The notes under the pieces are model-generated. The model did no database searches. It had not been told where the DNA came from and saw only the letters and a list, made by a program, of their open reading frames with translations. The position numbers were made by a program, and so were the translations under genes. Of a stretch of 64,000 nucleotides of DNA, positions 1-64,000 are shown in pieces. The stretch covers positions 416,001-480,000 of the forward strand of contig OZ220691.1 in the NCBI GenBank assembly GCA_965116475.1, written 5' to 3'. Numbering within the stretch: the stretch's first letter is position 1; every line of letters begins with the position of its first letter. The DNA is from Gemmatimonadota bacterium. GTDB lineage: Bacteria > Gemmatimonadota > Gemmatimonadetes > Palauibacterales > Palauibacteraceae.

Positions 1-37
1 TCTCCGGGAGCAGGTCACCAGGGGGTGACAGGGGGTG

Positions 38-250
38 ATGTTGAAAACCGCATTGAGAGTTGCCGTGCACGTCGCGGTGATCGCATTGCTCTACCTGATG
101 TTCTCGTTCTCGTTGTTCCTTGGACTGCAGGTCAGCACGACCTGGGGGAACGTCGGCATGGTCGTCTCCATCGGCGCCCTCATCGCCTACGTCCTGCTGG
201 TCCTGCGCAGACGCGCCGTGCGGGTGGCAATGGAGGATAGAGACCCATGA
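38..250 (+). CDS. Small 2-TM membrane protein, upstream of and coupled to coxG
   Basis: Hydrophobic ~70-aa ORF; its TGA overlaps the ATG of the next gene (ATGA at 247-250); start GTG 35 or ATG 38. Confidence 0.6.
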   Translation: MLKTALRVAVHVAVIALLYLMFSFSLFLGLQVSTTWGNVGMVVSIGALIAYVLLVLRRRAVRVAMEDRDP

Positions 251-714
251 GAATCGAGGAAGGGTTCACGATCGACGCGCCCGCCGCCGACGTGTGGGCG
301 ATCCTCTCCGACCCGCGGCAGCTGTCGGAACTGTTGCCCGGGGCGGAAATCACGGAGCAGATCGACGACACGACGTGGGAGGGCGGCATGACCGTCAAGG
401 TGGGACCCCTCGTCGCCGCCTATACCGGGACCGTATCGTTCCTGCTGAACCAGGAGGAGCGGTCCGCGGTGATCCGCGCCCGGGGCCAGGGCAAGGCCGG
501 CATGGGCACCGCCGACATGACGATGAACAGCCGGGTGGCGGCGCTGCCCGACGGGGGTTCCGAGGTGACGATGGACTCGGATGTGACCGTCACCGGGATC
601 CTCGCGCAGCTCGGCCGCGGCATGACGCAGGTCGTCTCCAAACGGATGCTGCAGGAGTTCGTCAGGAGACTGACGAGCGCCATTGAGAACGAGGCGAAGG
701 AGGCAGGGCCATGA
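247..714 (+). CDS. coxG: CoxG / SRPBCC-family CO dehydrogenase accessory protein
   Basis: SRPBCC-like sequence (VWAILSDP..LLPGA, VKVGP, G.LAQLGRG); stop overlaps the coxM start. Confidence 0.85.
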   Translation: MRIEEGFTIDAPAADVWAILSDPRQLSELLPGAEITEQIDDTTWEGGMTVKVGPLVAAYTGTVSFLLNQEERSAVIRARGQGKAGMGTADMTMNSRVAALPDGGSEVTMDSDVTVTGILAQLGRGMTQVVSKRMLQEFVRRLTSAIENEAKEAGP

Positions 715-1649
715 TCCCCCCGCAGTTCGATTACCACGCGCCGGCAGAACTGGAAGACGCGGTCGACCTCCTCGGCGAACTCGACGACGCGAAGGTGATG
801 TCGGGCGGCCAGAGCCTCCTCCCGATGATGAAGCTTCGGCTCGCCTCTCCCGCGCACATCATCGACATCGGCCGCATTCCCGGGCTCGACACGATCGAGG
901 AACGGGACGGCTACCTGCGGATCGGCGCGCTCGTGACCGAGACGCAGCTCGAGGAATCCCCGGCGGTGGCGGAGCGCTACCCGATCCTGCTCGACACGGC
1001 CCGCGTGATCGCCGACCCGCTCGTGCGCAACCGCGCCACCGTGTGCGGCAACATCGCCCACGGCGACCCGGCGAACGACCACCCGGCGACGATGCTCGCC
1101 CTGCGCGCCCGTGTCGTCGCGACCGGGCCGAACGGCGAGCGCACCATCGACATCGACGACTTCTTCCACGGCCTCTTCATGACGGCGCTCGGGGAAGACG
1201 AGATCCTCACGGAGATCCATATCCCGGTCCCCTCCGGCGCCAGCGGCGGCGCGTACGTCAAGCTGGAGCGCAAGGTGGGCGACTACGCCGTCGCCGGCGC
1301 CGCCGTGCAGCTCACGCTGGACGAGGACGGCAAGGTGACGCAGGCGGGAGTCGGGCTCACGAACCTGGGCTTCGCGCCCATCCGCGCGACCGCCGCCGAA
1401 GAGACGCTGCTCGGCGCGGACTTCGTGCCGGCGGGCGGGCTGCGCGGCGCCATCGAGCGGGTCCGCGACGCGATCACGAAGGCGCCCGACGCCGAAGAGA
1501 TCATCGCCGCCGCCGCCCAGGCCGCGGCCGATATGACCGAGCCCGTCGAGGACCGGCGCGGCTCCGTCGAATACAAGAGGAACATGGCCCGCGTGCTGAC
1601 GGCGAGGGCCATACGCCAGGCGCTGGCGCGCGCCGGGGCCGGAGGGTAG
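711..1649 (+). CDS. coxM: CO dehydrogenase medium (FAD) subunit
   Basis: [59 protein letters not shown] motifs. Confidence 0.93.
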
Positions 1650-1653
1650 AGCG

Positions 1654-2169
1654 ATGGCGACAATTCCGATCAGCGTCACCGTGAACGGCGAGACGCACGA
1701 GATGGAGGTCGAGTCGCGCCTGCTGCTCGTCCACCTGATCCGCGACGAACTGCGGCTCACCGGTACCCATATCGGCTGCGACACGACCCACTGCGGCGCC
1801 TGTACCGTGCTGCTCGACGGCAAGCCGACGAAGTCGTGCACCGTCCTCGCCGTGCAGGCGGACGGGGCCGAGATCGGGACCGTGGAAGGGCTCGCCGGGG
1901 CCGACGGCATGCACGCGCTCCAGGAGGGCTTCTGGGAGAAGCACGGCCTCCAGTGCGGCTTCTGCACGCCCGGCATGCTGATGACCGGCGCCGCCCTCCT
2001 CAAGGCGAACCCGAACCCGAGCGAGGCGGAGATCCGCGAGGCGATCTCCGGCAATCTCTGCCGCTGCACCGGCTACGTGAACATCGTGAAGGCGGTGCAG
2101 TACGCCGCCGAGAAGATGGGCGCCGCCGCCGAAACCGCGAACGCCGCGACCGACGGGGAGGACAGCTGA
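1654..2169 (+). CDS. coxS: CO dehydrogenase small [2Fe-2S] subunit
   Basis: [12 protein letters not shown] and QCGFCTPG...GNLCRCTGY iron-sulfur motifs. Confidence 0.95.
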
Positions 2170-4535
2170 TGGCACCGAAGACTTCCGCCGACATCTGCGG
2201 CATGGGGCACTCCATGAAGCGCAAGGAGGATCCGCGCTTCCTGCAGGGCAAAGGCAACTACATCGACGACATCGTCCTCCCCGGCATGCTGTGGCTCGAC
2301 ATCGTCCGCAGCCCGATCGCCTACGGGAAGATCAACGGCATCGACTCGAGCAAGGCGCTGGAGGTGCCCGGCGTGCTCGCCGTCCTCACCGGCAAGGACC
2401 TCGAGGCGTACAACCTGCACTGGATGCCGACGCTGATGTCGGACACGCAGATGGTGCTCCCCACGGACACCATCATGTACCAGTCGCAGGAGGTCGCCGC
2501 CGTCATCGCCACCTCGCGCTACGCCGCCGCCGACGGGGTGGCCGCGGTCGAGGTCGACTACGAGCCCATGAAGCCCGTCATCGACCCCTTCAAGGCGCTC
2601 GAGGAGGACGCGCCCGTCCTCCGCACCGACAAGGAGGGCCAGACCGACAACCGCATCTGGCACTGGGAGGCCGGCGACAAGGCGGCCACCGACAAGGTGT
2701 TCGAGGAGGCGGACGTCGTCGTGCGCGAGAGCATGCACGTGCCGCGCATCCACGTGGCCTCCATCGAGACGTGCGGCTGCGTGGCCGACTTCAACGCCGT
2801 CGAGGGCCACCTCACCGTCTACATGACGAGCCAGGCCCCCCACGCGATCCGCACCGTGCTCGCGCTGGTGGCCGGACACGTCGGGCTCTCCGAGGAGAAG
2901 ATCCGCGTCGTGTCGCCCGACATCGGGGGCGGCTTCGGCGGCAAGGTGCCGGTCTACCCCGGCTACGTGATCGCGATCGCGGCCTCCGTCGTGCTGGGCA
3001 AGCCGGTCAAGTGGATCGAGGACCGGATGGAGAACCTCCAGGCCGACTCCTTCGCGCGCGACTACCACATGGACGCCGAACTCGCCGCCGACGCCGACGG
3101 GAAGATCCGCGGGCTCCGCATCAAGACGCTCGCGGACCACGGCTACTCCGACGCCCAGGCCGCGCCCTCCAAGTTCCCCGCCGGGCTCTTCTCCATCTGC
3201 ACCGGCTCGTACGACATGGAGCAGGCCTACGCCGAGGTGGACGCCGTCTACACGAACAAGCCGCCCGGCGGCGTCGCCTACCGCTGCTCCTTCCGCGTGA
3301 CCGAGGCCGTGCACTGCATGGAGCGCGTCGTCGACACGCTGGCCCACAAGATCGGTAAGGATCCGGCGCAACTGCGCGAGGAGAACTTCATCCCGAAGGA
3401 GGCCTTCCCCTACCAGTCGCCCCTGGGCTGGGAGTACGACAGCGGCGATTACCAGGCCGCGATGGACAAGGCCAAGGAGATGATCGGCTACGACGACCTG
3501 CGCCGCGAGCAGGCCGAGAAGCGCGCCCGCGGCGAACTGATGGGGATCGGCGTATGCAGCTTCACCGAGGTGCTGGGCGCGGGGCCGTCCAAGGACTTCG
3601 ACATCCTCGGCATCAAGATGTTCGACTCCGCCGAGGTGCGCGTACACCCCACCGGCAAAGCGATCGCCCGCTTCGGCACCAAGTCGCAGGGCCAGGGCCA
3701 CGAGACCACCTACGCGCAGATCATCGCCGAGGAACTCGGCCTCCCCGCCGCACACGTCCAGGTCGAGGAGGGCGACACCGACACCGCCCCGTACGGCCTG
3801 GGCACCTACGCCAGCCGCTCGACCCCGACCGCCGGCGCCGCGGGCGCGATGGCCGCACGCCAGATCCGCGCCAAGGCCGCGAAGATCGCCGCCCACCTGA
3901 TGGAGGTGAGCGAGGAGGACCTCGAGTGGGAGCCCGGGAAGTTCTCCGTGAAGGGCGCCCCCGACCGGTTCGTGACGATCCAGGACTGCGCCTTCGCCGC
4001 CTACACGAACCTCCCCGAGGGAATGGAGCCGGGGATGGAGGCGACGAACTACTACGACCCGCCCAACCTCACCTTCCCCTTCGGCACGTACATCTGCGTG
4101 GTCGACATCGACCGCGGCACCGGCGAGGTGACGGTGCGCCGCTTCGTGGCCGTGGACGACTGCGGCAATATCATCAACCCCATGATCGTGCAGGGCCAGA
4201 TCCACGGCGGCCTCACCCAGGGCATCGGTCCCGCGCTGTTCGAGGAGATCCCCTACGACGAGGACGGCAACAACCTCGCCGGCTCGTTCATGGACTACCT
4301 CGTCCCCACCTCCATGGAGACCCCCGCCTGGGAGACCGGCCACACCGTCACGCCGTCACCCCACCACCCCCTCGGCGCCAAGGGCGTCGGCGAGTCCGCC
4401 ACCGTGGGCGCGCCACCGGCGATCGCGAACGCCGTCGTGGACGCGCTCGCGCACCTGGGCGTGACGCACCTCGACATCCCCATCACCCCCGACAAGGTGT
4501 GGGCGGTCCTCCACAGAAAAGGACTCACCGAGTGA
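2169..4535 (+). CDS. coxL: Form I aerobic CO dehydrogenase large (Mo-Cu) subunit
   Basis: Active-site AYRCSFR motif (3276-3296), diagnostic of form I; ATG 2169 overlaps the coxS stop, so the ORF-track extension from 1836 is not used. Confidence 0.95.
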   Translation: MAPKTSADICGMGHSMKRKEDPRFLQGKGNYIDDIVLPGMLWLDIVRSPIAYGKINGIDSSKALEVPGVLAVLTGKDLEAYNLHWMPTLMSDTQMVLPTDTIMYQSQEVAAVIATSRYAAADGVAAVEVDYEPMKPVIDPFKALEEDAPVLRTDKEGQTDNRIWHWEAGDKAATDKVFEEADVVVRESMHVPRIHVASIETCGCVADFNAVEGHLTVYMTSQAPHAIRTVLALVAGHVGLSEEKIRVVSPDIGGGFGGKVPVYPGYVIAIAASVVLGKPVKWIEDRMENLQADSFARDYHMDAELAADADGKIRGLRIKTLADHGYSDAQAAPSKFPAGLFSICTGSYDMEQAYAEVDAVYTNKPPGGVAYRCSFRVTEAVHCMERVVDTLAHKIGKDPAQLREENFIPKEAFPYQSPLGWEYDSGDYQAAMDKAKEMIGYDDLRREQAEKRARGELMGIGVCSFTEVLGAGPSKDFDILGIKMFDSAEVRVHPTGKAIARFGTKSQGQGHETTYAQIIAEELGLPAAHVQVEEGDTDTAPYGLGTYASRSTPTAGAAGAMAARQIRAKAAKIAAHLMEVSEEDLEWEPGKFSVKGAPDRFVTIQDCAFAAYTNLPEGMEPGMEATNYYDPPNLTFPFGTYICVVDIDRGTGEVTVRRFVAVDDCGNIINPMIVQGQIHGGLTQGIGPALFEEIPYDEDGNNLAGSFMDYLVPTSMETPAWETGHTVTPSPHHPLGAKGVGESATVGAPPAIANAVVDALAHLGVTHLDIPITPDKVWAVLHRKGLTE

Positions 4536-4631
4536 AGATTGCCAAGCTGCTTCCAACCTATCGGTCCCACCGGCTCGACCCTTGCTCCTCCTTTTCTTCC
4601 CCCAACGTACTCCTGCGCAGAAAGGATACCG

Positions 4632-5030
4632 ATGCCTGATACTAACTATGTCGCAAATTATGCGGCACGCATTACCCGCATTCTCCCCACAGAATTTGTC
4701 GGTGCCTATCTCACCGTAACCCAAGTCGTCCGGCATAACCTTGACTTCCGCCAGCCCGCACTGTTGTTGTCACTGTTTGTTTGTTTATTCCTCATCCCTA
4801 CGTTCCTTACTCGGATCAAGGGGATCAACAATCGGCAACATCACCGCGTCGTCCAGATCTCCTTTCTCGTCTGGGTCTACGCACTCGGAGACTTGTTTCA
4901 GCCCGGACGACTGCTCCCTTATGACCTGTATCATCCAGAACTTGGCACAGTCCTTCTTGTCCTTTGGGGCCTCGTTCCCCTCGTATTGCACATTGAACCC
5001 CATGCGGAGGTACAAGACAATGGTAGCTAA
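4632..5030 (+). CDS. Hypothetical 3-4 TM membrane protein (lower GC)
   Basis: AAAGGA SD-like sequence before ATG 4632; hydrophobic segments; YAARITRILPTEFVGAYL N-terminal motif; overlaps the next ORF. Confidence 0.65.
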   Translation: MPDTNYVANYAARITRILPTEFVGAYLTVTQVVRHNLDFRQPALLLSLFVCLFLIPTFLTRIKGINNRQHHRVVQISFLVWVYALGDLFQPGRLLPYDLYHPELGTVLLVLWGLVPLVLHIEPHAEVQDNGS

Positions 5031-5823
5031 CCGTCCACTCCCGTGCTGCCGTATCGTGATGGCCGCGATCATGCTTTCGATCGCACCAAGTGGATCCTAT
5101 GCTCAAATAGATGTGTATCCGAAGCTTGACCCCTATCACTCGAAACGTCTCTTTTTTGAAACGAGTCCGTTCGGCACGCTCGCCCTTATGCCCAATGTGA
5201 GGTCTCCATCTCAAGCGAAGCTCGAACACCAATATATGGCATTCCCAAAGAGCGGATCATATGACATTCCAGCGCGTTCCGAGTGGTGGTTTGTCGTCAA
5301 TCATAGAAAAAGCGTGGCCGCAACAGATGACTATACATATGTCGGTGTTTTTATAGCCAGGTTGTTGTCGGCAGAACAGATAGAGCCGCTAAAACTACAG
5401 CGCAACGAGGGTTGGTACAGCGGACAAGATCTCGATGCCATGGATGAGGACTTTATCTCGTGGAGCAATTTCTTCGTACTTCAAGATTCTGACGCGGAAG
5501 AAGCTTTTCGACAGGAGTATGGCGAATGGCACGCTCTCCCTGATTCGGAGGCAAGGAATTCTTCTTGGTTTCATCGCGACAGGTGGCTTAGTGACGATAG
5601 TATCAATAGTTGCTTTGGGGATGTTATTGGTCAAGAGCCCGACTCGTCTTTCATCTCATATCGCGCCCATCTCATTCGATTTCAGGTCACGTCAGGAGTG
5701 AACACGCAAAGACCTGTGGCGTGGAACGTCGCTGAACTGAACATGGCTCGTGGTATATTTGTAAAGACGTTTTCGCCGGAAGGCGTTGGGCTAAATCTGG
5801 AGTACTGTTTGGCTCTCCGATAG
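5020..5823 (+). CDS. Hypothetical secreted protein (lower GC)
   Basis: ATG 5020 overlaps the upstream gene; signal-peptide-like N-terminus ending SYA-Q; 267-aa open frame in AT-richer DNA. Confidence 0.6.
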   Translation: MVANRPLPCCRIVMAAIMLSIAPSGSYAQIDVYPKLDPYHSKRLFFETSPFGTLALMPNVRSPSQAKLEHQYMAFPKSGSYDIPARSEWWFVVNHRKSVAATDDYTYVGVFIARLLSAEQIEPLKLQRNEGWYSGQDLDAMDEDFISWSNFFVLQDSDAEEAFRQEYGEWHALPDSEARNSSWFHRDRWLSDDSINSCFGDVIGQEPDSSFISYRAHLIRFQVTSGVNTQRPVAWNVAELNMARGIFVKTFSPEGVGLNLEYCLALR

Positions 5824-5905
5824 CCAATTGTCAGCTTGGTGCAGAAACTGTCGATCGATTCGGTCCCTTACGATGAACTGAAGGGCCGTTCGGGCGGTCT
5901 CGGAT

Positions 5906-6342
5906 TGGAGTTGCCCCGCTCTCACGGACACCTTTCCATTGGGCCAACCAAGGAAATGTGTCGTGGCGGCAGGAGCGGGGCGGTACCCGCCGGAGTACCG
6001 GGAGCGGCTGGTCGAGCTTGCGCGGTCCGGTCGTAGCGCGCGCTCGGGAGTTCGATCCCTTCGGAGTAGACGATCCGCAACTGGGTCAAGCAGGCGGAGC
6101 TGGACGAGGGGGAACGGAGTGACGGGCTGACGGCGGAAGCGCGGAGCGAGATGTCGCATCTGCGTCGTGAGAACGGGCGGCTCCGGACGGAGCGGGACAT
6201 CCCAAAAAATGGCCGTGGCCTGGTTCGCGAAGGAGAGCGGATCGATCCCCGGCGGGGGTACACGTTCATGAAGGCGCACCGGGCCGAGTTCTCGCTCCGC
6301 GCCATGTGCCGGGTGCTGGGTCTCTCCTCCAGTGGGTACTAC
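5906..6342 (+). mobile_element. Degenerate IS3-family insertion sequence remnant (left end, broken orfA, start of orfB)
   Basis: TGGAGTTGCCCC...GGACAC left end; orfA fragments YPPEYRERLVELARSGRS / TIRNWVKQAELDEG / LRRENGRLRTERDI with an in-frame TAG and frameshifts; A-run at the orfA/orfB junction; orfB start FMKAHRAEFSLRAMCRVLGLSSSGYY then truncated. Confidence 0.85.
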
Positions 6343-6604
6343 ATCGTGGACCTCATGGACGGCGACCGCGGCGCCTATTGGGAAGGGGGGGGGGGGGGGG
6401 TCGCCCAAGCGCTTGACAAACCAGTCGGATACATCATGCACCAAGCAGCCTTCGATGAGACCGAGGCGCACTTCGACACGAACCACTAACACGATCGTTT
6501 TTGGGGGGCCGGGAAAGACAGATGATCAGTTCGTAGAAGAACTCATCGCCACGCTTCGGCGATACCCTAGTCGGCTGGACCTTTGGGATATCCTCAGGAG
6601 GTAG
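6343..6604 (+). pseudogene. C-terminal remnant of a nucleoside 2-deoxyribosyltransferase-like protein
   Basis: IVDL..DRGAYWE(G)n.AQALDKPVGYI...FDETEAHFDTNH then frameshifted TIVF...FVEELIATLRR, resembling the xADLT..N.GAYWEAGYAEGLGKPVIY pattern recalled for this family. Confidence 0.5.
6385..6400. repeat. G16 homopolymer
   Basis: 16 consecutive G. Confidence 0.9.
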
Positions 6605-6623
6605 ATGGTAAGAGGCAAACGGG

Positions 6624-8090
6624 TCAGCGTGGGTCGGCCTCTACTGCTGCTGCGAAACGACCAATCCAACGCTCAATAAAGCTCCCATCCTCCCCTTGGT
6701 CGATCGTAACCGGGGACTTTGCCAGCTCAATCCTATGAAGCCCTCCGCGCAGCGCCCACTGAGCATTCTCACTCGCGGGAGGAAGCGAGAATGGGTTCAC
6801 ACGGGCTCTCTCAGCGAACAGCGCGCCAATCCTGAAGGCAAGCTCATACCATCGACAGCCACTGTCACTTCGCTGTACATACCACAGGGAATGAGACTGG
6901 CCTTCATGTCCATCTCGATCACGAGGAATACTCAACGTTATTGCCGTAGATGCTACCACGGTGCCCTCCAAACGACCGTGTTCAGGCAGCATTGCGTTCT
7001 CGCTCTTGATTGGCTCCACGTCGAGAGTCGCGCTCCCCAGCGTAAACCGCCACCCTGAGACCTCATCGCCACTTACTTCAGAGGCTGATGCAAGAGAGCA
7101 AATCCGCCGTTCAAGTAGTTCAATCATACGTTTCAAAGATGCTTTCGCGGCTACTCGCAGTTGTTCCCTACGCTCTCGGTCAGACCGATCGCGCGACGCA
7201 GTCCTAGCGCGCTCCATCCGCTGACGAACCACTCCCAAGTTCGCCTCCTGAAGACGTTGCGCGGCCTCCGATTCCGGCTGAGCTAACTGCTGCAGTCTCG
7301 CCAACACATTGGTGGCAGACGGGCGCGCACGTGGCTCCTTGTACAAGCACTCCTCGACCATCGATGCCACCCTAGGAGGAATATCGGCGATCGGCTTGGG
7401 TGAGTCGTGGAGATGTTGTTGACGGAAATCGTTCCGGTCTGGTCCTCGAAACGGAAGCGTCCCAGCCAGCAACTCATAGGCAACGACGCCAAACGAATAG
7501 ATGTCTGTGGCGCTCGACGCAGTCTCGCCCCGCCACTGCTCCGGTGCCGCATACGCGGGCGTCCAGACGAACTTCCGCGTTTCGGTGACCGTGGTGGCGT
7601 CGGCATACTTAGAGATACCGAAGTCTGCAAGACGCCAACAGGCATTGAGCTCGAGTATGTTGGCAGGTTTGACGTCCCGGTGGATAATGCGGCCATCCAT
7701 GGAAGCGAGGGCCTCCGCGATATCGACGAGAATTCCCTTGGCGTCATCTACTGAGAGTGGCGTAGTCGGACTCGAGAGGAAGGCAGCCAAGGTTCGTTCG
7801 GCCCTCGGCATCAGAATGACCCAGTAATCATTCCACTCTCCGCGATCCAACACAGGTATCACGTTCCGGAGATCTGCAAGGTCCGGAAATAAGAGTTCGC
7901 GATCAGCTCCGGGGTCCTTGGGAATGAACTTGGCGACATGGGGTTCGGCGCCAGCGGATTCCACTAGGAACACTCTGCCAAATCCGCCTGAGCCTATCTG
8001 TTCTCTCACGGACCAATCTTGCCCAAGGCGCACCGTCCGTGGTGGCTGGAAGTTGAACACTGGAATGGTAGGTCCTTTCTGGTCGATCAA
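6624..8090 (-). CDS. Hanks-type Ser/Thr protein kinase with uncharacterised C-terminal domain
   Basis: GSGGFGRV, VAK, HRDVKPANI, DFG, APE, DIYSFG motifs; coiled-coil-like linker then ~190-aa C-terminal domain; no TM; start codon uncertain. Confidence 0.9.
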   Translation of the reverse strand: MIDQKGPTIPVFNFQPPRTVRLGQDWSVREQIGSGGFGRVFLVESAGAEPHVAKFIPKDPGADRELLFPDLADLRNVIPVLDRGEWNDYWVILMPRAERTLAAFLSSPTTPLSVDDAKGILVDIAEALASMDGRIIHRDVKPANILELNACWRLADFGISKYADATTVTETRKFVWTPAYAAPEQWRGETASSATDIYSFGVVAYELLAGTLPFRGPDRNDFRQQHLHDSPKPIADIPPRVASMVEECLYKEPRARPSATNVLARLQQLAQPESEAAQRLQEANLGVVRQRMERARTASRDRSDRERREQLRVAAKASLKRMIELLERRICSLASASEVSGDEVSGWRFTLGSATLDVEPIKSENAMLPEHGRLEGTVVASTAITLSIPRDRDGHEGQSHSLWYVQRSDSGCRWYELAFRIGALFAERARVNPFSLPPASENAQWALRGGLHRIELAKSPVTIDQGEDGSFIERWIGRFAAAVEADPR

Positions 8091-8140
8091 GCCGCGGCAC
8101 GGGTTGGCGCATAGGTGAGCTGGTGGGAACCACTGGTTAC

Positions 8141-11100
8141 TCAGCCCTCCCGGGAAGTTGTCAATCCCCTGCTGCCTTGCAGATTCTTAGGCAGCTGTCC
8201 GAACCGAGTGCGAGTGTATTGGCGCGTGTCCTCAGACGACAGTTTCACGGTTCCTGGGCCGCTGCGGACGAAGAAGTCCCCATCTTCGGTGTTGTCGAAT
8301 CCCTTCCACCGGAGGTAGACGGGCTCAGGGCTTCGTTGGCAGCTCACGACGCAGACCGAGCCGCCGTCCAGGATCTGAGTTCTTGGATCGATGCATGTCC
8401 CGGCGCGGTCGCCCAGTGCGTTTCGCACGATCTGGGTTAGATGGAGCATGAACTTGTCGTCGGTGTCGAAGCCGTCCCGCTCGATGCCGACGACTGATCC
8501 ATCGTCGGCGACGCCGAGGAGGAGGTCGCCGCCTTCCGTGTTCTGGAAGGCCGCGATTGTCTTCAGGGCGGCGTGGGTTATGCGGTTGTCCTTGCGGTCC
8601 TCCTTGAGGTTCCAGCGTAACGTGGACTTGAATTCCAGCGTCTTCGACTCGCCACGCTTGATCAGTTCCTCGGCGTTCCGGTGGCCGCGCAGGTACTGGT
8701 CGAAGAGGAGCGTCTTCACGAGTTCGCCGAACGCGCGGTCGTCGGTGATGCGCTTGTAGAGGTCGAAGTTCGAGTCGACGATGCCCTGGATCACCTCCTC
8801 GACCTTGTGATCGAAGGTGAGGCGCACGTTCTCGCGGGTGTTCACGCGGGCGGCCGCGGCGAGCGCCGTGTCGTCCTCGAGCTTGTCCATCATCTGGTTG
8901 AGGGTCACGCGGTGTTCCGGCCCGAGGTTTAGGCCGAAGCGATCGTTCAGCTCCGCGATGATCCGTGAGAGGGCCTCGATCTCCTCCTGCGCCACTCCCG
9001 GTTGTAGGCCGGTCTTACGGGGTTCGATGGTGCCGGAGCCCCGTGACAGCTCGATTCCCCCCTTCCCCGTCTGCTGGATCCGGTACGACTCCATGTCGAT
9101 CTTCTGCTGTACTTCCCGCGGGAGTTCGTTCCCGTCCGCCGGGAGGAGTTGCCGGAGGTAGCGGGTGAAGACGTGCAGCTTCTCGAGGTCCGCGTCCTTG
9201 AAGGTCAGGATCTGCGCCAGGAACGAGTAGAGGCGCGTGTACTTCCGCAGCCCGCCGCGGAACTCCGAGCGCGCGTCGGGTTCCAGATCGCGGAAACGCC
9301 CCACGGGGTCGGCGAGCGCGGCGTACAACTGATCCTGCGTAGCGTCGCTCCCGAAGTAGACCCGCGCGAAGGCGTCCACCTCCGCCTCGGTGTATACGTG
9401 GAAGCCGAGAAGCTCGCCTTGGAGATCGTAGAGGAGGTTCGGATCCGTCGCCTCTGAGAGGATCGTCGTCTCGTAGTACGGTTCGAACGCCTCGCGGATG
9501 TGGTCGGCTTCGTTGGCGAAATCGAGGACGGCCGTCTCGTCCTTGCCGGGATGAGTCCGGTTCAGGCGCGAGAGAGTCTGCACCGCGTTCACGCCGCCCA
9601 GCTTCTTGTCGACGTACATGGTGTGGAGGAGGGGCTGGTCGAACCCCGTCTGGAACTTGCTCGCCACGACCAGGAACCGGTACTCGGGCTTGGCGAATTC
9701 GGCCGCCGTCTGCTGCTCTCCGATCAGGTGCGGTCCCCCGGCCGAGTTCATGCCGGGTTCGGTGTATTCTTTCCCCTCGTCGTTCACCTTCCCGGAGAAG
9801 GCGACCAGGCACTTCCAGGGATACCTCTTCTCCTCCAGGTAGGCGTCCACGGCGAGCTTGTAGCGCACGGCGTGGAGGCGGGAGCGGGTGACGATCATGG
9901 CCTTGGCCCTGCCGCCGATCCTGTCCTGCACCTGCTCGGCGAAGTGCTCGACCATGATCCGCACCTTCCGCCCGATCGCGTGCGGGTGCAGTTCCACGAA
10001 GGACTTGAGCAGGTATGCAGCCTTGCCCTTCTCGTACCTCGGGTCGTCCTCGATCGTCTTGAAGAGCCGCCAGTAGGCCGAGTACGTCGTGTAGTTGGCG
10101 AGGACGTCGAGGATGAAGCCCTCCTCGATTGCCTGCCGCATGCTGTACAGGTGGAACGGCTCGAACCCGCCATCGGCCTGCCTGACGCCGAACAACTCAA
10201 GCGTCTTCGCCTTGGGCGTCGCCGTGAACGCGAAGGTGGAGAGGTTCGGCAGGGGGCCGCGTTTCTCCATCTCGGCGAGGACGGCCTCCTCCAGTTCCTC
10301 TTCCGGCGTCGCGGCTTTGGCTTCCTCCTCCTCGGCGGCAGAGAGGCTTCCAGCGGCGAGTACGGCCTTGAGGCTCTTCGAACTCTCGCCGGACTGGGAG
10401 GAGTGAGCCTCGTCGACGATCACCGCAAACCGCTGCCCGGGAAGCGATCCGATCTGCTCAGCGATCACCGGGAACTTCTGGAGCGTCGTGACGATGATCC
10501 GCTTGCCGGATTCCAGCGCCTCGCGGAGCTGCTTCGAATCCTTGTCGATCTTCTCGACCACCCCGAGCGTCTGCTCGAACTGGGTGATGGCGCGCTGAAG
10601 CTGGCGGTCCAGCACACGGCGGTCGGTGACGACGACGATGGAGTCGAACACCGAGCGATCATCGGCATCGTGGAGCGTGGAGAGCTGGTGCGCGAGCCAG
10701 GCGATCGTGTAGCTCTTGCCGCTCCCGGCCGAGTGCTGGATGAGATAGCGCTCACCTGCCCCGTGGTTCCGGGCGTGAGACACCATGCGCCGTACCGCAT
10801 CGAGCTGCTGGTAGCGGGGGAAGATCAGGCGTTTCGTCTTCCGGCCCGCGTCGTCTTCTTCCTCCACCTCGTGGATGAACTGCCGGACGAGATCGAGAAC
10901 GCTGTCCCGGGCCCAGACTTCTTCCCAGAGGTAATCCGTGGAGTACCCGCTTTGGGTCGGGGAGACCGGAGGATTTCCGGCGCCGCCGAATCTGCCGCGG
11001 TTGAAGGGCAGGAACCGCGTCTTCGCTCCTTCGAGTCGCGTGGTGACATACACTAGCTCCGGATCCACCGCGAAGTGCGCGAGGCAGCGTCCGTGCGCGA

Positions 11101-11725
11101 GGAGCGGTTCGCGAGGATCGCGATCATGCCGGTACTGGCGGATCGCATCTTCGACGTTCTGCCCGGTGAACGGATTCTTGAGTTCGACCGTGAAGAACGG
11201 GATGCCGTTCAGGAACAGCACCAGGTCGAGGCTCTGTTCCGTCTTGCTGCTGTAGCGGAGCTGGCGGACCACGGAGGAGATGTTCGCCGCGTGGAGGCGC
11301 CGCGTCTCCTCGTTGAGGCCGCTGGCGGGGCGGAAATAGGCCAATTGGAACTTGCACCCCGAGTCCTTGATGCCTTTGCGGAACACGTCGAGGGCACCGC
11401 GCCGCTCAAGCTCCTTCGATAATCTCCTCAGGAATCGATCCCGAACTTCGGCTCCATGATGCTCTTTCAGCTGCGCCCAGGTGCGCGGTTGAGTGGCGAC
11501 GAGGAAGTCGATGACATCTTGCGGTAGGAGACCTAGGCCACGGTCGTAGTCGGCCTCTGAACCCCGGCGGCGGTAGCCGACGGGCGCGAAGCCATCGCCG
11601 TACGGGACCGACAGGGCCTCGTGGACGGCGCCGCCGCTCTCAGCACGTGCACCAAGGCCCCCGCAAAGCAAAGCGGACTCGATCGCATCCTCGAGCGCTC
11701 GCTCGGAGATGTCCACAGCTGTCAT
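8141..11725 (-). CDS. hsdR: Type I restriction enzyme R subunit with C-terminal Schlafen/AlbA_2 domain
   Basis: DLVLFLNGIPFFTVELKN nuclease motif, QHSAGSGKS, DEAH, FTATPK, FQTGFDQP, QTLSRLNR; C-terminal GESKTLEFKS...AFQNTEGGDLLLGVADDG. Confidence 0.93.
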   Translation of the reverse strand: MTAVDISERALEDAIESALLCGGLGARAESGGAVHEALSVPYGDGFAPVGYRRRGSEADYDRGLGLLPQDVIDFLVATQPRTWAQLKEHHGAEVRDRFLRRLSKELERRGALDVFRKGIKDSGCKFQLAYFRPASGLNEETRRLHAANISSVVRQLRYSSKTEQSLDLVLFLNGIPFFTVELKNPFTGQNVEDAIRQYRHDRDPREPLLAHGRCLAHFAVDPELVYVTTRLEGAKTRFLPFNRGRFGGAGNPPVSPTQSGYSTDYLWEEVWARDSVLDLVRQFIHEVEEEDDAGRKTKRLIFPRYQQLDAVRRMVSHARNHGAGERYLIQHSAGSGKSYTIAWLAHQLSTLHDADDRSVFDSIVVVTDRRVLDRQLQRAITQFEQTLGVVEKIDKDSKQLREALESGKRIIVTTLQKFPVIAEQIGSLPGQRFAVIVDEAHSSQSGESSKSLKAVLAAGSLSAAEEEEAKAATPEEELEEAVLAEMEKRGPLPNLSTFAFTATPKAKTLELFGVRQADGGFEPFHLYSMRQAIEEGFILDVLANYTTYSAYWRLFKTIEDDPRYEKGKAAYLLKSFVELHPHAIGRKVRIMVEHFAEQVQDRIGGRAKAMIVTRSRLHAVRYKLAVDAYLEEKRYPWKCLVAFSGKVNDEGKEYTEPGMNSAGGPHLIGEQQTAAEFAKPEYRFLVVASKFQTGFDQPLLHTMYVDKKLGGVNAVQTLSRLNRTHPGKDETAVLDFANEADHIREAFEPYYETTILSEATDPNLLYDLQGELLGFHVYTEAEVDAFARVYFGSDATQDQLYAALADPVGRFRDLEPDARSEFRGGLRKYTRLYSFLAQILTFKDADLEKLHVFTRYLRQLLPADGNELPREVQQKIDMESYRIQQTGKGGIELSRGSGTIEPRKTGLQPGVAQEEIEALSRIIAELNDRFGLNLGPEHRVTLNQMMDKLEDDTALAAAARVNTRENVRLTFDHKVEEVIQGIVDSNFDLYKRITDDRAFGELVKTLLFDQYLRGHRNAEELIKRGESKTLEFKSTLRWNLKEDRKDNRITHAALKTIAAFQNTEGGDLLLGVADDGSVVGIERDGFDTDDKFMLHLTQIVRNALGDRAGTCIDPRTQILDGGSVCVVSCQRSPEPVYLRWKGFDNTEDGDFFVRSGPGTVKLSSEDTRQYTRTRFGQLPKNLQGSRGLTTSREG

Positions 11726-11728
11726 CTC

Positions 11729-13039
11729 TCAGCCGTCGTGTATGCCACGCGCCTCCGCGCCTTCCCAGCGGTTCCTCACATCTATCCCTCCGGTGACCGC
11801 AGCTGAGATAAGCGCCGCCCGGTACTCATCCAAACGCCGGACAACGCTCTTCGTCTTCGCGATAGCTGCGTCAAGCCTCGCGCTTTCGCGCTCCACGTGC
11901 ACAAGAATCGCATCTTGCTCGGCAAGCGGCGGTACGACAACCGGAAAATTCTGCAACATCGGAAGCCGCAGGGAGTCAACCGTCGACTTGGCAGTGCCCC
12001 GCATGGTCTCGAACCGTAGCGATGCCCCGAAGTAGTGATAGAAGAACTTCCCGACAACTTCTTCGAAGCCGCTGAACTTGTATACGCGCTGATGGAAATC
12101 AAATTTTCCGTTCACGTAGTGAAATACTTTGGCGACGCCAACGCCATCGCCCGCCGTCAGCACGGCTTCGCCATCAAACGACCAAGTGTCTATTCGTTCC
12201 ACGGTCGGCGAGCGAACAAAAAACGGGTATTCCCCTCCTTCTTGTCGATCTACTGTGTCGCGCCCACCCGTCGTGATGTTCGCCAGCGTCCTAAGTCGCT
12301 GCAGCCCCCAATGCGCCGGAATCTCACCCAGCCACTCAACGCCGGACTCCTTCATCGGTACGTTCGGGTCGAGGCCGAGGGTGACGGCACGGGTGATGAG
12401 GGCAGTGCGTTTCTCTTGCAGCAAGTCGATGAGTCGCTCCTGCCTCGCGAGCAGTTCGTCGATCTTGGCAGTTTCGCGGTCCAAGAAATCAAGGATGACT
12501 TCCTGTTCGGTTCGCGGAGGGATTGCCAACGGTAGGGCAAGCCAGCGATCCGTGGGCAAGCGTCGACTACCGTGGCCCGCCACATCCACGAGTGACAAGA
12601 GGGCCTCCTGTGTTGCCGCCAGGGCTCGGCCCAAGAACCGCTCGTTGACTCCGCGTAGCGGTCGCAACGCTTTCATGTCCTGATTGATGGTGACCCGACA
12701 TGTGGTCCAAGCGACCGGAACGGCCTTGGCCAAGATCATGCCGCGGACGACCATGAGTACCGCTCCGCTGTCCACAACTGTGAGCGATGTCTCGTGGACG
12801 GCGGCTTCCGTCACCCGGATGGCCGAGTCATCGATGGCTTCGACCTTCATGTCCTTGGGCGTAACCCAAGGGATAGAGCCATTCCAATACGCCTCAACTG
12901 CCATGCTTGGGGTCATGCCGCCGGTGACTGCCACGCATCGCTTTAGCTTCTTTACGTTCCAATGTGCCGGGATCTCCCCCAACCACTCGACGCCGGAGTC
13001 CTTGTATTCCGGATACGGCCGGGGAGTACGGTTCGCCAC
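11729..13039 (-). CDS. hsdS: Type I restriction-modification specificity subunit (two TRDs)
   Basis: Duplicated (YKD/MKE)SGVEWLGEIPAHW conserved regions, PP..EQ..I motifs and two helical spacers; GTG 13039 just after the upstream stop. Confidence 0.92.
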   Translation of the reverse strand: MANRTPRPYPEYKDSGVEWLGEIPAHWNVKKLKRCVAVTGGMTPSMAVEAYWNGSIPWVTPKDMKVEAIDDSAIRVTEAAVHETSLTVVDSGAVLMVVRGMILAKAVPVAWTTCRVTINQDMKALRPLRGVNERFLGRALAATQEALLSLVDVAGHGSRRLPTDRWLALPLAIPPRTEQEVILDFLDRETAKIDELLARQERLIDLLQEKRTALITRAVTLGLDPNVPMKESGVEWLGEIPAHWGLQRLRTLANITTGGRDTVDRQEGGEYPFFVRSPTVERIDTWSFDGEAVLTAGDGVGVAKVFHYVNGKFDFHQRVYKFSGFEEVVGKFFYHYFGASLRFETMRGTAKSTVDSLRLPMLQNFPVVVPPLAEQDAILVHVERESARLDAAIAKTKSVVRRLDEYRAALISAAVTGGIDVRNRWEGAEARGIHDG

Positions 13040-13040
13040 G

Positions 13041-13652
13041 TCAGCGGGCGCGGTCGTAGAGCAGCGGTTCCACCAAGTAGCGCGCACGGCAGGCCTCTGC
13101 GGCGCGCCAAATCTCATCCGGCGTCGCTTTGCGTTCAAGCAGGACGTCGTCGAAGGCCTCCAGGGCGGCCTCGAGACCCACGCGGCGCCTGAAACGGAAG
13201 CAGTCCACTACCGTGCGCGCCGGCGTTGTGATCTTGGCGGGCACGCCCTCAAACTCCGTGTCCACCACGCCGTACCGGAGAGATGGGCCGGAGAATCGCG
13301 TCACATGGAGCTTGACCGAGTCCATGCTGGGCGCCCGCTCGCCGTGTGGGACGGCGATCCAGACGCCGTATCCGAGTTGCGTGCCGATGTCGTGAACCGT
13401 CAGGGCCGTGATGAGGGAGACGATCGCGTGCGGCGCCCGCGCGCAGACGGCCGCCACGCTGTGGTGTTGTGTGATGTCCGCATCCGTCCGCCAGTAGAGC
13501 CCCCACCCTTCGCGCTCAACCAGCCCCGCCGCCTCCATGCGCCGTAGATTGTCATACGACACCCCGGCCGCCTCCGCGTCCTGGGGACGGAAAAAGGCGG
13601 GGAGACCGGCATCGCGCAGGCGCTGGGCGTTGGTGGTCGTTGTGCGAAACAA
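13041..13652 (-). CDS. AbiEi-family (type IV TA) antitoxin / transcriptional regulator, orphan copy
   Basis: wHTH-like GLVEREGWGLY, SLITAL..H, ITTPARTVVDCFRFR; paralogous to 16255-16863; TTG 13652 chosen to match the paralogue length. Confidence 0.8.
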   Translation of the reverse strand: MFRTTTTNAQRLRDAGLPAFFRPQDAEAAGVSYDNLRRMEAAGLVEREGWGLYWRTDADITQHHSVAAVCARAPHAIVSLITALTVHDIGTQLGYGVWIAVPHGERAPSMDSVKLHVTRFSGPSLRYGVVDTEFEGVPAKITTPARTVVDCFRFRRRVGLEAALEAFDDVLLERKATPDEIWRAAEACRARYLVEPLLYDRAR

Positions 13653-13676
13653 ACGTTCACGCTGTTTGCATAAAAC

Positions 13677-13700
13677 GTCACATCTACAAGCAGATGTGAC
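13677..13700. promoter_or_regulatory. Inverted repeat GTCACATCT-N6-AGATGTGAC, putative AbiEi operator
   Basis: Perfect 9-bp IR, imperfectly extendable to 13667-13711, immediately upstream of the AbiEi gene. Confidence 0.6.
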
Positions 13701-13784
13701 ATTTTTCTGCATGAACCCGAGCCTGTCAAGAGGCGCACGTAAGCCCCGTACTCTGAGTGCCGCCACCCCCAACCCTCAACCACT

Positions 13785-15896
13785 TCAGGGCCGTAGGGCC
13801 GAAAGGCAGCAGAACTTCAGCTTCTCACCTGACCCGCAGGGGCACGGGTCGTAGGGATTCCACCTGCCTACCCTCCGAAGCTCATCCAGCCGAGCGCGGC
13901 TTTTCCTCCGCCAGCCAGCCATTCGTTCGTCGCCGTTTCGAAGATCACCCCATACGGCAGGTCGCAGAATCGGACCAGAGATTCGTGGCATGAACAGCCC
14001 TGAGAGTTCATCATGAGCCTGCTGTAGCACGGCTGCTGGGATCGCTTCACGCAGTCCGGCGTTGACGGCTGCGACCGTTTGGCCGCCTTCGTTCGTAGCT
14101 AGTCGCGCCGCCAACTCGCGGCGAAAGCTGTGCCCGCCATTCGACTCCCTGAAGCGCAACACGCCGCCAAGAAGCGCTGGCTGATGTTCGATCACCGCGC
14201 CCAGATCCGAATTGAATCGCCCGGTCAAGGCGTAGCTTGCCGCCTGATCCGCCCACGCGCGACCGCTTGAAGCGGCGAAAGCCACGCTCGCCAGCGTCTC
14301 ACTGCCCAGCAGCATTCGCGTGGCGGTGGCCCCGACGTGCTGACAAATCACTCCTTGTCGTATCACTCCTGCAAGACGGATTACAGGGTAGGCCAGCCAC
14401 CGCGGAACGGCGTCCAACGGTGTTCCGCCACTCATGCCTAAGAGCCGACGAACGGATGGATTAACCAACAGACTACGCGTCATCTGTTCCAACTCATCGC
14501 TCGTCATGGCCTGCGTCAGATCTATGCTCGCCGACGCGAGCCTCTCCATCTGCCTCGCGGCTCCATCCTCCTTGCCAGGTACCGCGGTCAACTGCCGGCC
14601 GATTCTCTCCGCGATCGTTCGCTCCTTGAACGACTCTGCTGTGCTGGACTCGCCCCCCACCGCGAATGCCTTTATCTCTCCGGTCAGTGCACCGGGCTCC
14701 GGGAACATCACAAGCGGTTCGTGCGGCGGTGCAATCAGTCGTATCGCCTCCGCCTCAACGAACCTCCAAAACCAGGACGATCCGAGCAGATTGTGCAACC
14801 GTCCCAAATGATCGATGGAAAGGCACGTAACGTCGAAGCAGATGAGTCCAACGACCACATCGTGTAGGGCGGAATAGCCGTCAAGCACGACCTCGCCATC
14901 GACATACCCTTCGCCGACGAAGCACTCCTCCGTTCCCGCGCTGCTCTCGACAGTGATCACTTGCGAGGTCGTGTGTTTCCCCCACGGCAGCAAGGCTCCC
15001 ATGAAGTAGACGCTCTCCCGGCTCCGTTGCTCCTCACCGTTCCACGCAGTCGAGGTGGCCGAGCTCCGCAAGGCCTGCATGTTGGCAACGGCCTCGAGGC
15101 TCATGATTGCGCTGCGGTGGTCGGCCGGATCGACCCGATACCTGATGTGCTTCACGCCCTCCCGTGCCGGTGACGATCCTTCCGGCACCACCATGAAGTG
15201 GGGACCCGCGCCGAACAGCCGATGAGTTGATGCGCCGCGCCGCAGCGCTTCGATTACATGTTCGTCCCTAAGACCGTAGCCCAAGAATAGGACGCTGCAC
15301 TCCGCGAAGATCGAGTGGAGTGCGTCAACGAAACGCACGTCGTCCAGCACGGCGTCGTAGTCCCGCGCGGAGAACACCATCGTCTCCACGGCGCTGACCG
15401 ACCCATGCACCTTGCAGATGAAGGCCCTGCGTTCGCCCAGCAGCCGCGGCAACCGTTCGATATCGGACCTCTGGACCGTCTCCGGTCCCGGCAGGTGCCG
15501 CTCCAGCGACTCGTCTACGTTGGTCGTCAGGAGGTACGTCGGCCTGATCGTTCGAAGAGCACGCAACATTCGCTCGTAGACGGGGGTCGGTTGCCGGTAT
15601 GCGAAGGCGTCAGTGAGCAGAGAGAAATAGAGCGCCGAGTCGCTTGTCTTCATCTCCTCGAAGACCTTGGGATAGGCCCCTTCTGCCAAGAGCGAAGAAG
15701 CGGCCTCTTTGGTGTACGTGCCCACTTCCCTTGCGAATCGCCCGTGCATCTCGTCGGCTAGCTCCTCCCACAGCGGATAGCCCGCCCACTTGCTGGCCCC
15801 GGCCCCGAACCAAACCACCAACGGACGCGGGCGGCTCAGAATCAGCGATTCAAGAGCGCTTAGCGCCTGCTTCGTCTCCAGGTCGTCACTGAACAC
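13785..15896 (-). CDS. SIR2-like (SIR2_2) domain protein with unknown central domain and C-terminal SEC-C metal-binding motif
   Basis: FGAGAS..AGYPLW, LTTNVD, KVHGS, LFLGYGLRD sirtuin motifs; C-terminal PYDPCPCGSGEKLKFCC. Confidence 0.85.
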   Translation of the reverse strand: MFSDDLETKQALSALESLILSRPRPLVVWFGAGASKWAGYPLWEELADEMHGRFAREVGTYTKEAASSLLAEGAYPKVFEEMKTSDSALYFSLLTDAFAYRQPTPVYERMLRALRTIRPTYLLTTNVDESLERHLPGPETVQRSDIERLPRLLGERRAFICKVHGSVSAVETMVFSARDYDAVLDDVRFVDALHSIFAECSVLFLGYGLRDEHVIEALRRGASTHRLFGAGPHFMVVPEGSSPAREGVKHIRYRVDPADHRSAIMSLEAVANMQALRSSATSTAWNGEEQRSRESVYFMGALLPWGKHTTSQVITVESSAGTEECFVGEGYVDGEVVLDGYSALHDVVVGLICFDVTCLSIDHLGRLHNLLGSSWFWRFVEAEAIRLIAPPHEPLVMFPEPGALTGEIKAFAVGGESSTAESFKERTIAERIGRQLTAVPGKEDGAARQMERLASASIDLTQAMTSDELEQMTRSLLVNPSVRRLLGMSGGTPLDAVPRWLAYPVIRLAGVIRQGVICQHVGATATRMLLGSETLASVAFAASSGRAWADQAASYALTGRFNSDLGAVIEHQPALLGGVLRFRESNGGHSFRRELAARLATNEGGQTVAAVNAGLREAIPAAVLQQAHDELSGLFMPRISGPILRPAVWGDLRNGDERMAGWRRKSRARLDELRRVGRWNPYDPCPCGSGEKLKFCCLSALRP

Positions 15897-16003
15897 GATT
15901 GGCTCCCCTTGAAGTCAGTCTTCGGCGTCATCGTGGTTGCTGAAGGTATTGGATGGATGCACTCCCGCGGAGCGAGAACAACGCGCCTCGCACGCTCCCC
16001 GAA

Positions 16004-16255
16004 CTAGGGATCCAACGAACGACGGGGGTCCACATCCCGGGTTCCCCGGAACGTGTCGGCGCCCCGCACGACAAACAGGGTCGCACCCTTCAGCGTGAAT
16101 AGGTCGGACGCGGGCGACCGGCCCATCCGGTAAAGGAATCGCTCAGCCGCGTAGGACTGGAGGAGGAAGTTCAGTTGCGTCCCCTGGTCGCGCGCCACGT
16201 TCAGCGGGCGGGCATGGACTGACGCAAGGACGTTCGTGATCGGCCTGCGCCGCAT
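16004..16255 (-). pseudogene. Truncated AbiEii nucleotidyltransferase toxin (N-terminal ~83 aa only)
   Basis: ASVHAR..N.AR, YAAERFLYR, LKGATL, TRDVD motifs; ATG overlaps the AbiEi stop; frame ends just after the DxD motif. Confidence 0.8.
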
Positions 16256-16863
16256 CAGTACGCCCGCATCCTCAGGGCCGGCCCCAGAAGTGAACGGGCG
16301 CCGCACACGTCTGCGGCCCGCCAGATCTGATCGGGCGTTGCCTTGCCGTCGTCGAGCACCTCCTGCAGCGCTTCGAGAGCAGGTTCGAGTCCGATCTTGC
16401 TTCGGAACCGAAAGCAGTCCACCACGGTTCGCGCTGGCGTGGTGATCTTCGTGGGCACACCGTCGAATTCCGTGTCCACGACGCCATACGTGAGGGACGC
16501 CGCGCTGAAGCGCGTGATGCGAACCGGTAGCCTCTCAAGGGCCGGGGGCCGGGACTTGTGGGGGATCGCGATCCAGACCTGGTGCGGCTTCTGCGTGCCG
16601 ATGTCGTAGACTTCCAGCGCTGTGAGCAGGCAAACGACGGCCTGCCGCGCCCGCGCGCACACGGCCGCAATCGTGTGATGGCTCGTGACGTCGGCACGCG
16701 TTTGCCGGTAGAGGCCCCAACCTTCACGCTCGACTAGACCGAGGCCCTCCAGGCGCCGAAGCTCGTGGTAGCCGATTCCGGCCGCCTCCGCATCGCAAGG
16801 ACGGAAGAACGTACCGAGACCTGTCTCGGAGAGCCGCTCGTCGTTGAGGGATTCCTGAATCAT
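16255..16863 (-). CDS. AbiEi-family (type IV TA) antitoxin
   Basis: GLVEREGWGLYR, CLLTAL, ITTPARTVVDCFRFRSKIG; translationally coupled to the AbiEii fragment. Confidence 0.85.
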   Translation of the reverse strand: MIQESLNDERLSETGLGTFFRPCDAEAAGIGYHELRRLEGLGLVEREGWGLYRQTRADVTSHHTIAAVCARARQAVVCLLTALEVYDIGTQKPHQVWIAIPHKSRPPALERLPVRITRFSAASLTYGVVDTEFDGVPTKITTPARTVVDCFRFRSKIGLEPALEALQEVLDDGKATPDQIWRAADVCGARSLLGPALRMRAY

Positions 16864-16889
16864 CGCGTACCCAAGCTTGTTCTATAAAC

Positions 16890-16996
16890 GTCGGCAATTG
16901 CAATTCAATGCCGACAATTTCTTGGCACACGAGCTTTGAGTCAAGCGAGCGCAAGCCACGTTCGTCAACAGATCTGTTGCCAACAATTCTGTTGAC
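16890..16996. promoter_or_regulatory. Two inverted repeats upstream of AbiEi (GTCGGCA..TGCCGAC 16890-16915; GTCAACAGA-N15-TCTGTTGAC 16964-16996)
   Basis: IRs read directly in the AT-rich hsdM-abiEi intergenic region. Confidence 0.55.
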
Positions 16997-17007
16997 AACG
17001 GTGCGGA

Positions 17008-19173
17008 TCAGGACTCCGATCCGTAGGGAATCCGCGCCACTTCCCGGAGCATATCCACGATCTCGGCCCCGATGGCCCCGATGTCGGCTTCGATCTCCTC
17101 AAGCGGGCGGGGCGGCTTGAAGCGGTAGAAGTAGCGGTTGAAGTTGATCTCGTATCCCACGAGACCGACGTCGCCGTCGCGTCGGTCGCGCTTCGTCGTA
17201 TCGATCCAGGCGTCGTCCGCGTGCGGCTGGACCTCGCGCGCGAAGAACTCTCGCACGCTTTCCGGGACGCCGTCGTCGTCCACAGGGTCGTCACCGTCGG
17301 GCAACGGCACGCGCTCTGTGTCCCGCAGTTCCGGATCGGGCTCGGGATGGCCGTGGGCGTCGCGGCAGATCTCCGCCGTCTCGTCCCGTTCCGAGAGCGC
17401 CTTGAGGATCGCCTTCCGTACCGGAACGCGCAGGTTGATCTCCGCCTCCTCCATGGCTGCATCCAGTACGACGGCGAACGCGTCGCGATCCTTGGGGAGA
17501 TCGTCCGGCATCGCCTCAAGCGCCGTCTTGATCGCTGCCTGTAGCGCCCGGCCTTCCTCCTGCTCGCGCTCCCCGGCCTCACCCCGTTTCCGCGACTTGG
17601 CCAGGTTCGCGAACGCCGTCTGCTCCTCCAGACGTGCCATGCGCTCCTCGCTCGCCTGGAAGTTGAGTCGCAGTGGACGTTCCACCGTGATCTTCCGGAA
17701 CCCGAACCGGGTCGTGGGGAATACGCGGCTGACCGGCACGTCCTCCTCACCGTCGGCGCCGACCACGGGCCGGGTCTCGCCATCCCGGAAGCCGCGGACG
17801 AGCGCCAGAATGTCCGCCGCCTTCTCCGCTGGAATGTCGCGCCGCTTGTCCCCGAGGCTCTTCTTGCGCGGCGTCCAGAAGGAGGTGGCGTCGATGAGTT
17901 GGACCTTGCCCGCCCGCCCCGGCGCCTTGCGGTTCGTGAGGAGCCAGATGTAGGTGCCGATGCCGGTGTTGTAGAAGAGCTGTTCCGGGAGCGCGATCAG
18001 CGCCTCAAGCAGGTCGTTCTCCAGGATGTGGCGGCGAATCTCGCTCTCGCCGCTCCCCGCGTCGCCGGTGAAGAGCGGCGATCCGTTCATGATGATCGCG
18101 ATGCGCGTGCCACCCTCCTCCGGCGTCCTCGCGCGCGCGAGCATATGAAGAAGGAAGAGCGTCTGCCCGTCGCTGATCCTCGGGAGGCCGGGACCGAAGC
18201 GGCCGGCCGCCCCGCGCTCGTGCTCGGCCTTGACCGCGTCCTTGTCCCGTTTCCAGTCCTTCCCGTACGGCGGGTTGGCGATCAGGTAGTCGAAGTGTTT
18301 GTCCGCGTGCCGGTCGTTGGAGAGGACGCTCCCGAACGCGATGTTCCTTGCGTCATGTCCCTTCGGATCCTTCATGAAGAAGTCCGACTTCGACACGGCC
18401 CACGTCTCGGGGTTCACCTCCTGCCCGAACAGGTGGACCTCCGCGTCGCGGTTGATCGCGGGCCGCAGGAGTTCGCCGTCCTCTTCCCTTCCCTCGAGGA
18501 TGCGCTGCTTGGCGATCATCAGCATGCCGCCGGAGCCGCAGCAAGGGTCGTACACGCTGCGCACGGTCCCCACCCGCGAGAGTTCCTCCTCGTCGCCGGC
18601 CAGCATCAACTCGACCATGAGGTGCACCACGTCCCGCGGTGTGAAGTGCTCGCCGGGGTTCTCGTCGAGGGCCTCGTTGAACTTCCGGATCAGCTCCTCG
18701 AAGATCGTCCCCATGGTGGGGTTGTCGACGACGTCGGGATGGAGGTCGAGCGTCCCGAACCGCTCCACGACCTGGTACAGCAACTGCGACTCGTCGAGCT
18801 TGCTGATCGTGTTGTCGAAGTCGAACCGCTCGATGACCTCCCGCATCTCGTCGCTGAACCCGACGATGTAGTTGCGCAGGTTCGCGGCCAGCGCGGGCGC
18901 GTCGCCGAGAAGGCGCTCGAAGTCGTACCGGGACGTGTTGTAGAACGCGAACCCCGACGCCTTCTTTAGCTGCGCGTCCATGTCCTCAAGACCCATCCCG
19001 CGCAACTCCGCCTTCCGCGCCAGCACCTTCTCCTTCGTCGGCGCCAGCACGCAGTCGAGCCGTCGCAGGACGGTCAGCGGCAGCATCACATCCTGGTACT
19101 TCCCCCGCTTGAAGGTGTCCCGAATCAGGTTCGCGACATCCCAAATGAAGCTGACGATCTCCGTGTGGGTCAT
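17008..19173 (-). CDS. hsdM: Type I restriction-modification N6-adenine methyltransferase subunit
   Basis: IVSFIWDVANLIRD, GEHFTPRDVV, YDPCCGSGGM (motif I), NPPY (motif IV), GYEINFNRYFY; ATG 19173 preferred. Confidence 0.95.
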   Translation of the reverse strand: MTHTEIVSFIWDVANLIRDTFKRGKYQDVMLPLTVLRRLDCVLAPTKEKVLARKAELRGMGLEDMDAQLKKASGFAFYNTSRYDFERLLGDAPALAANLRNYIVGFSDEMREVIERFDFDNTISKLDESQLLYQVVERFGTLDLHPDVVDNPTMGTIFEELIRKFNEALDENPGEHFTPRDVVHLMVELMLAGDEEELSRVGTVRSVYDPCCGSGGMLMIAKQRILEGREEDGELLRPAINRDAEVHLFGQEVNPETWAVSKSDFFMKDPKGHDARNIAFGSVLSNDRHADKHFDYLIANPPYGKDWKRDKDAVKAEHERGAAGRFGPGLPRISDGQTLFLLHMLARARTPEEGGTRIAIIMNGSPLFTGDAGSGESEIRRHILENDLLEALIALPEQLFYNTGIGTYIWLLTNRKAPGRAGKVQLIDATSFWTPRKKSLGDKRRDIPAEKAADILALVRGFRDGETRPVVGADGEEDVPVSRVFPTTRFGFRKITVERPLRLNFQASEERMARLEEQTAFANLAKSRKRGEAGEREQEEGRALQAAIKTALEAMPDDLPKDRDAFAVVLDAAMEEAEINLRVPVRKAILKALSERDETAEICRDAHGHPEPDPELRDTERVPLPDGDDPVDDDGVPESVREFFAREVQPHADDAWIDTTKRDRRDGDVGLVGYEINFNRYFYRFKPPRPLEEIEADIGAIGAEIVDMLREVARIPYGSES

Positions 19174-19311
19174 AGGCTCGAATCCGGGGACGTTGGTCCG
19201 GTGCCCCCCGCGGCGATCGCGCGTCAAACACTCGTTCCGTTGAAGGTGGCCCGCCCGTTTCGTATCACTTATCGACATTTGTGTAATGCAAATCTTGTAG
19301 CACCAAAACGG

Positions 19312-20432
19312 CTACCACACAACCGTGTCGCGCTCGACGATGTCGAGAAGGGGCTCGAACGCATACAGGGCTGGCCGGCGTCCGCTTGCCTTCTCCACCA
19401 CGTCGATGACGTCGCCCTCGCTTAGCAACTTGAGCGCTCGATGGGCAGTAGCGTTCGTTACGCCCGTGTCCTCAATGAACTCGGTCGTCGTGAAGATGGG
19501 CTCGCTGAAGATCGCATCCAGGAAACGAACGGTGTACGGCGATCTCGTGAGCCCTTCCACATGGGCCTTCATGTCGTCGTATAGGCCCAGGATCTCGCGG
19601 ACCCGTTTGTATTGTCCTCGGCCTGCGCCTGGAGCGCTCGTAGGAAAAAGCAGGACCACTCCGTCCAATCGTCGTCGCGAGACACCGCTCTGAGCCGCTC
19701 GTAATACTCTGCGCGATGGGAATCCAAGTAGTAGCTGATGTAGAAGACGGGCCTGCGGATGAGGTCATGCTGCCACATGAAGAGCGGTACAAACAGTCTT
19801 CCGAGGCGCCCGTTCCCATCCTGGAACGGATGGAGAGCTTCGAACTCCGCGTGGAGGATCGCGAGCTGCACCAATTGATCGAGGGGCGAGGGATCGTGCA
19901 TGTACTTTTCCCACGCCGACATGGCATCCGGCAGCAGATTCGCCGGAGGCGGGACAAACCACGCCTCGTCGATCGTACACCCCGGCGGGCCAATCCAGTT
20001 TGGTCCCGCCCGGAACTCGCCGGGGTTCCGGTTACGGCCGCGTACGCCCGCCAGGAGTCTCTCGTGAGCCTGCCGAAGCACGCGCAAGCAAAGAGGCAGG
20101 TCGTTCAGCAACCGACTCGCGTCGTACATCGCGGTCCGGTAGTTGAGCACCTCCTCGAAATCGTACTGCCGATGCTCCGACCCCTCGCGCCTTCCCGCCC
20201 TGAACTGAAGAACCTCCTCCATCGTCGTTCGGGTGCCTTCGATCCTGTTGGAAAACACCGCTTCCTGTGTCGCCATGGGAGCGAGGAGAACATCCGGATC
20301 CAAGATCGCTGCAAGCATACCGTCGTATCTCGCAACCGCTGCAGAAGCCGGACCCAGGAGAGGGATAATCCGAGACCAGTCAAGAAGGCCGTCCGGAGGG
20401 AACTTCCCGATGTGGTATTGTACCGGACTCAA
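19312..20432 (-). pseudogene. Fic-domain protein (Fic_N + Fic + C-terminal HTH) with a single-base frameshift
   Basis: AGGAGG SD before TTG 20432; SNRIEG inhibitory motif; HPFQDGNGRLGR; frame breaks at the T run 19606-19608 and continues as RVREILGLYDDMK...HTH to 19312. Confidence 0.8.
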
Positions 20433-20572
20433 CCGGGACCTCCTACGTCTTTCTCGAGACACCCGCCGTCGCCGTCGCCCACGGCCTCTCCGGACAGATC
20501 CAAGGTAACGATATCGCGGCCGCTTCGGGAAAGCTCGCGGCCGATGTGGCCGAGGCCCGACCGACATGGAAG

Positions 20573-20601
20573 TTGCCCCTCGACGCATCCTCCGACATCT
20601 T
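20573..20601 (+). promoter_or_regulatory. Putative sigma70-type promoter TTGCCC-N17-CATCTT, 8 nt before the sORF ATG (possible leaderless transcript)
   Basis: -35-like hexamer at 20573-20578, 17-nt spacer, -10-like hexamer at 20596-20601; no SD before ATG 20610. Confidence 0.4.
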
Positions 20602-20609
20602 CTCGCGCC

Positions 20610-20738
20610 ATGATTTGCGCGCCTGACATCCGACCTCTCCGCGCCCGCGGAGCGAGCTGCGCCTGCGGCACCCCTGCCTGCGGCACCTGCGCCTGTATGT
20701 GTTCGTGTCCCCACGACGCGTGGATCCGGGTGTGTTGA
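20610..20738 (+). CDS. Cys-rich 42-aa sORF, putative attenuator leader peptide (MICAPDIRPLRARGASCACGTPACGTCACMCSCPHDAWIRVC)
   Basis: 9 of 42 codons are Cys, 7 of them within codons 17-33; followed by a terminator and then a co-oriented gene. Confidence 0.6.
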   Translation: MICAPDIRPLRARGASCACGTPACGTCACMCSCPHDAWIRVC

Positions 20739-20770
20739 TGCGCTGAGCTCCAAGCTCAAACCGTTTTTCG

Positions 20771-20805
20771 AGCCGCCCCGGTCTGCCGACCCGGGCGGCT
20801 TTTTT
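20771..20805 (+). terminator. Intrinsic terminator / attenuator hairpin upstream of the ATP-grasp gene
   Basis: AGCCGCCC-C-GGTC-TGCC-GACC-C-GGGCGGCT stem ending in a T6 run, 38 nt before ATG 20844. Confidence 0.8.
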
Positions 20806-20843
20806 CGTGCCCCGTCCAACCGGACTCAACCCGAGAGAAACCG

Positions 20844-21881
20844 ATGACTCGTCCCGTTTTACCGCAGATACATGTCCTGTACGAAAACCCGGCCTGGATT
20901 CCGCCCCTTGAGGAGGCGCTCGCGAGGGAGGGCTTCCGGGTCCGCCTCGTGCACGTGAACGAGGGGCTCGTCGATCCGTCGGCCCCTCCGCCCGAGGGCG
21001 TCTGGATCAACCGCATCAGCCCGTCGTCGCACACGCGCGGCCACGTCCACACGGTGGAACTGGCCCGGCAGTTCCTGTACTGGCTGGAGTCGCACGGCCG
21101 CCGGGTGATCAACGGGCTCGGCGCCTTCGAGCTTGAGATGAGCAAGCTCCGGCAGGATCTCGTCCTGCGGCGGCACGGGATCCGCACGCCGCGCACCGTG
21201 CTGGCCGTGGGGAGAAGGCACCTGCTCCGAGCGGCCGCCACTTTCGATGGCCCGTTCATCACGAAGCACGACCAGGGCGGCAAGGGCCTCGGGATCCGCC
21301 TCTTCCACGACGCGCGGGAACTCGAGCGGCACCTCGACGGCGACGGCTTCGACGCGGGACCCGGCGCCCGCATGATCCTCCAGCAGTACATCGACGCGCC
21401 GGAGCCGTTCATCACGCGGGTGGAGATCGTCGGCGGCCGCTTCCTGTTCGCCATGCGGAGTTCCACGGCGGACGGATTCGAACTCTGCCCCTCGGATGCG
21501 TGCAACCCGATGCCCTCCGAGGGCAACGCACCCTCCGGGAGAGACGCGCCCTCCGGGACGGACGAGGAGGCGGCGCTCGAGGAAGCGACGCTCGAGGTGT
21601 GCCCGGCCGGCCCCGGCCTCTTCAGCCCCTCGCCGGTCAGGGAGGACGACCCGCTCGTGCAACGGTACATTCGGCTCTGCAACGAGGAGCGGATCGAGAT
21701 CGCCGGCATAGAATTCGTGCGGGACGCGTGGGGCCACCGCTACACGTACGACATCAACGGCACGACGAACTACAACCAGACGCTCGGCGCCCGGATCGGC
21801 GTCGACGGCATGGGCGAGGTGGCGCGCTACGTACGCCGGACGGCGACCCCGGCCCGACGGCGCCAGCGCATCGCGAGTTGA
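20844..21881 (+). CDS. RimK/glutathione-synthetase-like ATP-grasp ligase
   Basis: NRISPSSHTRG, EMSK, KHDQGGKGLG, LQQYI, GFELCPSDAC, IEF, YDINGTTNYN motifs. Confidence 0.85.
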   Translation: MTRPVLPQIHVLYENPAWIPPLEEALAREGFRVRLVHVNEGLVDPSAPPPEGVWINRISPSSHTRGHVHTVELARQFLYWLESHGRRVINGLGAFELEMSKLRQDLVLRRHGIRTPRTVLAVGRRHLLRAAATFDGPFITKHDQGGKGLGIRLFHDARELERHLDGDGFDAGPGARMILQQYIDAPEPFITRVEIVGGRFLFAMRSSTADGFELCPSDACNPMPSEGNAPSGRDAPSGTDEEAALEEATLEVCPAGPGLFSPSPVREDDPLVQRYIRLCNEERIEIAGIEFVRDAWGHRYTYDINGTTNYNQTLGARIGVDGMGEVARYVRRTATPARRRQRIAS

Positions 21882-21895
21882 GCGGTGTCCACCGG

Positions 21896-22291
21896 TCAGA
21901 CGCCGGGCATCGCCCTGATGTCGGGACACTCCAGCAGCGACGCGTCCGCCGTGACGAGCGTGAGATCGTGTACCATGGCGGTCGCCGCGATGAAGCGATC
22001 GGCCGGGTCACCATGGTCGAGGCGGATGCTGCGGCTGCCGAACGCGACCTCGAACGTCAATGGGACTTCGTGCACCGGCCGCACGGTCAGCGCTGTCCGG
22101 ATCCAACTCCAGGGATCGGGATTGAGGAGCACGCGCCCCTTCTCGGCGAGCACCAATACCTCCCAGACGCTGACGGGCGACAGCGCGAGGGTATTCTCCG
22201 GCGCGGCCAGCGCCGAGCGGGCCCGGCCGGAGATCCGGTCGGGCTCCAGCAGGCTCCAGAGCCAGACGTGCGTATCGAGGAGCAGCTTCAC
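21896..22291 (-). CDS. vapC: PIN-domain (VapC-like) toxin, copy 1
   Basis: LLLDTHVWLW, SPVSVWE, DPADRFIAATA, LVTAD; GTG overlaps the antitoxin TGA. Confidence 0.9.
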   Translation of the reverse strand: MKLLLDTHVWLWSLLEPDRISGRARSALAAPENTLALSPVSVWEVLVLAEKGRVLLNPDPWSWIRTALTVRPVHEVPLTFEVAFGSRSIRLDHGDPADRFIAATAMVHDLTLVTADASLLECPDIRAMPGV

Positions 22292-22656
22292 CGGGTCCGG
22301 TCGTCGCCCGGATCGGCGGTCTCCGAACGCAATGCCGCCCACTCGGAGGGGTCCGCCGCCGGCGAGACGATGTCGCCGACGATCTCACCGGTGTCGCTCA
22401 TCGCCCCCATCCAGCCGCTGCCGCCGATCTGGACCTCGGCCGCATCGGTTGCGGTGCCGGAGACGTTCGGGGTCGCCGTGTAGCCGGCGGCCAGCCGGGC
22501 CCGCTCGCGCACGACGCCGAACATGGGCTGCGGGAGCGCATGGCGGCTCAGCAAGTAGCGCAATTCGCCTTCCAGGGAACGATGATTCGCCTTCGCCCGT
22601 CTCTTGAGCGCGGCGATCAGGTCGTCGTCCACGTTCCGAATCGTGAGCACTCCCAA
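22288..22656 (-). CDS. FitA-like ribbon-helix-helix antitoxin, copy 1
   Basis: LTIRNVDDD..AALKRRAKANHRSLEGELR; coupled upstream of the PIN toxin. Confidence 0.85.
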   Translation of the reverse strand: MGVLTIRNVDDDLIAALKRRAKANHRSLEGELRYLLSRHALPQPMFGVVRERARLAAGYTATPNVSGTATDAAEVQIGGSGWMGAMSDTGEIVGDIVSPAADPSEWAALRSETADPGDDRTR

Positions 22657-22711
22657 GTGTCCTCCCCTTGCATCAGCCCGGCCTGGTCGTGCAGGTGATG
22701 TCGTAGTGTAG

Positions 22712-22725
22712 TGAAACCGGTTTCA
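22712..22725. promoter_or_regulatory. Perfect 14-bp palindrome TGAAACCGGTTTCA, putative operator
   Basis: Lies between the divergent antitoxin and BCCT genes; a degenerate copy lies upstream of the second TA operon (about 25255-25270). Confidence 0.6.
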
Positions 22726-22819
22726 TTATGCCATCTTCTTTCGGGGCGCGAAGACGTTCCCGCGGGAACGTCAAGGGCGAGGCTTCGAGCGTGGACACGA
22801 TGTCAGCACTGGGCACGGT

Positions 22820-24430
22820 GTGGAGGAAACGAACCGGATGAACGGCGGGCGGCGCCGGCGGGCCACGGCGCAGGGCGGGCTGTGGAAGGGGCTGAATCCC
22901 GGGATGGCGCTGGCCGCCAAGGGGGTCGTGCTCGTCTTCGTCCTCGCCACGGTCTGGGACGTGGAGGCCGCCGGCGCCGTGTTCGGCCGCGTCCGCGCCT
23001 GGATCGAGGGCACGCTCGACTGGTTCTACGTGCTGACCGTCTGCGCCACCCTGTTCACCTGCCTGTTCCTGGTCTGCAGCCGGTTCGGCCGCATCCGGCT
23101 CGGCGACGAGGACTCCTCGCCCGAGTTCAGCCGCTTCTCCTGGCTCGCCATGCTGTTCTCGGCCGCCGTCGGGATCGGATTGCTCTTCTTCTCCATCGCC
23201 GAGCCGATCTTCTACTTCGACAACAGCCAGGCCGCGGGTTACCCCAACAACCCGATCGCCGACCTCGCGGGCGCCGCGACGCTGGACGAACGGCGGGCCA
23301 CCCACGCCCTGCGCGCCACCTACTTCCACTGGGGCCTGCACGGTTGGTCCGCGTACGTCCTGGTCGGGCTTTGCCTGGCCTACTTCGGGTTCCGCAAGAA
23401 GCTGCCGCTGACGCTGCGCTCCGCGCTGTACCCCCTCATCGGCGATCGGATCTACGGCCCGCTCGGGGACCTGGTGGACCTGCTGGCGGTGTTCGGCGGG
23501 GTGTTCGGCATCGCGACCTCCCTCGGCCTCGGGGCGAGCCAGATGGCCGCCGGCCTCAACGTGCTGTTCGGCGTCGATCCGGGTCTCCTCACGCAGGTTG
23601 CGCTCATCGCCGTCATCTCGGTGGCGGCCACGTTGTCGGTGGTATCCGGCGTGAAGCGCGGGATCCGCCGCCTGTCCGAGTGGAACATCGGCGTGAGCGT
23701 GGTCCTGCTGGGGTGCTTCCTGTTCCTGGGTCCCATCCCGTGGCTCGTCAGTTTTGTGGCCACATCCGCCGCCGAGTACCTGTGGCGCGTGCTACCCATG
23801 GGGTTCTGGATCGCCGACGATCCGGGGGAGGCCGCCTGGCAGAACGCCTGGACGATCTTCTACTGGGGCTGGTGGATTTCCTGGGCTCCCTTCGTCGGCA
23901 CGTTCATCGCCCGCATCTCGCGCGGGCGCACGCTGCGGGAGTTCATCCTCGGCGTGCTCATCGTTCCGACCGGCCTGGCGCTGGTGTGGTTCGGCATCTT
24001 CGGCGGCAACGCCATCCACCTGGAACTCACCGCCCCGGGCGGGGTCGGGACGGCGGGAATCATGGACCTGGTGCGGAGCGGGAACTACGAGGCCGCGCTC
24101 TACGCGACGATCGACCGGATGAGCGACACCGACTGGCTCGCGTGGGCCATGTCCGCCATGGCCACCCTCCTCGTGGCGACGTGGTTCGTCACATCTTCGG
24201 ACTCGGGCACCCTGGTCATCACCACCTTCCTGAGCATGGGCGAACCTCACCCGCCGCGGCGTTTCCGCATCGTGTGGGGTCTTGGCGTGGGAGCGGTGGC
24301 CGCCGTGCTGCTGCTCGCCGACGGCCTCCAGGCCCTGCAGACCGCGGCCATAGCCGCCGCCCTGCCTGTGAGCGTCGTGCTGCTGTTCATGATCGCCGGG
24401 CTGCTCCGATCCCTGGCCCGCGACCCGTAG
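22820..24430 (+). CDS. BCCT-family (betaine/choline/carnitine) transporter
   Basis: SWLAMLFSAAVGIGL, FHWGLHGW, WTIFYWGWWISWAPFVGTFIARISRGRT, TSSDSG. Confidence 0.95.
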   Translation: MEETNRMNGGRRRRATAQGGLWKGLNPGMALAAKGVVLVFVLATVWDVEAAGAVFGRVRAWIEGTLDWFYVLTVCATLFTCLFLVCSRFGRIRLGDEDSSPEFSRFSWLAMLFSAAVGIGLLFFSIAEPIFYFDNSQAAGYPNNPIADLAGAATLDERRATHALRATYFHWGLHGWSAYVLVGLCLAYFGFRKKLPLTLRSALYPLIGDRIYGPLGDLVDLLAVFGGVFGIATSLGLGASQMAAGLNVLFGVDPGLLTQVALIAVISVAATLSVVSGVKRGIRRLSEWNIGVSVVLLGCFLFLGPIPWLVSFVATSAAEYLWRVLPMGFWIADDPGEAAWQNAWTIFYWGWWISWAPFVGTFIARISRGRTLREFILGVLIVPTGLALVWFGIFGGNAIHLELTAPGGVGTAGIMDLVRSGNYEAALYATIDRMSDTDWLAWAMSAMATLLVATWFVTSSDSGTLVITTFLSMGEPHPPRRFRIVWGLGVGAVAAVLLLADGLQALQTAAIAAALPVSVVLLFMIAGLLRSLARDP

Positions 24431-24450
24431 CGGAGAGTACCTGCCGTCGG

Positions 24451-24846
24451 TCAGGCACCGGGCAGTGCCTTGATGTCGGGGCACTCGAGCAGCGACGCGT
24501 CCGCCGTGACCAGGGTGAGATCGTGCACCATGGCGGTGGCCGCGATGAAACGATCGGCCGGATCACCGTGTCCGAGGCGGATGCTGCGGCTGCCGAACGC
24601 GACCTCGAACGTCAGCGGGATTTCGTGCATCGGCCGAACGGTCAGGGCCGTACGGGTCCAGGTCCAGGGATCGGGCTGGAGGATTACACGTCCCTTCTCG
24701 GCGAGCACCAGGGCCTCCCAGACGCTCACGGGCGACAACCCCAGGGTGTTCGCCGAGGCAGTCAGTTCGCGGCGGGCCCGGCGGGAGAGACGATCCGGAT
24801 CCAGCAGGCTCCAGAGCCAGATGTGGGTATCGAGGAGCAGCTTCAC
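24451..24846 (-). CDS. vapC: PIN-domain (VapC-like) toxin, copy 2
   Basis: Close paralogue of 21896-22291, same length and motifs. Confidence 0.9.
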   Translation of the reverse strand: MKLLLDTHIWLWSLLDPDRLSRRARRELTASANTLGLSPVSVWEALVLAEKGRVILQPDPWTWTRTALTVRPMHEIPLTFEVAFGSRSIRLGHGDPADRFIAATAMVHDLTLVTADASLLECPDIKALPGA

Positions 24847-25211
24847 CGCGTGCGACCGTCGCTCGGATCGACGGCCTCCGGGCGAAGTGCCGTCCACTCG
24901 GAGGGATCGACCGCCGGAGAGACGATGTCGCCGACGATCTCACCCACGTCGCTCATGGCTCCCAGCCACGTTCCGCCGCCGGTCCGGGGATCCGCCGCCT
25001 GGGGGGCGGTGTTCGGGTCGTTCGGCGTCACCTCGTAACCAGCGGCCATCCGGGCACGCTCGCGCACGACGCCGAGCGTGGGCTTCGGGACCGCGTGGCA
25101 GGCAAGCAGGTGGCGCAGTTCGCCCTCCAGAGAACGATGGTTGGCCTTCGCCCGCCTCTTGAGCGCGGCGATCACGTCGTCGTCCACGTTCCGAATCGTG
25201 AGTACCCCCAC
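24843..25211 (-). CDS. FitA-like ribbon-helix-helix antitoxin, copy 2
   Basis: Close paralogue of 22288-22656; GTG 25211 matches the copy 1 start. Confidence 0.85.
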   Translation of the reverse strand: MGVLTIRNVDDDVIAALKRRAKANHRSLEGELRHLLACHAVPKPTLGVVRERARMAAGYEVTPNDPNTAPQAADPRTGGGTWLGAMSDVGEIVGDIVSPAVDPSEWTALRPEAVDPSDGRTR

Positions 25212-25376
25212 CTGTGCACCTCCGGCGTCAACTTCTCCATGAAGGCGTAATGTATGGAAATCGGCTTCATTATGACAGCGCACGCCTCATCGCCAGAGAC
25301 GGGACTCTGCAACCTCCCCCGCTCCTCCTGTCCTCACGCCATCCCCCGACGTACGATCCGTTCGATAGGCTCGCAG

Positions 25377-26246
25377 ATGCTCCCCCGCCTCGTCGCCGAA
25401 GGTGATCCGTTGCGTTTATGGGCGTTGTCCGACCTGCACGTCTCCCATCCGGAAAACCGGGAGGCACTCGCGCGTCTGCCCGCCCGTCCCGACGACTGGC
25501 TGATCCTCGCCGGCGACGTCTCCCACGGTGCGCAGCGACTCGAGCAGTGCTTCGCCCAATTGACCCCGAAGTTCCGGCAGGTCGTCTGGGTCCCCGGAAA
25601 CCACGAGCTGTGGACGATTCCGGACGCGGCTCCCGGGCTCCGTGGCGTGGCCCTCTACGAGCACCTGGTCGCGGTCGCCCGCACCCACGGCGTGCTCACG
25701 CCGGAGGACCCCCATCCGGTGGTGGAACTGCCGGACGGACCGGTGCTGATCGCGCCGCTCTTCCTGCTCTACGACTACAGCTTTCGGCCCGGGCACGTAC
25801 GGCGTGATGGGGTGGTGCGGTGGGCCCGGGAAACCCGCGCGGTCTGCTCCGACGAAGTGATGCTGCACCCCGACCCGTTTCCGGACCGGGACTCGTGGTG
25901 CGCCGCACGCTGCGAGGACGCCGCCGCCCGGCTCGCGTCGGCTCCGGCCGACCTTCCCAAGCTCCTGGTCAATCACTATCCGCTCGAGGAGCGACACGCC
26001 GTGCTGCCGCGGATCCCCCGCTTCACGCCCTGGTGCGGGACCCGCCGGACGCGGGGTTGGCACCGGCGGTTCAACGCGTGCGCGGTGGTGTACGGTCACC
26101 TCCACATCCGGGACACCCACTGGCTCGATGGCGTGCCCTTCCAGGAGGTCTCGCTGGGGTATCCGGGACAGTGGGACCGCACGCGGGGGATCGGCGCCTA
26201 CCTGCGGGAAGTCACCCTGGCGCCCCGGGGCGCAACCGTCCGATGA
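25377..26246 (+). CDS. Calcineurin-like metallophosphoesterase, PptH (Rv2795c)-like
   Basis: WALSDLH, DDWLILAGDV, WVPGNHELWT, FLLYDYSF, VNHYP, WCGT, YGHLHI, FQEVSLGYP; start uncertain (25377 or 25410). Confidence 0.85.
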   Translation: MLPRLVAEGDPLRLWALSDLHVSHPENREALARLPARPDDWLILAGDVSHGAQRLEQCFAQLTPKFRQVVWVPGNHELWTIPDAAPGLRGVALYEHLVAVARTHGVLTPEDPHPVVELPDGPVLIAPLFLLYDYSFRPGHVRRDGVVRWARETRAVCSDEVMLHPDPFPDRDSWCAARCEDAAARLASAPADLPKLLVNHYPLEERHAVLPRIPRFTPWCGTRRTRGWHRRFNACAVVYGHLHIRDTHWLDGVPFQEVSLGYPGQWDRTRGIGAYLREVTLAPRGATVR

Positions 26247-26893
26247 CGAGCGCCATGCGGCACCGGGCGGAAGAAGGATGGGTCGAGGTCGTCGCCGGCG
26301 TCATGTTCAGCGGCAAGTCCGAGGAGCTGATCCGGCGCGTGCGGCGCGCCCTCATCGCCGGCCGGCGGGTCCAGCTCTTCAAATCCCACCTCGACGACCG
26401 CTACGGCGGCCGGTTTCACATCTCGTCCCACGACGGGCGGGAGATCGACGCCGAGCCCGTGTCCAGTTCCGTGGAGGTGGCCGAGAAGGTCCGCCCTTCC
26501 ACGCAGGTCGTCGCGATCGACGAGGCCCAGTTCCTGGACGACGGGATCTGCGAGGTCGTGGACGCGCTGGCCGATGCGGGGATGCGCGTCATCGCGGTCG
26601 GGACCGACATGGACTTCCGCGGCGAGCCCTTCGGCCCCATGGGTCTGCTCCTGGCGCGGGCGGAGCGGATCGACAAGCTGACCGCGATCTGCGTCGTGTG
26701 CGGCGACGCGGCGACGAGGAACCAGCGCCTCATCGACGGGAAGCCGGCGCCCGCCGAGGGCCCGACGATCCAGGTGGGGGGCGCCGAATCCTACGAGGCG
26801 CGCTGCCGCCGGTGCCACGACGTACCGCAGCGGGATCGCAGCCAGACGGAGCTGTCGCTGCGGCGCAAAACAGAGGGCTGGGAAGGCGTTTAG
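26243..26893 (+). CDS. tdk: Thymidine kinase
   Basis: GVMFSGKSEELIRR, IDEAQF, DMDFRGEPF, CVVC...YEARCRRC. Confidence 0.95.
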   Translation: MTSAMRHRAEEGWVEVVAGVMFSGKSEELIRRVRRALIAGRRVQLFKSHLDDRYGGRFHISSHDGREIDAEPVSSSVEVAEKVRPSTQVVAIDEAQFLDDGICEVVDALADAGMRVIAVGTDMDFRGEPFGPMGLLLARAERIDKLTAICVVCGDAATRNQRLIDGKPAPAEGPTIQVGGAESYEARCRRCHDVPQRDRSQTELSLRRKTEGWEGV

Positions 26894-26924
26894 CAGCCCA
26901 CCGTAAGAGCCCTGCGTCGGCCCG

Positions 26925-28703
26925 TCAGCCGCCGGGGATGCGGAGGATGGGATACGGCTCGCCGGGGCGCAGCCGGTCCGCGAGGAAGCCCCAGTTCGCG
27001 AAGCCGTCGTCCGACTGCGGCTCGAGCAGGCTGAAGAGCAGGCGTCCGAGCGGCCGGTCGGTCCGCGCCAGCATGTCTCCGGGGGCCGGTGTGACGCGCG
27101 CCGGCTCGTAGCTCCCGAAGAGCGTCTGCTCGTTGCGGCCCTGGAACGGCCGCTCGGCCGTCCGCACCGAGTCGATGCGGAAGGCTTCCACCTCCCACGG
27201 CGTCCCGCCCGCCGGCTCGAGCGCGATCCCGTGCGCGGCAAGCCGGATCAGGACATCTCCCAGCTCCGCGGGAATCAGGTAGGCCGCCGGCACGCGCTCG
27301 CGCAGCGTCGGCTCGAACGTCCCGTACTCGTACATCGTCTCCACGTACTGGGTATCGGCGCGCAGGAGCAGCGGCCTTCCGGTGAGGGGGTGCGCTTCCT
27401 CGATGGTGGCGCCCATGAGGATGTCGACCGGGGCGGCCGAGCGTTCGGGGACGGCGCGCAGCGCGAGCGAGTCGCCGGTCACTCCGGCGGCGTCGGCGGC
27501 CGCCACGATGCGCCGCACCTCCTCCGCGTGCTCATGGACGTAGTCGAGGATCTCCTCCACGAAGTACAGCGTCGCGAGCACGCGCTCCTCGAAAGACGCG
27601 TACGAGTAGGCCTCGCTCAGGATCGCGATCCGGTTGCGGAGGCCGATGTAGTTGTTGTTGAAGCGCGGGCGGTGGTCGAAGGTGTACCAGCCCGGCGCCT
27701 CCCCGCCGCGGGCGAACGCGTTCCCGTAGTAGTAGTACTCCCAGCCGTACTTCTCCCGGATCTCCCCGGTCACGTGGGGGAAGAGCCCCTCCCGCAGGAA
27801 ACCGTCGATCTCCGCCGGCGTGTTGGGGTGGAGCGGCGGAGAGTACGTGAGGTGATACGCGTGCCGGGTCCCGTTCGTCGTGTGCAGGTCGACGGCGACG
27901 TGCGGATCGTATTCGCGGAACAGCCGCGCCACCGACCGCGCCTCCGGCGAGTCGAGCTTCATGTGGTCGCGGTTGAGGTCGTAGCCCTGGGCGTTCGGCC
28001 GCTGGCCCATCCCGCCGACCGGCCCGTGCTGACGGCCGCGGTTCGTGAGGAGCACCCGCTCGTTGCCGTCCGCGTTGTAGATCGGCGCGATGAGCAGGAC
28101 CATCGACTCCCGCCATGCCCGGTGGCGACCGGCGAGGAGGTCGCGCAGCAGCATCTGGAGCGCCTCCTTCCCGCACACCTCGCCGGCGTGGATGTTGCCC
28201 TGCAGGTAGACGACCGTCTTGCCCGAAGCCTTCACGGCCTCCGGACTCGCGTCTTCGACGTCGCCCACCACGGCCATGGGGATCGGCCGCCCCTCGTTCG
28301 TATAGCCGTACGTCGTGTAGTGGACCGACGCATCGCTCGCCGCGGCGCGCTCCAGGAAGTCCACCACCTCGGCGTACGAACTGGTTTCCCGATATGCCGT
28401 CCGCTCCGCGCGGGTCAGAAACCCCTCGCCCGCCGGCGCCGACCCCCCGCACCCCGCCACCGCAACCGCCACCGACCCGAGTAGGAGGTATTTTCGCGCC
28501 ATTGCCCTGTACCGGGGATCGTCGCGGTTCGCGGCTCGAAACTGCCCTCTCCATCGCGCCGAGAAGGGAGCATCCTCAGCCTGAATCATCTCCTTCAGCG
28601 ACGCCTCGACGAGCGATGAAACGGAGACCCCCCGTCTGCGCGCGTATCGCTTGGCAGTTCGTGCTACCTCGGAGTTGACCGTGACCGTGAGTCTGATCTT
28701 CAT
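26925..28703 (-). CDS. M14 zinc carboxypeptidase lipoprotein, in frame with an N-terminal RHH antitoxin-like (DUF6364-like) domain; alternative start ATG 28502
   Basis: NIHAGEVCGKE, YNADGNE, DLNRD, DLHTTNG; lipobox VAGC after MARKYLLLGSVAVA; N-terminal MKIRLTVTVN...AKRYARRRGVSVSSLVE. Confidence 0.85.
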   Translation of the reverse strand: MKIRLTVTVNSEVARTAKRYARRRGVSVSSLVEASLKEMIQAEDAPFSARWRGQFRAANRDDPRYRAMARKYLLLGSVAVAVAGCGGSAPAGEGFLTRAERTAYRETSSYAEVVDFLERAAASDASVHYTTYGYTNEGRPIPMAVVGDVEDASPEAVKASGKTVVYLQGNIHAGEVCGKEALQMLLRDLLAGRHRAWRESMVLLIAPIYNADGNERVLLTNRGRQHGPVGGMGQRPNAQGYDLNRDHMKLDSPEARSVARLFREYDPHVAVDLHTTNGTRHAYHLTYSPPLHPNTPAEIDGFLREGLFPHVTGEIREKYGWEYYYYGNAFARGGEAPGWYTFDHRPRFNNNYIGLRNRIAILSEAYSYASFEERVLATLYFVEEILDYVHEHAEEVRRIVAAADAAGVTGDSLALRAVPERSAAPVDILMGATIEEAHPLTGRPLLLRADTQYVETMYEYGTFEPTLRERVPAAYLIPAELGDVLIRLAAHGIALEPAGGTPWEVEAFRIDSVRTAERPFQGRNEQTLFGSYEPARVTPAPGDMLARTDRPLGRLLFSLLEPQSDDGFANWGFLADRLRPGEPYPILRIPGG

Positions 28704-28851
28704 TCCTCACCTTCCAGAGGCATGTATACGTGCCGTTGATAACTAGACGTATATCCGAGGAAGGACGAAAGGAGCCGGCCTCCATCGGAATGGCTCAAGG
28801 CAGGATGCAGTCTTCGAGGCCGGCACCGATAGGCAACTCGATTGCCCCCAA

Positions 28852-28877
28852 TGCGGCACTGCCGCACATTGCCAATG
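28852..28877. promoter_or_regulatory. Tandem palindromes TGCGGCA-C-TGCCGCA and CATTG-C-CAATG overlapping the toxin start, putative TA operator
   Basis: Read directly from the sequence. Confidence 0.45.
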
Positions 28878-29207
28878 CGAATCCATACTACGCGAACCTA
28901 CGAACGCGCCGTGCGAAAGCTCTTGTCGAAGGCGGACCGGCAGGCGATGGAAGCAGCTATCGTCGCCGACCCGGTGGCTGCACCCGTTGTCCAGGGAACC
29001 GGAGGACTTCGCAAGTTGCGCTGGGCAGGCTCGGGGAGGGGCAAGCGGGGGGGCATCCGCACGATCTATTTCCGTCAAGCAGGTCCGGAAGCAATCTACC
29101 TGTTGACCGCCTACGCGAAGGCGGACCGGGAAGATCTGAGTCGAGCGGACAAGAAGGTGCTGACACGGATCGTTGCCGCGATCAAGGAGGAGGAACGACA
29201 CCGATGA
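28875..29207 (+). CDS. RelE/HigB-family toxin
   Basis: GTGGLRKLRW...GKRGGIRTIY, YLLTAYAK; toxin-first order. Confidence 0.88.
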   Translation: MRIHTTRTYERAVRKLLSKADRQAMEAAIVADPVAAPVVQGTGGLRKLRWAGSGRGKRGGIRTIYFRQAGPEAIYLLTAYAKADREDLSRADKKVLTRIVAAIKEEERHR

Positions 29208-29509
29208 CGAACCGGCGAACCGACTTGGGACGGGAGGTGGAGGCGGCGCTTGAAGAAGTGCTCGCCCATGTCCGCGGCCAAACGCGGCTTCCCTGTCGCA
29301 TCGTCGACGACCCCGCCGCCGAGCACATCGTGGCGCTACGCAAGCGCATGAAGTTGAGCCGCAAGAAGTTTGCGGACAGCTTCGGTCTGGATGCCCGCGC
29401 GGTACAGGAGTGGGAACAGGGGCGACGGGTCCCGGACCGCGCCGCTCGCGTCCTGCTCACAGTAATCGACCGCGATCCCGAGGCGGTGATACGCGCCCTC
29501 GGTAGGTAG
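29204..29509 (+). CDS. HigA-like XRE HTH antitoxin
   Basis: LRKRMKLSRKKFA...VQEWEQGRRVP; ATGA overlap with the toxin. Confidence 0.88.
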   Translation: MTNRRTDLGREVEAALEEVLAHVRGQTRLPCRIVDDPAAEHIVALRKRMKLSRKKFADSFGLDARAVQEWEQGRRVPDRAARVLLTVIDRDPEAVIRALGR

Positions 29510-29524
29510 GGGTGTAACCTCCTG

Positions 29525-30274
29525 CTATTCCTCCTGACCGAGCCGGTCGGCCCAGGCGACCGCGCTCGCGGCCATCTCATCGGCGACCTCCTCGTTCGTG
29601 CGGGGGCTGCGCTTGAGGACGCGGAAGGAGTGGTCGGCGCCCTCGAGCTGCTGGAGCGTGGCGCGCGGGCCGAGCGCGTCGCACGTCTGTTCGATCAGGT
29701 CCCAGCGGGCGAGCGCGTCGCGCGTCCCCTGCTGAAAGAGCATCGGCACCGTGACGTCGCTCAGGTGGGCCGCCCGCTCGGCGGCGCGCTCCGGACGGCC
29801 GGGCGCGTGGAGGGGGAAGCCGAAGAAGACGAGACCGCGCACGCCCGGCAGCGGTGCCTCGGAGGCGGCCGTCGACGTCATGCGGCCGCCCATCGACTTG
29901 CCGCCCGCCAGGAGCGGCAGTCCATCGGCCAGACGCCCGGCCCTCGCGACCGCGGCCCGCACCGTGTCGACGAGGATGTGCGGCCGGTCGGGGGGACGGC
30001 GGCGGCCCGAGAGAGCGCGCGCCTCCATGTAGGGGAAGTGGTAGCGAAAGGTCGCGATCCCCTGCCCCGCCAGGCGCTGCGCCATGTCGGACATGAACGG
30101 GTGCTCGATCCCCGCCCCGGCCCCGTGCGCGAAGGCGAGCATGGCACGCGGCTCGGGCGGGCGCACGAGCAGCGCGGACACTTCGCTCACGCGGAGGGAA
30201 ACGAACTGGGCCTGCTCGGGAAAGCGGTGCGTCTCGCCGACCTCGCCCGCCGCGCGGGGAGCAGGCCGACTCAC
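29525..30274 (-). CDS. Alpha/beta hydrolase family protein
   Basis: AHGAGAG, GGKSMGG nucleophile elbow, GFPLH, QGTRD, GADHSF; GTG 30274 overlaps the MFS stop. Confidence 0.85.
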   Translation of the reverse strand: MSRPAPRAAGEVGETHRFPEQAQFVSLRVSEVSALLVRPPEPRAMLAFAHGAGAGIEHPFMSDMAQRLAGQGIATFRYHFPYMEARALSGRRRPPDRPHILVDTVRAAVARAGRLADGLPLLAGGKSMGGRMTSTAASEAPLPGVRGLVFFGFPLHAPGRPERAAERAAHLSDVTVPMLFQQGTRDALARWDLIEQTCDALGPRATLQQLEGADHSFRVLKRSPRTNEEVADEMAASAVAWADRLGQEE

Positions 30275-31536
30275 GGAGACTTCGTGTCCGGCTGATCCCG
30301 CGGCTCGTGCGCCGCGACCGGGCCCGTCCAGCGGTCGGTGGGGTCGAGTTTTTCCTCCGCCGTGGGATCGCGCGGCGCCGGAATCCGGAGCGCCAGCCAC
30401 AGGGCGATGGCGGAAGCCGCGGCCCCGACGAGGAACGGGCTCTCGATCGTGTACAGTTCGAACAGCCAACCCGCCGCCAGCGGCGCCAGCACGCGGCCCA
30501 ACCCCCCGGCGAGCTGGCTTCCCCCGAGCACGGAACCCTGCGAGTGCTCGTCCGTGTTTCGGGAGATCAGGGCGTGAAGCGATGGGAAGATGAGCCCCGT
30601 CGCCGCCGCCCAGCTCGGCACAAGGAGCCAGAGTTGCCAGCGGTCGACCAGGAACGGGATGGCGCCGACGCCCAGGGCGAGCAGCGCGCACCCGGCGCGC
30701 ACGGTGTTCGGTTCGCCGAAGCGCTTCACGATCCGACCCACGAGCCCGCCGCGCACGATCACCGTGACGCCCCCCGCGAGCGTGAACACGAGACCCATGT
30801 CCGCCGCCGTCATCGCGAACACGCGCTCGGTGTAGAGGGCCAGGACCGACGTCATCGAGGTGAAGCAGGCGAGCGTCAGGAAATACACCGCCAGGAGCAG
30901 CCACAGGGGAAACCGCGTCAGGGAGCCCAGCCACATGCCGACGGTCGCGGCCTCCCCCTTTGACGCGTCGGCCCGGCCGGAGCGGAAGTGTCGCGACTCC
31001 GGCAGCAGCACCATCGCTGCCATCAGGTTCAGCAGGCACAGCCCTCCGGCGACGTAGCCCGGCGCCCCCAGCCCGAAGCGGCTGAAGAAGCCCCCGATCG
31101 CCGGGCCGAGCATGATCCCGAGGCCGGACGCGGCCCCGATGAAGCCGAGCCCCCGGGCCCGTTCCTCGCCCTCCGTCGAGTCCGCGACGTACGCCTGCGC
31201 GATCCCGAGCGTCCCGCCGGCGGCGCCCGCCGTCGCGCGCGAGACGAGCAGCAGCCACAGGTTGTCGGCGAGCGCGAACAGTAGATACGAGAGCGCCGAC
31301 GCCAGAAGCCCGATGAGGAGGAGCCGGCGGCGTCCCACGCGGTCGGAGAACCTGCCCCATATCGGCGCCGAAACGAGTTGTGTGATGGAGAACGAGGCGA
31401 TGATGAGGGTGACCCAGCGCGGGGAAGCCCCAAGTTCCTCGGCGTAGAACGGGAGCAGCGGGAGCACGATGCCGAAGCCCATCATGTCCACCATCACCGT
31501 CCCGAACAGGACGCCGAGCCCGGAGCGTCTCAGCAT
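30271..31536 (-). CDS. MFS transporter (TetA/DHA1-like)
   Basis: DMMGFGIVLPLLP, GRFSDRVGRR motif A, AYVAD, GPAIGG; ~12 hydrophobic segments. Confidence 0.92.
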   Translation of the reverse strand: MLRRSGLGVLFGTVMVDMMGFGIVLPLLPFYAEELGASPRWVTLIIASFSITQLVSAPIWGRFSDRVGRRRLLLIGLLASALSYLLFALADNLWLLLVSRATAGAAGGTLGIAQAYVADSTEGEERARGLGFIGAASGLGIMLGPAIGGFFSRFGLGAPGYVAGGLCLLNLMAAMVLLPESRHFRSGRADASKGEAATVGMWLGSLTRFPLWLLLAVYFLTLACFTSMTSVLALYTERVFAMTAADMGLVFTLAGGVTVIVRGGLVGRIVKRFGEPNTVRAGCALLALGVGAIPFLVDRWQLWLLVPSWAAATGLIFPSLHALISRNTDEHSQGSVLGGSQLAGGLGRVLAPLAAGWLFELYTIESPFLVGAAASAIALWLALRIPAPRDPTAEEKLDPTDRWTGPVAAHEPRDQPDTKSP

Positions 31537-31859
31537 GCGGTTGCGGCGGTCATCCCGTGCTTCAAGCCGAACTCCTCCCTGCTCGGACCGTGCCCGGACC
31601 GGGTCGGCCGCGGGCGCGAGGCGCGGCGCGGATTCGGCCGCGTCGACGCTGTGCTCACGACACCCCGGACGATCCCCGCGTTGCGCTTCCGGCAGCGGAG
31701 GCCGCGGCGCAAAAACTCACTGTCCGTCGGGTGGGAGCGGGGATAGTTTGCCCCTCCACCGGCCGCCGGGGACAGCCCCGGGTCCCGGAACGCCCGTGGG
31801 ACGGCCGCCGGCAATCTTCAGACTCCATCTTCAGAACGGTTTTCAAGGGGAAGGGATTC

Positions 31860-32654
31860 ATGGCTGACACGCTGATTCGATTTGCGGCCGAGGACGGCGT
31901 CGCGGTCTTCACGATCGACGACCCGCCCGCGAACACATACACGTACGAGATGATGCGCGACCTGGACGACGCGATCCTGCGCGCGCGCTTCGACGAAAAC
32001 GTCCACGTCATCGTCATCCGGGGCGAGGGGGACAGGTTCTTCTCCGCCGGGGCGAACATCAAGATGCTCCAGACCTCGGACCCCTACTTCAAGTACTTCT
32101 TCTGCCTGCACGCGAACGAGACGCTGACCCGCCTCGAGCACACGCCGAAGCTCGTCATCGGCGCCTTGAACGGGCACACGGTCGGGGGCGGCCTCGAGAT
32201 CGCGCTCGCCTGCGACATCCGGATCGCCCGCCGGGACGCGGGGAAGATCGGGCTGCCGGAGGTGAACCTCGGCGTCCTCCCGGGGACCGGCGGGACGCAG
32301 CGGCTCGGCCGGCTGCTCGGGAAGCCGAAGGCCATCGAGTTGATGGCGGAGGGCCGCACGTTCGGATTCGAGGAAGCGCTGGAACTCGGGCTCGTGAACA
32401 AGGTGTTCGACGGGGATGACGAGGAGTTCGACGCGCAGGTGATGGAGTACGCGCGACAGTTCACGCCGCCCCACAAGGCGTCGCGCGCGGTGGGGCGCAT
32501 CAAGCGGTCGGTGTGCAGCGGCGTCGAGGTGCCCTTCTCCGAAGGCCTCGCGATCGAGCGCGAGCTGCAGCAACTCCTCTTCCAGGGGGACGACGCGCGC
32601 GAGGGTCTCGCGGCCTACGTCGAGCGGCGCGCGCCGGAGTTCGCGGGCCGCTAG
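31860..32654 (+). CDS. Enoyl-CoA hydratase/isomerase family protein
   Basis: FFSAGANI, GGGLEIALACD, GLPEVNLGVLPGTGGTQRL; ATG 31860 after GGAAGGGA. Confidence 0.9.
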   Translation: MADTLIRFAAEDGVAVFTIDDPPANTYTYEMMRDLDDAILRARFDENVHVIVIRGEGDRFFSAGANIKMLQTSDPYFKYFFCLHANETLTRLEHTPKLVIGALNGHTVGGGLEIALACDIRIARRDAGKIGLPEVNLGVLPGTGGTQRLGRLLGKPKAIELMAEGRTFGFEEALELGLVNKVFDGDDEEFDAQVMEYARQFTPPHKASRAVGRIKRSVCSGVEVPFSEGLAIERELQQLLFQGDDAREGLAAYVERRAPEFAGR

Positions 32655-32711
32655 GGCACGGCGGATCGGGCCGGGACGGCGGGCACCGGGAGGAGCGCGA
32701 TGAGAAGCGCG

Positions 32712-33932
32712 ATGAGCGAGGCCGACCGCACTCCGGTCATCATCGACGCCGTGCGCACGCCGGTGGGGCGCGCGGGCGGCGCGCTCTCGTCGATCCGCGC
32801 CGACGACCTCCTGGCGCACGCGATCCGCGCCCTCGTCGAGCGGACGGGCGTGCCGGCCGGCCGCGTCGAGGACGTGATCGCCGGGTGCACGAACCAGGCC
32901 GGCGAGGACAACCGCAACGTGGCCCGGATGGCCGGGCTGCTGGCCGGACTTCCCGTCGAGGTCGCGGGCCAGACCGTGAACCGGCTCTGCGGCTCGGGGC
33001 TGCAGGCGGTCGTCACGGCGGCGCACGCGATCCGGGCCGGCGAAGGCGACGTGTTCATCGCGGGCGGGGTCGAGAGCATGTCCCGGGCGCCGTGGGTCAT
33101 GCTGAAGACGGACCGGGCCTTCTCGCGCGTGCCGCCGCGCCTCGCGGACACGACCGTCGGGTGGCGCTTCGCGAACCCCGCCATGCCGGAGCCGTGGACG
33201 ATCCCGCTCGCCGAGACCGCGGAGGTCGTGGCGGAGGACCACGGCGTCGGGCGCGGGGCGCAGGACGCGTTCGCGGTGGAGAGCCAGCGCCGCGCCGCGG
33301 CCGCGCTCGAGGCGGACCGGTTCGCGGACGAGATCGTGCCGGTCGAGGTCCCCCGCCGGAAGGGCGACCCGCTGCGGGTGGGGGGCGATGAGCACCCGCG
33401 CCCCGGCACGACCGTTGAACAGCTCGCCCGCCTGCGCGCCGCCTTCCGGGCGGACGGCACCGTGACGGCGGGGAACGCCTCCGGCATCAACGACGGGGCC
33501 GCCGCCGTCCTCATTGCGAGCCGAGCCGCCGCAAACGAACTCGGCCTCGAGCCGCTGGCAACCGTGGGGGCCTCGGCGGTCGCCGGCGTGGAGCCGCAGC
33601 GAATGGGCATCGGGCCCGTTCCCGCCACCCGCAAAGCGCTGGCGAGAGCGGAACTTACGGTCGATGACCTCGACCTGATTGAACTCAACGAGGCGTTCGC
33701 CGCACAGGCGCTGCCCTGCATCGCCGAACTCGGACTCGATCCGGCGCGCGTGAACGTGAACGGAGGCGCGATCGCGCTCGGCCACCCCCTCGGCTGTACC
33801 GGCGCCAAGATCCTCACGACGCTCGTCCACGAGATGCGGCGGCGGGACGCGTCCCACGGGCTCGTCACGATGTGCATCGGCGTCGGCCAGGGCATCGCGC
33901 TGCTCGTGCACCGCGACGGGGAGGCGGCGTGA
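32712..33932 (+). CDS. Acetyl-CoA C-acyltransferase (PaaJ/PcaF-like thiolase)
   Basis: NQAGEDNRNVARM, NRLCGSG, NEAFA, GHPLG, CIGVGQG; start 32700 or 32712. Confidence 0.92.
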   Translation: MSEADRTPVIIDAVRTPVGRAGGALSSIRADDLLAHAIRALVERTGVPAGRVEDVIAGCTNQAGEDNRNVARMAGLLAGLPVEVAGQTVNRLCGSGLQAVVTAAHAIRAGEGDVFIAGGVESMSRAPWVMLKTDRAFSRVPPRLADTTVGWRFANPAMPEPWTIPLAETAEVVAEDHGVGRGAQDAFAVESQRRAAAALEADRFADEIVPVEVPRRKGDPLRVGGDEHPRPGTTVEQLARLRAAFRADGTVTAGNASGINDGAAAVLIASRAAANELGLEPLATVGASAVAGVEPQRMGIGPVPATRKALARAELTVDDLDLIELNEAFAAQALPCIAELGLDPARVNVNGGAIALGHPLGCTGAKILTTLVHEMRRRDASHGLVTMCIGVGQGIALLVHRDGEAA

Positions 33933-34765
33933 GCGAGGCGCGCGTCCTGATCGAGGTCGAGGACGGCGTCGGGACGCTCACGCTGAACCGGCCGGCCAAG
34001 CTCAACGCGTTCATCGGCGAGATGCGGAGCGAGATCGCCGGCGGGATCGAGGCGCTCGGCGCGGACGACGACGTGCGCGCGGTCATCATCACCGGGGCCG
34101 GGCGGGCGTTCTGCGCCGGCGCCGACGTCAAGTACCTCACCCGGCTCATCGAAACGCGGGCCATCGACGAAGCCGTCTCCCTCGTGGAGGCGGGACGCCG
34201 GGTGGCGGCGGCCATCCGGGGGATGCCCAAGCCCGTGATCGCCGCGATCAACGGGCCGGCGGCGGGCGGCGGCGCGAACCTCGCCCTCGCCTGCGATCTC
34301 CGGCTCGCCGCCGAGACGGCGTCGATCGGCCAGACGTTCAACCGCATCGGCCTCCACCCGGACTGGAGCGGGACCTACGCAGTGCCCCGTCTCGTGGGTC
34401 CGGCGCGCGCGGCGGAACTCTTCTTCTTCGCGGAGATGGTTCCGGCCGCCGAGTGCGAGCGCATCGGCCTCGTGAACCGCGTCGTGCCCGCGGGCGAACT
34501 CATGCCGCTGGCCCGGGAGTGGGGGCGCACGCTGGCGCGGAAGCCGGCGCTGCCCCTCCGACTCGCGAAGGAGGCGGTGCAGCGCTCCCTGTCGTCCAGC
34601 TTCGAGGAGATGCTCGACTACGAGGTGGCGGCGCAGAAGGCCTGCTTCGAGTCCGCGGACGCGCTCGAAGGGGTCCGGGCCTTCGTCGAGAAGCGCGCGC
34701 CGCGGTTCGGACGCAGAGGCAACGACGAAAACCCGGAAGCGACGGAGGCGGATACACGTGTCTGA
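33929..34765 (+). CDS. Enoyl-CoA hydratase/isomerase (PaaG-like)
   Basis: LNRPAKLNA, AFCAGAD, AAGGGANLALACD, IGLHPD; GTGA overlap. Confidence 0.88.
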   Translation: MSEARVLIEVEDGVGTLTLNRPAKLNAFIGEMRSEIAGGIEALGADDDVRAVIITGAGRAFCAGADVKYLTRLIETRAIDEAVSLVEAGRRVAAAIRGMPKPVIAAINGPAAGGGANLALACDLRLAAETASIGQTFNRIGLHPDWSGTYAVPRLVGPARAAELFFFAEMVPAAECERIGLVNRVVPAGELMPLAREWGRTLARKPALPLRLAKEAVQRSLSSSFEEMLDYEVAAQKACFESADALEGVRAFVEKRAPRFGRRGNDENPEATEADTRV

Positions 34766-35276
34766 GACCGTCACGGTACGACCGGCACGGGTGGGCGACA
34801 TCGATGAACTCGTCGCGATGTGGACCCGGTACATGCGGATTCACGCCCTCAACCCCGCCTACCGGCGGCTGCGCACGGATGCAATCGAGACGCGCGCGGG
34901 CATGTTCCGCCGTCACATCGAAGAGGCCACGAGCGTCGTGTTCGTGCTTGAGGCGGACGACGGCGGCCTCGACGGCATGCTCGTTTGCTTCGTGGAGGAG
35001 AACGAACCCCTGTTCGATCCGCCGCGCTACGTGCGCATCCAGACCCCGTTCGTACGGCGGGAGGAGCGGCGCAAGGGGAACCTGCGGCGCCTGCTGCGCG
35101 CGGCCTTCGAGTGGGCGGCGGACTGGGACATCCACGAGGTGCGCCTGTTCACCGGGGCGGACAACCTGATCGCGAACGCGCTCGCCGATGACCTCGGCTT
35201 CGAGGCCATCGAGGTCGTGCGCCGCTGCTCGCTCCGCCCCGAACCGGAAATGAACCCGGAGGACTGGCTCGAATGA
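34758..35276 (+). CDS. GNAT-family N-acetyltransferase
   Basis: VRPARVGD N-terminus, FVRREERRKG motif A, N..A...LGF; overlaps both neighbours. Confidence 0.75.
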   Translation: MSETVTVRPARVGDIDELVAMWTRYMRIHALNPAYRRLRTDAIETRAGMFRRHIEEATSVVFVLEADDGGLDGMLVCFVEENEPLFDPPRYVRIQTPFVRREERRKGNLRRLLRAAFEWAADWDIHEVRLFTGADNLIANALADDLGFEAIEVVRRCSLRPEPEMNPEDWLE

Positions 35277-36130
35277 CGGCGCGTCCGGCGCTGGCCGTGC
35301 TCGGGGCCGGCACGATGGGACACGGGATCGCCCAGGTCGCGGCGATGTCCGGCTACGAAACCCGTCTCTTCGACGCTATGCCCGAGGCGCTGGAGACGGC
35401 GCGCGAGCGCATCGAGGCCAACCTCCGCAAGGGGATCCAGCGCGGGAAGGTCACGCCCGAGGCGCGCGACCGCGCGCTCGACGGGTTGTCCTACAGCCGG
35501 TACCTGGGCGAAGCCGCCGACGGGGTCGGGCTCGCGATCGAAGCCGTGCCCGAGAAGCTCGATCTCAAGCAGAAGGTCCTCGCGCGGTGCGGGGAGGCGG
35601 CCGCCGACGGCGCCCTGCTCGCCACCAACACTTCTTCGCTCTCCATCACCGCCATCGCGGAGGGACTCCCGTCGCCCGGCCGCGTGATCGGGATGCACTT
35701 CTTCAACCCCGTCCACATCATGGCGCTCGTCGAGATCGTGCGCGGGGCGGAGACGTCCGACGACACGGTGGCGAGGGCGCGCGAAGTCGCCGAACGCTTC
35801 GGGAAGACGCCGATCATCATCGCCGACTCGCCCGGGTTCGCCTCCTCGCGGCTCGGACTCGCGCTCGGGCTGGAGGCGATCCGCATGCTCGAGGAAGGCG
35901 TGGCGAGCGCGGAGGACATCGACACCGCGATGATGCTCGGCTACCGGCACCCCATGGGACCCCTGAAACTGGGAGATCTCGTCGGACTCGACGTCCGGCT
36001 CGACATCGCCCGCTACCTGCACGGGGCGCTGGGATCGCCGGTGTTCGAGCCCCCCGCCCTGCTCGAGCGGATGGTGGCGGCGGGCCGCCTCGGCCGGAAG
36101 AGCGGACGGGGTTTCTACCGCTGGGACTGA
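35273..36130 (+). CDS. 3-hydroxyacyl-CoA dehydrogenase
   Basis: GAGTMGHGIA, EAVPE, NTSSL, GMHFFNP, HPMGPL, GRKSGRGFY. Confidence 0.93.
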   Translation: MTARPALAVLGAGTMGHGIAQVAAMSGYETRLFDAMPEALETARERIEANLRKGIQRGKVTPEARDRALDGLSYSRYLGEAADGVGLAIEAVPEKLDLKQKVLARCGEAAADGALLATNTSSLSITAIAEGLPSPGRVIGMHFFNPVHIMALVEIVRGAETSDDTVARAREVAERFGKTPIIIADSPGFASSRLGLALGLEAIRMLEEGVASAEDIDTAMMLGYRHPMGPLKLGDLVGLDVRLDIARYLHGALGSPVFEPPALLERMVAAGRLGRKSGRGFYRWD

Positions 36131-36152
36131 CGCCTGGAACGAGGAGACATTC

Positions 36153-37508
36153 GTGAGCAACGTACAGACCGCCCCGCAGACATCCTCGACGCCCGCCGCC
36201 GGCCCGGCGCCCGCGGCGGAATCCCGCGCGCGGACGCTGACCGCGGCGCAGAGCGACTATCTCTATCCGTGGGTCCGTCCCTACTACGGCGAGCCACTCG
36301 CGCTCGCCCGGGGCGAGGGCGTCTGGCTCACCGACGTGGACGGCGGCGAGTACCTGGACCTGTTCGCGGGCATCCTCACGACGTCGGTCGGCCACTGTAA
36401 CCCGGCGGTCGTGGAGGCGGCGCGCGCGCAGATGGAGCGGCTCGGGCACACCTCGGCCCTCTACGTGACCGAAGGCCAGATCGAGGGCGCGCGCGCGCTG
36501 GCGGAGATCGCGCCGGGCGCCCTCCGCACGACGTGTTTCACGAACAGCGGCACGGAAGCGGTGGAATCAGCGGTCGCCACGGCGCGGCTGTACACGGGGC
36601 GGCACGAGATCGTCGCGCTGCGGCTCTCCTATTCGGGACGGAGCACGCTCACGAGCCACATGACGGCGCAGGGCGCCTGGCGTCTGCCCGGCGGGGGCGT
36701 CGACGGCATCGTTCATGCCCGGTCGCCGTACCTCTACCGCTCACCGGTCGGCGCCGGCCCCGAGGCGACGGACTTTTTCATCGACGACCTCGTCGAGGTC
36801 ATCGAGACGACGACGGGCGGGAAGCCGGCCGCCTTCTTCGCAGAGACGATCCAGGGCGTGGCGGGCGTGATCGTGCCGCCTCCCGACTACTTCCGGCGGG
36901 CGGCGGAGGTGATCCGGAGCTACGGCGGCCTGTTCATCATCGACGAGGTGCAGGCCGGGTTCGGACGGACGGGAGACCGCTGGTTCGGGATCGAACACTG
37001 GGGCGTCGAGCCGGACATCATGGTGATGGCGAAGGGGATCGCGAACGGTTTCCCCGTGGGGGCAACCGTCACGCGGCCCGAGATCGCCGAGGCCTGGCAG
37101 GGGCCGTCGATCTCCACCTACGGGGGCAACTCGATCTCGATGGCGGCGATGCGCGCCACGCTGGGCGTGATGCAGAGCGAGAACGTGCCGGCCCGCGCCG
37201 CCGAGCGCGGCGCGCAGCTTCGCGCCGGACTCGAAGAGTTGAGGGGCGCGCACGACTGGATCGGCGAGGTGCGCGGCATGGGGTTGATGCAGGGCATCGA
37301 GATGGTCGAGGACCGCGACGGGAAGGCGCCGGACGGCGAGCGGGCCGGCGCGCTGCTCGAGGCGGCCCGCGAGGAGCGCCTGCTCATCGGACGCGGCGGG
37401 CTGAACGGGCACGTGATCCGGATCGGACCGTCGCTCCTCATCACGGAGGACGAGATGGCGGAGGGCATCCGCCGCCTCGCGGCCGCCTGCCGGCGGATCG
37501 ACGGCTGA
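36153..37508 (+). CDS. Class III PLP aminotransferase
   Basis: NSGTEA, ETIQG, DEVQAGFGRTG, MAKG, STYGGN. Confidence 0.92.
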   Translation: MSNVQTAPQTSSTPAAGPAPAAESRARTLTAAQSDYLYPWVRPYYGEPLALARGEGVWLTDVDGGEYLDLFAGILTTSVGHCNPAVVEAARAQMERLGHTSALYVTEGQIEGARALAEIAPGALRTTCFTNSGTEAVESAVATARLYTGRHEIVALRLSYSGRSTLTSHMTAQGAWRLPGGGVDGIVHARSPYLYRSPVGAGPEATDFFIDDLVEVIETTTGGKPAAFFAETIQGVAGVIVPPPDYFRRAAEVIRSYGGLFIIDEVQAGFGRTGDRWFGIEHWGVEPDIMVMAKGIANGFPVGATVTRPEIAEAWQGPSISTYGGNSISMAAMRATLGVMQSENVPARAAERGAQLRAGLEELRGAHDWIGEVRGMGLMQGIEMVEDRDGKAPDGERAGALLEAAREERLLIGRGGLNGHVIRIGPSLLITEDEMAEGIRRLAAACRRIDG

Positions 37509-37539
37509 CCCAACGAACCGCGCGCCACGGCATCCGGGC

Positions 37540-38466
37540 GTGAGTCGGCTGGCCGGACGCGTGGCGATTGTGACGGGCGCCGGCCGCGGCATCGGCCGGG
37601 CCCACGCGCTCGCCCTGGCGGCCGGCGGGGCGAGCGTCGTCGTCAACGACCTCGGCACGGGCGTCGGCGGCGACGGCGCCGATGCCGGCCCCGCCGAATC
37701 CGTCTGCGCCAAGATCCGGGCCGGCGGCGGCCGGGCCGTGGCCAGCCGCCACGACGTCTCCGACTGGACCGCCGCCCACGACCTCATCGCCCTCGCGGTC
37801 GAATCGTTCGGCGGACTCGACATCCTGGTGAACAATGCCGGCATCCTCCGCGATCGGGCCCTGTTCAACATGTCCGAGGACGAGTGGGACGCGGTCGTCG
37901 ACGTCCACCTCAAGGGCCACGCCGCCCCCAGCCGTCACGCGCTCGCCTGGTGGCGGGCGGAGGCCAAGGCCGGCCGGCCCCGCGCCGCCTCCGTCATCCA
38001 CACAACCTCTTCCTCCGGACTGTGCGGCAACTTCGGCCAGGGGAACTACGGCGCCGCGAAGATGGGCATCATCGGCCTCTCGAAGGTGCTCTCCATCGAA
38101 GGCGCGCCGTACGGCGTCCGCTCGAACGTGATCTCGCCCTCGGCGCGGACGCGGATGGTGGCCGGGATGACTGGCGCCGATCAGCTGGGCGAGCCGGACG
38201 AGACCGGATACGACCCGTTCGGGCCGGAGCACGTCGCCGCTCTCGCGGCGTGGCTGGCCGAGGCCGACTGCCCGGCCCGCAACCAGATCTTCCATGTCTC
38301 CGGCCGGCGCATCCGCGTGCTGGAGGTACCCCGGATCGCCTTCGAGGCCCGCTCCGACCGCGACCTGACGCCTCCCGGGCTCGCCGAGGCTCTGAAGGGA
38401 AAACTGGTCACGCCGCTCGACGCGTTCGACCTCATCCTCGACCCCGAATCCCACCTGGCTCCTTGA
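37540..38466 (+). CDS. Short-chain dehydrogenase/reductase
   Basis: TGAGRGIG, NNAGILRD, NFGQGNYGAAK. Confidence 0.92.
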   Translation: MSRLAGRVAIVTGAGRGIGRAHALALAAGGASVVVNDLGTGVGGDGADAGPAESVCAKIRAGGGRAVASRHDVSDWTAAHDLIALAVESFGGLDILVNNAGILRDRALFNMSEDEWDAVVDVHLKGHAAPSRHALAWWRAEAKAGRPRAASVIHTTSSSGLCGNFGQGNYGAAKMGIIGLSKVLSIEGAPYGVRSNVISPSARTRMVAGMTGADQLGEPDETGYDPFGPEHVAALAAWLAEADCPARNQIFHVSGRRIRVLEVPRIAFEARSDRDLTPPGLAEALKGKLVTPLDAFDLILDPESHLAP

Positions 38467-38563
38467 CGATTCCGGGCGGACGATAAAGTATCCGGCCCGG
38501 GCGCGAGACGAACGTGCGCGTCGACAATCCGAACAGCCGCACCCACCTTCTACGGAAAGGGTC

Positions 38564-38788
38564 ATGACCATGTCGTGTGAAGCTCGCCTTGGAGAACTCG
38601 TCGCGGAACACCTCGATCTGGGCCGTGAGCCCCAGTGGGATGGCGGACTCGCGGATTCGGGCGTCTCCTCGCTCGACGCTGTCGCCTTCAAGAAGGTCGT
38701 CGAGCAGGAGTTCAGCGTCACGGTCCCCCCGGAGTGCTTTGACACGCTCCGCAAGCTGGCCGCGTACATCGACTCGCAGGCCGGCTGA
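38564..38788 (+). CDS. Free-standing acyl carrier protein (sup-cluster type)
   Basis: 74 aa, LADSGVSSLD phosphopantetheine-site-like motif, TLRKLAAYI C-terminal helix; GGAAAGG SD. Confidence 0.8.
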   Translation: MTMSCEARLGELVAEHLDLGREPQWDGGLADSGVSSLDAVAFKKVVEQEFSVTVPPECFDTLRKLAAYIDSQAG

Positions 38789-38850
38789 TCCCACCTCACC
38801 GGCTTTGACTGCGTCCCCCCGGGCCGACCGGTTCGGGGGGGCGGCATGAC

Positions 38851-39762
38851 ATGACTTCCGGCGCCGTTTGGGAAGTACCGGAACCGCTCTCGGTGGACGA
38901 TGTCCGGCACGACGACGGCAGCGTCACCAGAGTGCGGCGACATGGGCAGCCCGGCGGCCGCCGTCTGCTCGTGGGCCACGGCAACGGGCTCGCGGTCGAC
39001 CTGTACTATCCGTTCTGGTCGCGGTTCCTGGACGACTTCGACGTGTTCGTCTACGACCTGAGGAACCACGGGTGGAACGCCATCGGTCCGCGCGACGAGC
39101 ACAATGTCCCCAACATGATCCGGGACCAGGAGCAGGTCGTCGAGGCCGTCGCCGCCCGTCACGGTTCGGCGCCCACGATCGGCGTCTTCCACTCCCTGTC
39201 GGCGCTGACCGCGCTCCTCTCGGATTCGCTCGGGACCGGCCGCACGGGCGATCTCTCCGCCTGGATCCTCTTCGATCCGCCCCTCTACAAACCGAGGATG
39301 GGCGAGGCCGATTTCGACAAGTCGGCCGACCGGTCGGCGGAACTCGCGCGGCGCCGGACCGACCGGTTCCAGGAGGCGTCCGAGTTCGCGGAACTCCTCC
39401 ACCACCTCGTGCTGACGCGCGCCGTCCCGGGGGCCGCGGACCTGATGGCCAGCACCGTGCTCCGCCAATCCGCGGAAGGGGGCGTCGAGCTCCGGTGCCC
39501 ACGGGAATACGAGGCGCAGATCTTCGCGTACGCGCGCACCTACGCCTTCCTCGTGGACCTGGGGAACCTTCCGTGTCCGACCAAGGTGATCGGATCGGAC
39601 CCGACGCTTACGTTCTCGTACATGCCGTCGTTCAACCTCAGTCACATCAACACGGTCGACTACGACTTCATACCGGAATCCACCCATTTCCTCCAGGTGG
39701 AGCAACCCGCGGAGTGCGTCGACCTGATGTGCGAGTTTCTCGAGGGACACAACTTGCTCTAG
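38851..39762 (+). CDS. Alpha/beta hydrolase (sup-cluster type)
   Basis: HGNG oxyanion motif, YDLRNHG, GVFHSLSA elbow, LFDPP, THFLQVEQP. Confidence 0.85.
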   Translation: MTSGAVWEVPEPLSVDDVRHDDGSVTRVRRHGQPGGRRLLVGHGNGLAVDLYYPFWSRFLDDFDVFVYDLRNHGWNAIGPRDEHNVPNMIRDQEQVVEAVAARHGSAPTIGVFHSLSALTALLSDSLGTGRTGDLSAWILFDPPLYKPRMGEADFDKSADRSAELARRRTDRFQEASEFAELLHHLVLTRAVPGAADLMASTVLRQSAEGGVELRCPREYEAQIFAYARTYAFLVDLGNLPCPTKVIGSDPTLTFSYMPSFNLSHINTVDYDFIPESTHFLQVEQPAECVDLMCEFLEGHNLL

Positions 39763-39793
39763 GCCCCGGCGGGTCCTTCTCCCGGAACCGCCG

Positions 39794-41560
39794 CTACGCG
39801 CCCCTGCCCTGTGTGGGCGAGACGACGACCCGGACGGTGACGATGTCCGTGTCGTAGTACTGCCGGTGCTGAACCGACGAAGCGAGGTGTCGCAGGAGGC
39901 GCAGCGACACTTCGCTCTCCGCCGAGGTCTCCTTCACCTCTCCGCTGAGCAGCGCGAGCCGATCCTGAAGGTTCTCGTCCCGCGGCGCCACCACGAATTC
40001 GAGCGCCACGTCACCGGCGTCGCGCCGGGCGGCCATGAGGAGTCGGCGCCGGGAAGGGTCGCCTGCGGGTGTCTGCGGCCGCGTCAGCGAGAGCAGCGCC
40101 TCCTCGGCGGCGGCGTCCAGGCGGTCCGCAATCTCCGCGTCCAGGCCGGTCTTCGCGGCGAACGTCCCGAGGAATTCGCGGATCTGCGGCAGCGCGGACG
40201 GACTGAACTCCGTCTCGATGCGGGCCCGGCGGGGTTCGGTCAGGCGCAGGAAGAGGGTCAGCAGGATCGCCGTGAAACCGCCGGCGTTCATCCCGTTGGC
40301 CAGCAGTCCGCCGGCGAAGGCGGACACCCGGTCGGGGAGGACGAGCCCGTACTGGAAGCTGACGCCGGTGAGGAAGGCGAGGCCGACGACGATGCCGTTG
40401 CGAACGTCGAGCCCGCCCTGCAGAACGATCTTGAGGCCGATCGCGAACAGCATCGCGAGCAGGACGGCCAGGTATGCCGCGAAGACCGGATCCGGGATCG
40501 CGAGCACGACGGCGAAGGCCCTGGGAAGAAAGGCGAAGGCGATGAAGGCGGCGCCGGCCGCCAGTCCCACACCCTGCGCCGCCACCCCGGTGAGTTGCGT
40601 GAGCGGCACGCTGGTCGTGGTCGCGCTCCCCGGCACCGTGCCGGCGCACCCCGCCACGAGGTTGGCCACGCCGTCCACAGCCACCGCTCCCTGCACGGCC
40701 CGGAAATCCGTCGGGCGACCGGACCGCCGCCACGACACCCGCTGGACGGCGACGGCGCTGCTCATCGTCCGGATGGCCGCGATCACGGCCACGAGCAGGA
40801 ACGAGGGCAGGAGCGTCCAGAAGGCCGGCCCGAATTCGAGGTCGAAACCCGGCGGGCGCGGGCGCGGAAGCGCGATCCAGGCCGCGCTCGCGATCCGCTC
40901 CAGGTCGTAGAGGCCGTGGTACCCGGCGACCGCGGTCCCCACGGTCACGCCGATGACCGGAGCCCACAGGCGGAGCGCCCCGGTGCCGCGCAGGGCGATG
41001 CATCCGATCAGGAGCACGGTGACGCCGAAGCTGAGGGCGGCCCCCGGCGGCGTGCCGGCGGCGGATCCGGTCCCAAGCAGCCCGGATACGAAGGGGAGGA
41101 CGGTCACGGGAATCAGCATGATGACCGTGCCGGAAACGGAGGGCGTCAGGATCCGCTGGAGGAGGGACAGCCGCCAGGAGAGAAGAAGCGGGACGAACGC
41201 GGCGACGACGACGAGTGTGGCGAGAAGGGCCGGGCCGCCCTCGGTGAGCGCCATGATGCTCGCCGGGATGAAAGCACCGGAGGTGCCCATCAGGAGGACG
41301 TGTCCGGCCCCGAAGCGCCCCGCCCGGACGGCCTGCAGCATCGTCGCCAGGCCGCAGACCGTGACGGACGCCAGCACGGCCCACGACAGATACTCCTCGT
41401 CAACGGCGGCGGCGCGCATCACGACCAGCGGGATCAGCACGATCGCCGCGATGTTCAGCACGGCAAGCTGAAGTCCGACGCCGAGCGCCAGGGGCGTCGG
41501 GGGCTTCTCGTCGGGCTGGTAGCGGACGCCGGCCCGGCCGTCCGCCGCGGTGGCGTTCAA
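39794..41560 (-). CDS. NCS2 xanthine/uracil-permease-like transporter with C-terminal soluble (RsbW/HATPase-like) domain, sup-cluster permease
   Basis: Y..DEKP, GLQ, ATMLQ, TPSVSGTVIMLI motifs; many TMs; TTGA overlap with the PKS stop. Confidence 0.82.
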   Translation of the reverse strand: MNATAADGRAGVRYQPDEKPPTPLALGVGLQLAVLNIAAIVLIPLVVMRAAAVDEEYLSWAVLASVTVCGLATMLQAVRAGRFGAGHVLLMGTSGAFIPASIMALTEGGPALLATLVVVAAFVPLLLSWRLSLLQRILTPSVSGTVIMLIPVTVLPFVSGLLGTGSAAGTPPGAALSFGVTVLLIGCIALRGTGALRLWAPVIGVTVGTAVAGYHGLYDLERIASAAWIALPRPRPPGFDLEFGPAFWTLLPSFLLVAVIAAIRTMSSAVAVQRVSWRRSGRPTDFRAVQGAVAVDGVANLVAGCAGTVPGSATTTSVPLTQLTGVAAQGVGLAAGAAFIAFAFLPRAFAVVLAIPDPVFAAYLAVLLAMLFAIGLKIVLQGGLDVRNGIVVGLAFLTGVSFQYGLVLPDRVSAFAGGLLANGMNAGGFTAILLTLFLRLTEPRRARIETEFSPSALPQIREFLGTFAAKTGLDAEIADRLDAAAEEALLSLTRPQTPAGDPSRRRLLMAARRDAGDVALEFVVAPRDENLQDRLALLSGEVKETSAESEVSLRLLRHLASSVQHRQYYDTDIVTVRVVVSPTQGRGA

Positions 41561-44500
41561 GCCCTTGTCTCGATCCAGTGGCGTCTGCGCTGGAACGGAT
41601 AGCCGGGCAGCGCGATCCGGCGCCTCGTCTCACCCGCGAACAGCCCCGCGAAGGAGATGGGAAGCCCGGCCTCGTACGCCGTCGCCACCGCGGCCGCGAA
41701 CGGTTCCTCCGCGCGTCCATCGGAGTCCGGCCAGTCGCGAAGCGCCATCGGGCCCGCGGACGAAGCCGTGCCGATGTCCATGACGAGGTCCACACCGAGT
41801 TCCGCAAGCGCCGCGGATGTACGGTCCGGATCCTCCTGCGCGCGCGCCTGTTCGCGCCAGTACGCTCCGTCCGGCACGCCGGCGGGATCCATCCTGTGGC
41901 CCGTCACCAGGCTGACGAGGGCCACGGCGGGCGGGGAAAACTCCATCCCCTGCGCCGCGGCTTCCAGGTCGTCGAGCGGATCGTGCGCGGATTCGCCCGC
42001 CTCCCCGTCGGGCACGGCGGCCGCCAGGCGCTGTTTCGGTCGGGCCATGGCGGCGCCCCTCGCCGCGGCGAGCCGCAGCCCGTCCGCCAGGCTGAAGACA
42101 CCGGCCGCCCAGCCCGCCGCCAGCTCGCCGACGCCGTGGCCCGCCACCGCGCCGGGGCGGATGCCCACGCTTGCCCACAGCGCCGCGAGCGCGCAACCGA
42201 GAGCGTACGCGGCCGGCTGCGCCCACTCGGGGTCCCGCAACGTGCCCTGCCCTCCCGCGCGACCGTACAGCACCGCGAGGAGCGATGCACCGTCGCGTTC
42301 TTCCCGCAGCACCGCGTCGCAGCGATCGAGGATGGCACGGACGACCGGCTCCCGGTCGTACAGATCCTGGCTCGGTCCGTCCTGGACGCTCGCTTCGCCG
42401 GCGAAGACGAAGGCCACCTTCGGAGCGGTGCCCGGTCCGGCGTCGCGGCGCCACTCGTCGTCGACCGCCCGCTCGGCGAGAGCGCCAAGTTCATCACGCA
42501 GCGACGTCGCGTCCTGGAACGGGAGGCCCGCGCGGTGGGCCAGGTGAGTCCGGCCGACACCCGCCGTCCACGCCACGTCCGCGAGCACCGAGGGGTCGGT
42601 GCCCCCCTCTGCGCCCCCCTCCTCCACTGTCTCGCTGCCGTGGCCCTCCAGCCACTCGAGGTACAGCCGCGCCAGGTCGCGCAACGCCCCGGGCGATTTC
42701 GCCGAGAGAGGCAGGAGGCGAGTCTCCCGGGGAGCGACGGAAGCGGCGACCGGCGGCGATCCCTCCGACTCGGGCACGAGAACTGGAACCGTGACCGCCG
42801 GGCCCGCGGGCATCCGGGCGCCGTTCAGCATCGAAGCGCGGTCCGGCCCGTCGTTCCCCTCGACGACGACGTGCGCGTTCGTCCCCGAAATCCCGAACGA
42901 ACTCACCCCCGCCCGGGGAGGTCGGTCGCCGTTCGGTGGCCACGCCACAGCCTCGTCCGTAACCCGCACCGGGAGGTCCTCCCAGGCCAGGTGGGGGTTC
43001 GGCTTGCGGAAGTGCAGCTGCTTCGGGATCCGCCCCTCGTTCAGGGCGAGGACGGCCTTGATCAGGCTCGCGATCCCGGCCGCGCATTCGAGGTGGCCAA
43101 TGTTCGTCTTCACCGAACCGATGAGGAGCGGCCGCTCCTCGTCGCGTTCCCGGCCGTACACGGCCGCGGCCGCCTGCACCTCGATCGGGTCGCCGAGATC
43201 GGATCCCACTCCGTTCGCTTCGAGGTAGTCCACCGACGCCGGCGGGACGCCCGCCTGCGCGAGCGCCTTCTCGATCACGCGTTCCTGGGCCGGCCCGTTC
43301 GGGACCGTGAGCCCCGCGCTGGTCCCGTTTTGGTTGACGGCGGAGCCGCGGATCACGCCCCAGATCCGGTCGCCGTCGGCCTTCGCGTCGGCGAGCCGCT
43401 TGAGGACGACCATACCGCAGCCCTCTCCGCGCACGAACCCATCCGCCGCCGCATCGAAACTGTGGCAGCGTCCGCTCGCCGAGAGCAGCCCGACCTCCTT
43501 CATGAAGGTGGCCGTCTCGGGCCACAGGATCGCGTTGACGCCGCCGACGAGGGCCAGTTCCACTTCGCCCTGCCGGACCGCGGCGGCGGCCTGGTGGACG
43601 GCCACAAGCGAGGAAGCGCACGCCATGTCGAGCGGGACCGCGGGACCGGTGAGACCGAGCGCGAAGGAGATCCGGCCCGCCGTCACGCTCATCGTCGTCC
43701 CCAGGTATCCGTGTCCGTGGCCCATGGCCGCGGCGAGATCCCGGTAGTCTCCCGTGGTGACTCCGGCGTAGACCCCGGTGTTCGTGCCCTTGAGTGGCGC
43801 GGGATCCAGGCCCGCATCCTCCAGCGCGTGCCACGTGGTCTCGAGCAGGAGGCGCTGGCGGGGGTCCATCATGCGCGCCTCGATCGGAGTGATCCCGAAG
43901 AAGCGCGCGTCGAACTTGTCGATGTCCTCCAGAAAGGCGCCGCGGCGCGCATCGTCATCCTCCGAGGCGGGATCTCCGGCCACGCCGTTCCAGGGGCCCG
44001 CGTCCCGGCGCCCGTCCGTGACCGCATCCGTCCCGGCTTCGAGTTGGCGCCAGAAGGCGGCGAGGTCCGGCGCGCCGGGGAAGCGGCACGCCATGCCCAC
44101 GATCGCCACACCATCGTCCATCACGCCGACGTCCGGGTCACGCTCCGATATCTGAACCCGGCCCTCGGGCGCGGGCTCCAGCACGGGCTCCGTGGCCGGC
44201 GCCTCGCCCCCATCCCCGAGCTCCTCGGCGAGGTGCGTGGCGAGTTCCGCGATGTTGGGATAGTCGAACACGAGCGTGTTCGGCGCCGTGTACGTTCCGG
44301 AGAACGCTCGGTTCAGCCGGTTGCGCAACTCCACGGCCATCAGCGAGTCCATCCCGAGGTCGAAGAACCCCACGGTGGGGGCCGGTGCCGACGACAGGCG
44401 CAACACGGCCTGGACCTCCCCCTGCACGAACGACACCAGGAGGTCCTCGCGTTCCGCCGCCAGCGTCCCCCGAAGCCGGGTGAGGACATCCTCGGAGGAG

Positions 44501-47500
44501 GCGTCGTCGCCCGCGCGGGCCTCGGACGCGGCGGAGAGCAGATCCTCGAGCATGGGCGGAGGATCCTCGACGGCCTCCTCGAACACATCCCAGTCCATCG
44601 ACATGACGACGGAGGTCGTCGCGTCCTGTCGCACGAGCCGGTCGAAGGCTCGCATGCCCTGCTGCGGCGTGAACCAGCGGCCCCCGAGGGCCGACCGCTG
44701 CCGGTCGATCCGGTCGCGCTGCTCCGCCGCCTCGCCGATGTCCGACCAGGCGCCCCAGGCGATGGCCTGCCCCGGGAGCCCCAGCGCGCGGCGGTGGCCG
44801 GCGAGCTGGTCGAGGAAGGCGTTGGCCGAGGCGTGGTTCGTCTGGCCCGGATTGCCCATGACGCCGACCCGGCTCGAGAAGAGCGTGAAGAAGTCCAGAT
44901 CGCGGTCCATCGTCGCGCGGTGCAGGTGCCAGGCGCCGAGGACCTTGGGCCACAGCACCCTCTCGAACCGCTCCCAGCTCTGGTTGGGGAGCGCGCCGTC
45001 CGACAGCACGCCCACGCTGTGGATCACGCCTCCGAGCGGCGGCAGATCGCGCTCGATGCGCGCCAGCATGCCATCGATGGCCCCCTGGTCCGTCATGTCG
45101 GCCAGTTCGACCCGGACCGTCGCGCCGCGCTGCCGGAGCGCCCGAATGGCTTCTTCGGCTTCGGGGTCCGGATCCCGGCGCCCGTTCAGCACGATCGCCC
45201 CGGCGCCCCGCGCGGCGAGCCACTCGGCCACCGCGATCCCGATCCCGCCCAGGCCGCCCGTCACCAGGTAGCTCCGGTCTCCGCGCAGCCCGCCCCGCAC
45301 GAGGGGAGGCGTCGTCACGACGATCTTCCCCAGGTGGCGGGCCGAGCGCATGAACGACAGCGCGGCGCCCGCTTCGGCCAGCGGCCATCGGCTGTGGATG
45401 ATGGGCTCGAGTTCTCCGGCCGCGAGACGGGCCATCAGGCCCCGCAGCACCCGCCCCACCCATGCCGGGTCCGTCTTCTTGAGCACGTCCAGTTCGAGGA
45501 TCCAGTAGCCCACGTCCGGACGCACGGCCGCCATCTCCGTTTCGGTGAGGATGTCGCGCCGCGCCATCTCGACGAAGCGTCCCCCCTGCCGGAGACAGGC
45601 GAGGCTCGCATCGATGAAGCCCTCGCTCGTGAGGCTGTTCAGGACCACGTCCACGCCCTCGCCGTCCGTCGCCTCGAGGATCTCATCTCCGAAGTCGGTC
45701 GTGCGGCTGTCGAACACGTGCTCGACGCCCAGCGAGCGCAGATACGCCTGTTTGGGGGCGCTGGCCGTTGCGAAGACCTCTGCGCCGGCCGCCTGCACGA
45801 GCTGGATCGCGGCCAGCCCGACGCCGCCCGCGCCGGCGTGCACGAGCACCCGCTCCCCGGCTTCCAGCCCGGACAGTTCGAAGGACAGCGCCGCCGACAC
45901 GAACGCGCTCGGCACCGTCGCGAGTCCGCTCACGGAGAAGTCCGGCGGCGCGGGGGCGACGAGTTCCTCGTGGGTGATCATCTGCGGCCCGAAGGCGCCG
46001 AATCCAAGCCCCACGATGTGATCGCCGACCGACACGGAAGAGACGTCGGAGCCCGTCTCGAGGATGCGGCCGCTCATCTCCCGTCCGAGCAGACCCTCCT
46101 CGATGAAGCCGAGCGACCGGAATACATCCCAGAAGTTCAGGCCGGAGGCCTCGACCGCGACGCGGACTTCCTGCGGCTCGAGCGGACGCGCCGGCAGGGG
46201 CTGCACGTGCGGCCGGTCGAACACGCCCCCCGGGTCCGGCGCCAGCACCCATTCCGTCTCTTCCGGGAACTCCAGGCGCTCCGCGCCGGAGCCCATCCTC
46301 ACGAGGCGCGCCACCCGACGGCTCCCCCGTCGGTAGGCGATGTGGTTCTCGGGATCCGGGTAGAGGAGTTCGTTCACGAGGTCCGGTTCCGGCGCCATCG
46401 AGCCGGGGTCGAGATCGAGCATCCGCGTCTGCAGGTGCGCCGCTTCCCGGGCCACGCCCTTGCCGAAGCCCCACACGGCGGCGCCGGCGAGTTCCCCACC
46501 CCGCTCGCGCTCGAGGATCTGGCCCCCCCGGGTGATGAACCACACGCCCTTCTCGGGGGTCAGATCCGAGTCGCCCACGCCCTGCACGAGCGCGAGCGCG
46601 CTCGCCACCGCGCCCTCGACGTCCTTCGCCATTTCATCGGTCGTGGCGCGCTCCCCGTGGCCATCCAGCGCCGCGAGATGCACGGCGCCGTGGAACGGAA
46701 CCTCCTCGGGCAGGCTCTCGATCAGCGACCGCCACGTCTCGCGGTTGCCGGTGTCCCGGGCGTCCCCGGCGTCCCCGGTGTTCGCGAGGACGACGGTCTG
46801 GTTCCGCGATCTCATCTCGGCGGCCAGCCTCTCCGCCACGCCGCCCTCGTCCGCCGCGACAACCCAGGCGCCCGCCGGCTCCGTCACCGTCGCCGGGCCC
46901 TGCGCCACGATCACGCCCTTGTCGAGTTTCATGTCGGGGTCCGACTCGTCGACGCCGAGGACTTCCACGGCCTCGAAGCCCGCGTCGCCGAGGGCCCGCC
47001 GCCATACGGGGGGACCGGCGAGCGCGTGGTGCGGACGGTAGTCGTCGGCGAAGCGCCACCAGCCGTCGAGCTGCCCGAACGTGAGGTCCATCCAGCCCAG
47101 GCCGGTGAGGTTCTCGAGCGCGACCAGTTGCCCGGACGGCGCCATGAGGTCCCGGCAGTGTCCGAGCGTTTCCTCCAGGTATCGCGTCGCGTGCAGCACG
47201 TTCGAGGCGATCATGAGGTCGTAGCCGTGGGCGTCGAAGCCCTGGGCGATGGGTTCCTTCTCGATGTCGAGCGGACGGTATTCGATGCACCCGCCGCCGT
47301 CGCCGAAGCGCGCCTCGGCCTCCGCGAAGAAGCCGGCGGAGATGTCGGTGTACACGTAGTCGAACCGCCCCTGCGGAAGCTCGGGCAGGACGGACGCGGT
47401 CGCCGACCCGGTTCCCGCGCCGACCTCGATCACCCGCAGCCGACGGCCATCGGGGAGCGAGGCCACCAGCGCCCGCACGGCCTCCGCCAGCATCTCGTTC

Positions 47501-50500
47501 GCCGCGCGCGCGACCGGGGCCTTCAGATACAGGTCGGCCGCCGTCGGCTCCCCGCTGCTGAACAGGAGCGTGAGGGGATCCGCCTCGCCGCGGAGCGCGT
47601 CGGCCAGCGCCTCGCCGGAGCGCCGGAAGAGGCCGACCTCCGTGAGCCCGTGGGCGTAGCGGCCGGCCATCCCGGTCGCGAACTCGTCGAGATCCCGAGG
47701 CAGCTGCTCCGGCAACGGGTCGTCCGGCCCTGCGAGGATGCGAAAGCCGTCGGCCGTCTCTTCCGCCACGCCGGACCAGGCGAGCATCTCGAACATGCGG
47801 CGGAAGAGGCGCCCGTGTTCCGGGAGCACGTCCAGCTCCTGCCGGAGTTGCTCCGGGTCTACCGTCTCCTCCGCCGTTCTCCGCCAGCCCAGTTCCTCGA
47901 GGGTCGCCAGGGCGCGGGCGTGCGACCAGCGCTCGAGATCGGCCAGCATGGCGTTTCGATCATCCGGATCGACGCCCGCGTCCTTCAGGTAGCCGCCGAA
48001 CGACTGCGCGCCCTCCGCGACGGCGGCGGGGCTCGGGAAGAAGTCCGCGGGAGCGACGCCCAACGGGAGTTCGCGCTCGCGCCATACGACCTCGTACAGC
48101 AGGTCCTTGATCCCCTCGACCGCCGAGAGGAGCGCCTGTCGCGTGGCCCGCTTCACCGTGTAGCCGCTCAGCCGGCCCAGCGGCGCGCCGTCAGGATCGT
48201 AGATGCGCAGTTCGCCGCTCAGCACCTCCGCGGGCTCGCCCCCTTCGGCTTCAGCTTCGCGCGATGCCTCGCTCAGGCGCACGTGGCACACCACCCGGTC
48301 GGGCAGCGGTCCGGCCAGCCACAGCCGCTCCCAGCCAAACGGGAGGTAGGTGGCGCCGCCCTCCGTTCCCGACACGTTGCGGGCCACGCCCACGGCCTGG
48401 AAGCAGCCGTCCAGAACGAGCGGATGCACGTCGAGGCCGTGGCCGGCCATCGCCTCCGGCAGCGACACCTCTGCCACCGCCTCTCCGGGACCGGACCAGG
48501 CTCTCCCCAGCGTGCGGAAGGACGGTCCGAGATCGACCCCCGTGTTCGCGCGGTGGCGGTAGTAGTCCGCCACCTCCACGGGTGAGAGATCGGCCTTCAG
48601 GCTCTCGATGTCGACGCGGTCGCTGTCTTCAGGGTCGGACACGCCGGCCGCCAGGCGGCCTTCCACGTGCACCGTCCACACGCCCTCGCGCCCACGGCTG
48701 TAGATCTGAACGGCGCGCGGCGCCGCCGGGTCCGGAGCATCGAGCACGACCTGCAGCGTCCGCCCCTCCGCACCCGTTTCGTCCCCACCCTCGTCCTCGT
48801 CCTCATCGAAGACGAGCGGGTTGTGCAACTGCATCTCCTCCACGACGACCGCTCCGCCCTCCTCGAGGAGAGAGGCCGCGATCGTCATGGCCCCGTACAG
48901 GGCGCCGGGCGCCACGACGCGGCCGAACACCCGGTGGTCGTCCATCCAGGAGGGATCCGCGGGGAACACGTCCGTCTCGAAGGCGATCTCTCCGCGGGCG
49001 GACTCGTGACGGGCGCCCAGCAGCGGGTGACCGGCGCTTCCACGACGGCGTTTCGGCGGCGCGAGCCAGTGGCGGACGCGCTGGAACGGATAGCTGGGAA
49101 GCGAGATGCGCCTCCGCGTCTCCCCGGCGAAGAGCCCGGCGAAGCGAATCGGAAGGCCCGCCTCGTACGCCGCGGCGACCGCCCCGACAAAACCGTCCAC
49201 GTCTTCGGAATCGGACGTATCGGGCGCACGTGGCGCATCGACTGGCGGCGCGGCGAGGCTCGACAGGACCGCCGGGGCCGGCGCCTGCGGCGATTCCGGC
49301 CAGGCGGAGGCCGCCATCGGGGCCAGCAGCGACCGGGGACCGACCTCCAGCACCAGGTCGACGCCGAGGTCCGCCAACGTCTCGACGCCCTGGGCAAAGG
49401 CCACCGGCTCACGCGCGTGTCGCCTCCAGTAGGCCCCGTCCAGCAACTGTCCGGCTTCCACGGCCCGGCCCGTGAGGTTGCTGACGACGGTGAGGGCCGG
49501 AGGTTCGATCGCGATCCCGTCGAGCGACGCCGCGAGTTCGTCCAGGATGGGATCGACGAGGGCGCTGTGGAACGCCCGCTTCGTGTTCAGACGCCGCACC
49601 CGGACACCGTCCGCCTCGAATCGCTTCGAGACGGCCTCGATGTCCGCGGCGGGCCCGCTGACCACCTGGTGACTCCCGTTGTAGCCCGAGATACTCAGCC
49701 CGGCGCCGGACGAGGCCGCGTTCACGGTCTCGACCGCCGACGCCACCGGCTCCGGCGGCGCGAACACCGCCGCCATGCCGCCGTCCTCCATGCGCGACAT
49801 CAGCGCCCCGCGGGCGGCGGCGAAACGCATCCCGTCCTCGAGGGAGAGGACGCCCGCCGCCTGCGACGCGGCGAGTTCGCCGATACTGTGCCCGATCACG
49901 ACGTCGGGGCGGACACCGAGGCTCGCCCACAGCGCCGTCAGCGCGCATTCCAGCGCGTAGAGCGCCGGCTGCTCCCACGCCGTGTCCCCGAGGTCCCCGG
50001 TTCCTCCGGGCCGGCCGAACATGACGTCGAGCAGCGAGGCGCCTCTCTCCTCGATGAAGGCCGCCTCGCAGCGGTCCAGAACGGCCCGCGCCACCGGCTC
50101 GCTCTCGTGGAGCGCCTCTCCCATGCCGGCCCATTGGCTCCCCTGCCCCGTGTAAGCGAAAGCCACCCGGGCCGGAGCCGCGGCCGCCGTCGCCGCCGCC
50201 GTCCCCGCTTGCGCGTCCCCGCCCGCCTCGGCCAGCGCGAGAAGTCGCTCCCGCAGCGACGCCGCGTCCCCGAAGACGACGCCCGCGCGGTGGTCGAAAT
50301 GGGCCCGTCCCACTCCCGCCGTCCACGCCATGTCCGAGAGGAGCGGACCGGAGGCGAGGTCCCCGGACGGAGATCCCCCGGCATGCTCATCCAGCCACGA
50401 CACGTACCGCCCGGCGAGGTCGCGGAGCGCGCCGTCCGATTTGCCCGACAGCGGAAGCAGGCGCGTCGCGCGCGGCTCGACGCCCTCCGGAACCGGCACA

Positions 50501-51918
50501 TCCGCCACCGTCGCCGGCATCGAAGCCGCCACCGGCAGCCCGGCGCCCGCCGCCCAGGCCCCGTCGGCCGGGGCTGCGTCGGGGGCTGCATCCGGGGCGC
50601 GGTATTCCTCCATCACGAGATGGGCGTTCGTCCCGGAGATCCCGAACGAGTTGACCCCCGCGCGTCGCGGGCCCTCCGTACGGCGCGGCCACTCCACCAT
50701 CGACGAGGTCACCCGCAGCGGGAGACGATCCCAGTCGAGGCTCGGGTTGGGATCGTGGAAATGGAGGTGCTTCGGGATCACGCCCCGGTGCAGGACCAGC
50801 GCCGCCTTGATCACGCCCGCCACGCCCGCGGCCGATTCCAGGTGCCCGATGTTCGTCTTCACCGAGCCCATGAGAAGGGGATGGTCGGCGTCCCGTCCCT
50901 TCCCGTAGACCGCGACCACCGCGTTGGCCTCGATCGGGTCGCCCACCGTGGTGCCCGTCCCGTGGGCCTCCAGGTAGTCGACCTCCAGCGGAGAGACGCC
51001 CGCGTCCGCGAGCGCGGTCTGCATCACCTCTTCCAGCGCCGGCGTGTGCGGCACCGTGAGCCCCGTGCTGGCCCCGCCGTGGTTCACCGCCGAGCCGCGA
51101 ATCACGGCCCAGATCCGGTCGCCGTCCGCCGCCGCCTCGCTGAGCCGCTTGAGGACGACGACCCCGCAGCCCTCGCCCCGCACGTATCCGTTGGCCGACG
51201 CGTCGAAGGTCTTACACTGCCCGTCTGGCGACAGCATCATCGCGTCTGCGCGGAGTTCGTAGATGCGCCCGTTGAGGATCGCCTGCACGCCGCCCGCGAT
51301 CGCGAGGTCCGCCCTGCCCTGCTGCAGGTCCGCCACCGCGTCGTGCACCGAGACCATGGAGGACGCGCACGCGGCGTCGACCGCCTTCGCCGGCCCCCGA
51401 AGCCCGAGCACGAAGGAGACCCGGCCGCTCGTGCCGTTCAGATTCGTGCCGCTGAGCGCGTAGAGACAGCTGGCGGGTTCGGCGGGCTTGCTCGAATCGA
51501 CGACAAGCATCCGGTACTCGTCGTTGCTGATCCCCGTGTAGACGCCGGTGAGCGTCTCCCTCAGTCCATCGGGATCGATCCCCGCGTCCTCGAGCGCCTC
51601 CCAGGTCGTCTCGAGCATCATGCGCTGCTGCGGATCCAGCAGCTCCGCCTCGACCGGCGAGATCCGGAAGAAGGCGTCGTCGAACAGGTCGATGTCGTCC
51701 ACGAAGGCGCCGAAACGGCAGCCGTCGCTCGTGACGGCGTTGTCCCCGAAGATCTGGCCCCAGCGTCCTGCGCCGGAACCCGGGACCCCCTCCTGGACGG
51801 AGTTCCCGCCCTCCTCCAGCAAGCGCCAGAACGCCGGAATGCTCGACGCGCCGGGAAACCGGCACGCCATGCCGATGATGGCGACCGGCTCTGAGCGCCG
51901 CCCGTTTCGATCTGCCAT
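41557..51918 (-). CDS. supA: SupA-like type I PKS: KS-AT-DH-cMT-ER-KR-ACP-KS0-AT0 (3453 aa)
   Basis: KS1 DAACASS/HGTGT/NIGH; AT GHSIGE, AFHS; DH HRVFG..VAPG; MT EVGAGTG; ER HAGAGGVG; KR TGGLGGIG; ACP GMDSL; KS2 DMACASS/EANGVG; AT2 GHGVGE; architecture and neighbours match the sup clusters of sponge symbionts. Confidence 0.9.
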   Translation of the reverse strand: MADRNGRRSEPVAIIGMACRFPGASSIPAFWRLLEEGGNSVQEGVPGSGAGRWGQIFGDNAVTSDGCRFGAFVDDIDLFDDAFFRISPVEAELLDPQQRMMLETTWEALEDAGIDPDGLRETLTGVYTGISNDEYRMLVVDSSKPAEPASCLYALSGTNLNGTSGRVSFVLGLRGPAKAVDAACASSMVSVHDAVADLQQGRADLAIAGGVQAILNGRIYELRADAMMLSPDGQCKTFDASANGYVRGEGCGVVVLKRLSEAAADGDRIWAVIRGSAVNHGGASTGLTVPHTPALEEVMQTALADAGVSPLEVDYLEAHGTGTTVGDPIEANAVVAVYGKGRDADHPLLMGSVKTNIGHLESAAGVAGVIKAALVLHRGVIPKHLHFHDPNPSLDWDRLPLRVTSSMVEWPRRTEGPRRAGVNSFGISGTNAHLVMEEYRAPDAAPDAAPADGAWAAGAGLPVAASMPATVADVPVPEGVEPRATRLLPLSGKSDGALRDLAGRYVSWLDEHAGGSPSGDLASGPLLSDMAWTAGVGRAHFDHRAGVVFGDAASLRERLLALAEAGGDAQAGTAAATAAAAPARVAFAYTGQGSQWAGMGEALHESEPVARAVLDRCEAAFIEERGASLLDVMFGRPGGTGDLGDTAWEQPALYALECALTALWASLGVRPDVVIGHSIGELAASQAAGVLSLEDGMRFAAARGALMSRMEDGGMAAVFAPPEPVASAVETVNAASSGAGLSISGYNGSHQVVSGPAADIEAVSKRFEADGVRVRRLNTKRAFHSALVDPILDELAASLDGIAIEPPALTVVSNLTGRAVEAGQLLDGAYWRRHAREPVAFAQGVETLADLGVDLVLEVGPRSLLAPMAASAWPESPQAPAPAVLSSLAAPPVDAPRAPDTSDSEDVDGFVGAVAAAYEAGLPIRFAGLFAGETRRRISLPSYPFQRVRHWLAPPKRRRGSAGHPLLGARHESARGEIAFETDVFPADPSWMDDHRVFGRVVAPGALYGAMTIAASLLEEGGAVVVEEMQLHNPLVFDEDEDEGGDETGAEGRTLQVVLDAPDPAAPRAVQIYSRGREGVWTVHVEGRLAAGVSDPEDSDRVDIESLKADLSPVEVADYYRHRANTGVDLGPSFRTLGRAWSGPGEAVAEVSLPEAMAGHGLDVHPLVLDGCFQAVGVARNVSGTEGGATYLPFGWERLWLAGPLPDRVVCHVRLSEASREAEAEGGEPAEVLSGELRIYDPDGAPLGRLSGYTVKRATRQALLSAVEGIKDLLYEVVWRERELPLGVAPADFFPSPAAVAEGAQSFGGYLKDAGVDPDDRNAMLADLERWSHARALATLEELGWRRTAEETVDPEQLRQELDVLPEHGRLFRRMFEMLAWSGVAEETADGFRILAGPDDPLPEQLPRDLDEFATGMAGRYAHGLTEVGLFRRSGEALADALRGEADPLTLLFSSGEPTAADLYLKAPVARAANEMLAEAVRALVASLPDGRRLRVIEVGAGTGSATASVLPELPQGRFDYVYTDISAGFFAEAEARFGDGGGCIEYRPLDIEKEPIAQGFDAHGYDLMIASNVLHATRYLEETLGHCRDLMAPSGQLVALENLTGLGWMDLTFGQLDGWWRFADDYRPHHALAGPPVWRRALGDAGFEAVEVLGVDESDPDMKLDKGVIVAQGPATVTEPAGAWVVAADEGGVAERLAAEMRSRNQTVVLANTGDAGDARDTGNRETWRSLIESLPEEVPFHGAVHLAALDGHGERATTDEMAKDVEGAVASALALVQGVGDSDLTPEKGVWFITRGGQILERERGGELAGAAVWGFGKGVAREAAHLQTRMLDLDPGSMAPEPDLVNELLYPDPENHIAYRRGSRRVARLVRMGSGAERLEFPEETEWVLAPDPGGVFDRPHVQPLPARPLEPQEVRVAVEASGLNFWDVFRSLGFIEEGLLGREMSGRILETGSDVSSVSVGDHIVGLGFGAFGPQMITHEELVAPAPPDFSVSGLATVPSAFVSAALSFELSGLEAGERVLVHAGAGGVGLAAIQLVQAAGAEVFATASAPKQAYLRSLGVEHVFDSRTTDFGDEILEATDGEGVDVVLNSLTSEGFIDASLACLRQGGRFVEMARRDILTETEMAAVRPDVGYWILELDVLKKTDPAWVGRVLRGLMARLAAGELEPIIHSRWPLAEAGAALSFMRSARHLGKIVVTTPPLVRGGLRGDRSYLVTGGLGGIGIAVAEWLAARGAGAIVLNGRRDPDPEAEEAIRALRQRGATVRVELADMTDQGAIDGMLARIERDLPPLGGVIHSVGVLSDGALPNQSWERFERVLWPKVLGAWHLHRATMDRDLDFFTLFSSRVGVMGNPGQTNHASANAFLDQLAGHRRALGLPGQAIAWGAWSDIGEAAEQRDRIDRQRSALGGRWFTPQQGMRAFDRLVRQDATTSVVMSMDWDVFEEAVEDPPPMLEDLLSAASEARAGDDASSEDVLTRLRGTLAAEREDLLVSFVQGEVQAVLRLSSAPAPTVGFFDLGMDSLMAVELRNRLNRAFSGTYTAPNTLVFDYPNIAELATHLAEELGDGGEAPATEPVLEPAPEGRVQISERDPDVGVMDDGVAIVGMACRFPGAPDLAAFWRQLEAGTDAVTDGRRDAGPWNGVAGDPASEDDDARRGAFLEDIDKFDARFFGITPIEARMMDPRQRLLLETTWHALEDAGLDPAPLKGTNTGVYAGVTTGDYRDLAAAMGHGHGYLGTTMSVTAGRISFALGLTGPAVPLDMACASSLVAVHQAAAAVRQGEVELALVGGVNAILWPETATFMKEVGLLSASGRCHSFDAAADGFVRGEGCGMVVLKRLADAKADGDRIWGVIRGSAVNQNGTSAGLTVPNGPAQERVIEKALAQAGVPPASVDYLEANGVGSDLGDPIEVQAAAAVYGRERDEERPLLIGSVKTNIGHLECAAGIASLIKAVLALNEGRIPKQLHFRKPNPHLAWEDLPVRVTDEAVAWPPNGDRPPRAGVSSFGISGTNAHVVVEGNDGPDRASMLNGARMPAGPAVTVPVLVPESEGSPPVAASVAPRETRLLPLSAKSPGALRDLARLYLEWLEGHGSETVEEGGAEGGTDPSVLADVAWTAGVGRTHLAHRAGLPFQDATSLRDELGALAERAVDDEWRRDAGPGTAPKVAFVFAGEASVQDGPSQDLYDREPVVRAILDRCDAVLREERDGASLLAVLYGRAGGQGTLRDPEWAQPAAYALGCALAALWASVGIRPGAVAGHGVGELAAGWAAGVFSLADGLRLAAARGAAMARPKQRLAAAVPDGEAGESAHDPLDDLEAAAQGMEFSPPAVALVSLVTGHRMDPAGVPDGAYWREQARAQEDPDRTSAALAELGVDLVMDIGTASSAGPMALRDWPDSDGRAEEPFAAAVATAYEAGLPISFAGLFAGETRRRIALPGYPFQRRRHWIETRA

Positions 51919-51974
51919 TGGTTTATGGTCCCCTTGCCGGCCGGCTTCCCCGCACCGGACATTTGTTCGGCCGC

Positions 51975-52003
51975 GTGTCACCCGAAAGCAGTGTCACCCG
52001 AAA
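51975..52003. promoter_or_regulatory. Direct repeat GTGTCACCCGAAA x2 (16-bp period) in the divergent supA / creatininase intergenic region
   Basis: Exact 13-bp copies at 51975-51987 and 51991-52003. Confidence 0.6.
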
Positions 52004-52099
52004 TATGACGTGAAATACCACGCGGTTGTAGTCCGGCCAAACCGGCCCGGCTCCGCCCCGGCCGATTCCGGTCCGGCGCGAGGAAACAGGAGGAGAACC

Positions 52100-53011
52100 A
52101 TGTCGCATGTCCGTTCGACGTTGACCGCCCTGATCGCCGTGCTGGCGATCCCGCTCGCGGTCCCGGCCGGAGCCACGGCCCAGAACCGGGAGATGACGCC
52201 GGAGGAGCGCGCCCGTCTCATGGCGGAGTACGAGGCCCGGATCGACGCCGAACTCGTCTCGGAGCGCCCGATCGAGATGTTCGACTCCATCTGGATCGAG
52301 GAACTCACGTGGATGGAAGTCCGCGACATGATGGCCGATGGCTACAACGTCGCGATCATCTCCACGGGCGGGATCGAGCAGAACGGGCCCTACGTCGCCA
52401 CGGGCAAGCACAACTACGTGCTGCAGGGGACGTGCGAGGCGATCGCCCGGGAACTGGGCGGGGCGCTCTGCGCGCCGATCGTGAAGCTCGTTCCCGAGGG
52501 AGACATCGACGAACCCTCCGGACACATGCGCTACCCCGGCACGATCTCCCTCCGCCAGGAGACCTTCGAAGCAGTGCTGGATGACGTCGCCTCCAGCCTC
52601 CGCGCACACGGCTTCGAGCACATCGTCTTCATCGGCGACAGCGGCGGGAACGTGCAGGGGATGGCGAACGTCGCGGCGCGCCTCAACGAGCGCTGGGACG
52701 ACGCCCACGCCCATCACATTCCGGAGTACTACCGCTACGGAGGCGGGGACTTCCTCGAATCCGAGCTGGGGATCGTGGAGACGGAGAACGACGGCATCCA
52801 CGACAGCTTCGGCATCACGAGCCTGATGATGACCGTCGACCCCACCGTGGTCCGCTACGATCAGCGCGTGAAAGCGGGGCTCGCGAAGATCAACGGCGTC
52901 CCGATCGCCCCCAGGGAGAAGACGATCGAGATCGGCCTGAAGCTCCAGGCCTACCGCACCGCACTCACAGTCGAGAAGATCCGCGCGTCCATCGCCAACG
53001 CCGGCATGTAG
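52100..53011 (+). CDS. Secreted creatininase-family amidohydrolase
   Basis: AGGAGGAG SD; signal peptide; EELTWMEV, GGIEQNGP, GKHN, YPGTISL, GDSGGN, GIHD. Confidence 0.85.
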   Translation: MSHVRSTLTALIAVLAIPLAVPAGATAQNREMTPEERARLMAEYEARIDAELVSERPIEMFDSIWIEELTWMEVRDMMADGYNVAIISTGGIEQNGPYVATGKHNYVLQGTCEAIARELGGALCAPIVKLVPEGDIDEPSGHMRYPGTISLRQETFEAVLDDVASSLRAHGFEHIVFIGDSGGNVQGMANVAARLNERWDDAHAHHIPEYYRYGGGDFLESELGIVETENDGIHDSFGITSLMMTVDPTVVRYDQRVKAGLAKINGVPIAPREKTIEIGLKLQAYRTALTVEKIRASIANAGM

Positions 53012-53131
53012 CGCGCGCAGCCTCGCCGATCCGGCCCGCGCGGCGCACGGTCCGCGCGGGCGCGCTGAATCTCACCGCCCCCCGCGAGGCGTAACACTCC
53101 CTTTCGGCCGGCCCCCAGGAGAGAAGGACGA

Positions 53132-54220
53132 GTGGCGAGTCCCCAACCGAGTTCCCCCATCCCGGCGCGAAGCAAGCTCATCGTCGGCGCGCTCGCGTTC
53201 GGTGGCCTCACCGCGCTGGGGCTCGTGGCGCTCGTCCGGTGGCGCCCTCCTTCGGAACTCGACAGCATCCTCGCCCGCATCACGCCGGGGTTCGCCTTCG
53301 CCCTGCTGGCGCTGCTCGCGGTCGACTTCGCGCTGGGCGGCCTCCGATATCGGCTGCTCCTCGACGGCCGCGTCTTCTCGCGCGTTTCGCTGTGGCACTG
53401 CGTCCGGGCGAACTGGGCGAACATGCTGCTGGGGGCGATCACGCCGGCGCAGACGGGCGGCGGCGCCGCGCAGCTCTACGTGCTGTGCCGGCGCGGGGCG
53501 CGGCTGTCCGAAGCGATTCTCTGCTCGCTGCTGACGTTCGTCGCCACGCTGCTCTTCTTTGCGCTGGGCGGCCTCGCGGCGCTGGCGTTCCTGCCAGGCG
53601 GGACACTGTCCCGCGGCGTGCTGATTGCGCTCGTAATCGCGGTGGCGGTCATTGCGGCGCTGGCCGGGCTGCTGATCTCGGCCGTCGCGGCCCGGCGGCG
53701 AACCGTTCGGGTGCTGCGACGCCTCCTCAATGCGGGATCGAGACGGGGGACGCGGATCCGGCGCTGGGCGGCAGCCCTCCGGCGTCTTCTGAGCCGTGAG
53801 ATCGAACGGCTGGCCGCGGGCGTCCGGGCGGTCGCGTCGCGCGGCAAGGTGACGCTCGTCTGGGTTTGCGCCGCGACCGCCGTCCTCTACCTCAACAAGT
53901 ATTTCATGGGCTACGTCCTCGCGGCGTCGCTCCAGGGACCGGTCGACCTCTCCTTCATCGGACTCCAGCTTCTGCAGCACATCCTCCTCTACTTCTCGCC
54001 GACGCCGGGCGCCTCGGGCGTCGCGGAGGCATCGACGGGGCTGTTGATGAACCGGGTGCTGCTGGCCGAGATAACGGTGCTGTGGGTCGTGGGCTGGCGG
54101 CTGCTCACGACGTTCTTCGGGACGATCCTGGGGGCGTTCGTGCTGCTCGCCGAGGCGCGGCGACACGTCGGCGACGTCCGCGCCGGGGAGCGGGCCGGGG
54201 AAACGGAGGCGGCGGCGTGA
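53132..54220 (+). CDS. Lysylphosphatidylglycerol-synthase TM / flippase-like membrane protein
   Basis: ITPAQTGG, PTPGASGVAE, WRLLT motifs; multiple TMs. Confidence 0.82.
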   Translation: MASPQPSSPIPARSKLIVGALAFGGLTALGLVALVRWRPPSELDSILARITPGFAFALLALLAVDFALGGLRYRLLLDGRVFSRVSLWHCVRANWANMLLGAITPAQTGGGAAQLYVLCRRGARLSEAILCSLLTFVATLLFFALGGLAALAFLPGGTLSRGVLIALVIAVAVIAALAGLLISAVAARRRTVRVLRRLLNAGSRRGTRIRRWAAALRRLLSREIERLAAGVRAVASRGKVTLVWVCAATAVLYLNKYFMGYVLAASLQGPVDLSFIGLQLLQHILLYFSPTPGASGVAEASTGLLMNRVLLAEITVLWVVGWRLLTTFFGTILGAFVLLAEARRHVGDVRAGERAGETEAAA

Positions 54221-55443
54221 GCGGGACCGGCGCGTGGACGCCCGCGACGGATGCGAGGACTCCGCCGGCGCATCGGCCCGCGCCCGCTTCGATGCGACTC
54301 TGTCTCGGCGGGGCCGAGTACTGGACGCACCTCGAACGCGACATCCGCGGGGCGCGCGACCATGTCTACATACAGACGCTCTCGTTCGAGGGCGACGCGG
54401 CCGGGCTGGGCCTGGCGGAAGCCGTCCTGGCCTCCGAAGCGCCGCGGAAGCGCATCGTCGCCGACGCCGTGACGAAGTACCTGATCAACGATCGGTTCAT
54501 CGGCCTGCCGCGCGCGCGCCGCGACCCGGTCCTGCAGCGCGAGGTCGCGGCCACCGGCGAGATGTGCGACCGGCTGGAGCGCGGCGGGGTGCCCGTCCGG
54601 TTCACCTGGCCCGTGGGACGCCGGTTTCATCGGCTCATCGTCCGCAACCACAAGAAGCTGGTAGCGATCGACGACCGGATCGCCTACCTGGGCGGCATCA
54701 ACTTCAGCGAGCACAACTTCGCCTGGCACGACTTCATGGTGCGGATCGAGAGCCCGGGGATCGCGGCCTTCCTGCGCCAGGACTTCGAGCACACGTGGCG
54801 GGGGCACGACCGGGCGGCGGCCGCGGAGATCGACGGCGACGAGATCGTGGTCGGCGAAGGCCGGGGCAACGCCGGGCTGCGCGACGCCGTCTCGCGGGCA
54901 CTCGACCGGGCCACCCGCCGGATCATCGTCCAGTGCCCGTACATCAGCGAGCCGTTCTGGAGCGCCCTCGGCCGGGCGCACCGCCGCGGCGTGCACGTCA
55001 CGGTGATGATGCCGGAGGATCACAACCGGGCCGTCATGAAATGGGGCACGCTCGACGCTTCGCGACGCGAGGGCTTCGAGGTCCTCATGCTGCCCGGCCC
55101 CATGACGCACGCGAAGGTGATGCGGATCGACGACTCGGTCGTCCTGGGCTCGGCGAACTTCGACTACGTGAGCTTCCGCATGCAGCCGGAAGTCGTCCTC
55201 ATTACGAGCGCGCCCGGTCTCGTCCGCGAGATCGGAGAACGCATACTGGAGCCCGATCTCGCGCGCTGCCGGCAACCGGCGGAGGAGCGCCGCCACCGCT
55301 GGCGCGAGCGCCTCGGCGGCATCTCGATGCGCCTGCTCGAGTTGCTGTCCTCCTCCGTACGCGAACGCCGCCCAAGCCCGATCCCGCTCGCAACCTGGCG
55401 CGACGGCCCCGCAAACCGGTACCGGGGACCGGCTGGCCCATGA
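54217..55443 (+). CDS. Phospholipase D / cardiolipin synthase-like protein
   Basis: Two HKD motifs (RNHKKLVAIDD..GGIN; HAKVMRIDD..GSAN); GTGA overlap. Confidence 0.88.
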   Translation: MSGTGAWTPATDARTPPAHRPAPASMRLCLGGAEYWTHLERDIRGARDHVYIQTLSFEGDAAGLGLAEAVLASEAPRKRIVADAVTKYLINDRFIGLPRARRDPVLQREVAATGEMCDRLERGGVPVRFTWPVGRRFHRLIVRNHKKLVAIDDRIAYLGGINFSEHNFAWHDFMVRIESPGIAAFLRQDFEHTWRGHDRAAAAEIDGDEIVVGEGRGNAGLRDAVSRALDRATRRIIVQCPYISEPFWSALGRAHRRGVHVTVMMPEDHNRAVMKWGTLDASRREGFEVLMLPGPMTHAKVMRIDDSVVLGSANFDYVSFRMQPEVVLITSAPGLVREIGERILEPDLARCRQPAEERRHRWRERLGGISMRLLELLSSSVRERRPSPIPLATWRDGPANRYRGPAGP

Positions 55444-56546
55444 CTTCGTGGTTTCGGCGGTATCTGCTGCCGGGGTTCGTTTTCCAGTCCATCATCATCG
55501 CGGGCGGGTACGGGACCGGGCGCGAACTCGTGGAATTCTTCCTCCGCTTCGGTCCGCTGGGCGGACTGCTGGGGATGCTCCTCCCATCCACGATCCTCGT
55601 CAGCATCACCGCCATGGCCTCGTTCGAGTTCGTACGCGTCTTCGGGACGTACGACTACCGAACCTTCTTCCAGCGTCTGCTGGGGCGCGGCTGGTTCGTC
55701 TACGAGATCGGGTATCTTGCGGCCGTCCTCCTCATCCTGGCCGTGATCGGCTCCGCGGTGGGGACGTTCCTGCTCGAGACGTTCGGGCTGCCGTACGTCG
55801 CCGGCGTCGTCGGGCTCCTCGTCACCGTCGGCTTCCTCGTCTTCAAGGGGACGGATGCGATCGAGCGCTTCCTTTCGGGCTGGTCGTTCGTCCTTTACGG
55901 CGTCTACGTGGTGTTCTTCGCGTGGTCCATCGGTGCGTTCGGGGATGCGATCGGCGCGGCGTTCGCGTCGGGCGAGGCGCGGGAGGGATGGGCGCTCTCC
56001 GGGTTCCGCTACGGGGTGCTGCAGGTGTCGCTCGTGCCCGCGATGCTGTTCGCGACGCGCCACATCCGGCGTCGGCGGGAGGCGCTGTGGGCAGGCGCCC
56101 TCACCGGGCCGATCGCGATCATCCCCGGCGTCCTCTTCCTCGTGGCGATGGCGGGGCAGTACCCCGGCATCGTGGACCGCCCCGTACCCGCCAACTACCT
56201 CCTCGAACTGCTCGGGTCGCGGGGATTCCAGATCGCCTTCCAGGTCGTCCTCTTCGGCACCCTCATCGAATCCGGCACCGGCGTGATCCACGCGTTCAAC
56301 GAGCGGGTGGCCGGCGTATTCGCGGCGCGCAGGGCCCGCATGCCGTCCGCGCTGCGGCCCGCGGTGGCGGTTCTGCTCCTCATCCTCGCCGCGCTCCTCT
56401 CGAGGTTCGGGATCATCGACCTCATCGCGACCGGCTACGGCGCCCTGAGCTGGGCTTTCCTCTTCATCTTCGTGCTTCCGCTGCTCACCATCGGGATGTA
56501 CAAGCTGTACCAACGCGGAGCCGGGGGGCGCGGAGGATCCGCGTAG
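55440..56546 (+). CDS. YkvI-like membrane protein / putative transporter
   Basis: IAGGYGTGRELVEFF motif, multiple TMs; ATGA overlap. Confidence 0.82.
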   Translation: MTSWFRRYLLPGFVFQSIIIAGGYGTGRELVEFFLRFGPLGGLLGMLLPSTILVSITAMASFEFVRVFGTYDYRTFFQRLLGRGWFVYEIGYLAAVLLILAVIGSAVGTFLLETFGLPYVAGVVGLLVTVGFLVFKGTDAIERFLSGWSFVLYGVYVVFFAWSIGAFGDAIGAAFASGEAREGWALSGFRYGVLQVSLVPAMLFATRHIRRRREALWAGALTGPIAIIPGVLFLVAMAGQYPGIVDRPVPANYLLELLGSRGFQIAFQVVLFGTLIESGTGVIHAFNERVAGVFAARRARMPSALRPAVAVLLLILAALLSRFGIIDLIATGYGALSWAFLFIFVLPLLTIGMYKLYQRGAGGRGGSA

Positions 56547-56642
56547 GGCGAAATCGGGTCGGCGTCCCTATATTGAAGGGTTAGGCAGGAGAAGGGTTCG
56601 GAGAGCCAGATCGCACCGCCGGTGGCGGAGGATGAGCGATTC

Positions 56643-59141
56643 ATGAAGAAACTCGCGATTGCGCTGTCCTGCATCGCGCTTTGGGGGTTGATTTCCACGC
56701 TTCCCGGCGGCTCGTCCCTCTCCGCCCCGCTCCCCGCGCAGGCCCATGAATTCAGCCCGGACACGATCCCGCAGACGATCGTGAACCAGGTGTGTACGAA
56801 CTGCCACAACGACACGCGGGTGCTGGGGAATCTCTCGCTGGAGCGGTTCGAGGTGGAGACGGCGCACCTCGAGGCGGAGACCGCGGAGAAGATGATCCGC
56901 AAGCTGCGGGCCGGGATGATGCCGCCGCCGGGGATCCGGCGCCCGCCGCCCGAGGACCTGCTCGAACTCGCCGCGACGCTCGAGGCGCGGGTCGATGCCG
57001 CGGCGGCCGACCGCCCCGACCCGGGCGTCCGCTCATTCCAGCGGCTGAACCGGGCCGAGTACGAGCGCTCGATCCGGGCGCTCCTCGGGCTCGACATCGA
57101 CGCTTCCGCCTACCTGCCGAACGAGACGATCAGCGCCGGCTTCGACAACATCGCGGACGTCCAGAACCTCTCCGCCACGCTGCTCGAGGGATACCTGACC
57201 GCGGCGAGCGAGATCAGCCGCCTCGCGCTCGGAGACCCGACCGTGACGCCGAGCGAGACCGAGTACGAGGTGTCGCGCTACGCCGAGCAGCGGCAGCACG
57301 TGCCGGGCACGCCGATCGGCACGCGCGGCGGGATCTCCGTCGTGCACAACTTCACCGCGGACGGGGACTACGTCTTCCGGCTCGCCTTCCAGCACGAGTC
57401 GACCGGGAACTTCTTCGGGCAGACGACGCCCTTTGACGAGCAGGTCGAACTCTCCGTGGACGGGGAACGGCGGGCGCTCATCGACATCGACCGCTGGATG
57501 CACCGGCAGGATCCCGACGGGGTTCAGGTCGAGACGGAGCCGATTCACGTGACGGCGGGGCCACACCGCGTGTCCGCCGCCTTCATCAAGCGCTTCGACG
57601 GACCGATCGAAGACCTGGTGTCGCCGCACGAGTGGAGCCTCGCGGACAAGAAGATCGGCTATTCGCACGGGATCACGGTCGTCGCCCACCTCCGCGACCT
57701 CACCATCCGCGGGCCGTTCGGCGTGTCGGGCGTGTCGGAGACGCCAACCCGGGCGCGCGTGCTGACGTGCCGGCCCGAAACCGGGGATGAAACCGAGGGT
57801 GAGAGCGGGGACGAGGCGGAGGTGCGCGCCTGTGCGCGGGAGATCGTGGAGCGGCTGGCGGCGCAGGCCTACCGGCGGCCGGTGGACGAGGCGGACGTCG
57901 ACCCGCTCCTCGCCCTGTACGACGCCGGGGCGGAGGAGGGCGGCTTCGAGGTCGGCGTCCGGACGGCGCTCCAGGGCATCCTCGCGAGCCCGGACTTCAT
58001 CTTCCGCTTCGAGGAACCGCCCGCCGGGGCCGAGACGGAGGGACCGTACCGCATTGCGCCGCTCGATCTCGCGTCGCGGCTCGCCTTCTTCCTGTGGGGG
58101 ATGCCGCCGGACGAAGCGCTCATCGAGGCGGCGCGGACGGGCGGGCTCGATGACGCGGACGGCGTCGAGACCCAGGTCCGCCGCATGCTCGCGCACGCGA
58201 ACGCCGAGGGGTTGGCGATCCGATTCGCCGCGCAATGGCTGCGGCTGCAGGACCTTGACAACGTCCATCCGGATGCGCTCCGCTTCCCCGACTTCTACGA
58301 GCAGCTCGCCCGCGACATGCGCCGCGAGACGGAGCTCCTGTTCGAGCACCTCGTGCGGGAGGACCGCAGCTTCTTCGAGTTGCTGACGGCGGACTACACG
58401 TTCGTCAACGAGCGGCTCGCGCGGCACTACGGGTTCTCCGGCGTGGCCGGGACCCACTTCCGGAAAGTCGGCTATCCCGACGACGTCCGGCGCGGCGTGC
58501 TGGCGCACGGGAGCATCCTCACCTCGACCTCGCACGCGAACCGGACCTCGCCCGTGCTGCGGGGCAAGTGGATCATGGAGGTCCTGTTCGGGACGCCGCC
58601 GCCCCCGCCGCCGCCGGACGTGCCGGACCTGGAGGCGATCGACGAGGCCGAGGAGGGCCGCTTCCTGACGGTGCGCGAACGGCTGGAGATGCACCGCGCG
58701 AGCCCGGCCTGCCGCTCGTGCCACCGCGTCATCGATCCGCTCGGCCTCGCGCTCGAGAACTTCGACGTCACGGGCGCGTACCGGATCAACGACCAGGGAC
58801 GCACGGTCGACCCCAGCGGCGATCTGTACGACGGGACGCCGCTCTCCGGGCCGGCCGACCTGCGGACCGCCCTGCTCACGCGGCGCGAGTCGCTGGCGCG
58901 GGCGTTCACCGAGAGCCTCATGGCCTACGCGCTCGGGCGCCGCGTCGAGTACTTCGACATGCCGACCGTGCGCCGTATCGTGCGCCGCGCGGAGGCAGAG
59001 GACTACCGCATGTCCGCCTTCATCCTCGGGGTGGCGGAGAGCCCGGCCTTCCTCATGAGCCGTGGCGGCGCCATCGTCGAACAGGGTGGCGAACAGGGGG
59101 TCGAACAGGGGGTCGAACAGGGGGAAGAGGCCGGCAGCTAG
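56643..59141 (+). CDS. DUF1592-family (PSCyt/PSD multi-domain) exported c-type cytochrome-like protein
   Basis: Signal peptide; CTNCH and CRSCH haem motifs; GMMPP, RLNRAEY, LASRLAFFLW, TSPVLRGKWI, GLALENFD. Confidence 0.88.
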   Translation: MKKLAIALSCIALWGLISTLPGGSSLSAPLPAQAHEFSPDTIPQTIVNQVCTNCHNDTRVLGNLSLERFEVETAHLEAETAEKMIRKLRAGMMPPPGIRRPPPEDLLELAATLEARVDAAAADRPDPGVRSFQRLNRAEYERSIRALLGLDIDASAYLPNETISAGFDNIADVQNLSATLLEGYLTAASEISRLALGDPTVTPSETEYEVSRYAEQRQHVPGTPIGTRGGISVVHNFTADGDYVFRLAFQHESTGNFFGQTTPFDEQVELSVDGERRALIDIDRWMHRQDPDGVQVETEPIHVTAGPHRVSAAFIKRFDGPIEDLVSPHEWSLADKKIGYSHGITVVAHLRDLTIRGPFGVSGVSETPTRARVLTCRPETGDETEGESGDEAEVRACAREIVERLAAQAYRRPVDEADVDPLLALYDAGAEEGGFEVGVRTALQGILASPDFIFRFEEPPAGAETEGPYRIAPLDLASRLAFFLWGMPPDEALIEAARTGGLDDADGVETQVRRMLAHANAEGLAIRFAAQWLRLQDLDNVHPDALRFPDFYEQLARDMRRETELLFEHLVREDRSFFELLTADYTFVNERLARHYGFSGVAGTHFRKVGYPDDVRRGVLAHGSILTSTSHANRTSPVLRGKWIMEVLFGTPPPPPPPDVPDLEAIDEAEEGRFLTVRERLEMHRASPACRSCHRVIDPLGLALENFDVTGAYRINDQGRTVDPSGDLYDGTPLSGPADLRTALLTRRESLARAFTESLMAYALGRRVEYFDMPTVRRIVRRAEAEDYRMSAFILGVAESPAFLMSRGGAIVEQGGEQGVEQGVEQGEEAGS
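59076..59123 (+). repeat. 12-bp tandem repeat x4 (encodes VEQG/GEQG)
   Basis: GTCGAACAGGGT GGCGAACAGGGG GTCGAACAGGGG GTCGAACAGGGG. Confidence 0.85.
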
Positions 59142-59143
59142 AG

Positions 59144-59215
59144 CCGGGGGACGGACCGGGAGACAGGCCAGGCGACGGACCGGGCAACCGACCGGGGCAC
59201 CAACCAGGGGACGTG
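59144..59215 (+). repeat. Degenerate 12-bp tandem repeat x6 (CCRGGn-rAC type), intergenic
   Basis: CCGGGGGACGGA CCGGGAGACAGG CCAGGCGACGGA CCGGGCAACCGA CCGGGGCACCAA CCAGGGGACGTG. Confidence 0.75.
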
Positions 59216-59221
59216 ACGCAG

Positions 59222-60631
59222 ATGGACATCATCACCGGAAAGCACATTCCGCGCCGCACCTTCCTCCGCGGGGTCGGGGCCACGGTGGCGCTCCCAATGC
59301 TGGACGCCATGGTTCCCGCCGGACGGCTCTGGGGGTCGATCCGCCCCGCGGATCCGACGCGGCTGATCGCGATCGAGATGGTGCACGGCGCGGCGGGCTC
59401 GACCGCCTACGGCGCGTCGCGCGGCTACTGGTCGCCGCTGCAGACCGGCCGTGACTTCGACCTCAGCACCGGGGCGCTCGCCTCTCTCGAACCGTTCCGC
59501 GACCGGCTCACGATCATCAGCGACACGGACATCGAGTCGGCGGAGGCGAGGATCCCCAAGGAGATCGGCGGCGACCATTTCCGGTCCAGCGCGACCTTCC
59601 TGACCCAGTCCCACCCCCGGCAGACGGAGGGCTCGGACATCCTGGCCGGGACGTCGATGGATCAGCTCTACGCCCAGCGCTTCGGGCAGGATACGCCGAT
59701 CCCCTCCATGCAGCTCTGCATCGAGAATGTGGACCAGTCCGGCGGGTGCGCGTACGGCTACGCCTGCGTGTACACCGACACGATCAGCTGGGCGTCGCCG
59801 ACGGAACCGCTGCCCATGATCCGTGATCCGCGGGTCGCCTTCGACCAGTTGTTCGGCGCCGGCGGCAGCGCGGAGGAACGCGCCGCCCGCCGCCGGGCGA
59901 ACCGGAGCGTGCTCGACTTCATCGCGGGCCGCATCGGCGAACTCCGCCGCGAGCTGGGACCCGTCGACGTGCGCCGGCTCGACCGCTACCTCGACAACGT
60001 GCGCGAGATCGAGCGGCGCATCGAGCGGGTGGAGACGCAGAACCGGAGCGGCGAGGAGCGGGCGCTGCCCGAGGCGCCGGCCGGCGTGCCCGACTCGTTC
60101 GTCGAGCACGTGCAGCTGATGTTCGATCTCCAGGCGCTCGCCTTCGAGTCCGACATGACGCGCGTGTTCTCATTCAAGCTGGGGCGCGACTCCTCGGCCC
60201 GCGTCTTCCCCGAGAGCGGCGTCGACAAGCCGTTCCACCCGGCCTCGCACCACGGCGCCGACGAGGGGAACATCGACGACTTCGCGCAGATCAACCGCTT
60301 CCACGTGTCGATGGTCCCGTACCTGCTCGAACGGCTGCGGAACACGATGGACGGCGAGACGGACCTGCTCGAGAAGACGATGGTCATCTACGGCTCGCCG
60401 ATGGGCGATCCCAACGTGCACAACCACAAGCGCTGCCCCCTGTTCGTGGCGGGCGGGGCGAACGGGAAGCTGGACGGCGGGCTGCACGTGCGGGCCGCGC
60501 CGGGTACGCCGATGGCCAACGCCCTCCTCTCGCTGATGCATACGCTCGGGCTGGAGGACGTCGAGCAGTTCGGGGACAGCACCGGCACCCTGTCGCTCGA
60601 CGCCCCCGACACAAGCGCGGCCGGCTCGTGA
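59222..60631 (+). CDS. DUF1552-family protein with Tat-like signal
   Basis: PRRTFLRGVGATVALPMLDAM, SMDQ, CAYGYACVYTDTISW, RSVLD, HNH. Confidence 0.88.
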   Translation: MDIITGKHIPRRTFLRGVGATVALPMLDAMVPAGRLWGSIRPADPTRLIAIEMVHGAAGSTAYGASRGYWSPLQTGRDFDLSTGALASLEPFRDRLTIISDTDIESAEARIPKEIGGDHFRSSATFLTQSHPRQTEGSDILAGTSMDQLYAQRFGQDTPIPSMQLCIENVDQSGGCAYGYACVYTDTISWASPTEPLPMIRDPRVAFDQLFGAGGSAEERAARRRANRSVLDFIAGRIGELRRELGPVDVRRLDRYLDNVREIERRIERVETQNRSGEERALPEAPAGVPDSFVEHVQLMFDLQALAFESDMTRVFSFKLGRDSSARVFPESGVDKPFHPASHHGADEGNIDDFAQINRFHVSMVPYLLERLRNTMDGETDLLEKTMVIYGSPMGDPNVHNHKRCPLFVAGGANGKLDGGLHVRAAPGTPMANALLSLMHTLGLEDVEQFGDSTGTLSLDAPDTSAAGS

Positions 60632-62433
60632 AGCGGTACGGTCGCCCCCGGGTCGCCGCGCCCCGGGTCGCCGCGGCCGTGAAGCCGCCGGCGGTCGCGC
60701 TGCTGGCGGTACTTCTGAGCGGCGCGCTGTCCCCGGATTCGCCGGTCGCCGACGCGGCGATGACGGGCGACGTCGCCGCCGTGCGGGCGCTCCTCTCCGA
60801 CGGGGCGGACGTGAACGCGCCGCAGGGCGACGGCATGACCGCACTCCACTGGGCGGCCCGCGCCGCGAACGCCGACCTGGCCGGGCTGCTCCTCGAGGCC
60901 GGCGCGAATGTCGGCGCCAGCACCCGCATCGGCGCCTATACGCCGCTGCACCTCGCGAGCGAAGTCGGTAGCGCGCCGGTCGTGCGCCTCCTGCTCGACG
61001 GCGGCGCGGCGCAGACCGCCACCACCGACGACGTGGGCGGCGCCACTCCGCTGCACCTCGCCGCCGCCGCGGGCAGCGCGGACGCCGTTCGCCTGCTCCT
61101 CGAGCGCGGCGGCGACGCCGACGGCCGCGAGGCGCGCTGGGGCCAGACGCCCCTCATGTACGCGGCCGGCGGCGGCCGGGAAGCCGCGGTGCGCGCGCTG
61201 CTCGACGGCGGCGCGGATCCCGCCCTCGCCACCTGGGTGACCGACATCACGGCCGTGACCGAGTGGTCGCAGGCCGACCGCCGCGCTCGCGCGGCCCGGA
61301 TGCGTGGCGAGCCCGAGCCCCCCGTGCCGCCCCGCCCCGCCCCGTCCGACAAACCCCTGGTCGCCGGCCCGGAGGTCTCGGGCGCGCGTCCTGTCGTGGA
61401 GGATGAAGAGGGGTACGAGCGTCCGATCGAGGAGCCCGAGCCGCTCGGCTACGGCGACCTGATCGGCGGCCACGGCGGCATGACCGCCCTGCTTCACGCC
61501 GCCCGCGAGGGGCACGCCGGCTCCGTGCGCGCGCTCATCGAGGGCGGGGCGGACGTCGACCAGGTGAGCGGCGGCGACCGCACGAGCCCCATGCTCATCG
61601 CGATGATCAACGGCCACTTCGACCTCGCCATGGAACTGTTCGAGGCAGGAGCCGATCCCCGACTCGCCTCTGCCGCCGGCGCGACCCCGCTCTTCGCCGC
61701 CCTCAACGCCCACTGGGCGCCGAAGTCGCGTTACCCGCAGCAGCACGCCTACGGGCAGCAGCGACACAGCTATCTGGACGTCATGCGGCGCCTGCTCGAC
61801 GCCGGCGTGGATCCCAACGCCCGCCTCGAGAAGCACCTGTGGTGGGTGTCGTACAACTTCGACCTCCTGCAGATCGACCTGAAGGGCGCGACCCCCTTCT
61901 GGCGCGCCGCCTACTCGCTGGACGTGGAGGCGATGAAGCTCCTGGTCGAGTACGGCGCCGACCCCCACCTCGCCACGATCAAGGTGCCCCCGCGGCGGCT
62001 CCCGGCCTGGGACCGCGAGAAGCGCGACCTGTCCGGCGTTCCCCCGGTGCCCGTGGGCGGCCCCGCCGACTACCCGATCCACGCCGCGACCGGCATCGGG
62101 TACGGCCAGGGCTTCCCCAGCAACGCCCACCGGTACGTCCCGGACGGCTGGCTGCCCGCCGTCCGCTATCTCGTCGAGGAACTCGGCGCCGACGTGAACC
62201 AGCGCGACGACGAGGGCTACACGCCGCTCCACAACGCGGCCTCGCGCGGCGACCTCGAGGTCATCCGCTTCCTCGTCGAGCACGGCGCGGACCCGACCGC
62301 CGTGAGCCGCGTGGGCCAGACCACCGCGGACATGGCCAACGGCCCCTACCAGCGCACCCAGCCCTTCCCGGAGGCCGTCGCCCTGCTCGAGAGCCTCGGC
62401 TCGAAGAACAATCACAACTGCGTGTCCTGCTGA
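60628..62433 (+). CDS. Exported ankyrin-repeat protein
   Basis: Repeated TALH/TPLH..A..G...V..LL..GAD motifs; signal-like N-terminus; C-terminal CVSC; GTGA overlap (true start may be slightly downstream). Confidence 0.9.
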   Translation: MKRYGRPRVAAPRVAAAVKPPAVALLAVLLSGALSPDSPVADAAMTGDVAAVRALLSDGADVNAPQGDGMTALHWAARAANADLAGLLLEAGANVGASTRIGAYTPLHLASEVGSAPVVRLLLDGGAAQTATTDDVGGATPLHLAAAAGSADAVRLLLERGGDADGREARWGQTPLMYAAGGGREAAVRALLDGGADPALATWVTDITAVTEWSQADRRARAARMRGEPEPPVPPRPAPSDKPLVAGPEVSGARPVVEDEEGYERPIEEPEPLGYGDLIGGHGGMTALLHAAREGHAGSVRALIEGGADVDQVSGGDRTSPMLIAMINGHFDLAMELFEAGADPRLASAAGATPLFAALNAHWAPKSRYPQQHAYGQQRHSYLDVMRRLLDAGVDPNARLEKHLWWVSYNFDLLQIDLKGATPFWRAAYSLDVEAMKLLVEYGADPHLATIKVPPRRLPAWDREKRDLSGVPPVPVGGPADYPIHAATGIGYGQGFPSNAHRYVPDGWLPAVRYLVEELGADVNQRDDEGYTPLHNAASRGDLEVIRFLVEHGADPTAVSRVGQTTADMANGPYQRTQPFPEAVALLESLGSKNNHNCVSC

Positions 62434-62461
62434 GCCGCAGCCCGCCCGCATCAGTCCAGCC

Positions 62462-64000
62462 ATGATCACCGTCTCAGGCCTCGGGAAGGCGTTCGGCGGC
62501 CAGGTTCTCTTCCGCGACGCGACCTTCCTCCTCAACCCCGGCGCGTGCTACGGCCTCGTGGGCGCGAACGGATCCGGCAAGACCACGCTTCTCAACATCC
62601 TCGGCGGCACCGAGGACCCGACGGAGGGATCCGTCACCATCCCGAAACGCCTCCAGGTCGGCGTCCTGCGCCAGGACCACTTCCTCCACGATGACGAGGA
62701 GATCCTCGGCGCCACGCTCATGGGGAACCCCGACCTGTGGCGCGCCATGGTCGAGCGGGAGGCGCTCGTCGAGGCGGAGGATGGAGACTTCGACGCCGAC
62801 CGCTTCTCCGAACTCGAGGAGATCTTCCAGCGCCACGACGGCTACACGGCGGAGGCCCGTGCGGGCGAGATCCTCGAGGGCCTCGGCTTCCCCAGCGACA
62901 TCCACCGCCGTCCGCTCTCCACCCTCTCGGGCGGGTTCAAGCTCCGGGTGCTGCTCGCCCAGGCGCTCGCCGGGGCGCCCGACGTCCTCCTCCTCGACGA
63001 GCCCACGAACCACCTCGACATCCTCTCCATCCGCTGGCTCGAGAAGTTCCTGCGGGAGTTCAAGGGGGCGATCGTCGTCATCTCCCACGACCACCGCTTT
63101 CTCGACAATATCGCCACGCACATCCTCGACATCGACTACGAGACGGTCACGACATACAGGGGCAACTATGACGACTACCTGGGCCGAAAGAAGGAGGACC
63201 AGGAGAGACGGGAGAAGGAACTCGCGAACCGCGAGCGCGAGATCGCCCACCACCGACAGTTCGTCGACCGCTTCCGGGCCAAGGCGAGCAAGGCGCGACA
63301 GGCCCAGAGCAAGCTGCGTCTCATAGAGAAGAAGGCGGAGGCGCTGCAGCCGCTCCCGGCCTCCTCGCGCCGCTATCCGAACTTCCGCTTCGAGTCGCGC
63401 CGCCCGAGCGGGCGCACGGTCCTCGGAGTCGAGGGCGTGAAGAAGGCGTTCGGCGACGGCGAAGAACTGAACGAAGTCCTCCACGGCGTCGACCTGGCCC
63501 TCGAGCGCGGCGACCGCATGGCGATCATGGGCCCCAACGGGATCGGCAAGTCCACCCTGCTCAAGATCGTCATGGGCGAACTCGCCTCCGACGCCGGCCG
63601 CGTGACATGGGGCTACGAGACGCACCCGAGCTATTTCGCGCAGGACCAGGAGGCCCGCTTCGACTCGCCGGGGCAGACCGCCGAAGACTGGATCGCGGGT
63701 TTCTGCCCCGGCCGGACCCTCGGGTTCGTGCGCGGCGAGATGGGGCGTGTGCTCTTCTCCGGCGACGACGCCAAGAAACGGGTCGGCAACCTTTCCGGCG
63801 GCGAGGCCGCCCGCCTCGCCTTCTGCCGCATGGCGATCGAGCGGCCCAACGTCCTCGTCCTCGACGAGCCCACGAACCACCTCGACCTTGAGTCCATCGA
63901 GTCCCTCGTCGAGGCCCTCCGGAGCTACGACGGCACGCTCATCCTCGTCTCGCACGACCGCTGGTTCGTCTCGCAGCTCGCGACCCGCATCGTCGAGATC
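62462..64000 (+). CDS. ABC-F family ATPase (partial, runs off the window end; absent from the ORF track)
   Basis: Translated by eye from ATG 62462: GANGSGKTT, LSGG, LLLDEPTNHLD, second GPNGIGKST, LSGGE, DEPTNHLD, SHDR. Confidence 0.92.
   Translation, partial: MITVSGLGKAFGGQVLFRDATFLLNPGACYGLVGANGSGKTTLLNILGGTEDPTEGSVTIPKRLQVGVLRQDHFLHDDEEILGATLMGNPDLWRAMVEREALVEAEDGDFDADRFSELEEIFQRHDGYTAEARAGEILEGLGFPSDIHRRPLSTLSGGFKLRVLLAQALAGAPDVLLLDEPTNHLDILSIRWLEKFLREFKGAIVVISHDHRFLDNIATHILDIDYETVTTYRGNYDDYLGRKKEDQERREKELANREREIAHHRQFVDRFRAKASKARQAQSKLRLIEKKAEALQPLPASSRRYPNFRFESRRPSGRTVLGVEGVKKAFGDGEELNEVLHGVDLALERGDRMAIMGPNGIGKSTLLKIVMGELASDAGRVTWGYETHPSYFAQDQEARFDSPGQTAEDWIAGFCPGRTLGFVRGEMGRVLFSGDDAKKRVGNLSGGEAARLAFCRMAIERPNVLVLDEPTNHLDLESIESLVEALRSYDGTLILVSHDRWFVSQLATRIVEI

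Follow-up and report, generated by a model that had tools for sequence, protein, structure and literature searches.

Type I restriction and tRNA-cleaving abortive systems are usually regarded as separate layers of immunity. To our knowledge, PrrC with EcoprrI is the lone, decades-old case of cross-talk between restriction and a tRNase: the gene for PrrC lies inside a type I locus, and its product is masked by the type I enzyme. PrrC, named as a tRNA-Lys nuclease (PMC13462974), is a separate protein whose fold, an ATPase-like N-domain with its own nuclease domain, is unrelated to that of the Schlafen family. Bacterial Schlafen domains with an Ex4(E/D)xK motif act as tRNases in phage defence, according to reports that date from 2025-26; the three characterised systems are all turned on by a positive sensor signal, and a linkage of Schlafen domains to restriction-modification genes has already been remarked on in general terms (PMC13056530; PMC13462974; bioRxiv 10.64898/2026.05.29.728809).

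The Schlafen systems closest to the locus described here include: (i) RorSlfn5 and the other pSlfn proteins, in which an Ex4(E/D)xK nuclease is joined to a larger module that is a possible sensor (e.g., Ig-like, HisKinase or HTH domains) and is encoded in a defence island (PMC13056530), (ii) CbCash (PDB 9ylu), a tRNase tied to a nucleic-acid immune system as a separate protein that is activated by diffusible cA4 via a Csx15 domain (PMC13462974), (iii) the Schlafen-Argonaute RzAgo, which combines a foreign-DNA sensor (an RNA-guided Argonaute with a GHKL ATPase) and Schlafen in one polypeptide, in which DNA target recognition licenses tRNA cleavage and paired single-lobe Schlafen domains rebuild the two-lobed mammalian architecture (bioRxiv 10.64898/2026.05.29.728809), (iv) human SLFN11 and the group III Schlafens, in which one polypeptide has both the Schlafen nuclease and an ATPase of helicase type, and nucleic-acid sensing by the ATPase part is linked to tRNA cleavage (PMC13056530, PMC13462974), and (v) WP_012413137.1 of Nostoc punctiforme plasmid pNPUN01, an Eco57I/MmeI-type methyltransferase of 1341 aa with a C-terminal Schlafen domain, which adjoins a PLD-SNF2 helicase gene and corresponds to the 'Cluster 3' of PMC13462974.

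The locus compared with these systems lies in a stretch of 64,000 nucleotides from a Gemmatimonadota bacterium (GCA_965116475.1, contig OZ220691.1, positions 416,001 to 480,000; the window), in which the type I subunit gene hsdR is fused to a C-terminal Schlafen/AlbA_2 domain. As in PrrC/EcoprrI, a putative tRNA nuclease is linked physically and genetically to a type I restriction enzyme. As in the pSlfn proteins, the nuclease domain comes with a larger, possibly sensing module in a defence island, but that module is a complete HsdR rather than an Ig-like, HisKinase or HTH domain. Unlike Cash, the domain is covalently joined to the enzyme that targets DNA. In place of the RzAgo sensor, a methylation-sensing type I complex would sense the foreign DNA, and HsdR, unlike that sensor, has an SF2 motor and a DNA nuclease of its own. 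In the group III Schlafens the domain order is reversed and the helicase is of SF1, whereas the HsdR motor is of SF2. In the Nostoc protein the partner is a modification or type IIG-like enzyme, not the motor/nuclease subunit of a type I system, and the Schlafen domain is 33% identical.

The architecture is not among the catalogued pSlfn1-55 (PMC13056530 Supplementary Table 2), and HSDR, HSDR_N, ResIII, SWI2_SNF2, PF04313, PF18766 and PF04851 are absent among the 5,930 pSlfn proteins of the same supplement. That supplement includes one 516-aa T1R_D3-like.SLFN_AlbA_2 fragment, the clan string of which fits pSlfn15 (P-loop_NTPase.pSlfn, 17 members) (PMC13056530). Schlafen fusions to restriction-modification methyltransferases and ATPase-Schlafens beside restriction-modification systems are noted in PMC13462974, from which the word HsdR is absent. 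The preliminary description of this DNA knew of no characterised HsdR-Schlafen fusion, and a literature search likewise found no description of one; the co-mentions of HsdR and Schlafen that it found are in unrelated contexts. The architecture census of 103,533 Schlafen proteins in bioRxiv 10.64898/2026.05.29.728809 may include such a fusion.

The restriction locus and its fusion gene

The hsdM-hsdS-hsdR order of the window (Table 1) recurs in 38-40 of 47 related loci. The hsdS gene probably starts downstream of the TTG listed for it. Abortive-infection or toxin cargo is recurrent in this operon family and comprises AbiEi/AbiEii, SoFic, M78+DUF4411, Gabija-like genes and GmrSD. SoFic, found upstream of hsdM in the window, is often placed between hsdS and hsdR in related loci. 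The Ser/Thr kinase downstream of hsdR stands beside the fusion in only 1 of 47 loci and is not a conserved neighbour.

Table 1. Features of the hsdMSR-Schlafen locus, with positions in the window
Feature	Position	Strand	Basis or remark
Ser/Thr kinase downstream of hsdR, like mad6 and PD-T4-6	6624..8090	-	Pfam, NCBIfam, PADLOC
hsdR-Schlafen fusion gene	8141..11725	-	single 1194-aa ORF, stop codon included
C-terminal tail, residues 1176-1194, poorly conserved	8144..8200	-	low identity, low pLDDT
Schlafen/AlbA_2 domain as folded, residues 1018-1175	8201..8674	-	Pfam, AF2 model, Foldseek, profile
Pfam SLFN_AlbA_2 match, residues 1026-1162	8240-8650	-	PF04326
D1074, candidate third catalytic acid, in GVADDG	8504..8506	-	within GVDD segment of SLFN11/13
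E1026-x4-E1031-x-K1033 motif (ESKTLEFK)	8627..8650	-	aligned with ESQSIEFK of SLFN11
HsdR body, residues 1-1015	8681..11725	-	Pfam, PADLOC REase_I, residues, unfused relatives, EcoR124I match
HsdR C-terminal helical domain, residues 754-1015	8681..9466	-	full-length alignment with unfused relatives
T1R_D3-like motor domain 2 segment, residues 681-736	9518..9685	-	Pfam E 8e-11
SWI2_SNF2/ResIII motor domain 1, residues 306-542	10100..10810	-	Pfam E 1.1e-27
HSDR_N nuclease domain, residues 146-232	11030..11290	-	Pfam E 1.7e-13
hsdS specificity subunit	11729..13138	-	stop 3 bases ahead of hsdR start
Cargo between hsdM and hsdS	13041..16863	-	Pfam, PADLOC
Second AbiEi (cargo)	13041-13772	-	Pfam, PADLOC
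SIR2_2+SEC-C protein (cargo)	13785-15896	-	Pfam, PADLOC
AbiEi (cargo)	16255-16863	-	Pfam, PADLOC
hsdM methyltransferase subunit	17008..19278	-	Pfam; PADLOC PDLC03029, E 1.5e-258
SoFic-type Fic protein, upstream of hsdM	19569..20819	-	Pfam, NCBIfam, PADLOC

The preliminary description had proposed a complete HsdR of ~1015 aa that continues in frame for ~180 aa, and this holds: the ORF encodes 1194 aa, unfused relatives end at about residue 1016, and positions 8141-8680 comprise residues 1016-1194 and the stop codon, with the two strings quoted from the extension at residues 1025-1034 and 1059-1076. Among HsdR cluster representatives without the fusion, the nearest two (990 and 1019 aa, with 56-57% identity to the query) align to residues 49-1018 and 4-1016, respectively, and end there. 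On the 1194-aa protein, Pfam finds HSDR_N, SWI2_SNF2, ResIII and T1R_D3-like domains together with SLFN_AlbA_2, while the REase_I models of PADLOC match it at E 9.6e-34 and EcoR124I HsdR is matched at E 1e-12 (2e-21 with a profile). The NCBIfam HsdR model TIGR00348 scores 214.2 bits, under its curated cut-off of 284.55, which places the protein in a divergent HsdR lineage.

The nuclease residues D167, E181 and K183 are conserved in 105-106 of the 106 close homologues, and the Walker A K337 and DEAH D438/E439 of the motor are present and conserved in the same set. The gene product is best read, from its sequence, as a working type I restriction subunit, with a DNA translocase and a PD-(D/E)xK DNA nuclease. 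Since the nuclease and motor residues are both kept, the RNase module would supplement the DNA nuclease and not substitute for it.

Identity and distribution of the Schlafen domain

The assignment of the extension to AlbA_2/Schlafen, made in the preliminary description, is supported by an HMM search, by profile comparison and by the predicted fold. PF04326 matches at E 5.3e-18 (66.1 bits versus a gathering cut-off of 25.3) over profile positions 1-117 of 118. A profile of the domain matches SLFN14 (1.8e-6), SLFN11, SLFN13 and the bacterial tRNase CbCash (5.6e-5). The AF2 model of the C-terminal region has a pLDDT of 92.6 and a pTM of 0.86, with a pLDDT of 62-66 in the C-terminal tail; it was built on alignment A2 (63 rows), enriched by 12 divergent representatives with the fusion and by 30 DUF262-Schlafen proteins. 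A first model of the C-terminal 199 aa was built on the shallow A1, whose 45 rows are all 70% or more identical; it had a pLDDT of 45.4 and was discarded. All 24 Foldseek matches in the PDB at E <= 1e-3 are AlbA_2, Schlafen or SAMD9 chains, with a query-normalised TM of up to 0.60. PADLOC, which is without a model for the Schlafen domain, gives no match on the C-terminal 179 aa alone. The domain is a single catalytic C-lobe, where mammalian Schlafens have two lobes; a complex prediction with two copies of it (score 0.00 in both runs, mark 0.42, run without controls) is neutral on dimerisation.

The acidic residues, said in the preliminary description to be intact, are E1026, E1031 and D1074. 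None of these, nor K1033, varies among the close full-length homologues (106 of 106), and of 12 divergent cluster representatives with the fusion, 10 retain the E/E/K/D positions of catalytic type. The Schlafen domain has a mean identity of 0.81, compared with 0.82-0.87 for the motor, 0.72 for the helical domain and 0.24 for the tail (residues 1166-1194), figures that are biased because the homologues were picked by similarity of the C-terminus. The selective constraint on the Schlafen domain, as gauged from these alignments, is equal to that on the motor. Conserved acidic residues are in themselves no proof of RNase activity, and some proteins of this fold bind DNA.

The fusion is real and recurs across phyla. 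An intact single ORF is present in 48 of 80 related genome loci, which come from 15 named phyla; in the others the gene is cut by contig ends (18), in pieces (9) or a shorter ORF (5), and the split or shortened genes of the latter two groups may be due to sequencing frameshifts or decay. The intact ORF in 48 independent loci and the even GC through the HsdR/Schlafen junction (0.62-0.65) led to the rejection of an assembly chimera. Relatives of the domain are encoded by at least 502 of 600 pattern stretches from species genomes, with Pelomicrobium sp. G1, Cyanobium sp. Morenito 9A2 and Microcystis elabens FACHB-917 among the cultured carriers, and 1358 of 2311 candidate proteins match it at E <= 1e-3, the best 120 being HsdR fusions or their pieces. 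A search for short stand-alone relatives matched 1236 of 1313 candidates; the 120 listed (158-322 aa, 69-88% identical) are read as fragments of the HsdR-Schlafen fusion and, thus, the search added no diversity. Many of these 120 are on contigs of 1-5 kb. In a plasmid collection, 8 records match the domain, all below 40% identity, and the one examined is a methyltransferase fusion, not an HsdR.

Of the 150 nearest HsdR cluster representatives (best 150 of 17,380 relatives), 138 have no such domain, and the HsdR tree implies at least 5-7 gains or losses of it. The domain is an optional module that is dispensable for restriction. The extensions seen at the HsdR C-terminus are Schlafen, Schlafen with an S24 peptidase, a zinc finger and unannotated stretches. 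In a tree of the Schlafen domain only, the divergent fused representatives are on long, poorly placed branches and the DUF262-fused set forms the sole supported clade (96).

Possible function and trigger of the module

The helical domain of HsdR is thought to dock on the methyltransferase core and to control the activities of HsdR (PMC5248579). The putative Schlafen RNase module sits directly behind this domain, by which HsdR would be held on the HsdM2-HsdS core, and its activity may depend on the state of HsdR or of the restriction complex. The module is most likely a tRNase that would arrest translation; it is proposed to be a latent RNase that is licensed once the motor engages unmodified foreign DNA, in a relay from sensor to effector. 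Such licensing would mirror that of the DNA-target-licensed Schlafen-Argonaute, the cA4-licensed Cash and the ssDNA-activated SLFN11. The favoured reading, to which a probability of roughly 55% is given, is of a second, RNA-directed effector that responds to the state of the restriction complex and is latent until the motor engages unmodified foreign DNA. That the type I enzyme itself carries a tRNase of the abortive-infection type, with DNA cutting and translation shutdown in one machine, is advanced more tentatively, at somewhat less than even odds. The family would suggest that the module cleaves RNA (tRNA) and acts in defence; the direction of the trigger is conjecture. The preliminary description had reasoned from the eukaryotic Schlafens; its placement of the domain in an RNase family stands, but it no longer requires the eukaryotic basis, given the bacterial Schlafen tRNases (PMC13056530; PMC13462974; bioRxiv 10.64898/2026.05.29.728809).

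The opposite direction of trigger is that of a PrrC-like guard, the reading put forward in the preliminary description, in which the Schlafen RNase would be silent in the intact complex and unleashed when phage anti-restriction (by an Ocr/ArdA-type DNA mimic or a Stp-like peptide) disturbs that complex, with abortive infection as the backup. The position of the domain, just behind the part of HsdR presumed to contact the methyltransferase (PMC5248579), is compatible with a guard, as are the richness of the operon family in further backup or abortive modules and the proposal of backup Schlafen RNases next to BREX cores (PMC12839542). The three bacterial Schlafen systems that have been characterised, however, rely on a positive sensor signal, not on the loss of a partner. 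PrrC, as a nuclease encoded in a type I locus and masked by the restriction enzyme, is a precedent for the arrangement but not for the fold, which is unrelated. The Pfam matches on the protein are confined to HsdR-type domains and PF04326, with no PrrC-type ATPase, and the Schlafen domain has no homology to PrrC. A guard is, on balance, unlikely, albeit the best placed of the alternatives to licensing by foreign DNA.

AlbA_2 was originally annotated as a DNA-binding domain, and NCBI calls relatives of the module 'putative DNA binding domain-containing protein'. The fold matches include the hSAMD9 DBD with DNA (7ksp) and SLFN5-N (DNA binding, according to its depositors). The module may, in line with these matches, be a non-catalytic nucleic-acid-binding or regulatory element that helps HsdR to hold DNA or RNA or to assemble, and that does not cut RNA. 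Against such a role, the four residues E, E, K and D are retained in close and divergent homologues to the extent given above, and equivalent mutations abolish tRNA cleavage in CbCash (E17Q/D22N; PMC13462974) and RzAgo (D32A; bioRxiv 10.64898/2026.05.29.728809). Thus, a non-catalytic module is considered improbable. The module could also be an active nuclease that acts on something other than tRNA (single-stranded DNA, phage transcripts or rRNA) and would aid destruction of the invader with no arrest of host translation. This alternative is in keeping with the tRNA/rRNA-targeting SLFN13 (a title cited in PMC13056530) and with the fold-match entries for SLFN5-N (described as ssRNA cleaving) and SLFN14 (solved with dsRNA) but is highly improbable, as all three characterised bacterial members are described as cutting tRNA.

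Implications for type I immunity

The fusion is found in at least several hundred species, with related loci from 15 named phyla, and both of its nucleases are constrained. If a tRNase of the abortive-infection type is indeed part of HsdR, restriction and tRNA-cleavage immunity would be one enzyme instead of two layers, and shutdown would be decided as the complex engages or collides on unmodified DNA, or as it is disabled by anti-restriction proteins. The C-terminus of HsdR would, likewise, be a general docking point for swappable effectors.

The activation of human Schlafens by nucleic-acid sensing is under active study, and the fusion would bring a new class of Schlafen sensor, a methylation-reading SF2 motor complex. 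It would offer a simple, genetically separable system in which to ask how a DNA-sensing restriction machine controls an RNA-directed effector, and would also help to ask whether translation arrest cooperates with restriction or backs it up.

Domain layout, fold and catalytic-type residues

The fusion gene is a single 1194-codon ORF that carries the full type I R-subunit domain set ahead of an SLFN_AlbA_2 domain detected by Pfam above its gathering score. The preliminary description, which saw an in-frame Schlafen extension after a complete HsdR of ~1015 aa, is borne out on both points: (i) the two strings it quoted lie within this ORF (residues 1025-1034 and 1059-1076), and (ii) the length estimate is correct: the alignments of the two nearest HsdR cluster representatives without the fusion (56-57% identity; 990 and 1019 aa) cover query residues 49-1018 and 4-1016, where these proteins end. 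The GC content is level across the HsdR/Schlafen junction.

Features of the hsdR-Schlafen region, of the fusion protein and of related loci
Feature	Position	Strand	Remarks
Low-GC stretch	~4500-6000		GC 0.51 vs 0.62-0.70 around
ORFs	4539-5030, 4741-5823, 5791-6492		no Pfam match
Ser/Thr kinase	6624-8090	-	488 aa; directly downstream of hsdR
hsdR-Schlafen	8141..11725	-	1194 codons
C-terminal extension	8141-8680	-	residues 1016-1194 and stop
Q1061	8543-8545	-	AAF-x-NTEGG segment
AbiEi	13041-13772	-	antitoxin-type
SIR2_2+SEC-C	13785-15896	-	703 aa; C-terminal SEC-C motif
AbiEi	16255-16863	-	antitoxin-type
HsdM	17008-19278	-	756 aa
Polyketide synthase	41557-51981	-	3474 aa, modular
tRNA-Thr call	50470-50562		ARAGORN
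HSDR_N	residues 146-232		Pfam
SWI2_SNF2/ResIII	residues 303-542		Pfam
T1R_D3-like	residues 681-736		Pfam
SLFN_AlbA_2 (PF04326)	residues 1026-1162		Pfam; E 5.3e-18, 66.1 bits vs gathering score 25.3
DDE_Tnp_1 gene	L056 8580-9986		related locus
Fic_N-Schlafen ORF	L048 9308-10519		related locus; 403 aa
DUF262(GmrSD_N)-Schlafen	L032 17218-19362		related locus, Spirochaetia genome; 714 aa

Sequence and structure comparisons agree with the Pfam assignment. When the last 199 residues are searched against PDB sequences, the matches are all to mammalian Schlafens, weak but consistent (SLFN13/8, 12, 11 and 5; E 0.009-0.6), with ESKTLEFK paired to ESQSIEFK of SLFN11 and GGDLLLGVADDG of the fusion protein paired to GGSLFIGVDDKS. 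The Schlafen matches are stronger with a profile of a 63-row alignment that includes 12 divergent fused representatives and 30 DUF262-Schlafen proteins: SLFN14 (E 1.8e-6), SLFN11 (E 7.8e-6), SLFN13 (E 8.9e-6) and the CRISPR-associated Schlafen CbCash (9ylu; E 5.6e-5), an experimentally characterised bacterial tRNase. The same profile matches EcoR124I HsdR (E 2e-21) in the N-terminal body. AlphaFold on a shallow alignment reaches a pLDDT of only 45.4, and the more diverse 63-row alignment was used instead; the 184-residue piece is then predicted at pLDDT 92.6 and pTM 0.86, structured over ~1018-1175 and with a floppy tail. Foldseek finds 24 matches in the PDB at E <= 1e-3, every one an AlbA_2 or Schlafen fold, including DIP2311 (3lmm), the SAMD9 tRNase domain (9o0d), the SAMD9 DBD with DNA (7ksp), SLFN13-N (5yd0), a RecG-related N-domain (2kyy), and SLFN14, 12, 11 and 5. 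In a protein-language-model atlas, the piece falls among Schlafen AlbA_2 clusters (score 0.91).

The motif Ex4(E/D)xK is defined for bacterial Schlafens (available sections of PMC13056530), and tRNA cleavage is abolished by the catalytic mutants E17Q/D22N in CbCash (available text of PMC13462974) and by D32A in the Schlafen-Argonaute RzAgo (accessible part of bioRxiv 10.64898/2026.05.29.728809). The fusion protein has E1026-x4-E1031-x-K1033, together with D1074 in a GVADDG segment. These residues, of which the acidic ones were first reported as intact, are identical in 106/106 full-length close homologues, and all four are retained in 10 of the 12 divergent fused cluster representatives, the exceptions being the fragment P0261 and P0128, which has K in place of D1074. 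The Schlafen domain is under strong constraint; its mean identity to the query is 0.81, compared to 0.82-0.87 for the motor domains, 0.72 for the helical domain and 0.24 for the last 29 residues, in a homologue set that was picked by C-terminus similarity and is biased to conservation there. Of the 106 homologues, 105-106 retain the HsdR PD-(D/E)xK residues D167, E181 and K183, the Walker A K337 and the DEAH D438/E439; the RNase-type domain therefore comes on top of the DNA nuclease and does not replace it. Q1061 of the AAF-x-NTEGG segment is L in 104 of the 106 close homologues; this segment is the counterpart of what the Schlafen-Argonaute preprint calls the 'SAFAN' motif (accessible part of bioRxiv 10.64898/2026.05.29.728809).

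Spread of the fusion, and gain and loss of the domain as a module

The fusion is widespread. Among 5.8 billion protein clusters, searched with scoring limited to residues 1010-1194, 1358 of 2311 candidates match at E <= 1e-3; nearly all of the best 120 are 1170-1200 aa, with the full HsdR and PF04326 set and 70-90% identity, and the remainder are shorter pieces. At the species level (one genome for each of 185,579 species), a relative is encoded in at least 502 of 600 pattern stretches. The best 80 of these loci span 15 named phyla (Gemmatimonadota 20, Acidobacteriota 17, Pseudomonadota 9, Latescibacterota 8, Binatota 5, and others) and include the cultured isolates Cyanobium sp. Morenito 9A2, Pelomicrobium sp. 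G1 and Microcystis elabens FACHB-917. The nearest relatives among the matches listed share 87-89% identity and come from Gemmatimonadota (Candidatus Palauibacter) genomes. An assembly chimera is excluded, as 48 of the best 80 loci have an intact single ORF of at least 1100 aa and the junction GC is level; the others are cut by a contig end (18), lie in two or more pieces (9) or have a shorter ORF only (5). In one related locus (L056), an HsdR body of 1019 aa and a 182-aa ORF for Schlafen alone are separated by a DDE transposase gene; in another (L048), a chimeric ORF of Fic_N joined to Schlafen looks like a deletion remnant.

Within its HsdR lineage the domain is optional. A whole-protein scan of 1.84 billion cluster representatives (E <= 1e-3) finds 17,380 HsdR relatives; of the best 150, Schlafen is present in 12 and absent in 138, the latter with a median length of 1006 aa. 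On a FastTree tree of the HsdR body alone (query columns 50-1005; 133 rows, comprising 129 representatives of at least 940 aa, the query and 3 close homologues, with 21 shorter representatives omitted), domain presence needs 7 changes, of which at least 5 are forced by well-supported branches. The Schlafen domain is gained and lost as a module. Other additions are seen among the HsdR representatives: a Peptidase_S24 (LexA-like) domain after Schlafen in P0126, a C-terminal treble-clef zinc finger (zf_Tbcl_2) in P0225 and P0229, and an N-terminal EAD7 domain in P0196; several relatively long HsdRs, such as P0206, P0177 and P0231, have only the HsdR Pfam set and extra residues that lack a Pfam match. 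The C-terminus of this HsdR lineage therefore gathers accessory domains repeatedly.

Operon setting

The gene order on the minus strand is SoFic, hsdM, AbiEi, SIR2_2+SEC-C, AbiEi, hsdS, hsdR-Schlafen and Ser/Thr kinase. In 47 related loci, at least 6 kb of sequence precedes hsdR; the neighbours there are hsdS (40), hsdM (38), AbiEi (38), a SoFic-type Fic gene (18, usually between hsdS and hsdR), a kinase (1) and a SIR2 gene (0). Two intergenic slots between hsdM, hsdS and hsdR hold changing cargo in relatives (L051, L054, L014, L039, L022, L058 and L002), which includes HTH-Peptidase_M78 with DUF4411, an SDH-type serine protease (ClpP-like), an OLD-type ATPase-TOPRIM with a UvrD helicase (Gabija-like), GmrSD and a STAND NTPase. 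Thus, the restriction operon is a scaffold habitually loaded with abortive-infection or toxin-type modules, and among these modules only the Schlafen domain is joined in cis to the R subunit.

The SIR2_2+SEC-C protein, encoded between the two AbiEi paralogues in the hsdM-hsdS gap, weakly resembles Dsr1, LmuA and ThsA by PADLOC; no homologue is found in the 47 loci, and the gene thus looks like a lineage-specific insertion. In most relatives AbiEi is followed by a ~0.9-kb gene for the AbiEii toxin, which is absent from the window; the nearest Palauibacter/Longimicrobiales loci (L001, L039) likewise have a tandem AbiEi pair without AbiEii. The HsdM is long, its N6_Mtase match ending at ~residue 470 and leaving ~280 C-terminal residues without a Pfam domain. 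The best PADLOC matches of the kinase are mad6 (E 2e-50) and PD-T4-6. In the Spirochaetia locus L032, a DUF262-Schlafen protein (of a family with 640 matches at E <= 1e-3 among 1374 candidates) is encoded ~7 kb downstream of the HsdR-Schlafen gene, so that two different Schlafen fusions reside in that island. The low-GC stretch may mark where the defence island ends, beside a gene that is presumably molybdopterin dehydrogenase-like, a label given by eye from its translation. Farther off, the polyketide synthase has the order KS-AT-DH-MT-ER-KR-ACP-KS; the only tRNA call lies inside its ORF and is probably false.

Proposed mechanism and known relatives

Two nuclease-type active sites reside on one HsdR-Schlafen polypeptide, with the Schlafen domain placed directly after the HsdR helical domain, which in EcoR124I is thought to touch the methyltransferase and help control HsdR activities (available text of PMC5248579). 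The Schlafen RNase is proposed to stay latent until the restriction complex, through its state, licenses it; judging from its family, it would then cut tRNA and arrest translation. The trigger would most likely be engagement of the motor with unmodified DNA, by analogy to the nucleic-acid sensors that switch Schlafen on in RzAgo (DNA target; accessible part of bioRxiv 10.64898/2026.05.29.728809), Cash (cA4 from type III CRISPR; available text of PMC13462974) and SLFN11 (ssDNA; available sections of PMC13056530 and PMC13462974). The single-lobe bacterial Schlafen domains of RzAgo pair into a tRNA-binding cleft (same preprint, accessible part), and the two copies in an R2M2S1 complex, or those of colliding complexes, might pair likewise. 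The main rival is the PrrC-like guard first suggested for this gene, in which Schlafen would be released when phage inhibits the restriction complex; the two models fit the present findings alike. Lesser alternatives are that the domain has a non-catalytic binding role or is a nuclease with a different substrate.

Bacterial Schlafen domains are established phage-defence tRNases with diverse fused sensors, as exemplified by RorSlfn5, which detects a T5 protein and cleaves tRNAs; 5,930 proteins in 55 architectures are catalogued (available sections of PMC13056530). Supplementary Table 2 of that study holds no HSDR, ResIII or SWI2 names or accessions, and has one 516-aa T1R_D3-like.SLFN_AlbA_2 row, with the clan string of class pSlfn15 ('P-loop_NTPase.pSlfn', 17 members); other classes include type I TRD domains (pSlfn19) and PDDEXK domains (pSlfn34). 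Direct Schlafen-methyltransferase fusions and ATPase-Schlafens adjoining RM systems are noted, with the speculation that they sense structures from DNA cleavage (available text of PMC13462974); the word HsdR is absent from that article, and HsdR, ResIII and related names from its six supplementary files. Schlafen RNases beside BREX are termed 'backup suicidal effectors' (PMC12839542). A census of 103,533 Schlafen proteins could include the HsdR-Schlafen architecture (bioRxiv 10.64898/2026.05.29.728809, accessible in part). Literature searches on Schlafen, AlbA_2 or PF04326 with HsdR or type I restriction find no description of an HsdR fusion, in line with the initial impression that none is characterised; automatic annotation thus lists the fusion, which is otherwise undescribed as far as searched.

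The HsdR-Schlafen fusion is of a kind with the prokaryotic Schlafen sensor-effector fusions and with restriction systems that have attached abortive modules. It occurs widely, shows strong conservation and lends itself to direct testing; in the light of the Schlafen papers of 2025-26, specialists would not find it very surprising.

Follow-up and report, generated by a model that had tools for sequence, protein, structure and literature searches.

Predicted ribosome-mediated attenuation at cysteine codons upstream of an uncharacterised ATP-grasp ligase gene in Gemmatimonadota and other phyla

The window is the whole 64,000-nucleotide stretch of Gemmatimonadota DNA analyzed in this study. The locus of interest within it consists of promoter-like hexamers, a short open reading frame (sORF), two hairpins and the gene of an ATP-grasp ligase, all on the same strand (Table 1). 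The sORF at 20610-20738 translates as MICAPDIRPLRARGASCACGTPACGTCACMCSCPHDAWIRVC* (42 codons, 9 Cys), with TGC Cys codons starting at 20616, 20658, 20664, 20679 and 20688 and TGT Cys codons starting at 20694, 20700, 20706 and 20733. The Cys codons are interspersed with others (CACMCSC) and form no consecutive run; true Cys codon runs are present in relatives such as loci L078 and L108. The terminator stem contains 8+4 pairs (-24.3 kcal/mol), and 38 nt separate the end of its T6 tract (20805) from the ATP-grasp ATG (20844). The first-pass annotation had described an unannotated 42-codon ORF with nine Cys codons, the last four of them TGT, followed by a small hairpin, a GC stem with a T6 tail and a 38-nt gap before the ATP-grasp gene, and the sequence agrees on each of these points. 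The sORF peptide matched no family in Pfam or NCBIfam. No Rfam family reached its gathering score in positions 20300-21000 of the window, where the best match scored 20.2 bits against a cut-off of 50, or in five related loci.

Table 1. Features of the leader and of the ligase gene, numbered by position in the window.
Feature	Positions	Strand	Description
-35-like hexamer TTGCCC	20573-20578	+	From sequence; the conserved block of 20 same-genus loci starts here
-10-like hexamer CATCTT	20596-20601	+	17 nt after TTGCCC, 8 nt before the ATG
Leader sORF	20610-20738	+	42 codons, 9 Cys, without Shine-Dalgarno; read from sequence
Candidate region 1 (ACAUCCG)	20626-20632	+	Pairs with 20727-20733 in the MFE fold; tentative
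Seven clustered candidate sensing Cys codons	20658-20708	+	Four TGC, then three TGT
Region 2, sORF tail (codons W-I-R-V-C)	20720-20733	+	Antiterminator 5' strand; pairs with 20774-20786
Small hairpin TGAGCT-CCA-AGCTCA	20744-20758	+	Enclosed by the antiterminator; partly conserved within the genus
Intrinsic terminator	20771-20805	+	Stem 20771-20800 (regions 3 and 4), U6 tract 20800-20805
Region 3 segment used by the antiterminator	20774-20786	+	5' arm and loop of the terminator
ATP-grasp ligase gene	20844-21881	+	345 aa, family uncharacterised; Pfam RimK domain match

The sORF had also been read as lacking a Shine-Dalgarno sequence, with TTGCCC-N17-CATCTT ending 8 nt 5' of its ATG. This is borne out, since the 8 nt between CATCTT and the ATG contain no purine-rich Shine-Dalgarno. 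A strict sigma-70 scan found no promoter at the sORF because only 3 of the 6 positions of CATCTT match TATAAT. The more permissive pattern TTGNNN-N16-18-NANNNT-N5-9-ATG was found in 43 of 70 loci, compared with 49 of 10,757 control ATGs (0.46%). A promoter-like hexamer 8 nt 5' of the ATG implies a leaderless or nearly leaderless mRNA, and the predicted transcription start appears to coincide with the sORF AUG or to lie no more than a few bases away. The sponge metatranscriptome run X1, as contigs only, covers about 20590-22000, with no start, end or strand readable. One 129-nt contig from this run corresponds to 20719-20847 and spans the terminator, and two contigs of relatives reach 196-255 nt upstream of 20590 and 20596, possibly through DNA carry-over. 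Run X1 has no cover at 20300-20584, a gap that carries no weight for or against a start near the sORF.

The antiterminator formed by the tail of the sORF (20720-20732 with 20774-20786) has a predicted energy of -30.1 kcal/mol and could form before the 3' arm of the terminator exists. Equilibrium folding favors the terminator state (-37.0 kcal/mol) over the antiterminator state (-30.1 kcal/mol), and the switch would therefore depend on kinetics. A different antiterminator had been suggested by the first-pass annotation, in which CCGGGT (20726-20731) pairs with ACCCGG (20789-20794) in the terminator. The complementarity is present in the sequence, but it does not hold as the switch pairing: its energy is -24.4 kcal/mol, compared with -30.1 kcal/mol for the pairing with 20774-20786, and only the pairing of the tail with the 5' arm, not that with the 3' arm, is both conserved and covarying. 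The Cys tract of the window's sORF is not itself a pairing strand. The last clustered Cys codon begins at 20706, 14 nt before the start of the tail helix (20720), and the sORF UGA at 20736 falls 3 nt after the tail strand; the median distance from the Cys cluster to the stop was 7 codons in 70 loci. Given the usual size of a ribosome footprint, this spacing would let a ribosome at the stop codon mask the antiterminator strand and a ribosome stalled in the Cys cluster leave it exposed. Stalling at the final Cys codon (20733), on the other hand, would hide the tail. A further pairing of the tail with candidate region 1 is tentative. On alignment A5 it was paired in 94.4% of 161 cells, with 2 pairs changed on both sides. 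RNAalifold, when given the 5' part of 23 Gemmatimonadota leaders, returned a weak consensus (-7.87 kcal/mol) with no long-range helix and did not predict region 1.

A survey of the regions upstream of homologous ATP-grasp genes, proposed in the first-pass annotation, recovered a Cys-rich sORF in most of the loci. The sORF is in frame in all 20 same-genus orthologous loci, with lengths of 32, 34, 37, 40 and 42 codons. The further set, drawn from Gemmatimonadota, Myxococcota and proteobacterial MAGs, comprised 80 loci selected from 283 relatives. Of the 79 with a usable upstream region, 54 had a cluster of at least 4 Cys in 8 codons within 250 nt of the gene against 0.0097 expected, a background derived from 38 such clusters per 980,368 strand-nt and scaled to 250 nt. 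The Cys-rich sORF was absent from 9 of these 79 loci even at a loose threshold. On a quick tree of the ligase, from which locus L107 was excluded (N in the gene), the deepest split separates Gemmatimonadota from a second clade, and the sORF occurs in both, in 46 of 48 rows of the former and 24 of 32 rows of the latter. Neighboring genes are not conserved across 18 diverse loci, and the sORF is the only constant neighbor of the ligase across phyla; the vapBC genes adjoining the window's ligase are not conserved neighbors either. No tRNA genes adjoin the module in 12 loci. Outside Gemmatimonadota the shared features are the Cys run and the RNA helix only, and Cys codons are the only codons common to all leaders.

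Within the window's own genome, only 44 stretches in six frames of 3.62 Mb have 5 or more Cys in 10 codons. These are mostly alternative frames of genes, and none of the 12 inspected was leader-like. A CM search of the same genome recovered the window's copy only, and the next best match had an E value of 0.37. A single gene with such a leader in a genome is unusual for an amino-acid regulon. Among the related loci, a match of model R1 at L088:4320-4402 was rejected as noise; it lies inside an insertion that interrupts the ligase gene of that locus.

The terminator was paired in 99.8% of 407 cells (34 sequences), and its covariation score was reached by none of 500 shuffles. In 50 of 70 loci a hairpin is followed by at least 4 U's, the first of them 47-65 nt past the sORF stop, and in the other 20 loci the sORF is present and the downstream hairpins have no U tract. 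The core pairs of the antiterminator are kept in 34 of 34 rows. Within Gemmatimonadota alone this helix is conserved with almost no covariation. On 19 diverse leaders, the antiterminator was the only helix that RNAalifold predicted de novo. It was paired there in 89.5% of cells, compared with 40-59% for slid controls, and 4 of its 8 pairs were changed on both sides. Its covariation score was 0.300, compared with 0.204 +/- 0.030 for shuffles, of which 1 in 500 reached it. The CM-derived alignment A3 was excluded from the pair counts because of spurious minus-strand rows. Two further tests were not discriminating, because a G-rich/C-rich core is common to all leaders. The energy of the duplex between tail and downstream sequence, scored against shuffled tails, had a median z of -0.85 (z<-2 in 17 of 70 loci), and matched and mismatched tail-downstream pairs had median ranks of 0.19 and 0.32.

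Codon choice in the leader runs against the bias of the genome. The first-pass annotation had called TGT unusual in such GC-rich DNA, and the counts confirm it: TGT makes up 743 of 4830 Cys codons (15%) in long ORFs of the window's genome, and it accounts for 255 of 399 Cys codons (64%) in leader tails and 21 of 254 (8%) in the ligase genes next to these leaders. The remaining codons do not vary as those of a protein would. Diversity over the first 17 codons was 2.62, 1.95 and 2.34 at positions 1, 2 and 3, with no protein-type pattern, and the third positions of the last 19 sORF codons were 91.4% identical, compared with 80.5% in the ligase gene. In one clade with a 1-nt insertion, the conserved block GGGUGUG..GAUGCGCUGAG is read in another frame and ends at a second UGA. 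The C-terminal residue is also variable among the 70 loci (C40 R13 S4 G4 L3 V2 A2 H1 I1), and in 46 of the 70 tails the final 12 residues include neither Asp nor Glu. By these comparisons the sORF is conserved as RNA and not as a peptide; the ORF is predicted to be translated, with the peptide not the target of selection.

The ligase passed the Pfam RimK model (27.5 bits, cut-off 21) and fell short of the NCBIfam rimK_fam model (52.6 bits, cut-off 143.4), and its LysX score was also far below the cut-off. On these scores the protein is classed as a predicted RimK/LysX-superfamily ATP-grasp enzyme and as an equivalog of neither. Of 8000 scored ligase candidates, 7890 had E<=1e-3, and the best 120 of these were 61-97% identical; the family is about 60% identical across phyla. 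Its invariant motifs include NRISPSSHTRGH, ITKH.QGGKGLGI, GFELCPSD.C and YTYDINGTTNY. The best sequence matches to solved structures were RimK 5zct (E 2e-5) and LysX 3vpd (E 8.7e-5), over residues about 80-211 only. The best fold matches of a structure model were RimK, LysX and ArgX, with the graspetide ligase PsnB among the nearest, but the model is poor (mean pLDDT 62.3) and the order of the matches therefore carries little weight. The window's ligase has the ATP-grasp fold in common with RimK, LysX and ArgX, and it differs from them in having its own invariant motifs and no evident partner of the S6 or LysW type.

Ligase homologues also occur in Actinomycetota (Atlas) and in Bacillota, where those behind an S-box or a T-box are only 36-40% identical to the window's protein. 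A link of the ligase to sulfur metabolism had been guessed from the window, and a Bacillus homologue provides independent support for it. In Bacillus sp. N5-665, a gene for an SfnG/SsuD-like monooxygenase lies behind a SAM riboswitch (100.5 bits, cut-off 44.4) and overlaps the start of the ligase homologue. The riboswitch and the SfnG/SsuD-like partner support a predicted sulfur link for the ligase, of the same polarity and independent of the Cys leader. A plasmid homologue in Pediococcus acidilactici lies behind a T-box (69.7 bits, below the Rfam cut-off of 93). This T-box was considered as Cys-specific and rejected, since UUA aligns at the specifier position and the bulge sequence is UGGU. 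The B. mycoides copy of the ligase has no leader and follows an IS element. The S-box and T-box leaders of Bacillota resemble the window in placing the same ligase family behind an RNA that senses sulfur amino-acid status or tRNA charging, and they differ from it in the type of sensor.

Given its observed anatomy, conservation, codon bias and covariation, the leader is probably a transcription attenuator that works through the ribosome, depends on Cys codons and switches the gene on at low Cys-tRNA. Four elements of such a device are found here: a leader ORF with clustered codons, predicted to be translated, an intrinsic terminator, an antiterminator on its 5' arm and a stop codon in the appropriate place. 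Transcription would start at or near the sORF AUG and yield a leaderless mRNA. When Cys-tRNA is plentiful, the first ribosome would run to the UGA at 20736 and cover the tail at 20720-20733; the terminator would then fold and halt RNA polymerase 38 nt short of the ATP-grasp gene. Under a shortage of Cys-tRNA, the ribosome would stall within the Cys cluster (20658-20708), which includes several of the rare UGU codons, and the tail would stay free. The free tail would pair with the 5' arm and loop of the terminator (20774-20786) before the 3' arm is made, and with the antiterminator formed the polymerase would read through and the ligase would be made. If the leader is not translated, its 5' end (20626-20632) may hold the tail, which would give termination by default. 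We infer the position of the transcription start, the ribosome stalling, the induction at low Cys and a role of the ligase in sulfur or cysteine supply. The core of the first-pass reading, a leaderless Cys-rich sensory sORF and a terminator that gate the ATP-grasp gene and induce it under cysteine limitation, fits all of the comparative tests.

Other explanations of the locus were weighed against the attenuator. The sORF peptide might be a substrate or partner of the ligase, either ligated or cross-linked by it or serving as a carrier modified C-terminally as LysW is by LysX and S6 by RimK; we consider this unlikely, and equally so the corollary that the terminator serves only to keep peptide mRNA far more abundant than enzyme mRNA. 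The constancy of the sORF beside the ligase across phyla fits this explanation, as do the nearest folds, whose substrates are peptides or small proteins modified at the C-terminus (LysX/ArgX-LysW, RimK-S6 and PsnB, matched with a model of pLDDT 62.3), and leaky terminators are common after RiPP precursor genes. However, a graspetide precursor is conserved at the amino-acid level and has a core with Ser/Thr/Lys and Asp/Glu. The codon-position diversity of the sORF and its many tails lacking Asp/Glu do not resemble this. Third codon positions are more conserved in the sORF than in the enzyme gene, the conserved tail is read in another frame in one clade, the C-terminal residue is not conserved, the codon choice opposes the genome bias, and outside Gemmatimonadota the Cys run and the RNA helix alone are shared. 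Much of the same evidence bears on a free-standing metallothionein-like metal or redox peptide that has its own promoter and terminator and merely adjoins the ligase gene. Its CxCxCxC and poly-Cys patterns resemble metal-binding peptides and the sORF does have its own promoter-like site and terminator, yet this explanation is highly improbable: the 38 nt after the terminator are too short for a separate ligase promoter and none is predicted there, linkage to the ligase is strict despite varying neighbors, the peptide has no Pfam or NCBIfam match, and conservation is at the RNA level, with a tail that is complementary to the terminator arm and covaries with it.

A closer alternative is a ribosome-dependent switch that reports damage to or cleavage of tRNA-Cys, oxidative thiol loss or a general slowing of translation, and not cysteine supply. 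This too has a low probability, as does the related proposal that outside Gemmatimonadota the switch may act on translation or via Rho. The 20 of 70 loci with an sORF and no hairpin plus U run are in keeping with it, as is the translational action of mycobacterial Cys sORFs, and the Pediococcus homologue answers to another tRNA. In M. tuberculosis, a VapC toxin is reported to cleave tRNA-Cys and so stall ribosomes on Cys codons (PMC13096801), which would fit a signal of this kind. Against it, a canonical terminator stands at a fixed distance in the window and 49 other loci, Cys codons are the sole codons common to all leaders, and vapBC, which adjoins the ligase in the window, is no conserved neighbor of it elsewhere. 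Such a switch would also overlap with attenuation at Cys codons rather than replace it.

The predicted cysteine attenuator can be compared with several known systems. Textbook leader-peptide attenuation responds to Trp, His, Leu, Thr, Ile/Val and Phe. Transcription attenuators of the trp/his type, described in the introduction of 10.1101/834739, resemble the window in their short leader ORF enriched in codons of the sensed amino acid, in a leader stop just past the antiterminator strand, and in mutually exclusive antiterminator and terminator hairpins with a U tract before the structural gene. Unlike them, the window would sense Cys codons from an apparently leaderless mRNA, its target is a single ATP-grasp ligase and not a biosynthetic operon, and its hosts are Gemmatimonadota, Myxococcota and proteobacterial MAGs. 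In mycobacteria, leaderless sORFs with Cys codons are cysteine-responsive attenuators (Canestrari et al., 10.1101/834739). Control there is translational, with a stable duplex that sequesters the ribosome-binding site and no terminator, the Cys codons are consecutive, the targets are genes annotated for cysteine metabolism, and nucleotide-level constraint may also act on non-Cys positions (10.1101/834739). The window's leader resembles these polycysteine sORFs in having Cys codons near the 3' end of the sORF, in preceding the gene that it would regulate and in its proposed signal, ribosome pausing at low Cys-tRNA. It differs in its intrinsic terminator and antiterminator, its alternating Cys codons and its ATP-grasp target. 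The first-pass annotation had seen here an extension of mycobacterial Cys attenuation to a new lineage. A lineage outside Actinobacteria is supported, but because the mycobacterial form uses sequestration of the ribosome-binding site without a terminator, the mechanism predicted for the window is a different one and not a simple extension. The terms "ATP-grasp", "ligase" and "RimK" do not occur in the main text of 10.1101/834739.

For Actinobacteria, Seliverstov et al. 2005 (PMC1262725) predicted leader peptides with Cys codons ahead of cys and cbs operons. These are likewise short ORFs with Cys runs near the stop, upstream of the regulated gene. They differ from the window in having no conserved terminator hairpin, with Rho suggested instead, and in being restricted to Actinobacteria and to positions before cysteine synthesis genes (PMC1262725). 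Our literature search found no terminator-based Cys attenuator and no paper containing the window's leader element.

For cysteine, what has been shown so far is the translational form in mycobacteria only; here the full classical design would be keyed to Cys codons. We tentatively propose, with somewhat less than even confidence, that this is the first terminator-based (classical) Cys attenuator, that it is ancient and spread over at least three phyla, and that it controls a cysteine-starvation regulon of one gene, which would encode a missing enzyme for acquiring sulfur or cysteine. The leader would then serve as a functional label, marking an uncharacterised ATP-grasp family as one that is wanted when Cys-tRNA is scarce. 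The SAM riboswitch and the sulfonate/sulfone-type monooxygenase of Bacillus point the same way as the Cys leader, and the gene pair there offers a hint for what is pure speculation, that the ligase may prepare an organosulfur compound for a desulfonating monooxygenase of the SsuD/SfnG type. Cultured Bacillota with ligase homologues are possible hosts for genetics, and the Cys leader together with its ligase offers a concrete, testable approach to an uncharacterised step in sulfur metabolism.

The leader ahead of the ATP-grasp gene probably acts as a transcription attenuator in which ribosomes respond to Cys codons, and so controls an uncharacterised ATP-grasp ligase. The core of this reading, proposed in the first-pass annotation, is supported by RNA-type conservation, codon bias, covariation in a helix formed by the 3' end of the Cys-rich sORF (the tail, 20720-20733) and a conserved terminator. 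The sequence statements made there on the sORF, the promoter-like site, the hairpins and their spacing all hold on re-reading. The genome is a single contig of 3.62 Mb with a G+C content of 69%; the names carried by nearly identical proteins and loci assign it to 'Candidatus Palauibacter' (Gemmatimonadota). Folding of the entire leader gives -98.1 kcal/mol (z = -3.39 against shuffles). The first vapBC pair is convergent with the ligase gene and lies downstream of it; neither vapC/antitoxin pair is a conserved neighbor of the ligase elsewhere. Since the genes on either side change from one genome of the genus to another, the unit of promoter, sORF, terminator and ligase behaves as a self-contained module.

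Features of the ligase leader and its surroundings (window coordinates)
Feature	Position	Strand	Remarks
756-aa ORF	17008-19278	-	NPPYGK motif; by eye looks like a type I restriction-modification methylase
Fic/DOC gene (Pfam Fic_N + Fic)	19569-~20438	-	upstream of leader, opposite strand
Promoter-like site	TTGCCC-N17-CATCTT-N8 ahead of sORF ATG	+	no Shine-Dalgarno
sORF	20610-20738	+	42 codons; 9 Cys (5 TGC, then 4 TGT)
Small hairpin	20744-20758	+	downstream of sORF
Intrinsic terminator	stem 20771-20800, U6 20800-20805	+	strong stem, -24.3 kcal/mol
ATP-grasp gene	20844-21881	+	345 aa; ATG 38 nt past U6
Two similar vapC (PIN, 148 aa) + FitA-like antitoxin pairs	21896-22656, 24451-25283	-
BCCT transporter gene	22820-24430		between the two vapC/antitoxin pairs

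The ATP-grasp protein passes the Pfam RimK model (27.5 bits) and scores far under the cut-offs of the NCBIfam RimK and LysX models. Among 35 further genomes of the genus, the ligase was found in 19. A Cys-rich ORF ending in ...CxCxC..AWIRVC and the stop lies upstream in all 20 same-genus loci which hold the gene start (the window's own among them), with five in-frame lengths of 32, 34, 37, 40 and 42 codons. A wider scan, with one genome per species, yielded 283 relatives, and 80 loci were kept, from Gemmatimonadota (Palauibacter, Longimicrobiales), Myxococcota and MAGs labelled as various Proteobacteria. At least four Cys in eight codons were found on the sense strand within 250 nt upstream in 54 of the 79 loci with usable upstream DNA, against 38 such clusters in 980,368 strand-nt in the rest of the same loci (0.0097 per 250 nt). 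At three Cys in eight codons 70 of the 79 loci qualify, a few of which may be chance matches, and the remaining nine have no convincing Cys-rich sORF upstream of the ligase. Distant leaders share little except a Cys run and a short tail, for example NNCTCCCCCCCC and CCCMCCCACCTCCCVCS, each followed by the stop. Flanking genes vary across 18 diverse loci, which leaves the sORF as the only constant companion of the ligase. In a quick maximum-likelihood tree of the ligase, built from the window and 79 loci, it occurs on both sides of the deepest split (46 of 48 and 24 of 32 rows; L107 was dropped and L095 lacks upstream DNA).

Several loci depart from this arrangement. In a Longimicrobiales clade (L054, L057, L061-L064, L067, L071, L088, L100, L110), the sORF directly follows a conserved upstream gene, the product of which ends ...DNAPGTGVIVYRFPE..., and the promoter-like site before the sORF is absent. 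In the related loci L059 and L074 the ligase directly follows the conserved upstream gene with no Cys sORF, which looks like loss of the leader. L092, L096 and L097 have no Cys run; short ORFs ~60-110 nt upstream of the ligase end there in ...HEARLI, ...HERRFI and ...NESPFI before the stop, and may be a different kind of leader. In L088 (~3735-4400), and also in L100 and L110, the ligase frame is broken after about residue 274 with unrelated sequence beyond; in these MAGs the gene is truncated or carries an insertion.

The conserved block of the same-genus loci starts at the -35-like TTGC. The pattern TTGNNN-N16-18-NANNNT-N5-9 stands immediately 5' of the in-frame sORF ATG in 43 of 70 loci, across phyla, and at 49 of 10,757 other ATGs of these loci. 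A strict sigma-70 scan of the window's leader found no promoter. The spacing fits a predicted transcript start at the AUG or within a few bases of it. Farther 5', L002, L012 and L013 share a conserved stretch ~250-400 nt upstream of the ligase start, which reads ..WTCCCGCRRG.. in one frame and in which no tRNA gene or Rfam family was found.

The main rival reading is that the sORF peptide is a substrate or partner of the ligase. We consider this unlikely, as several results say that selection acts, so far as sequence comparison can tell, on the reading frame and the Cys codons and not on the peptide. Conservation is of an RNA type: summed diversity at codon positions 1, 2 and 3 is 2.62, 1.95 and 2.34 (first 17 codons, 21 Gemmatimonadota leaders), a profile unlike that of protein-coding selection, and third-position identity among the 20 same-genus loci is 91.4% in the last 19 sORF codons vs 80.5% in the ligase gene. 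Also against the peptide, a 1-nt insertion in the tail of one clade shifts the conserved block GGGUGUG..GAUGCGCUGAG into another frame, so that the sORF ends at the second UGA (..MR and the stop) with the nucleotides of the block unchanged. The C-terminal residue varies over the 70 loci (C40 R13 S4 G4 L3 V2 A2 H1 I1); acidic residues are absent from the last 12 positions in 46 of the 70 tails. Lastly, TGT, a rare codon, makes up 255 of 399 Cys codons in the leader tails; the ligase genes of these loci use it for 21 of 254 Cys within their first 300 codons, and long ORFs of the window's genome for 743 of 4830. The slowly read TGT is preferred, as a stalling sensor would favor, and this is superfluous for a peptide product alone.

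For the attenuator, the terminator is well conserved. Of 407 cells of the stem, over an alignment of 34 leaders, 99.8% are paired, two pairs change on both sides, and none of 500 shuffles matched the covariation score. Between sORF and ligase, 50 of 70 loci have a hairpin with a run of four or more U's behind it, and this run begins 47-65 nt past the sORF stop. The first-pass annotation also proposed that the sORF tail might form an antiterminator, by pairing 20726-20731 with the 3' arm of the terminator. Pairing of the tail was retained but its partner was not: in a fold of the RNA present before the 3' arm is transcribed, 20720-20726 pairs with 20780-20786 and 20728-20732 with 20774-20778 (the 5' arm and loop), at -30.1 kcal/mol vs -24.4 kcal/mol for the 3' arm. 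The tail segments in this helix are the sORF codons W-I-R-V. The full terminator state (-37.0 kcal/mol) is lower than the antiterminator and therefore the switch must be kinetic, as in classical attenuators.

Within Gemmatimonadota, nine pairs of the antiterminator core are kept in essentially all 34 rows and hardly vary. When 19 diverse leaders (14 from the non-Gemmatimonadota clade) were aligned by plain MAFFT, the helix between the tail and the C-rich strand was the only structure predicted by RNAalifold; 89.5% of 152 cells are paired (40-59% in slid controls) and four of eight pairs (nine cells) change on both sides. Its covariation score of 0.300, vs 0.204 +/- 0.030, was matched in one of 500 shuffles. 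Relatedness of the sequences can by itself lift a score above shuffles when there is no structure, an effect to which the count-type measures (8 and 2 of 500 shuffles) are less prone. A further candidate, region 1 (20626-20632) with 20727-20733, has 94.4% of 161 cells paired and two pairs changing on both sides, and is tentative because RNAalifold did not predict it.

A ribosome is taken to reach about 12 nt past the first A-site base. The clustered Cys codons begin at 20658-20706, and a ribosome waiting on any of them would leave 20720 onward free, while one at the UGA (20736) would mask the tail. This geometry gives the predicted polarity, in which low Cys-tRNA would lead to antitermination and ligase expression and high Cys-tRNA to termination. 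The Cys cluster ends a median of seven codons ahead of the stop (70 loci). The last Cys codon (20733) sits inside the masked zone, of no use for sensing, and may be kept for RNA pairing.

A link of the ligase to sulfur metabolism, at first a guess, gained support from homologues in cultured Bacillota (36-40% identity, with the family's motifs; tblastn of plasmid records). Bacillus sp. N5-665 has a SAM riboswitch (100.5 bits against a cut-off of 44.4) ahead of a gene for an LLM-class monooxygenase, and this gene overlaps the start of the ligase homologue; its product is closest to the dimethylsulfone monooxygenase SfnG and the alkanesulfonate monooxygenase SsuD, under equivalog cut-offs. This arrangement connects the family with the metabolism of sulfur amino acids, and the polarity agrees, with expression on under a shortage of them. 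A Pediococcus acidilactici plasmid carries a T-box leader (L115 801-1029; 69.7 bits, under the Rfam cut-off of 93; E 3.6e-15), followed by genes for a thioredoxin-domain protein, a GltP/DctA-like symporter and the ATP-grasp homologue. With UUA (Leu) aligned as its specifier and UGGU in its bulge, it is not a T-box for Cys; it fits tRNA-charging sensing and speaks against a role tied strictly to Cys across the family. In the window's genome (96% complete), cysK and cysE queries did not find the classical O-acetylserine route to cysteine (best 254.7 and 21.2 bits vs curated cut-offs of 350.95 and 210.65).

No Rfam family reached threshold in the window's leader region or five related loci. Leader ORFs with Cys codons have been predicted ahead of cys and cbs operons in Actinobacteria (PMC1262725), without terminators, unlike the leader described here. 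In M. smegmatis, Cys-codon sORFs were shown to be cysteine-responsive translational attenuators which free a sequestered ribosome-binding site (10.1101/834739), whereas this element has an intrinsic terminator and antiterminator. According to that source, no earlier description of uORF-mediated attenuation for cysteine existed. Its main text lacks the words 'ATP-grasp', 'ligase' and 'RimK'; an ATP-grasp gene among the mycobacterial targets in its table and supplements is conceivable. The literature searched described no terminator-based Cys attenuator and no Cys leader before an ATP-grasp gene. If the attenuator reading is true, this leader would fill a gap in the attenuator repertoire and hint at what a large, uncharacterised enzyme family does.
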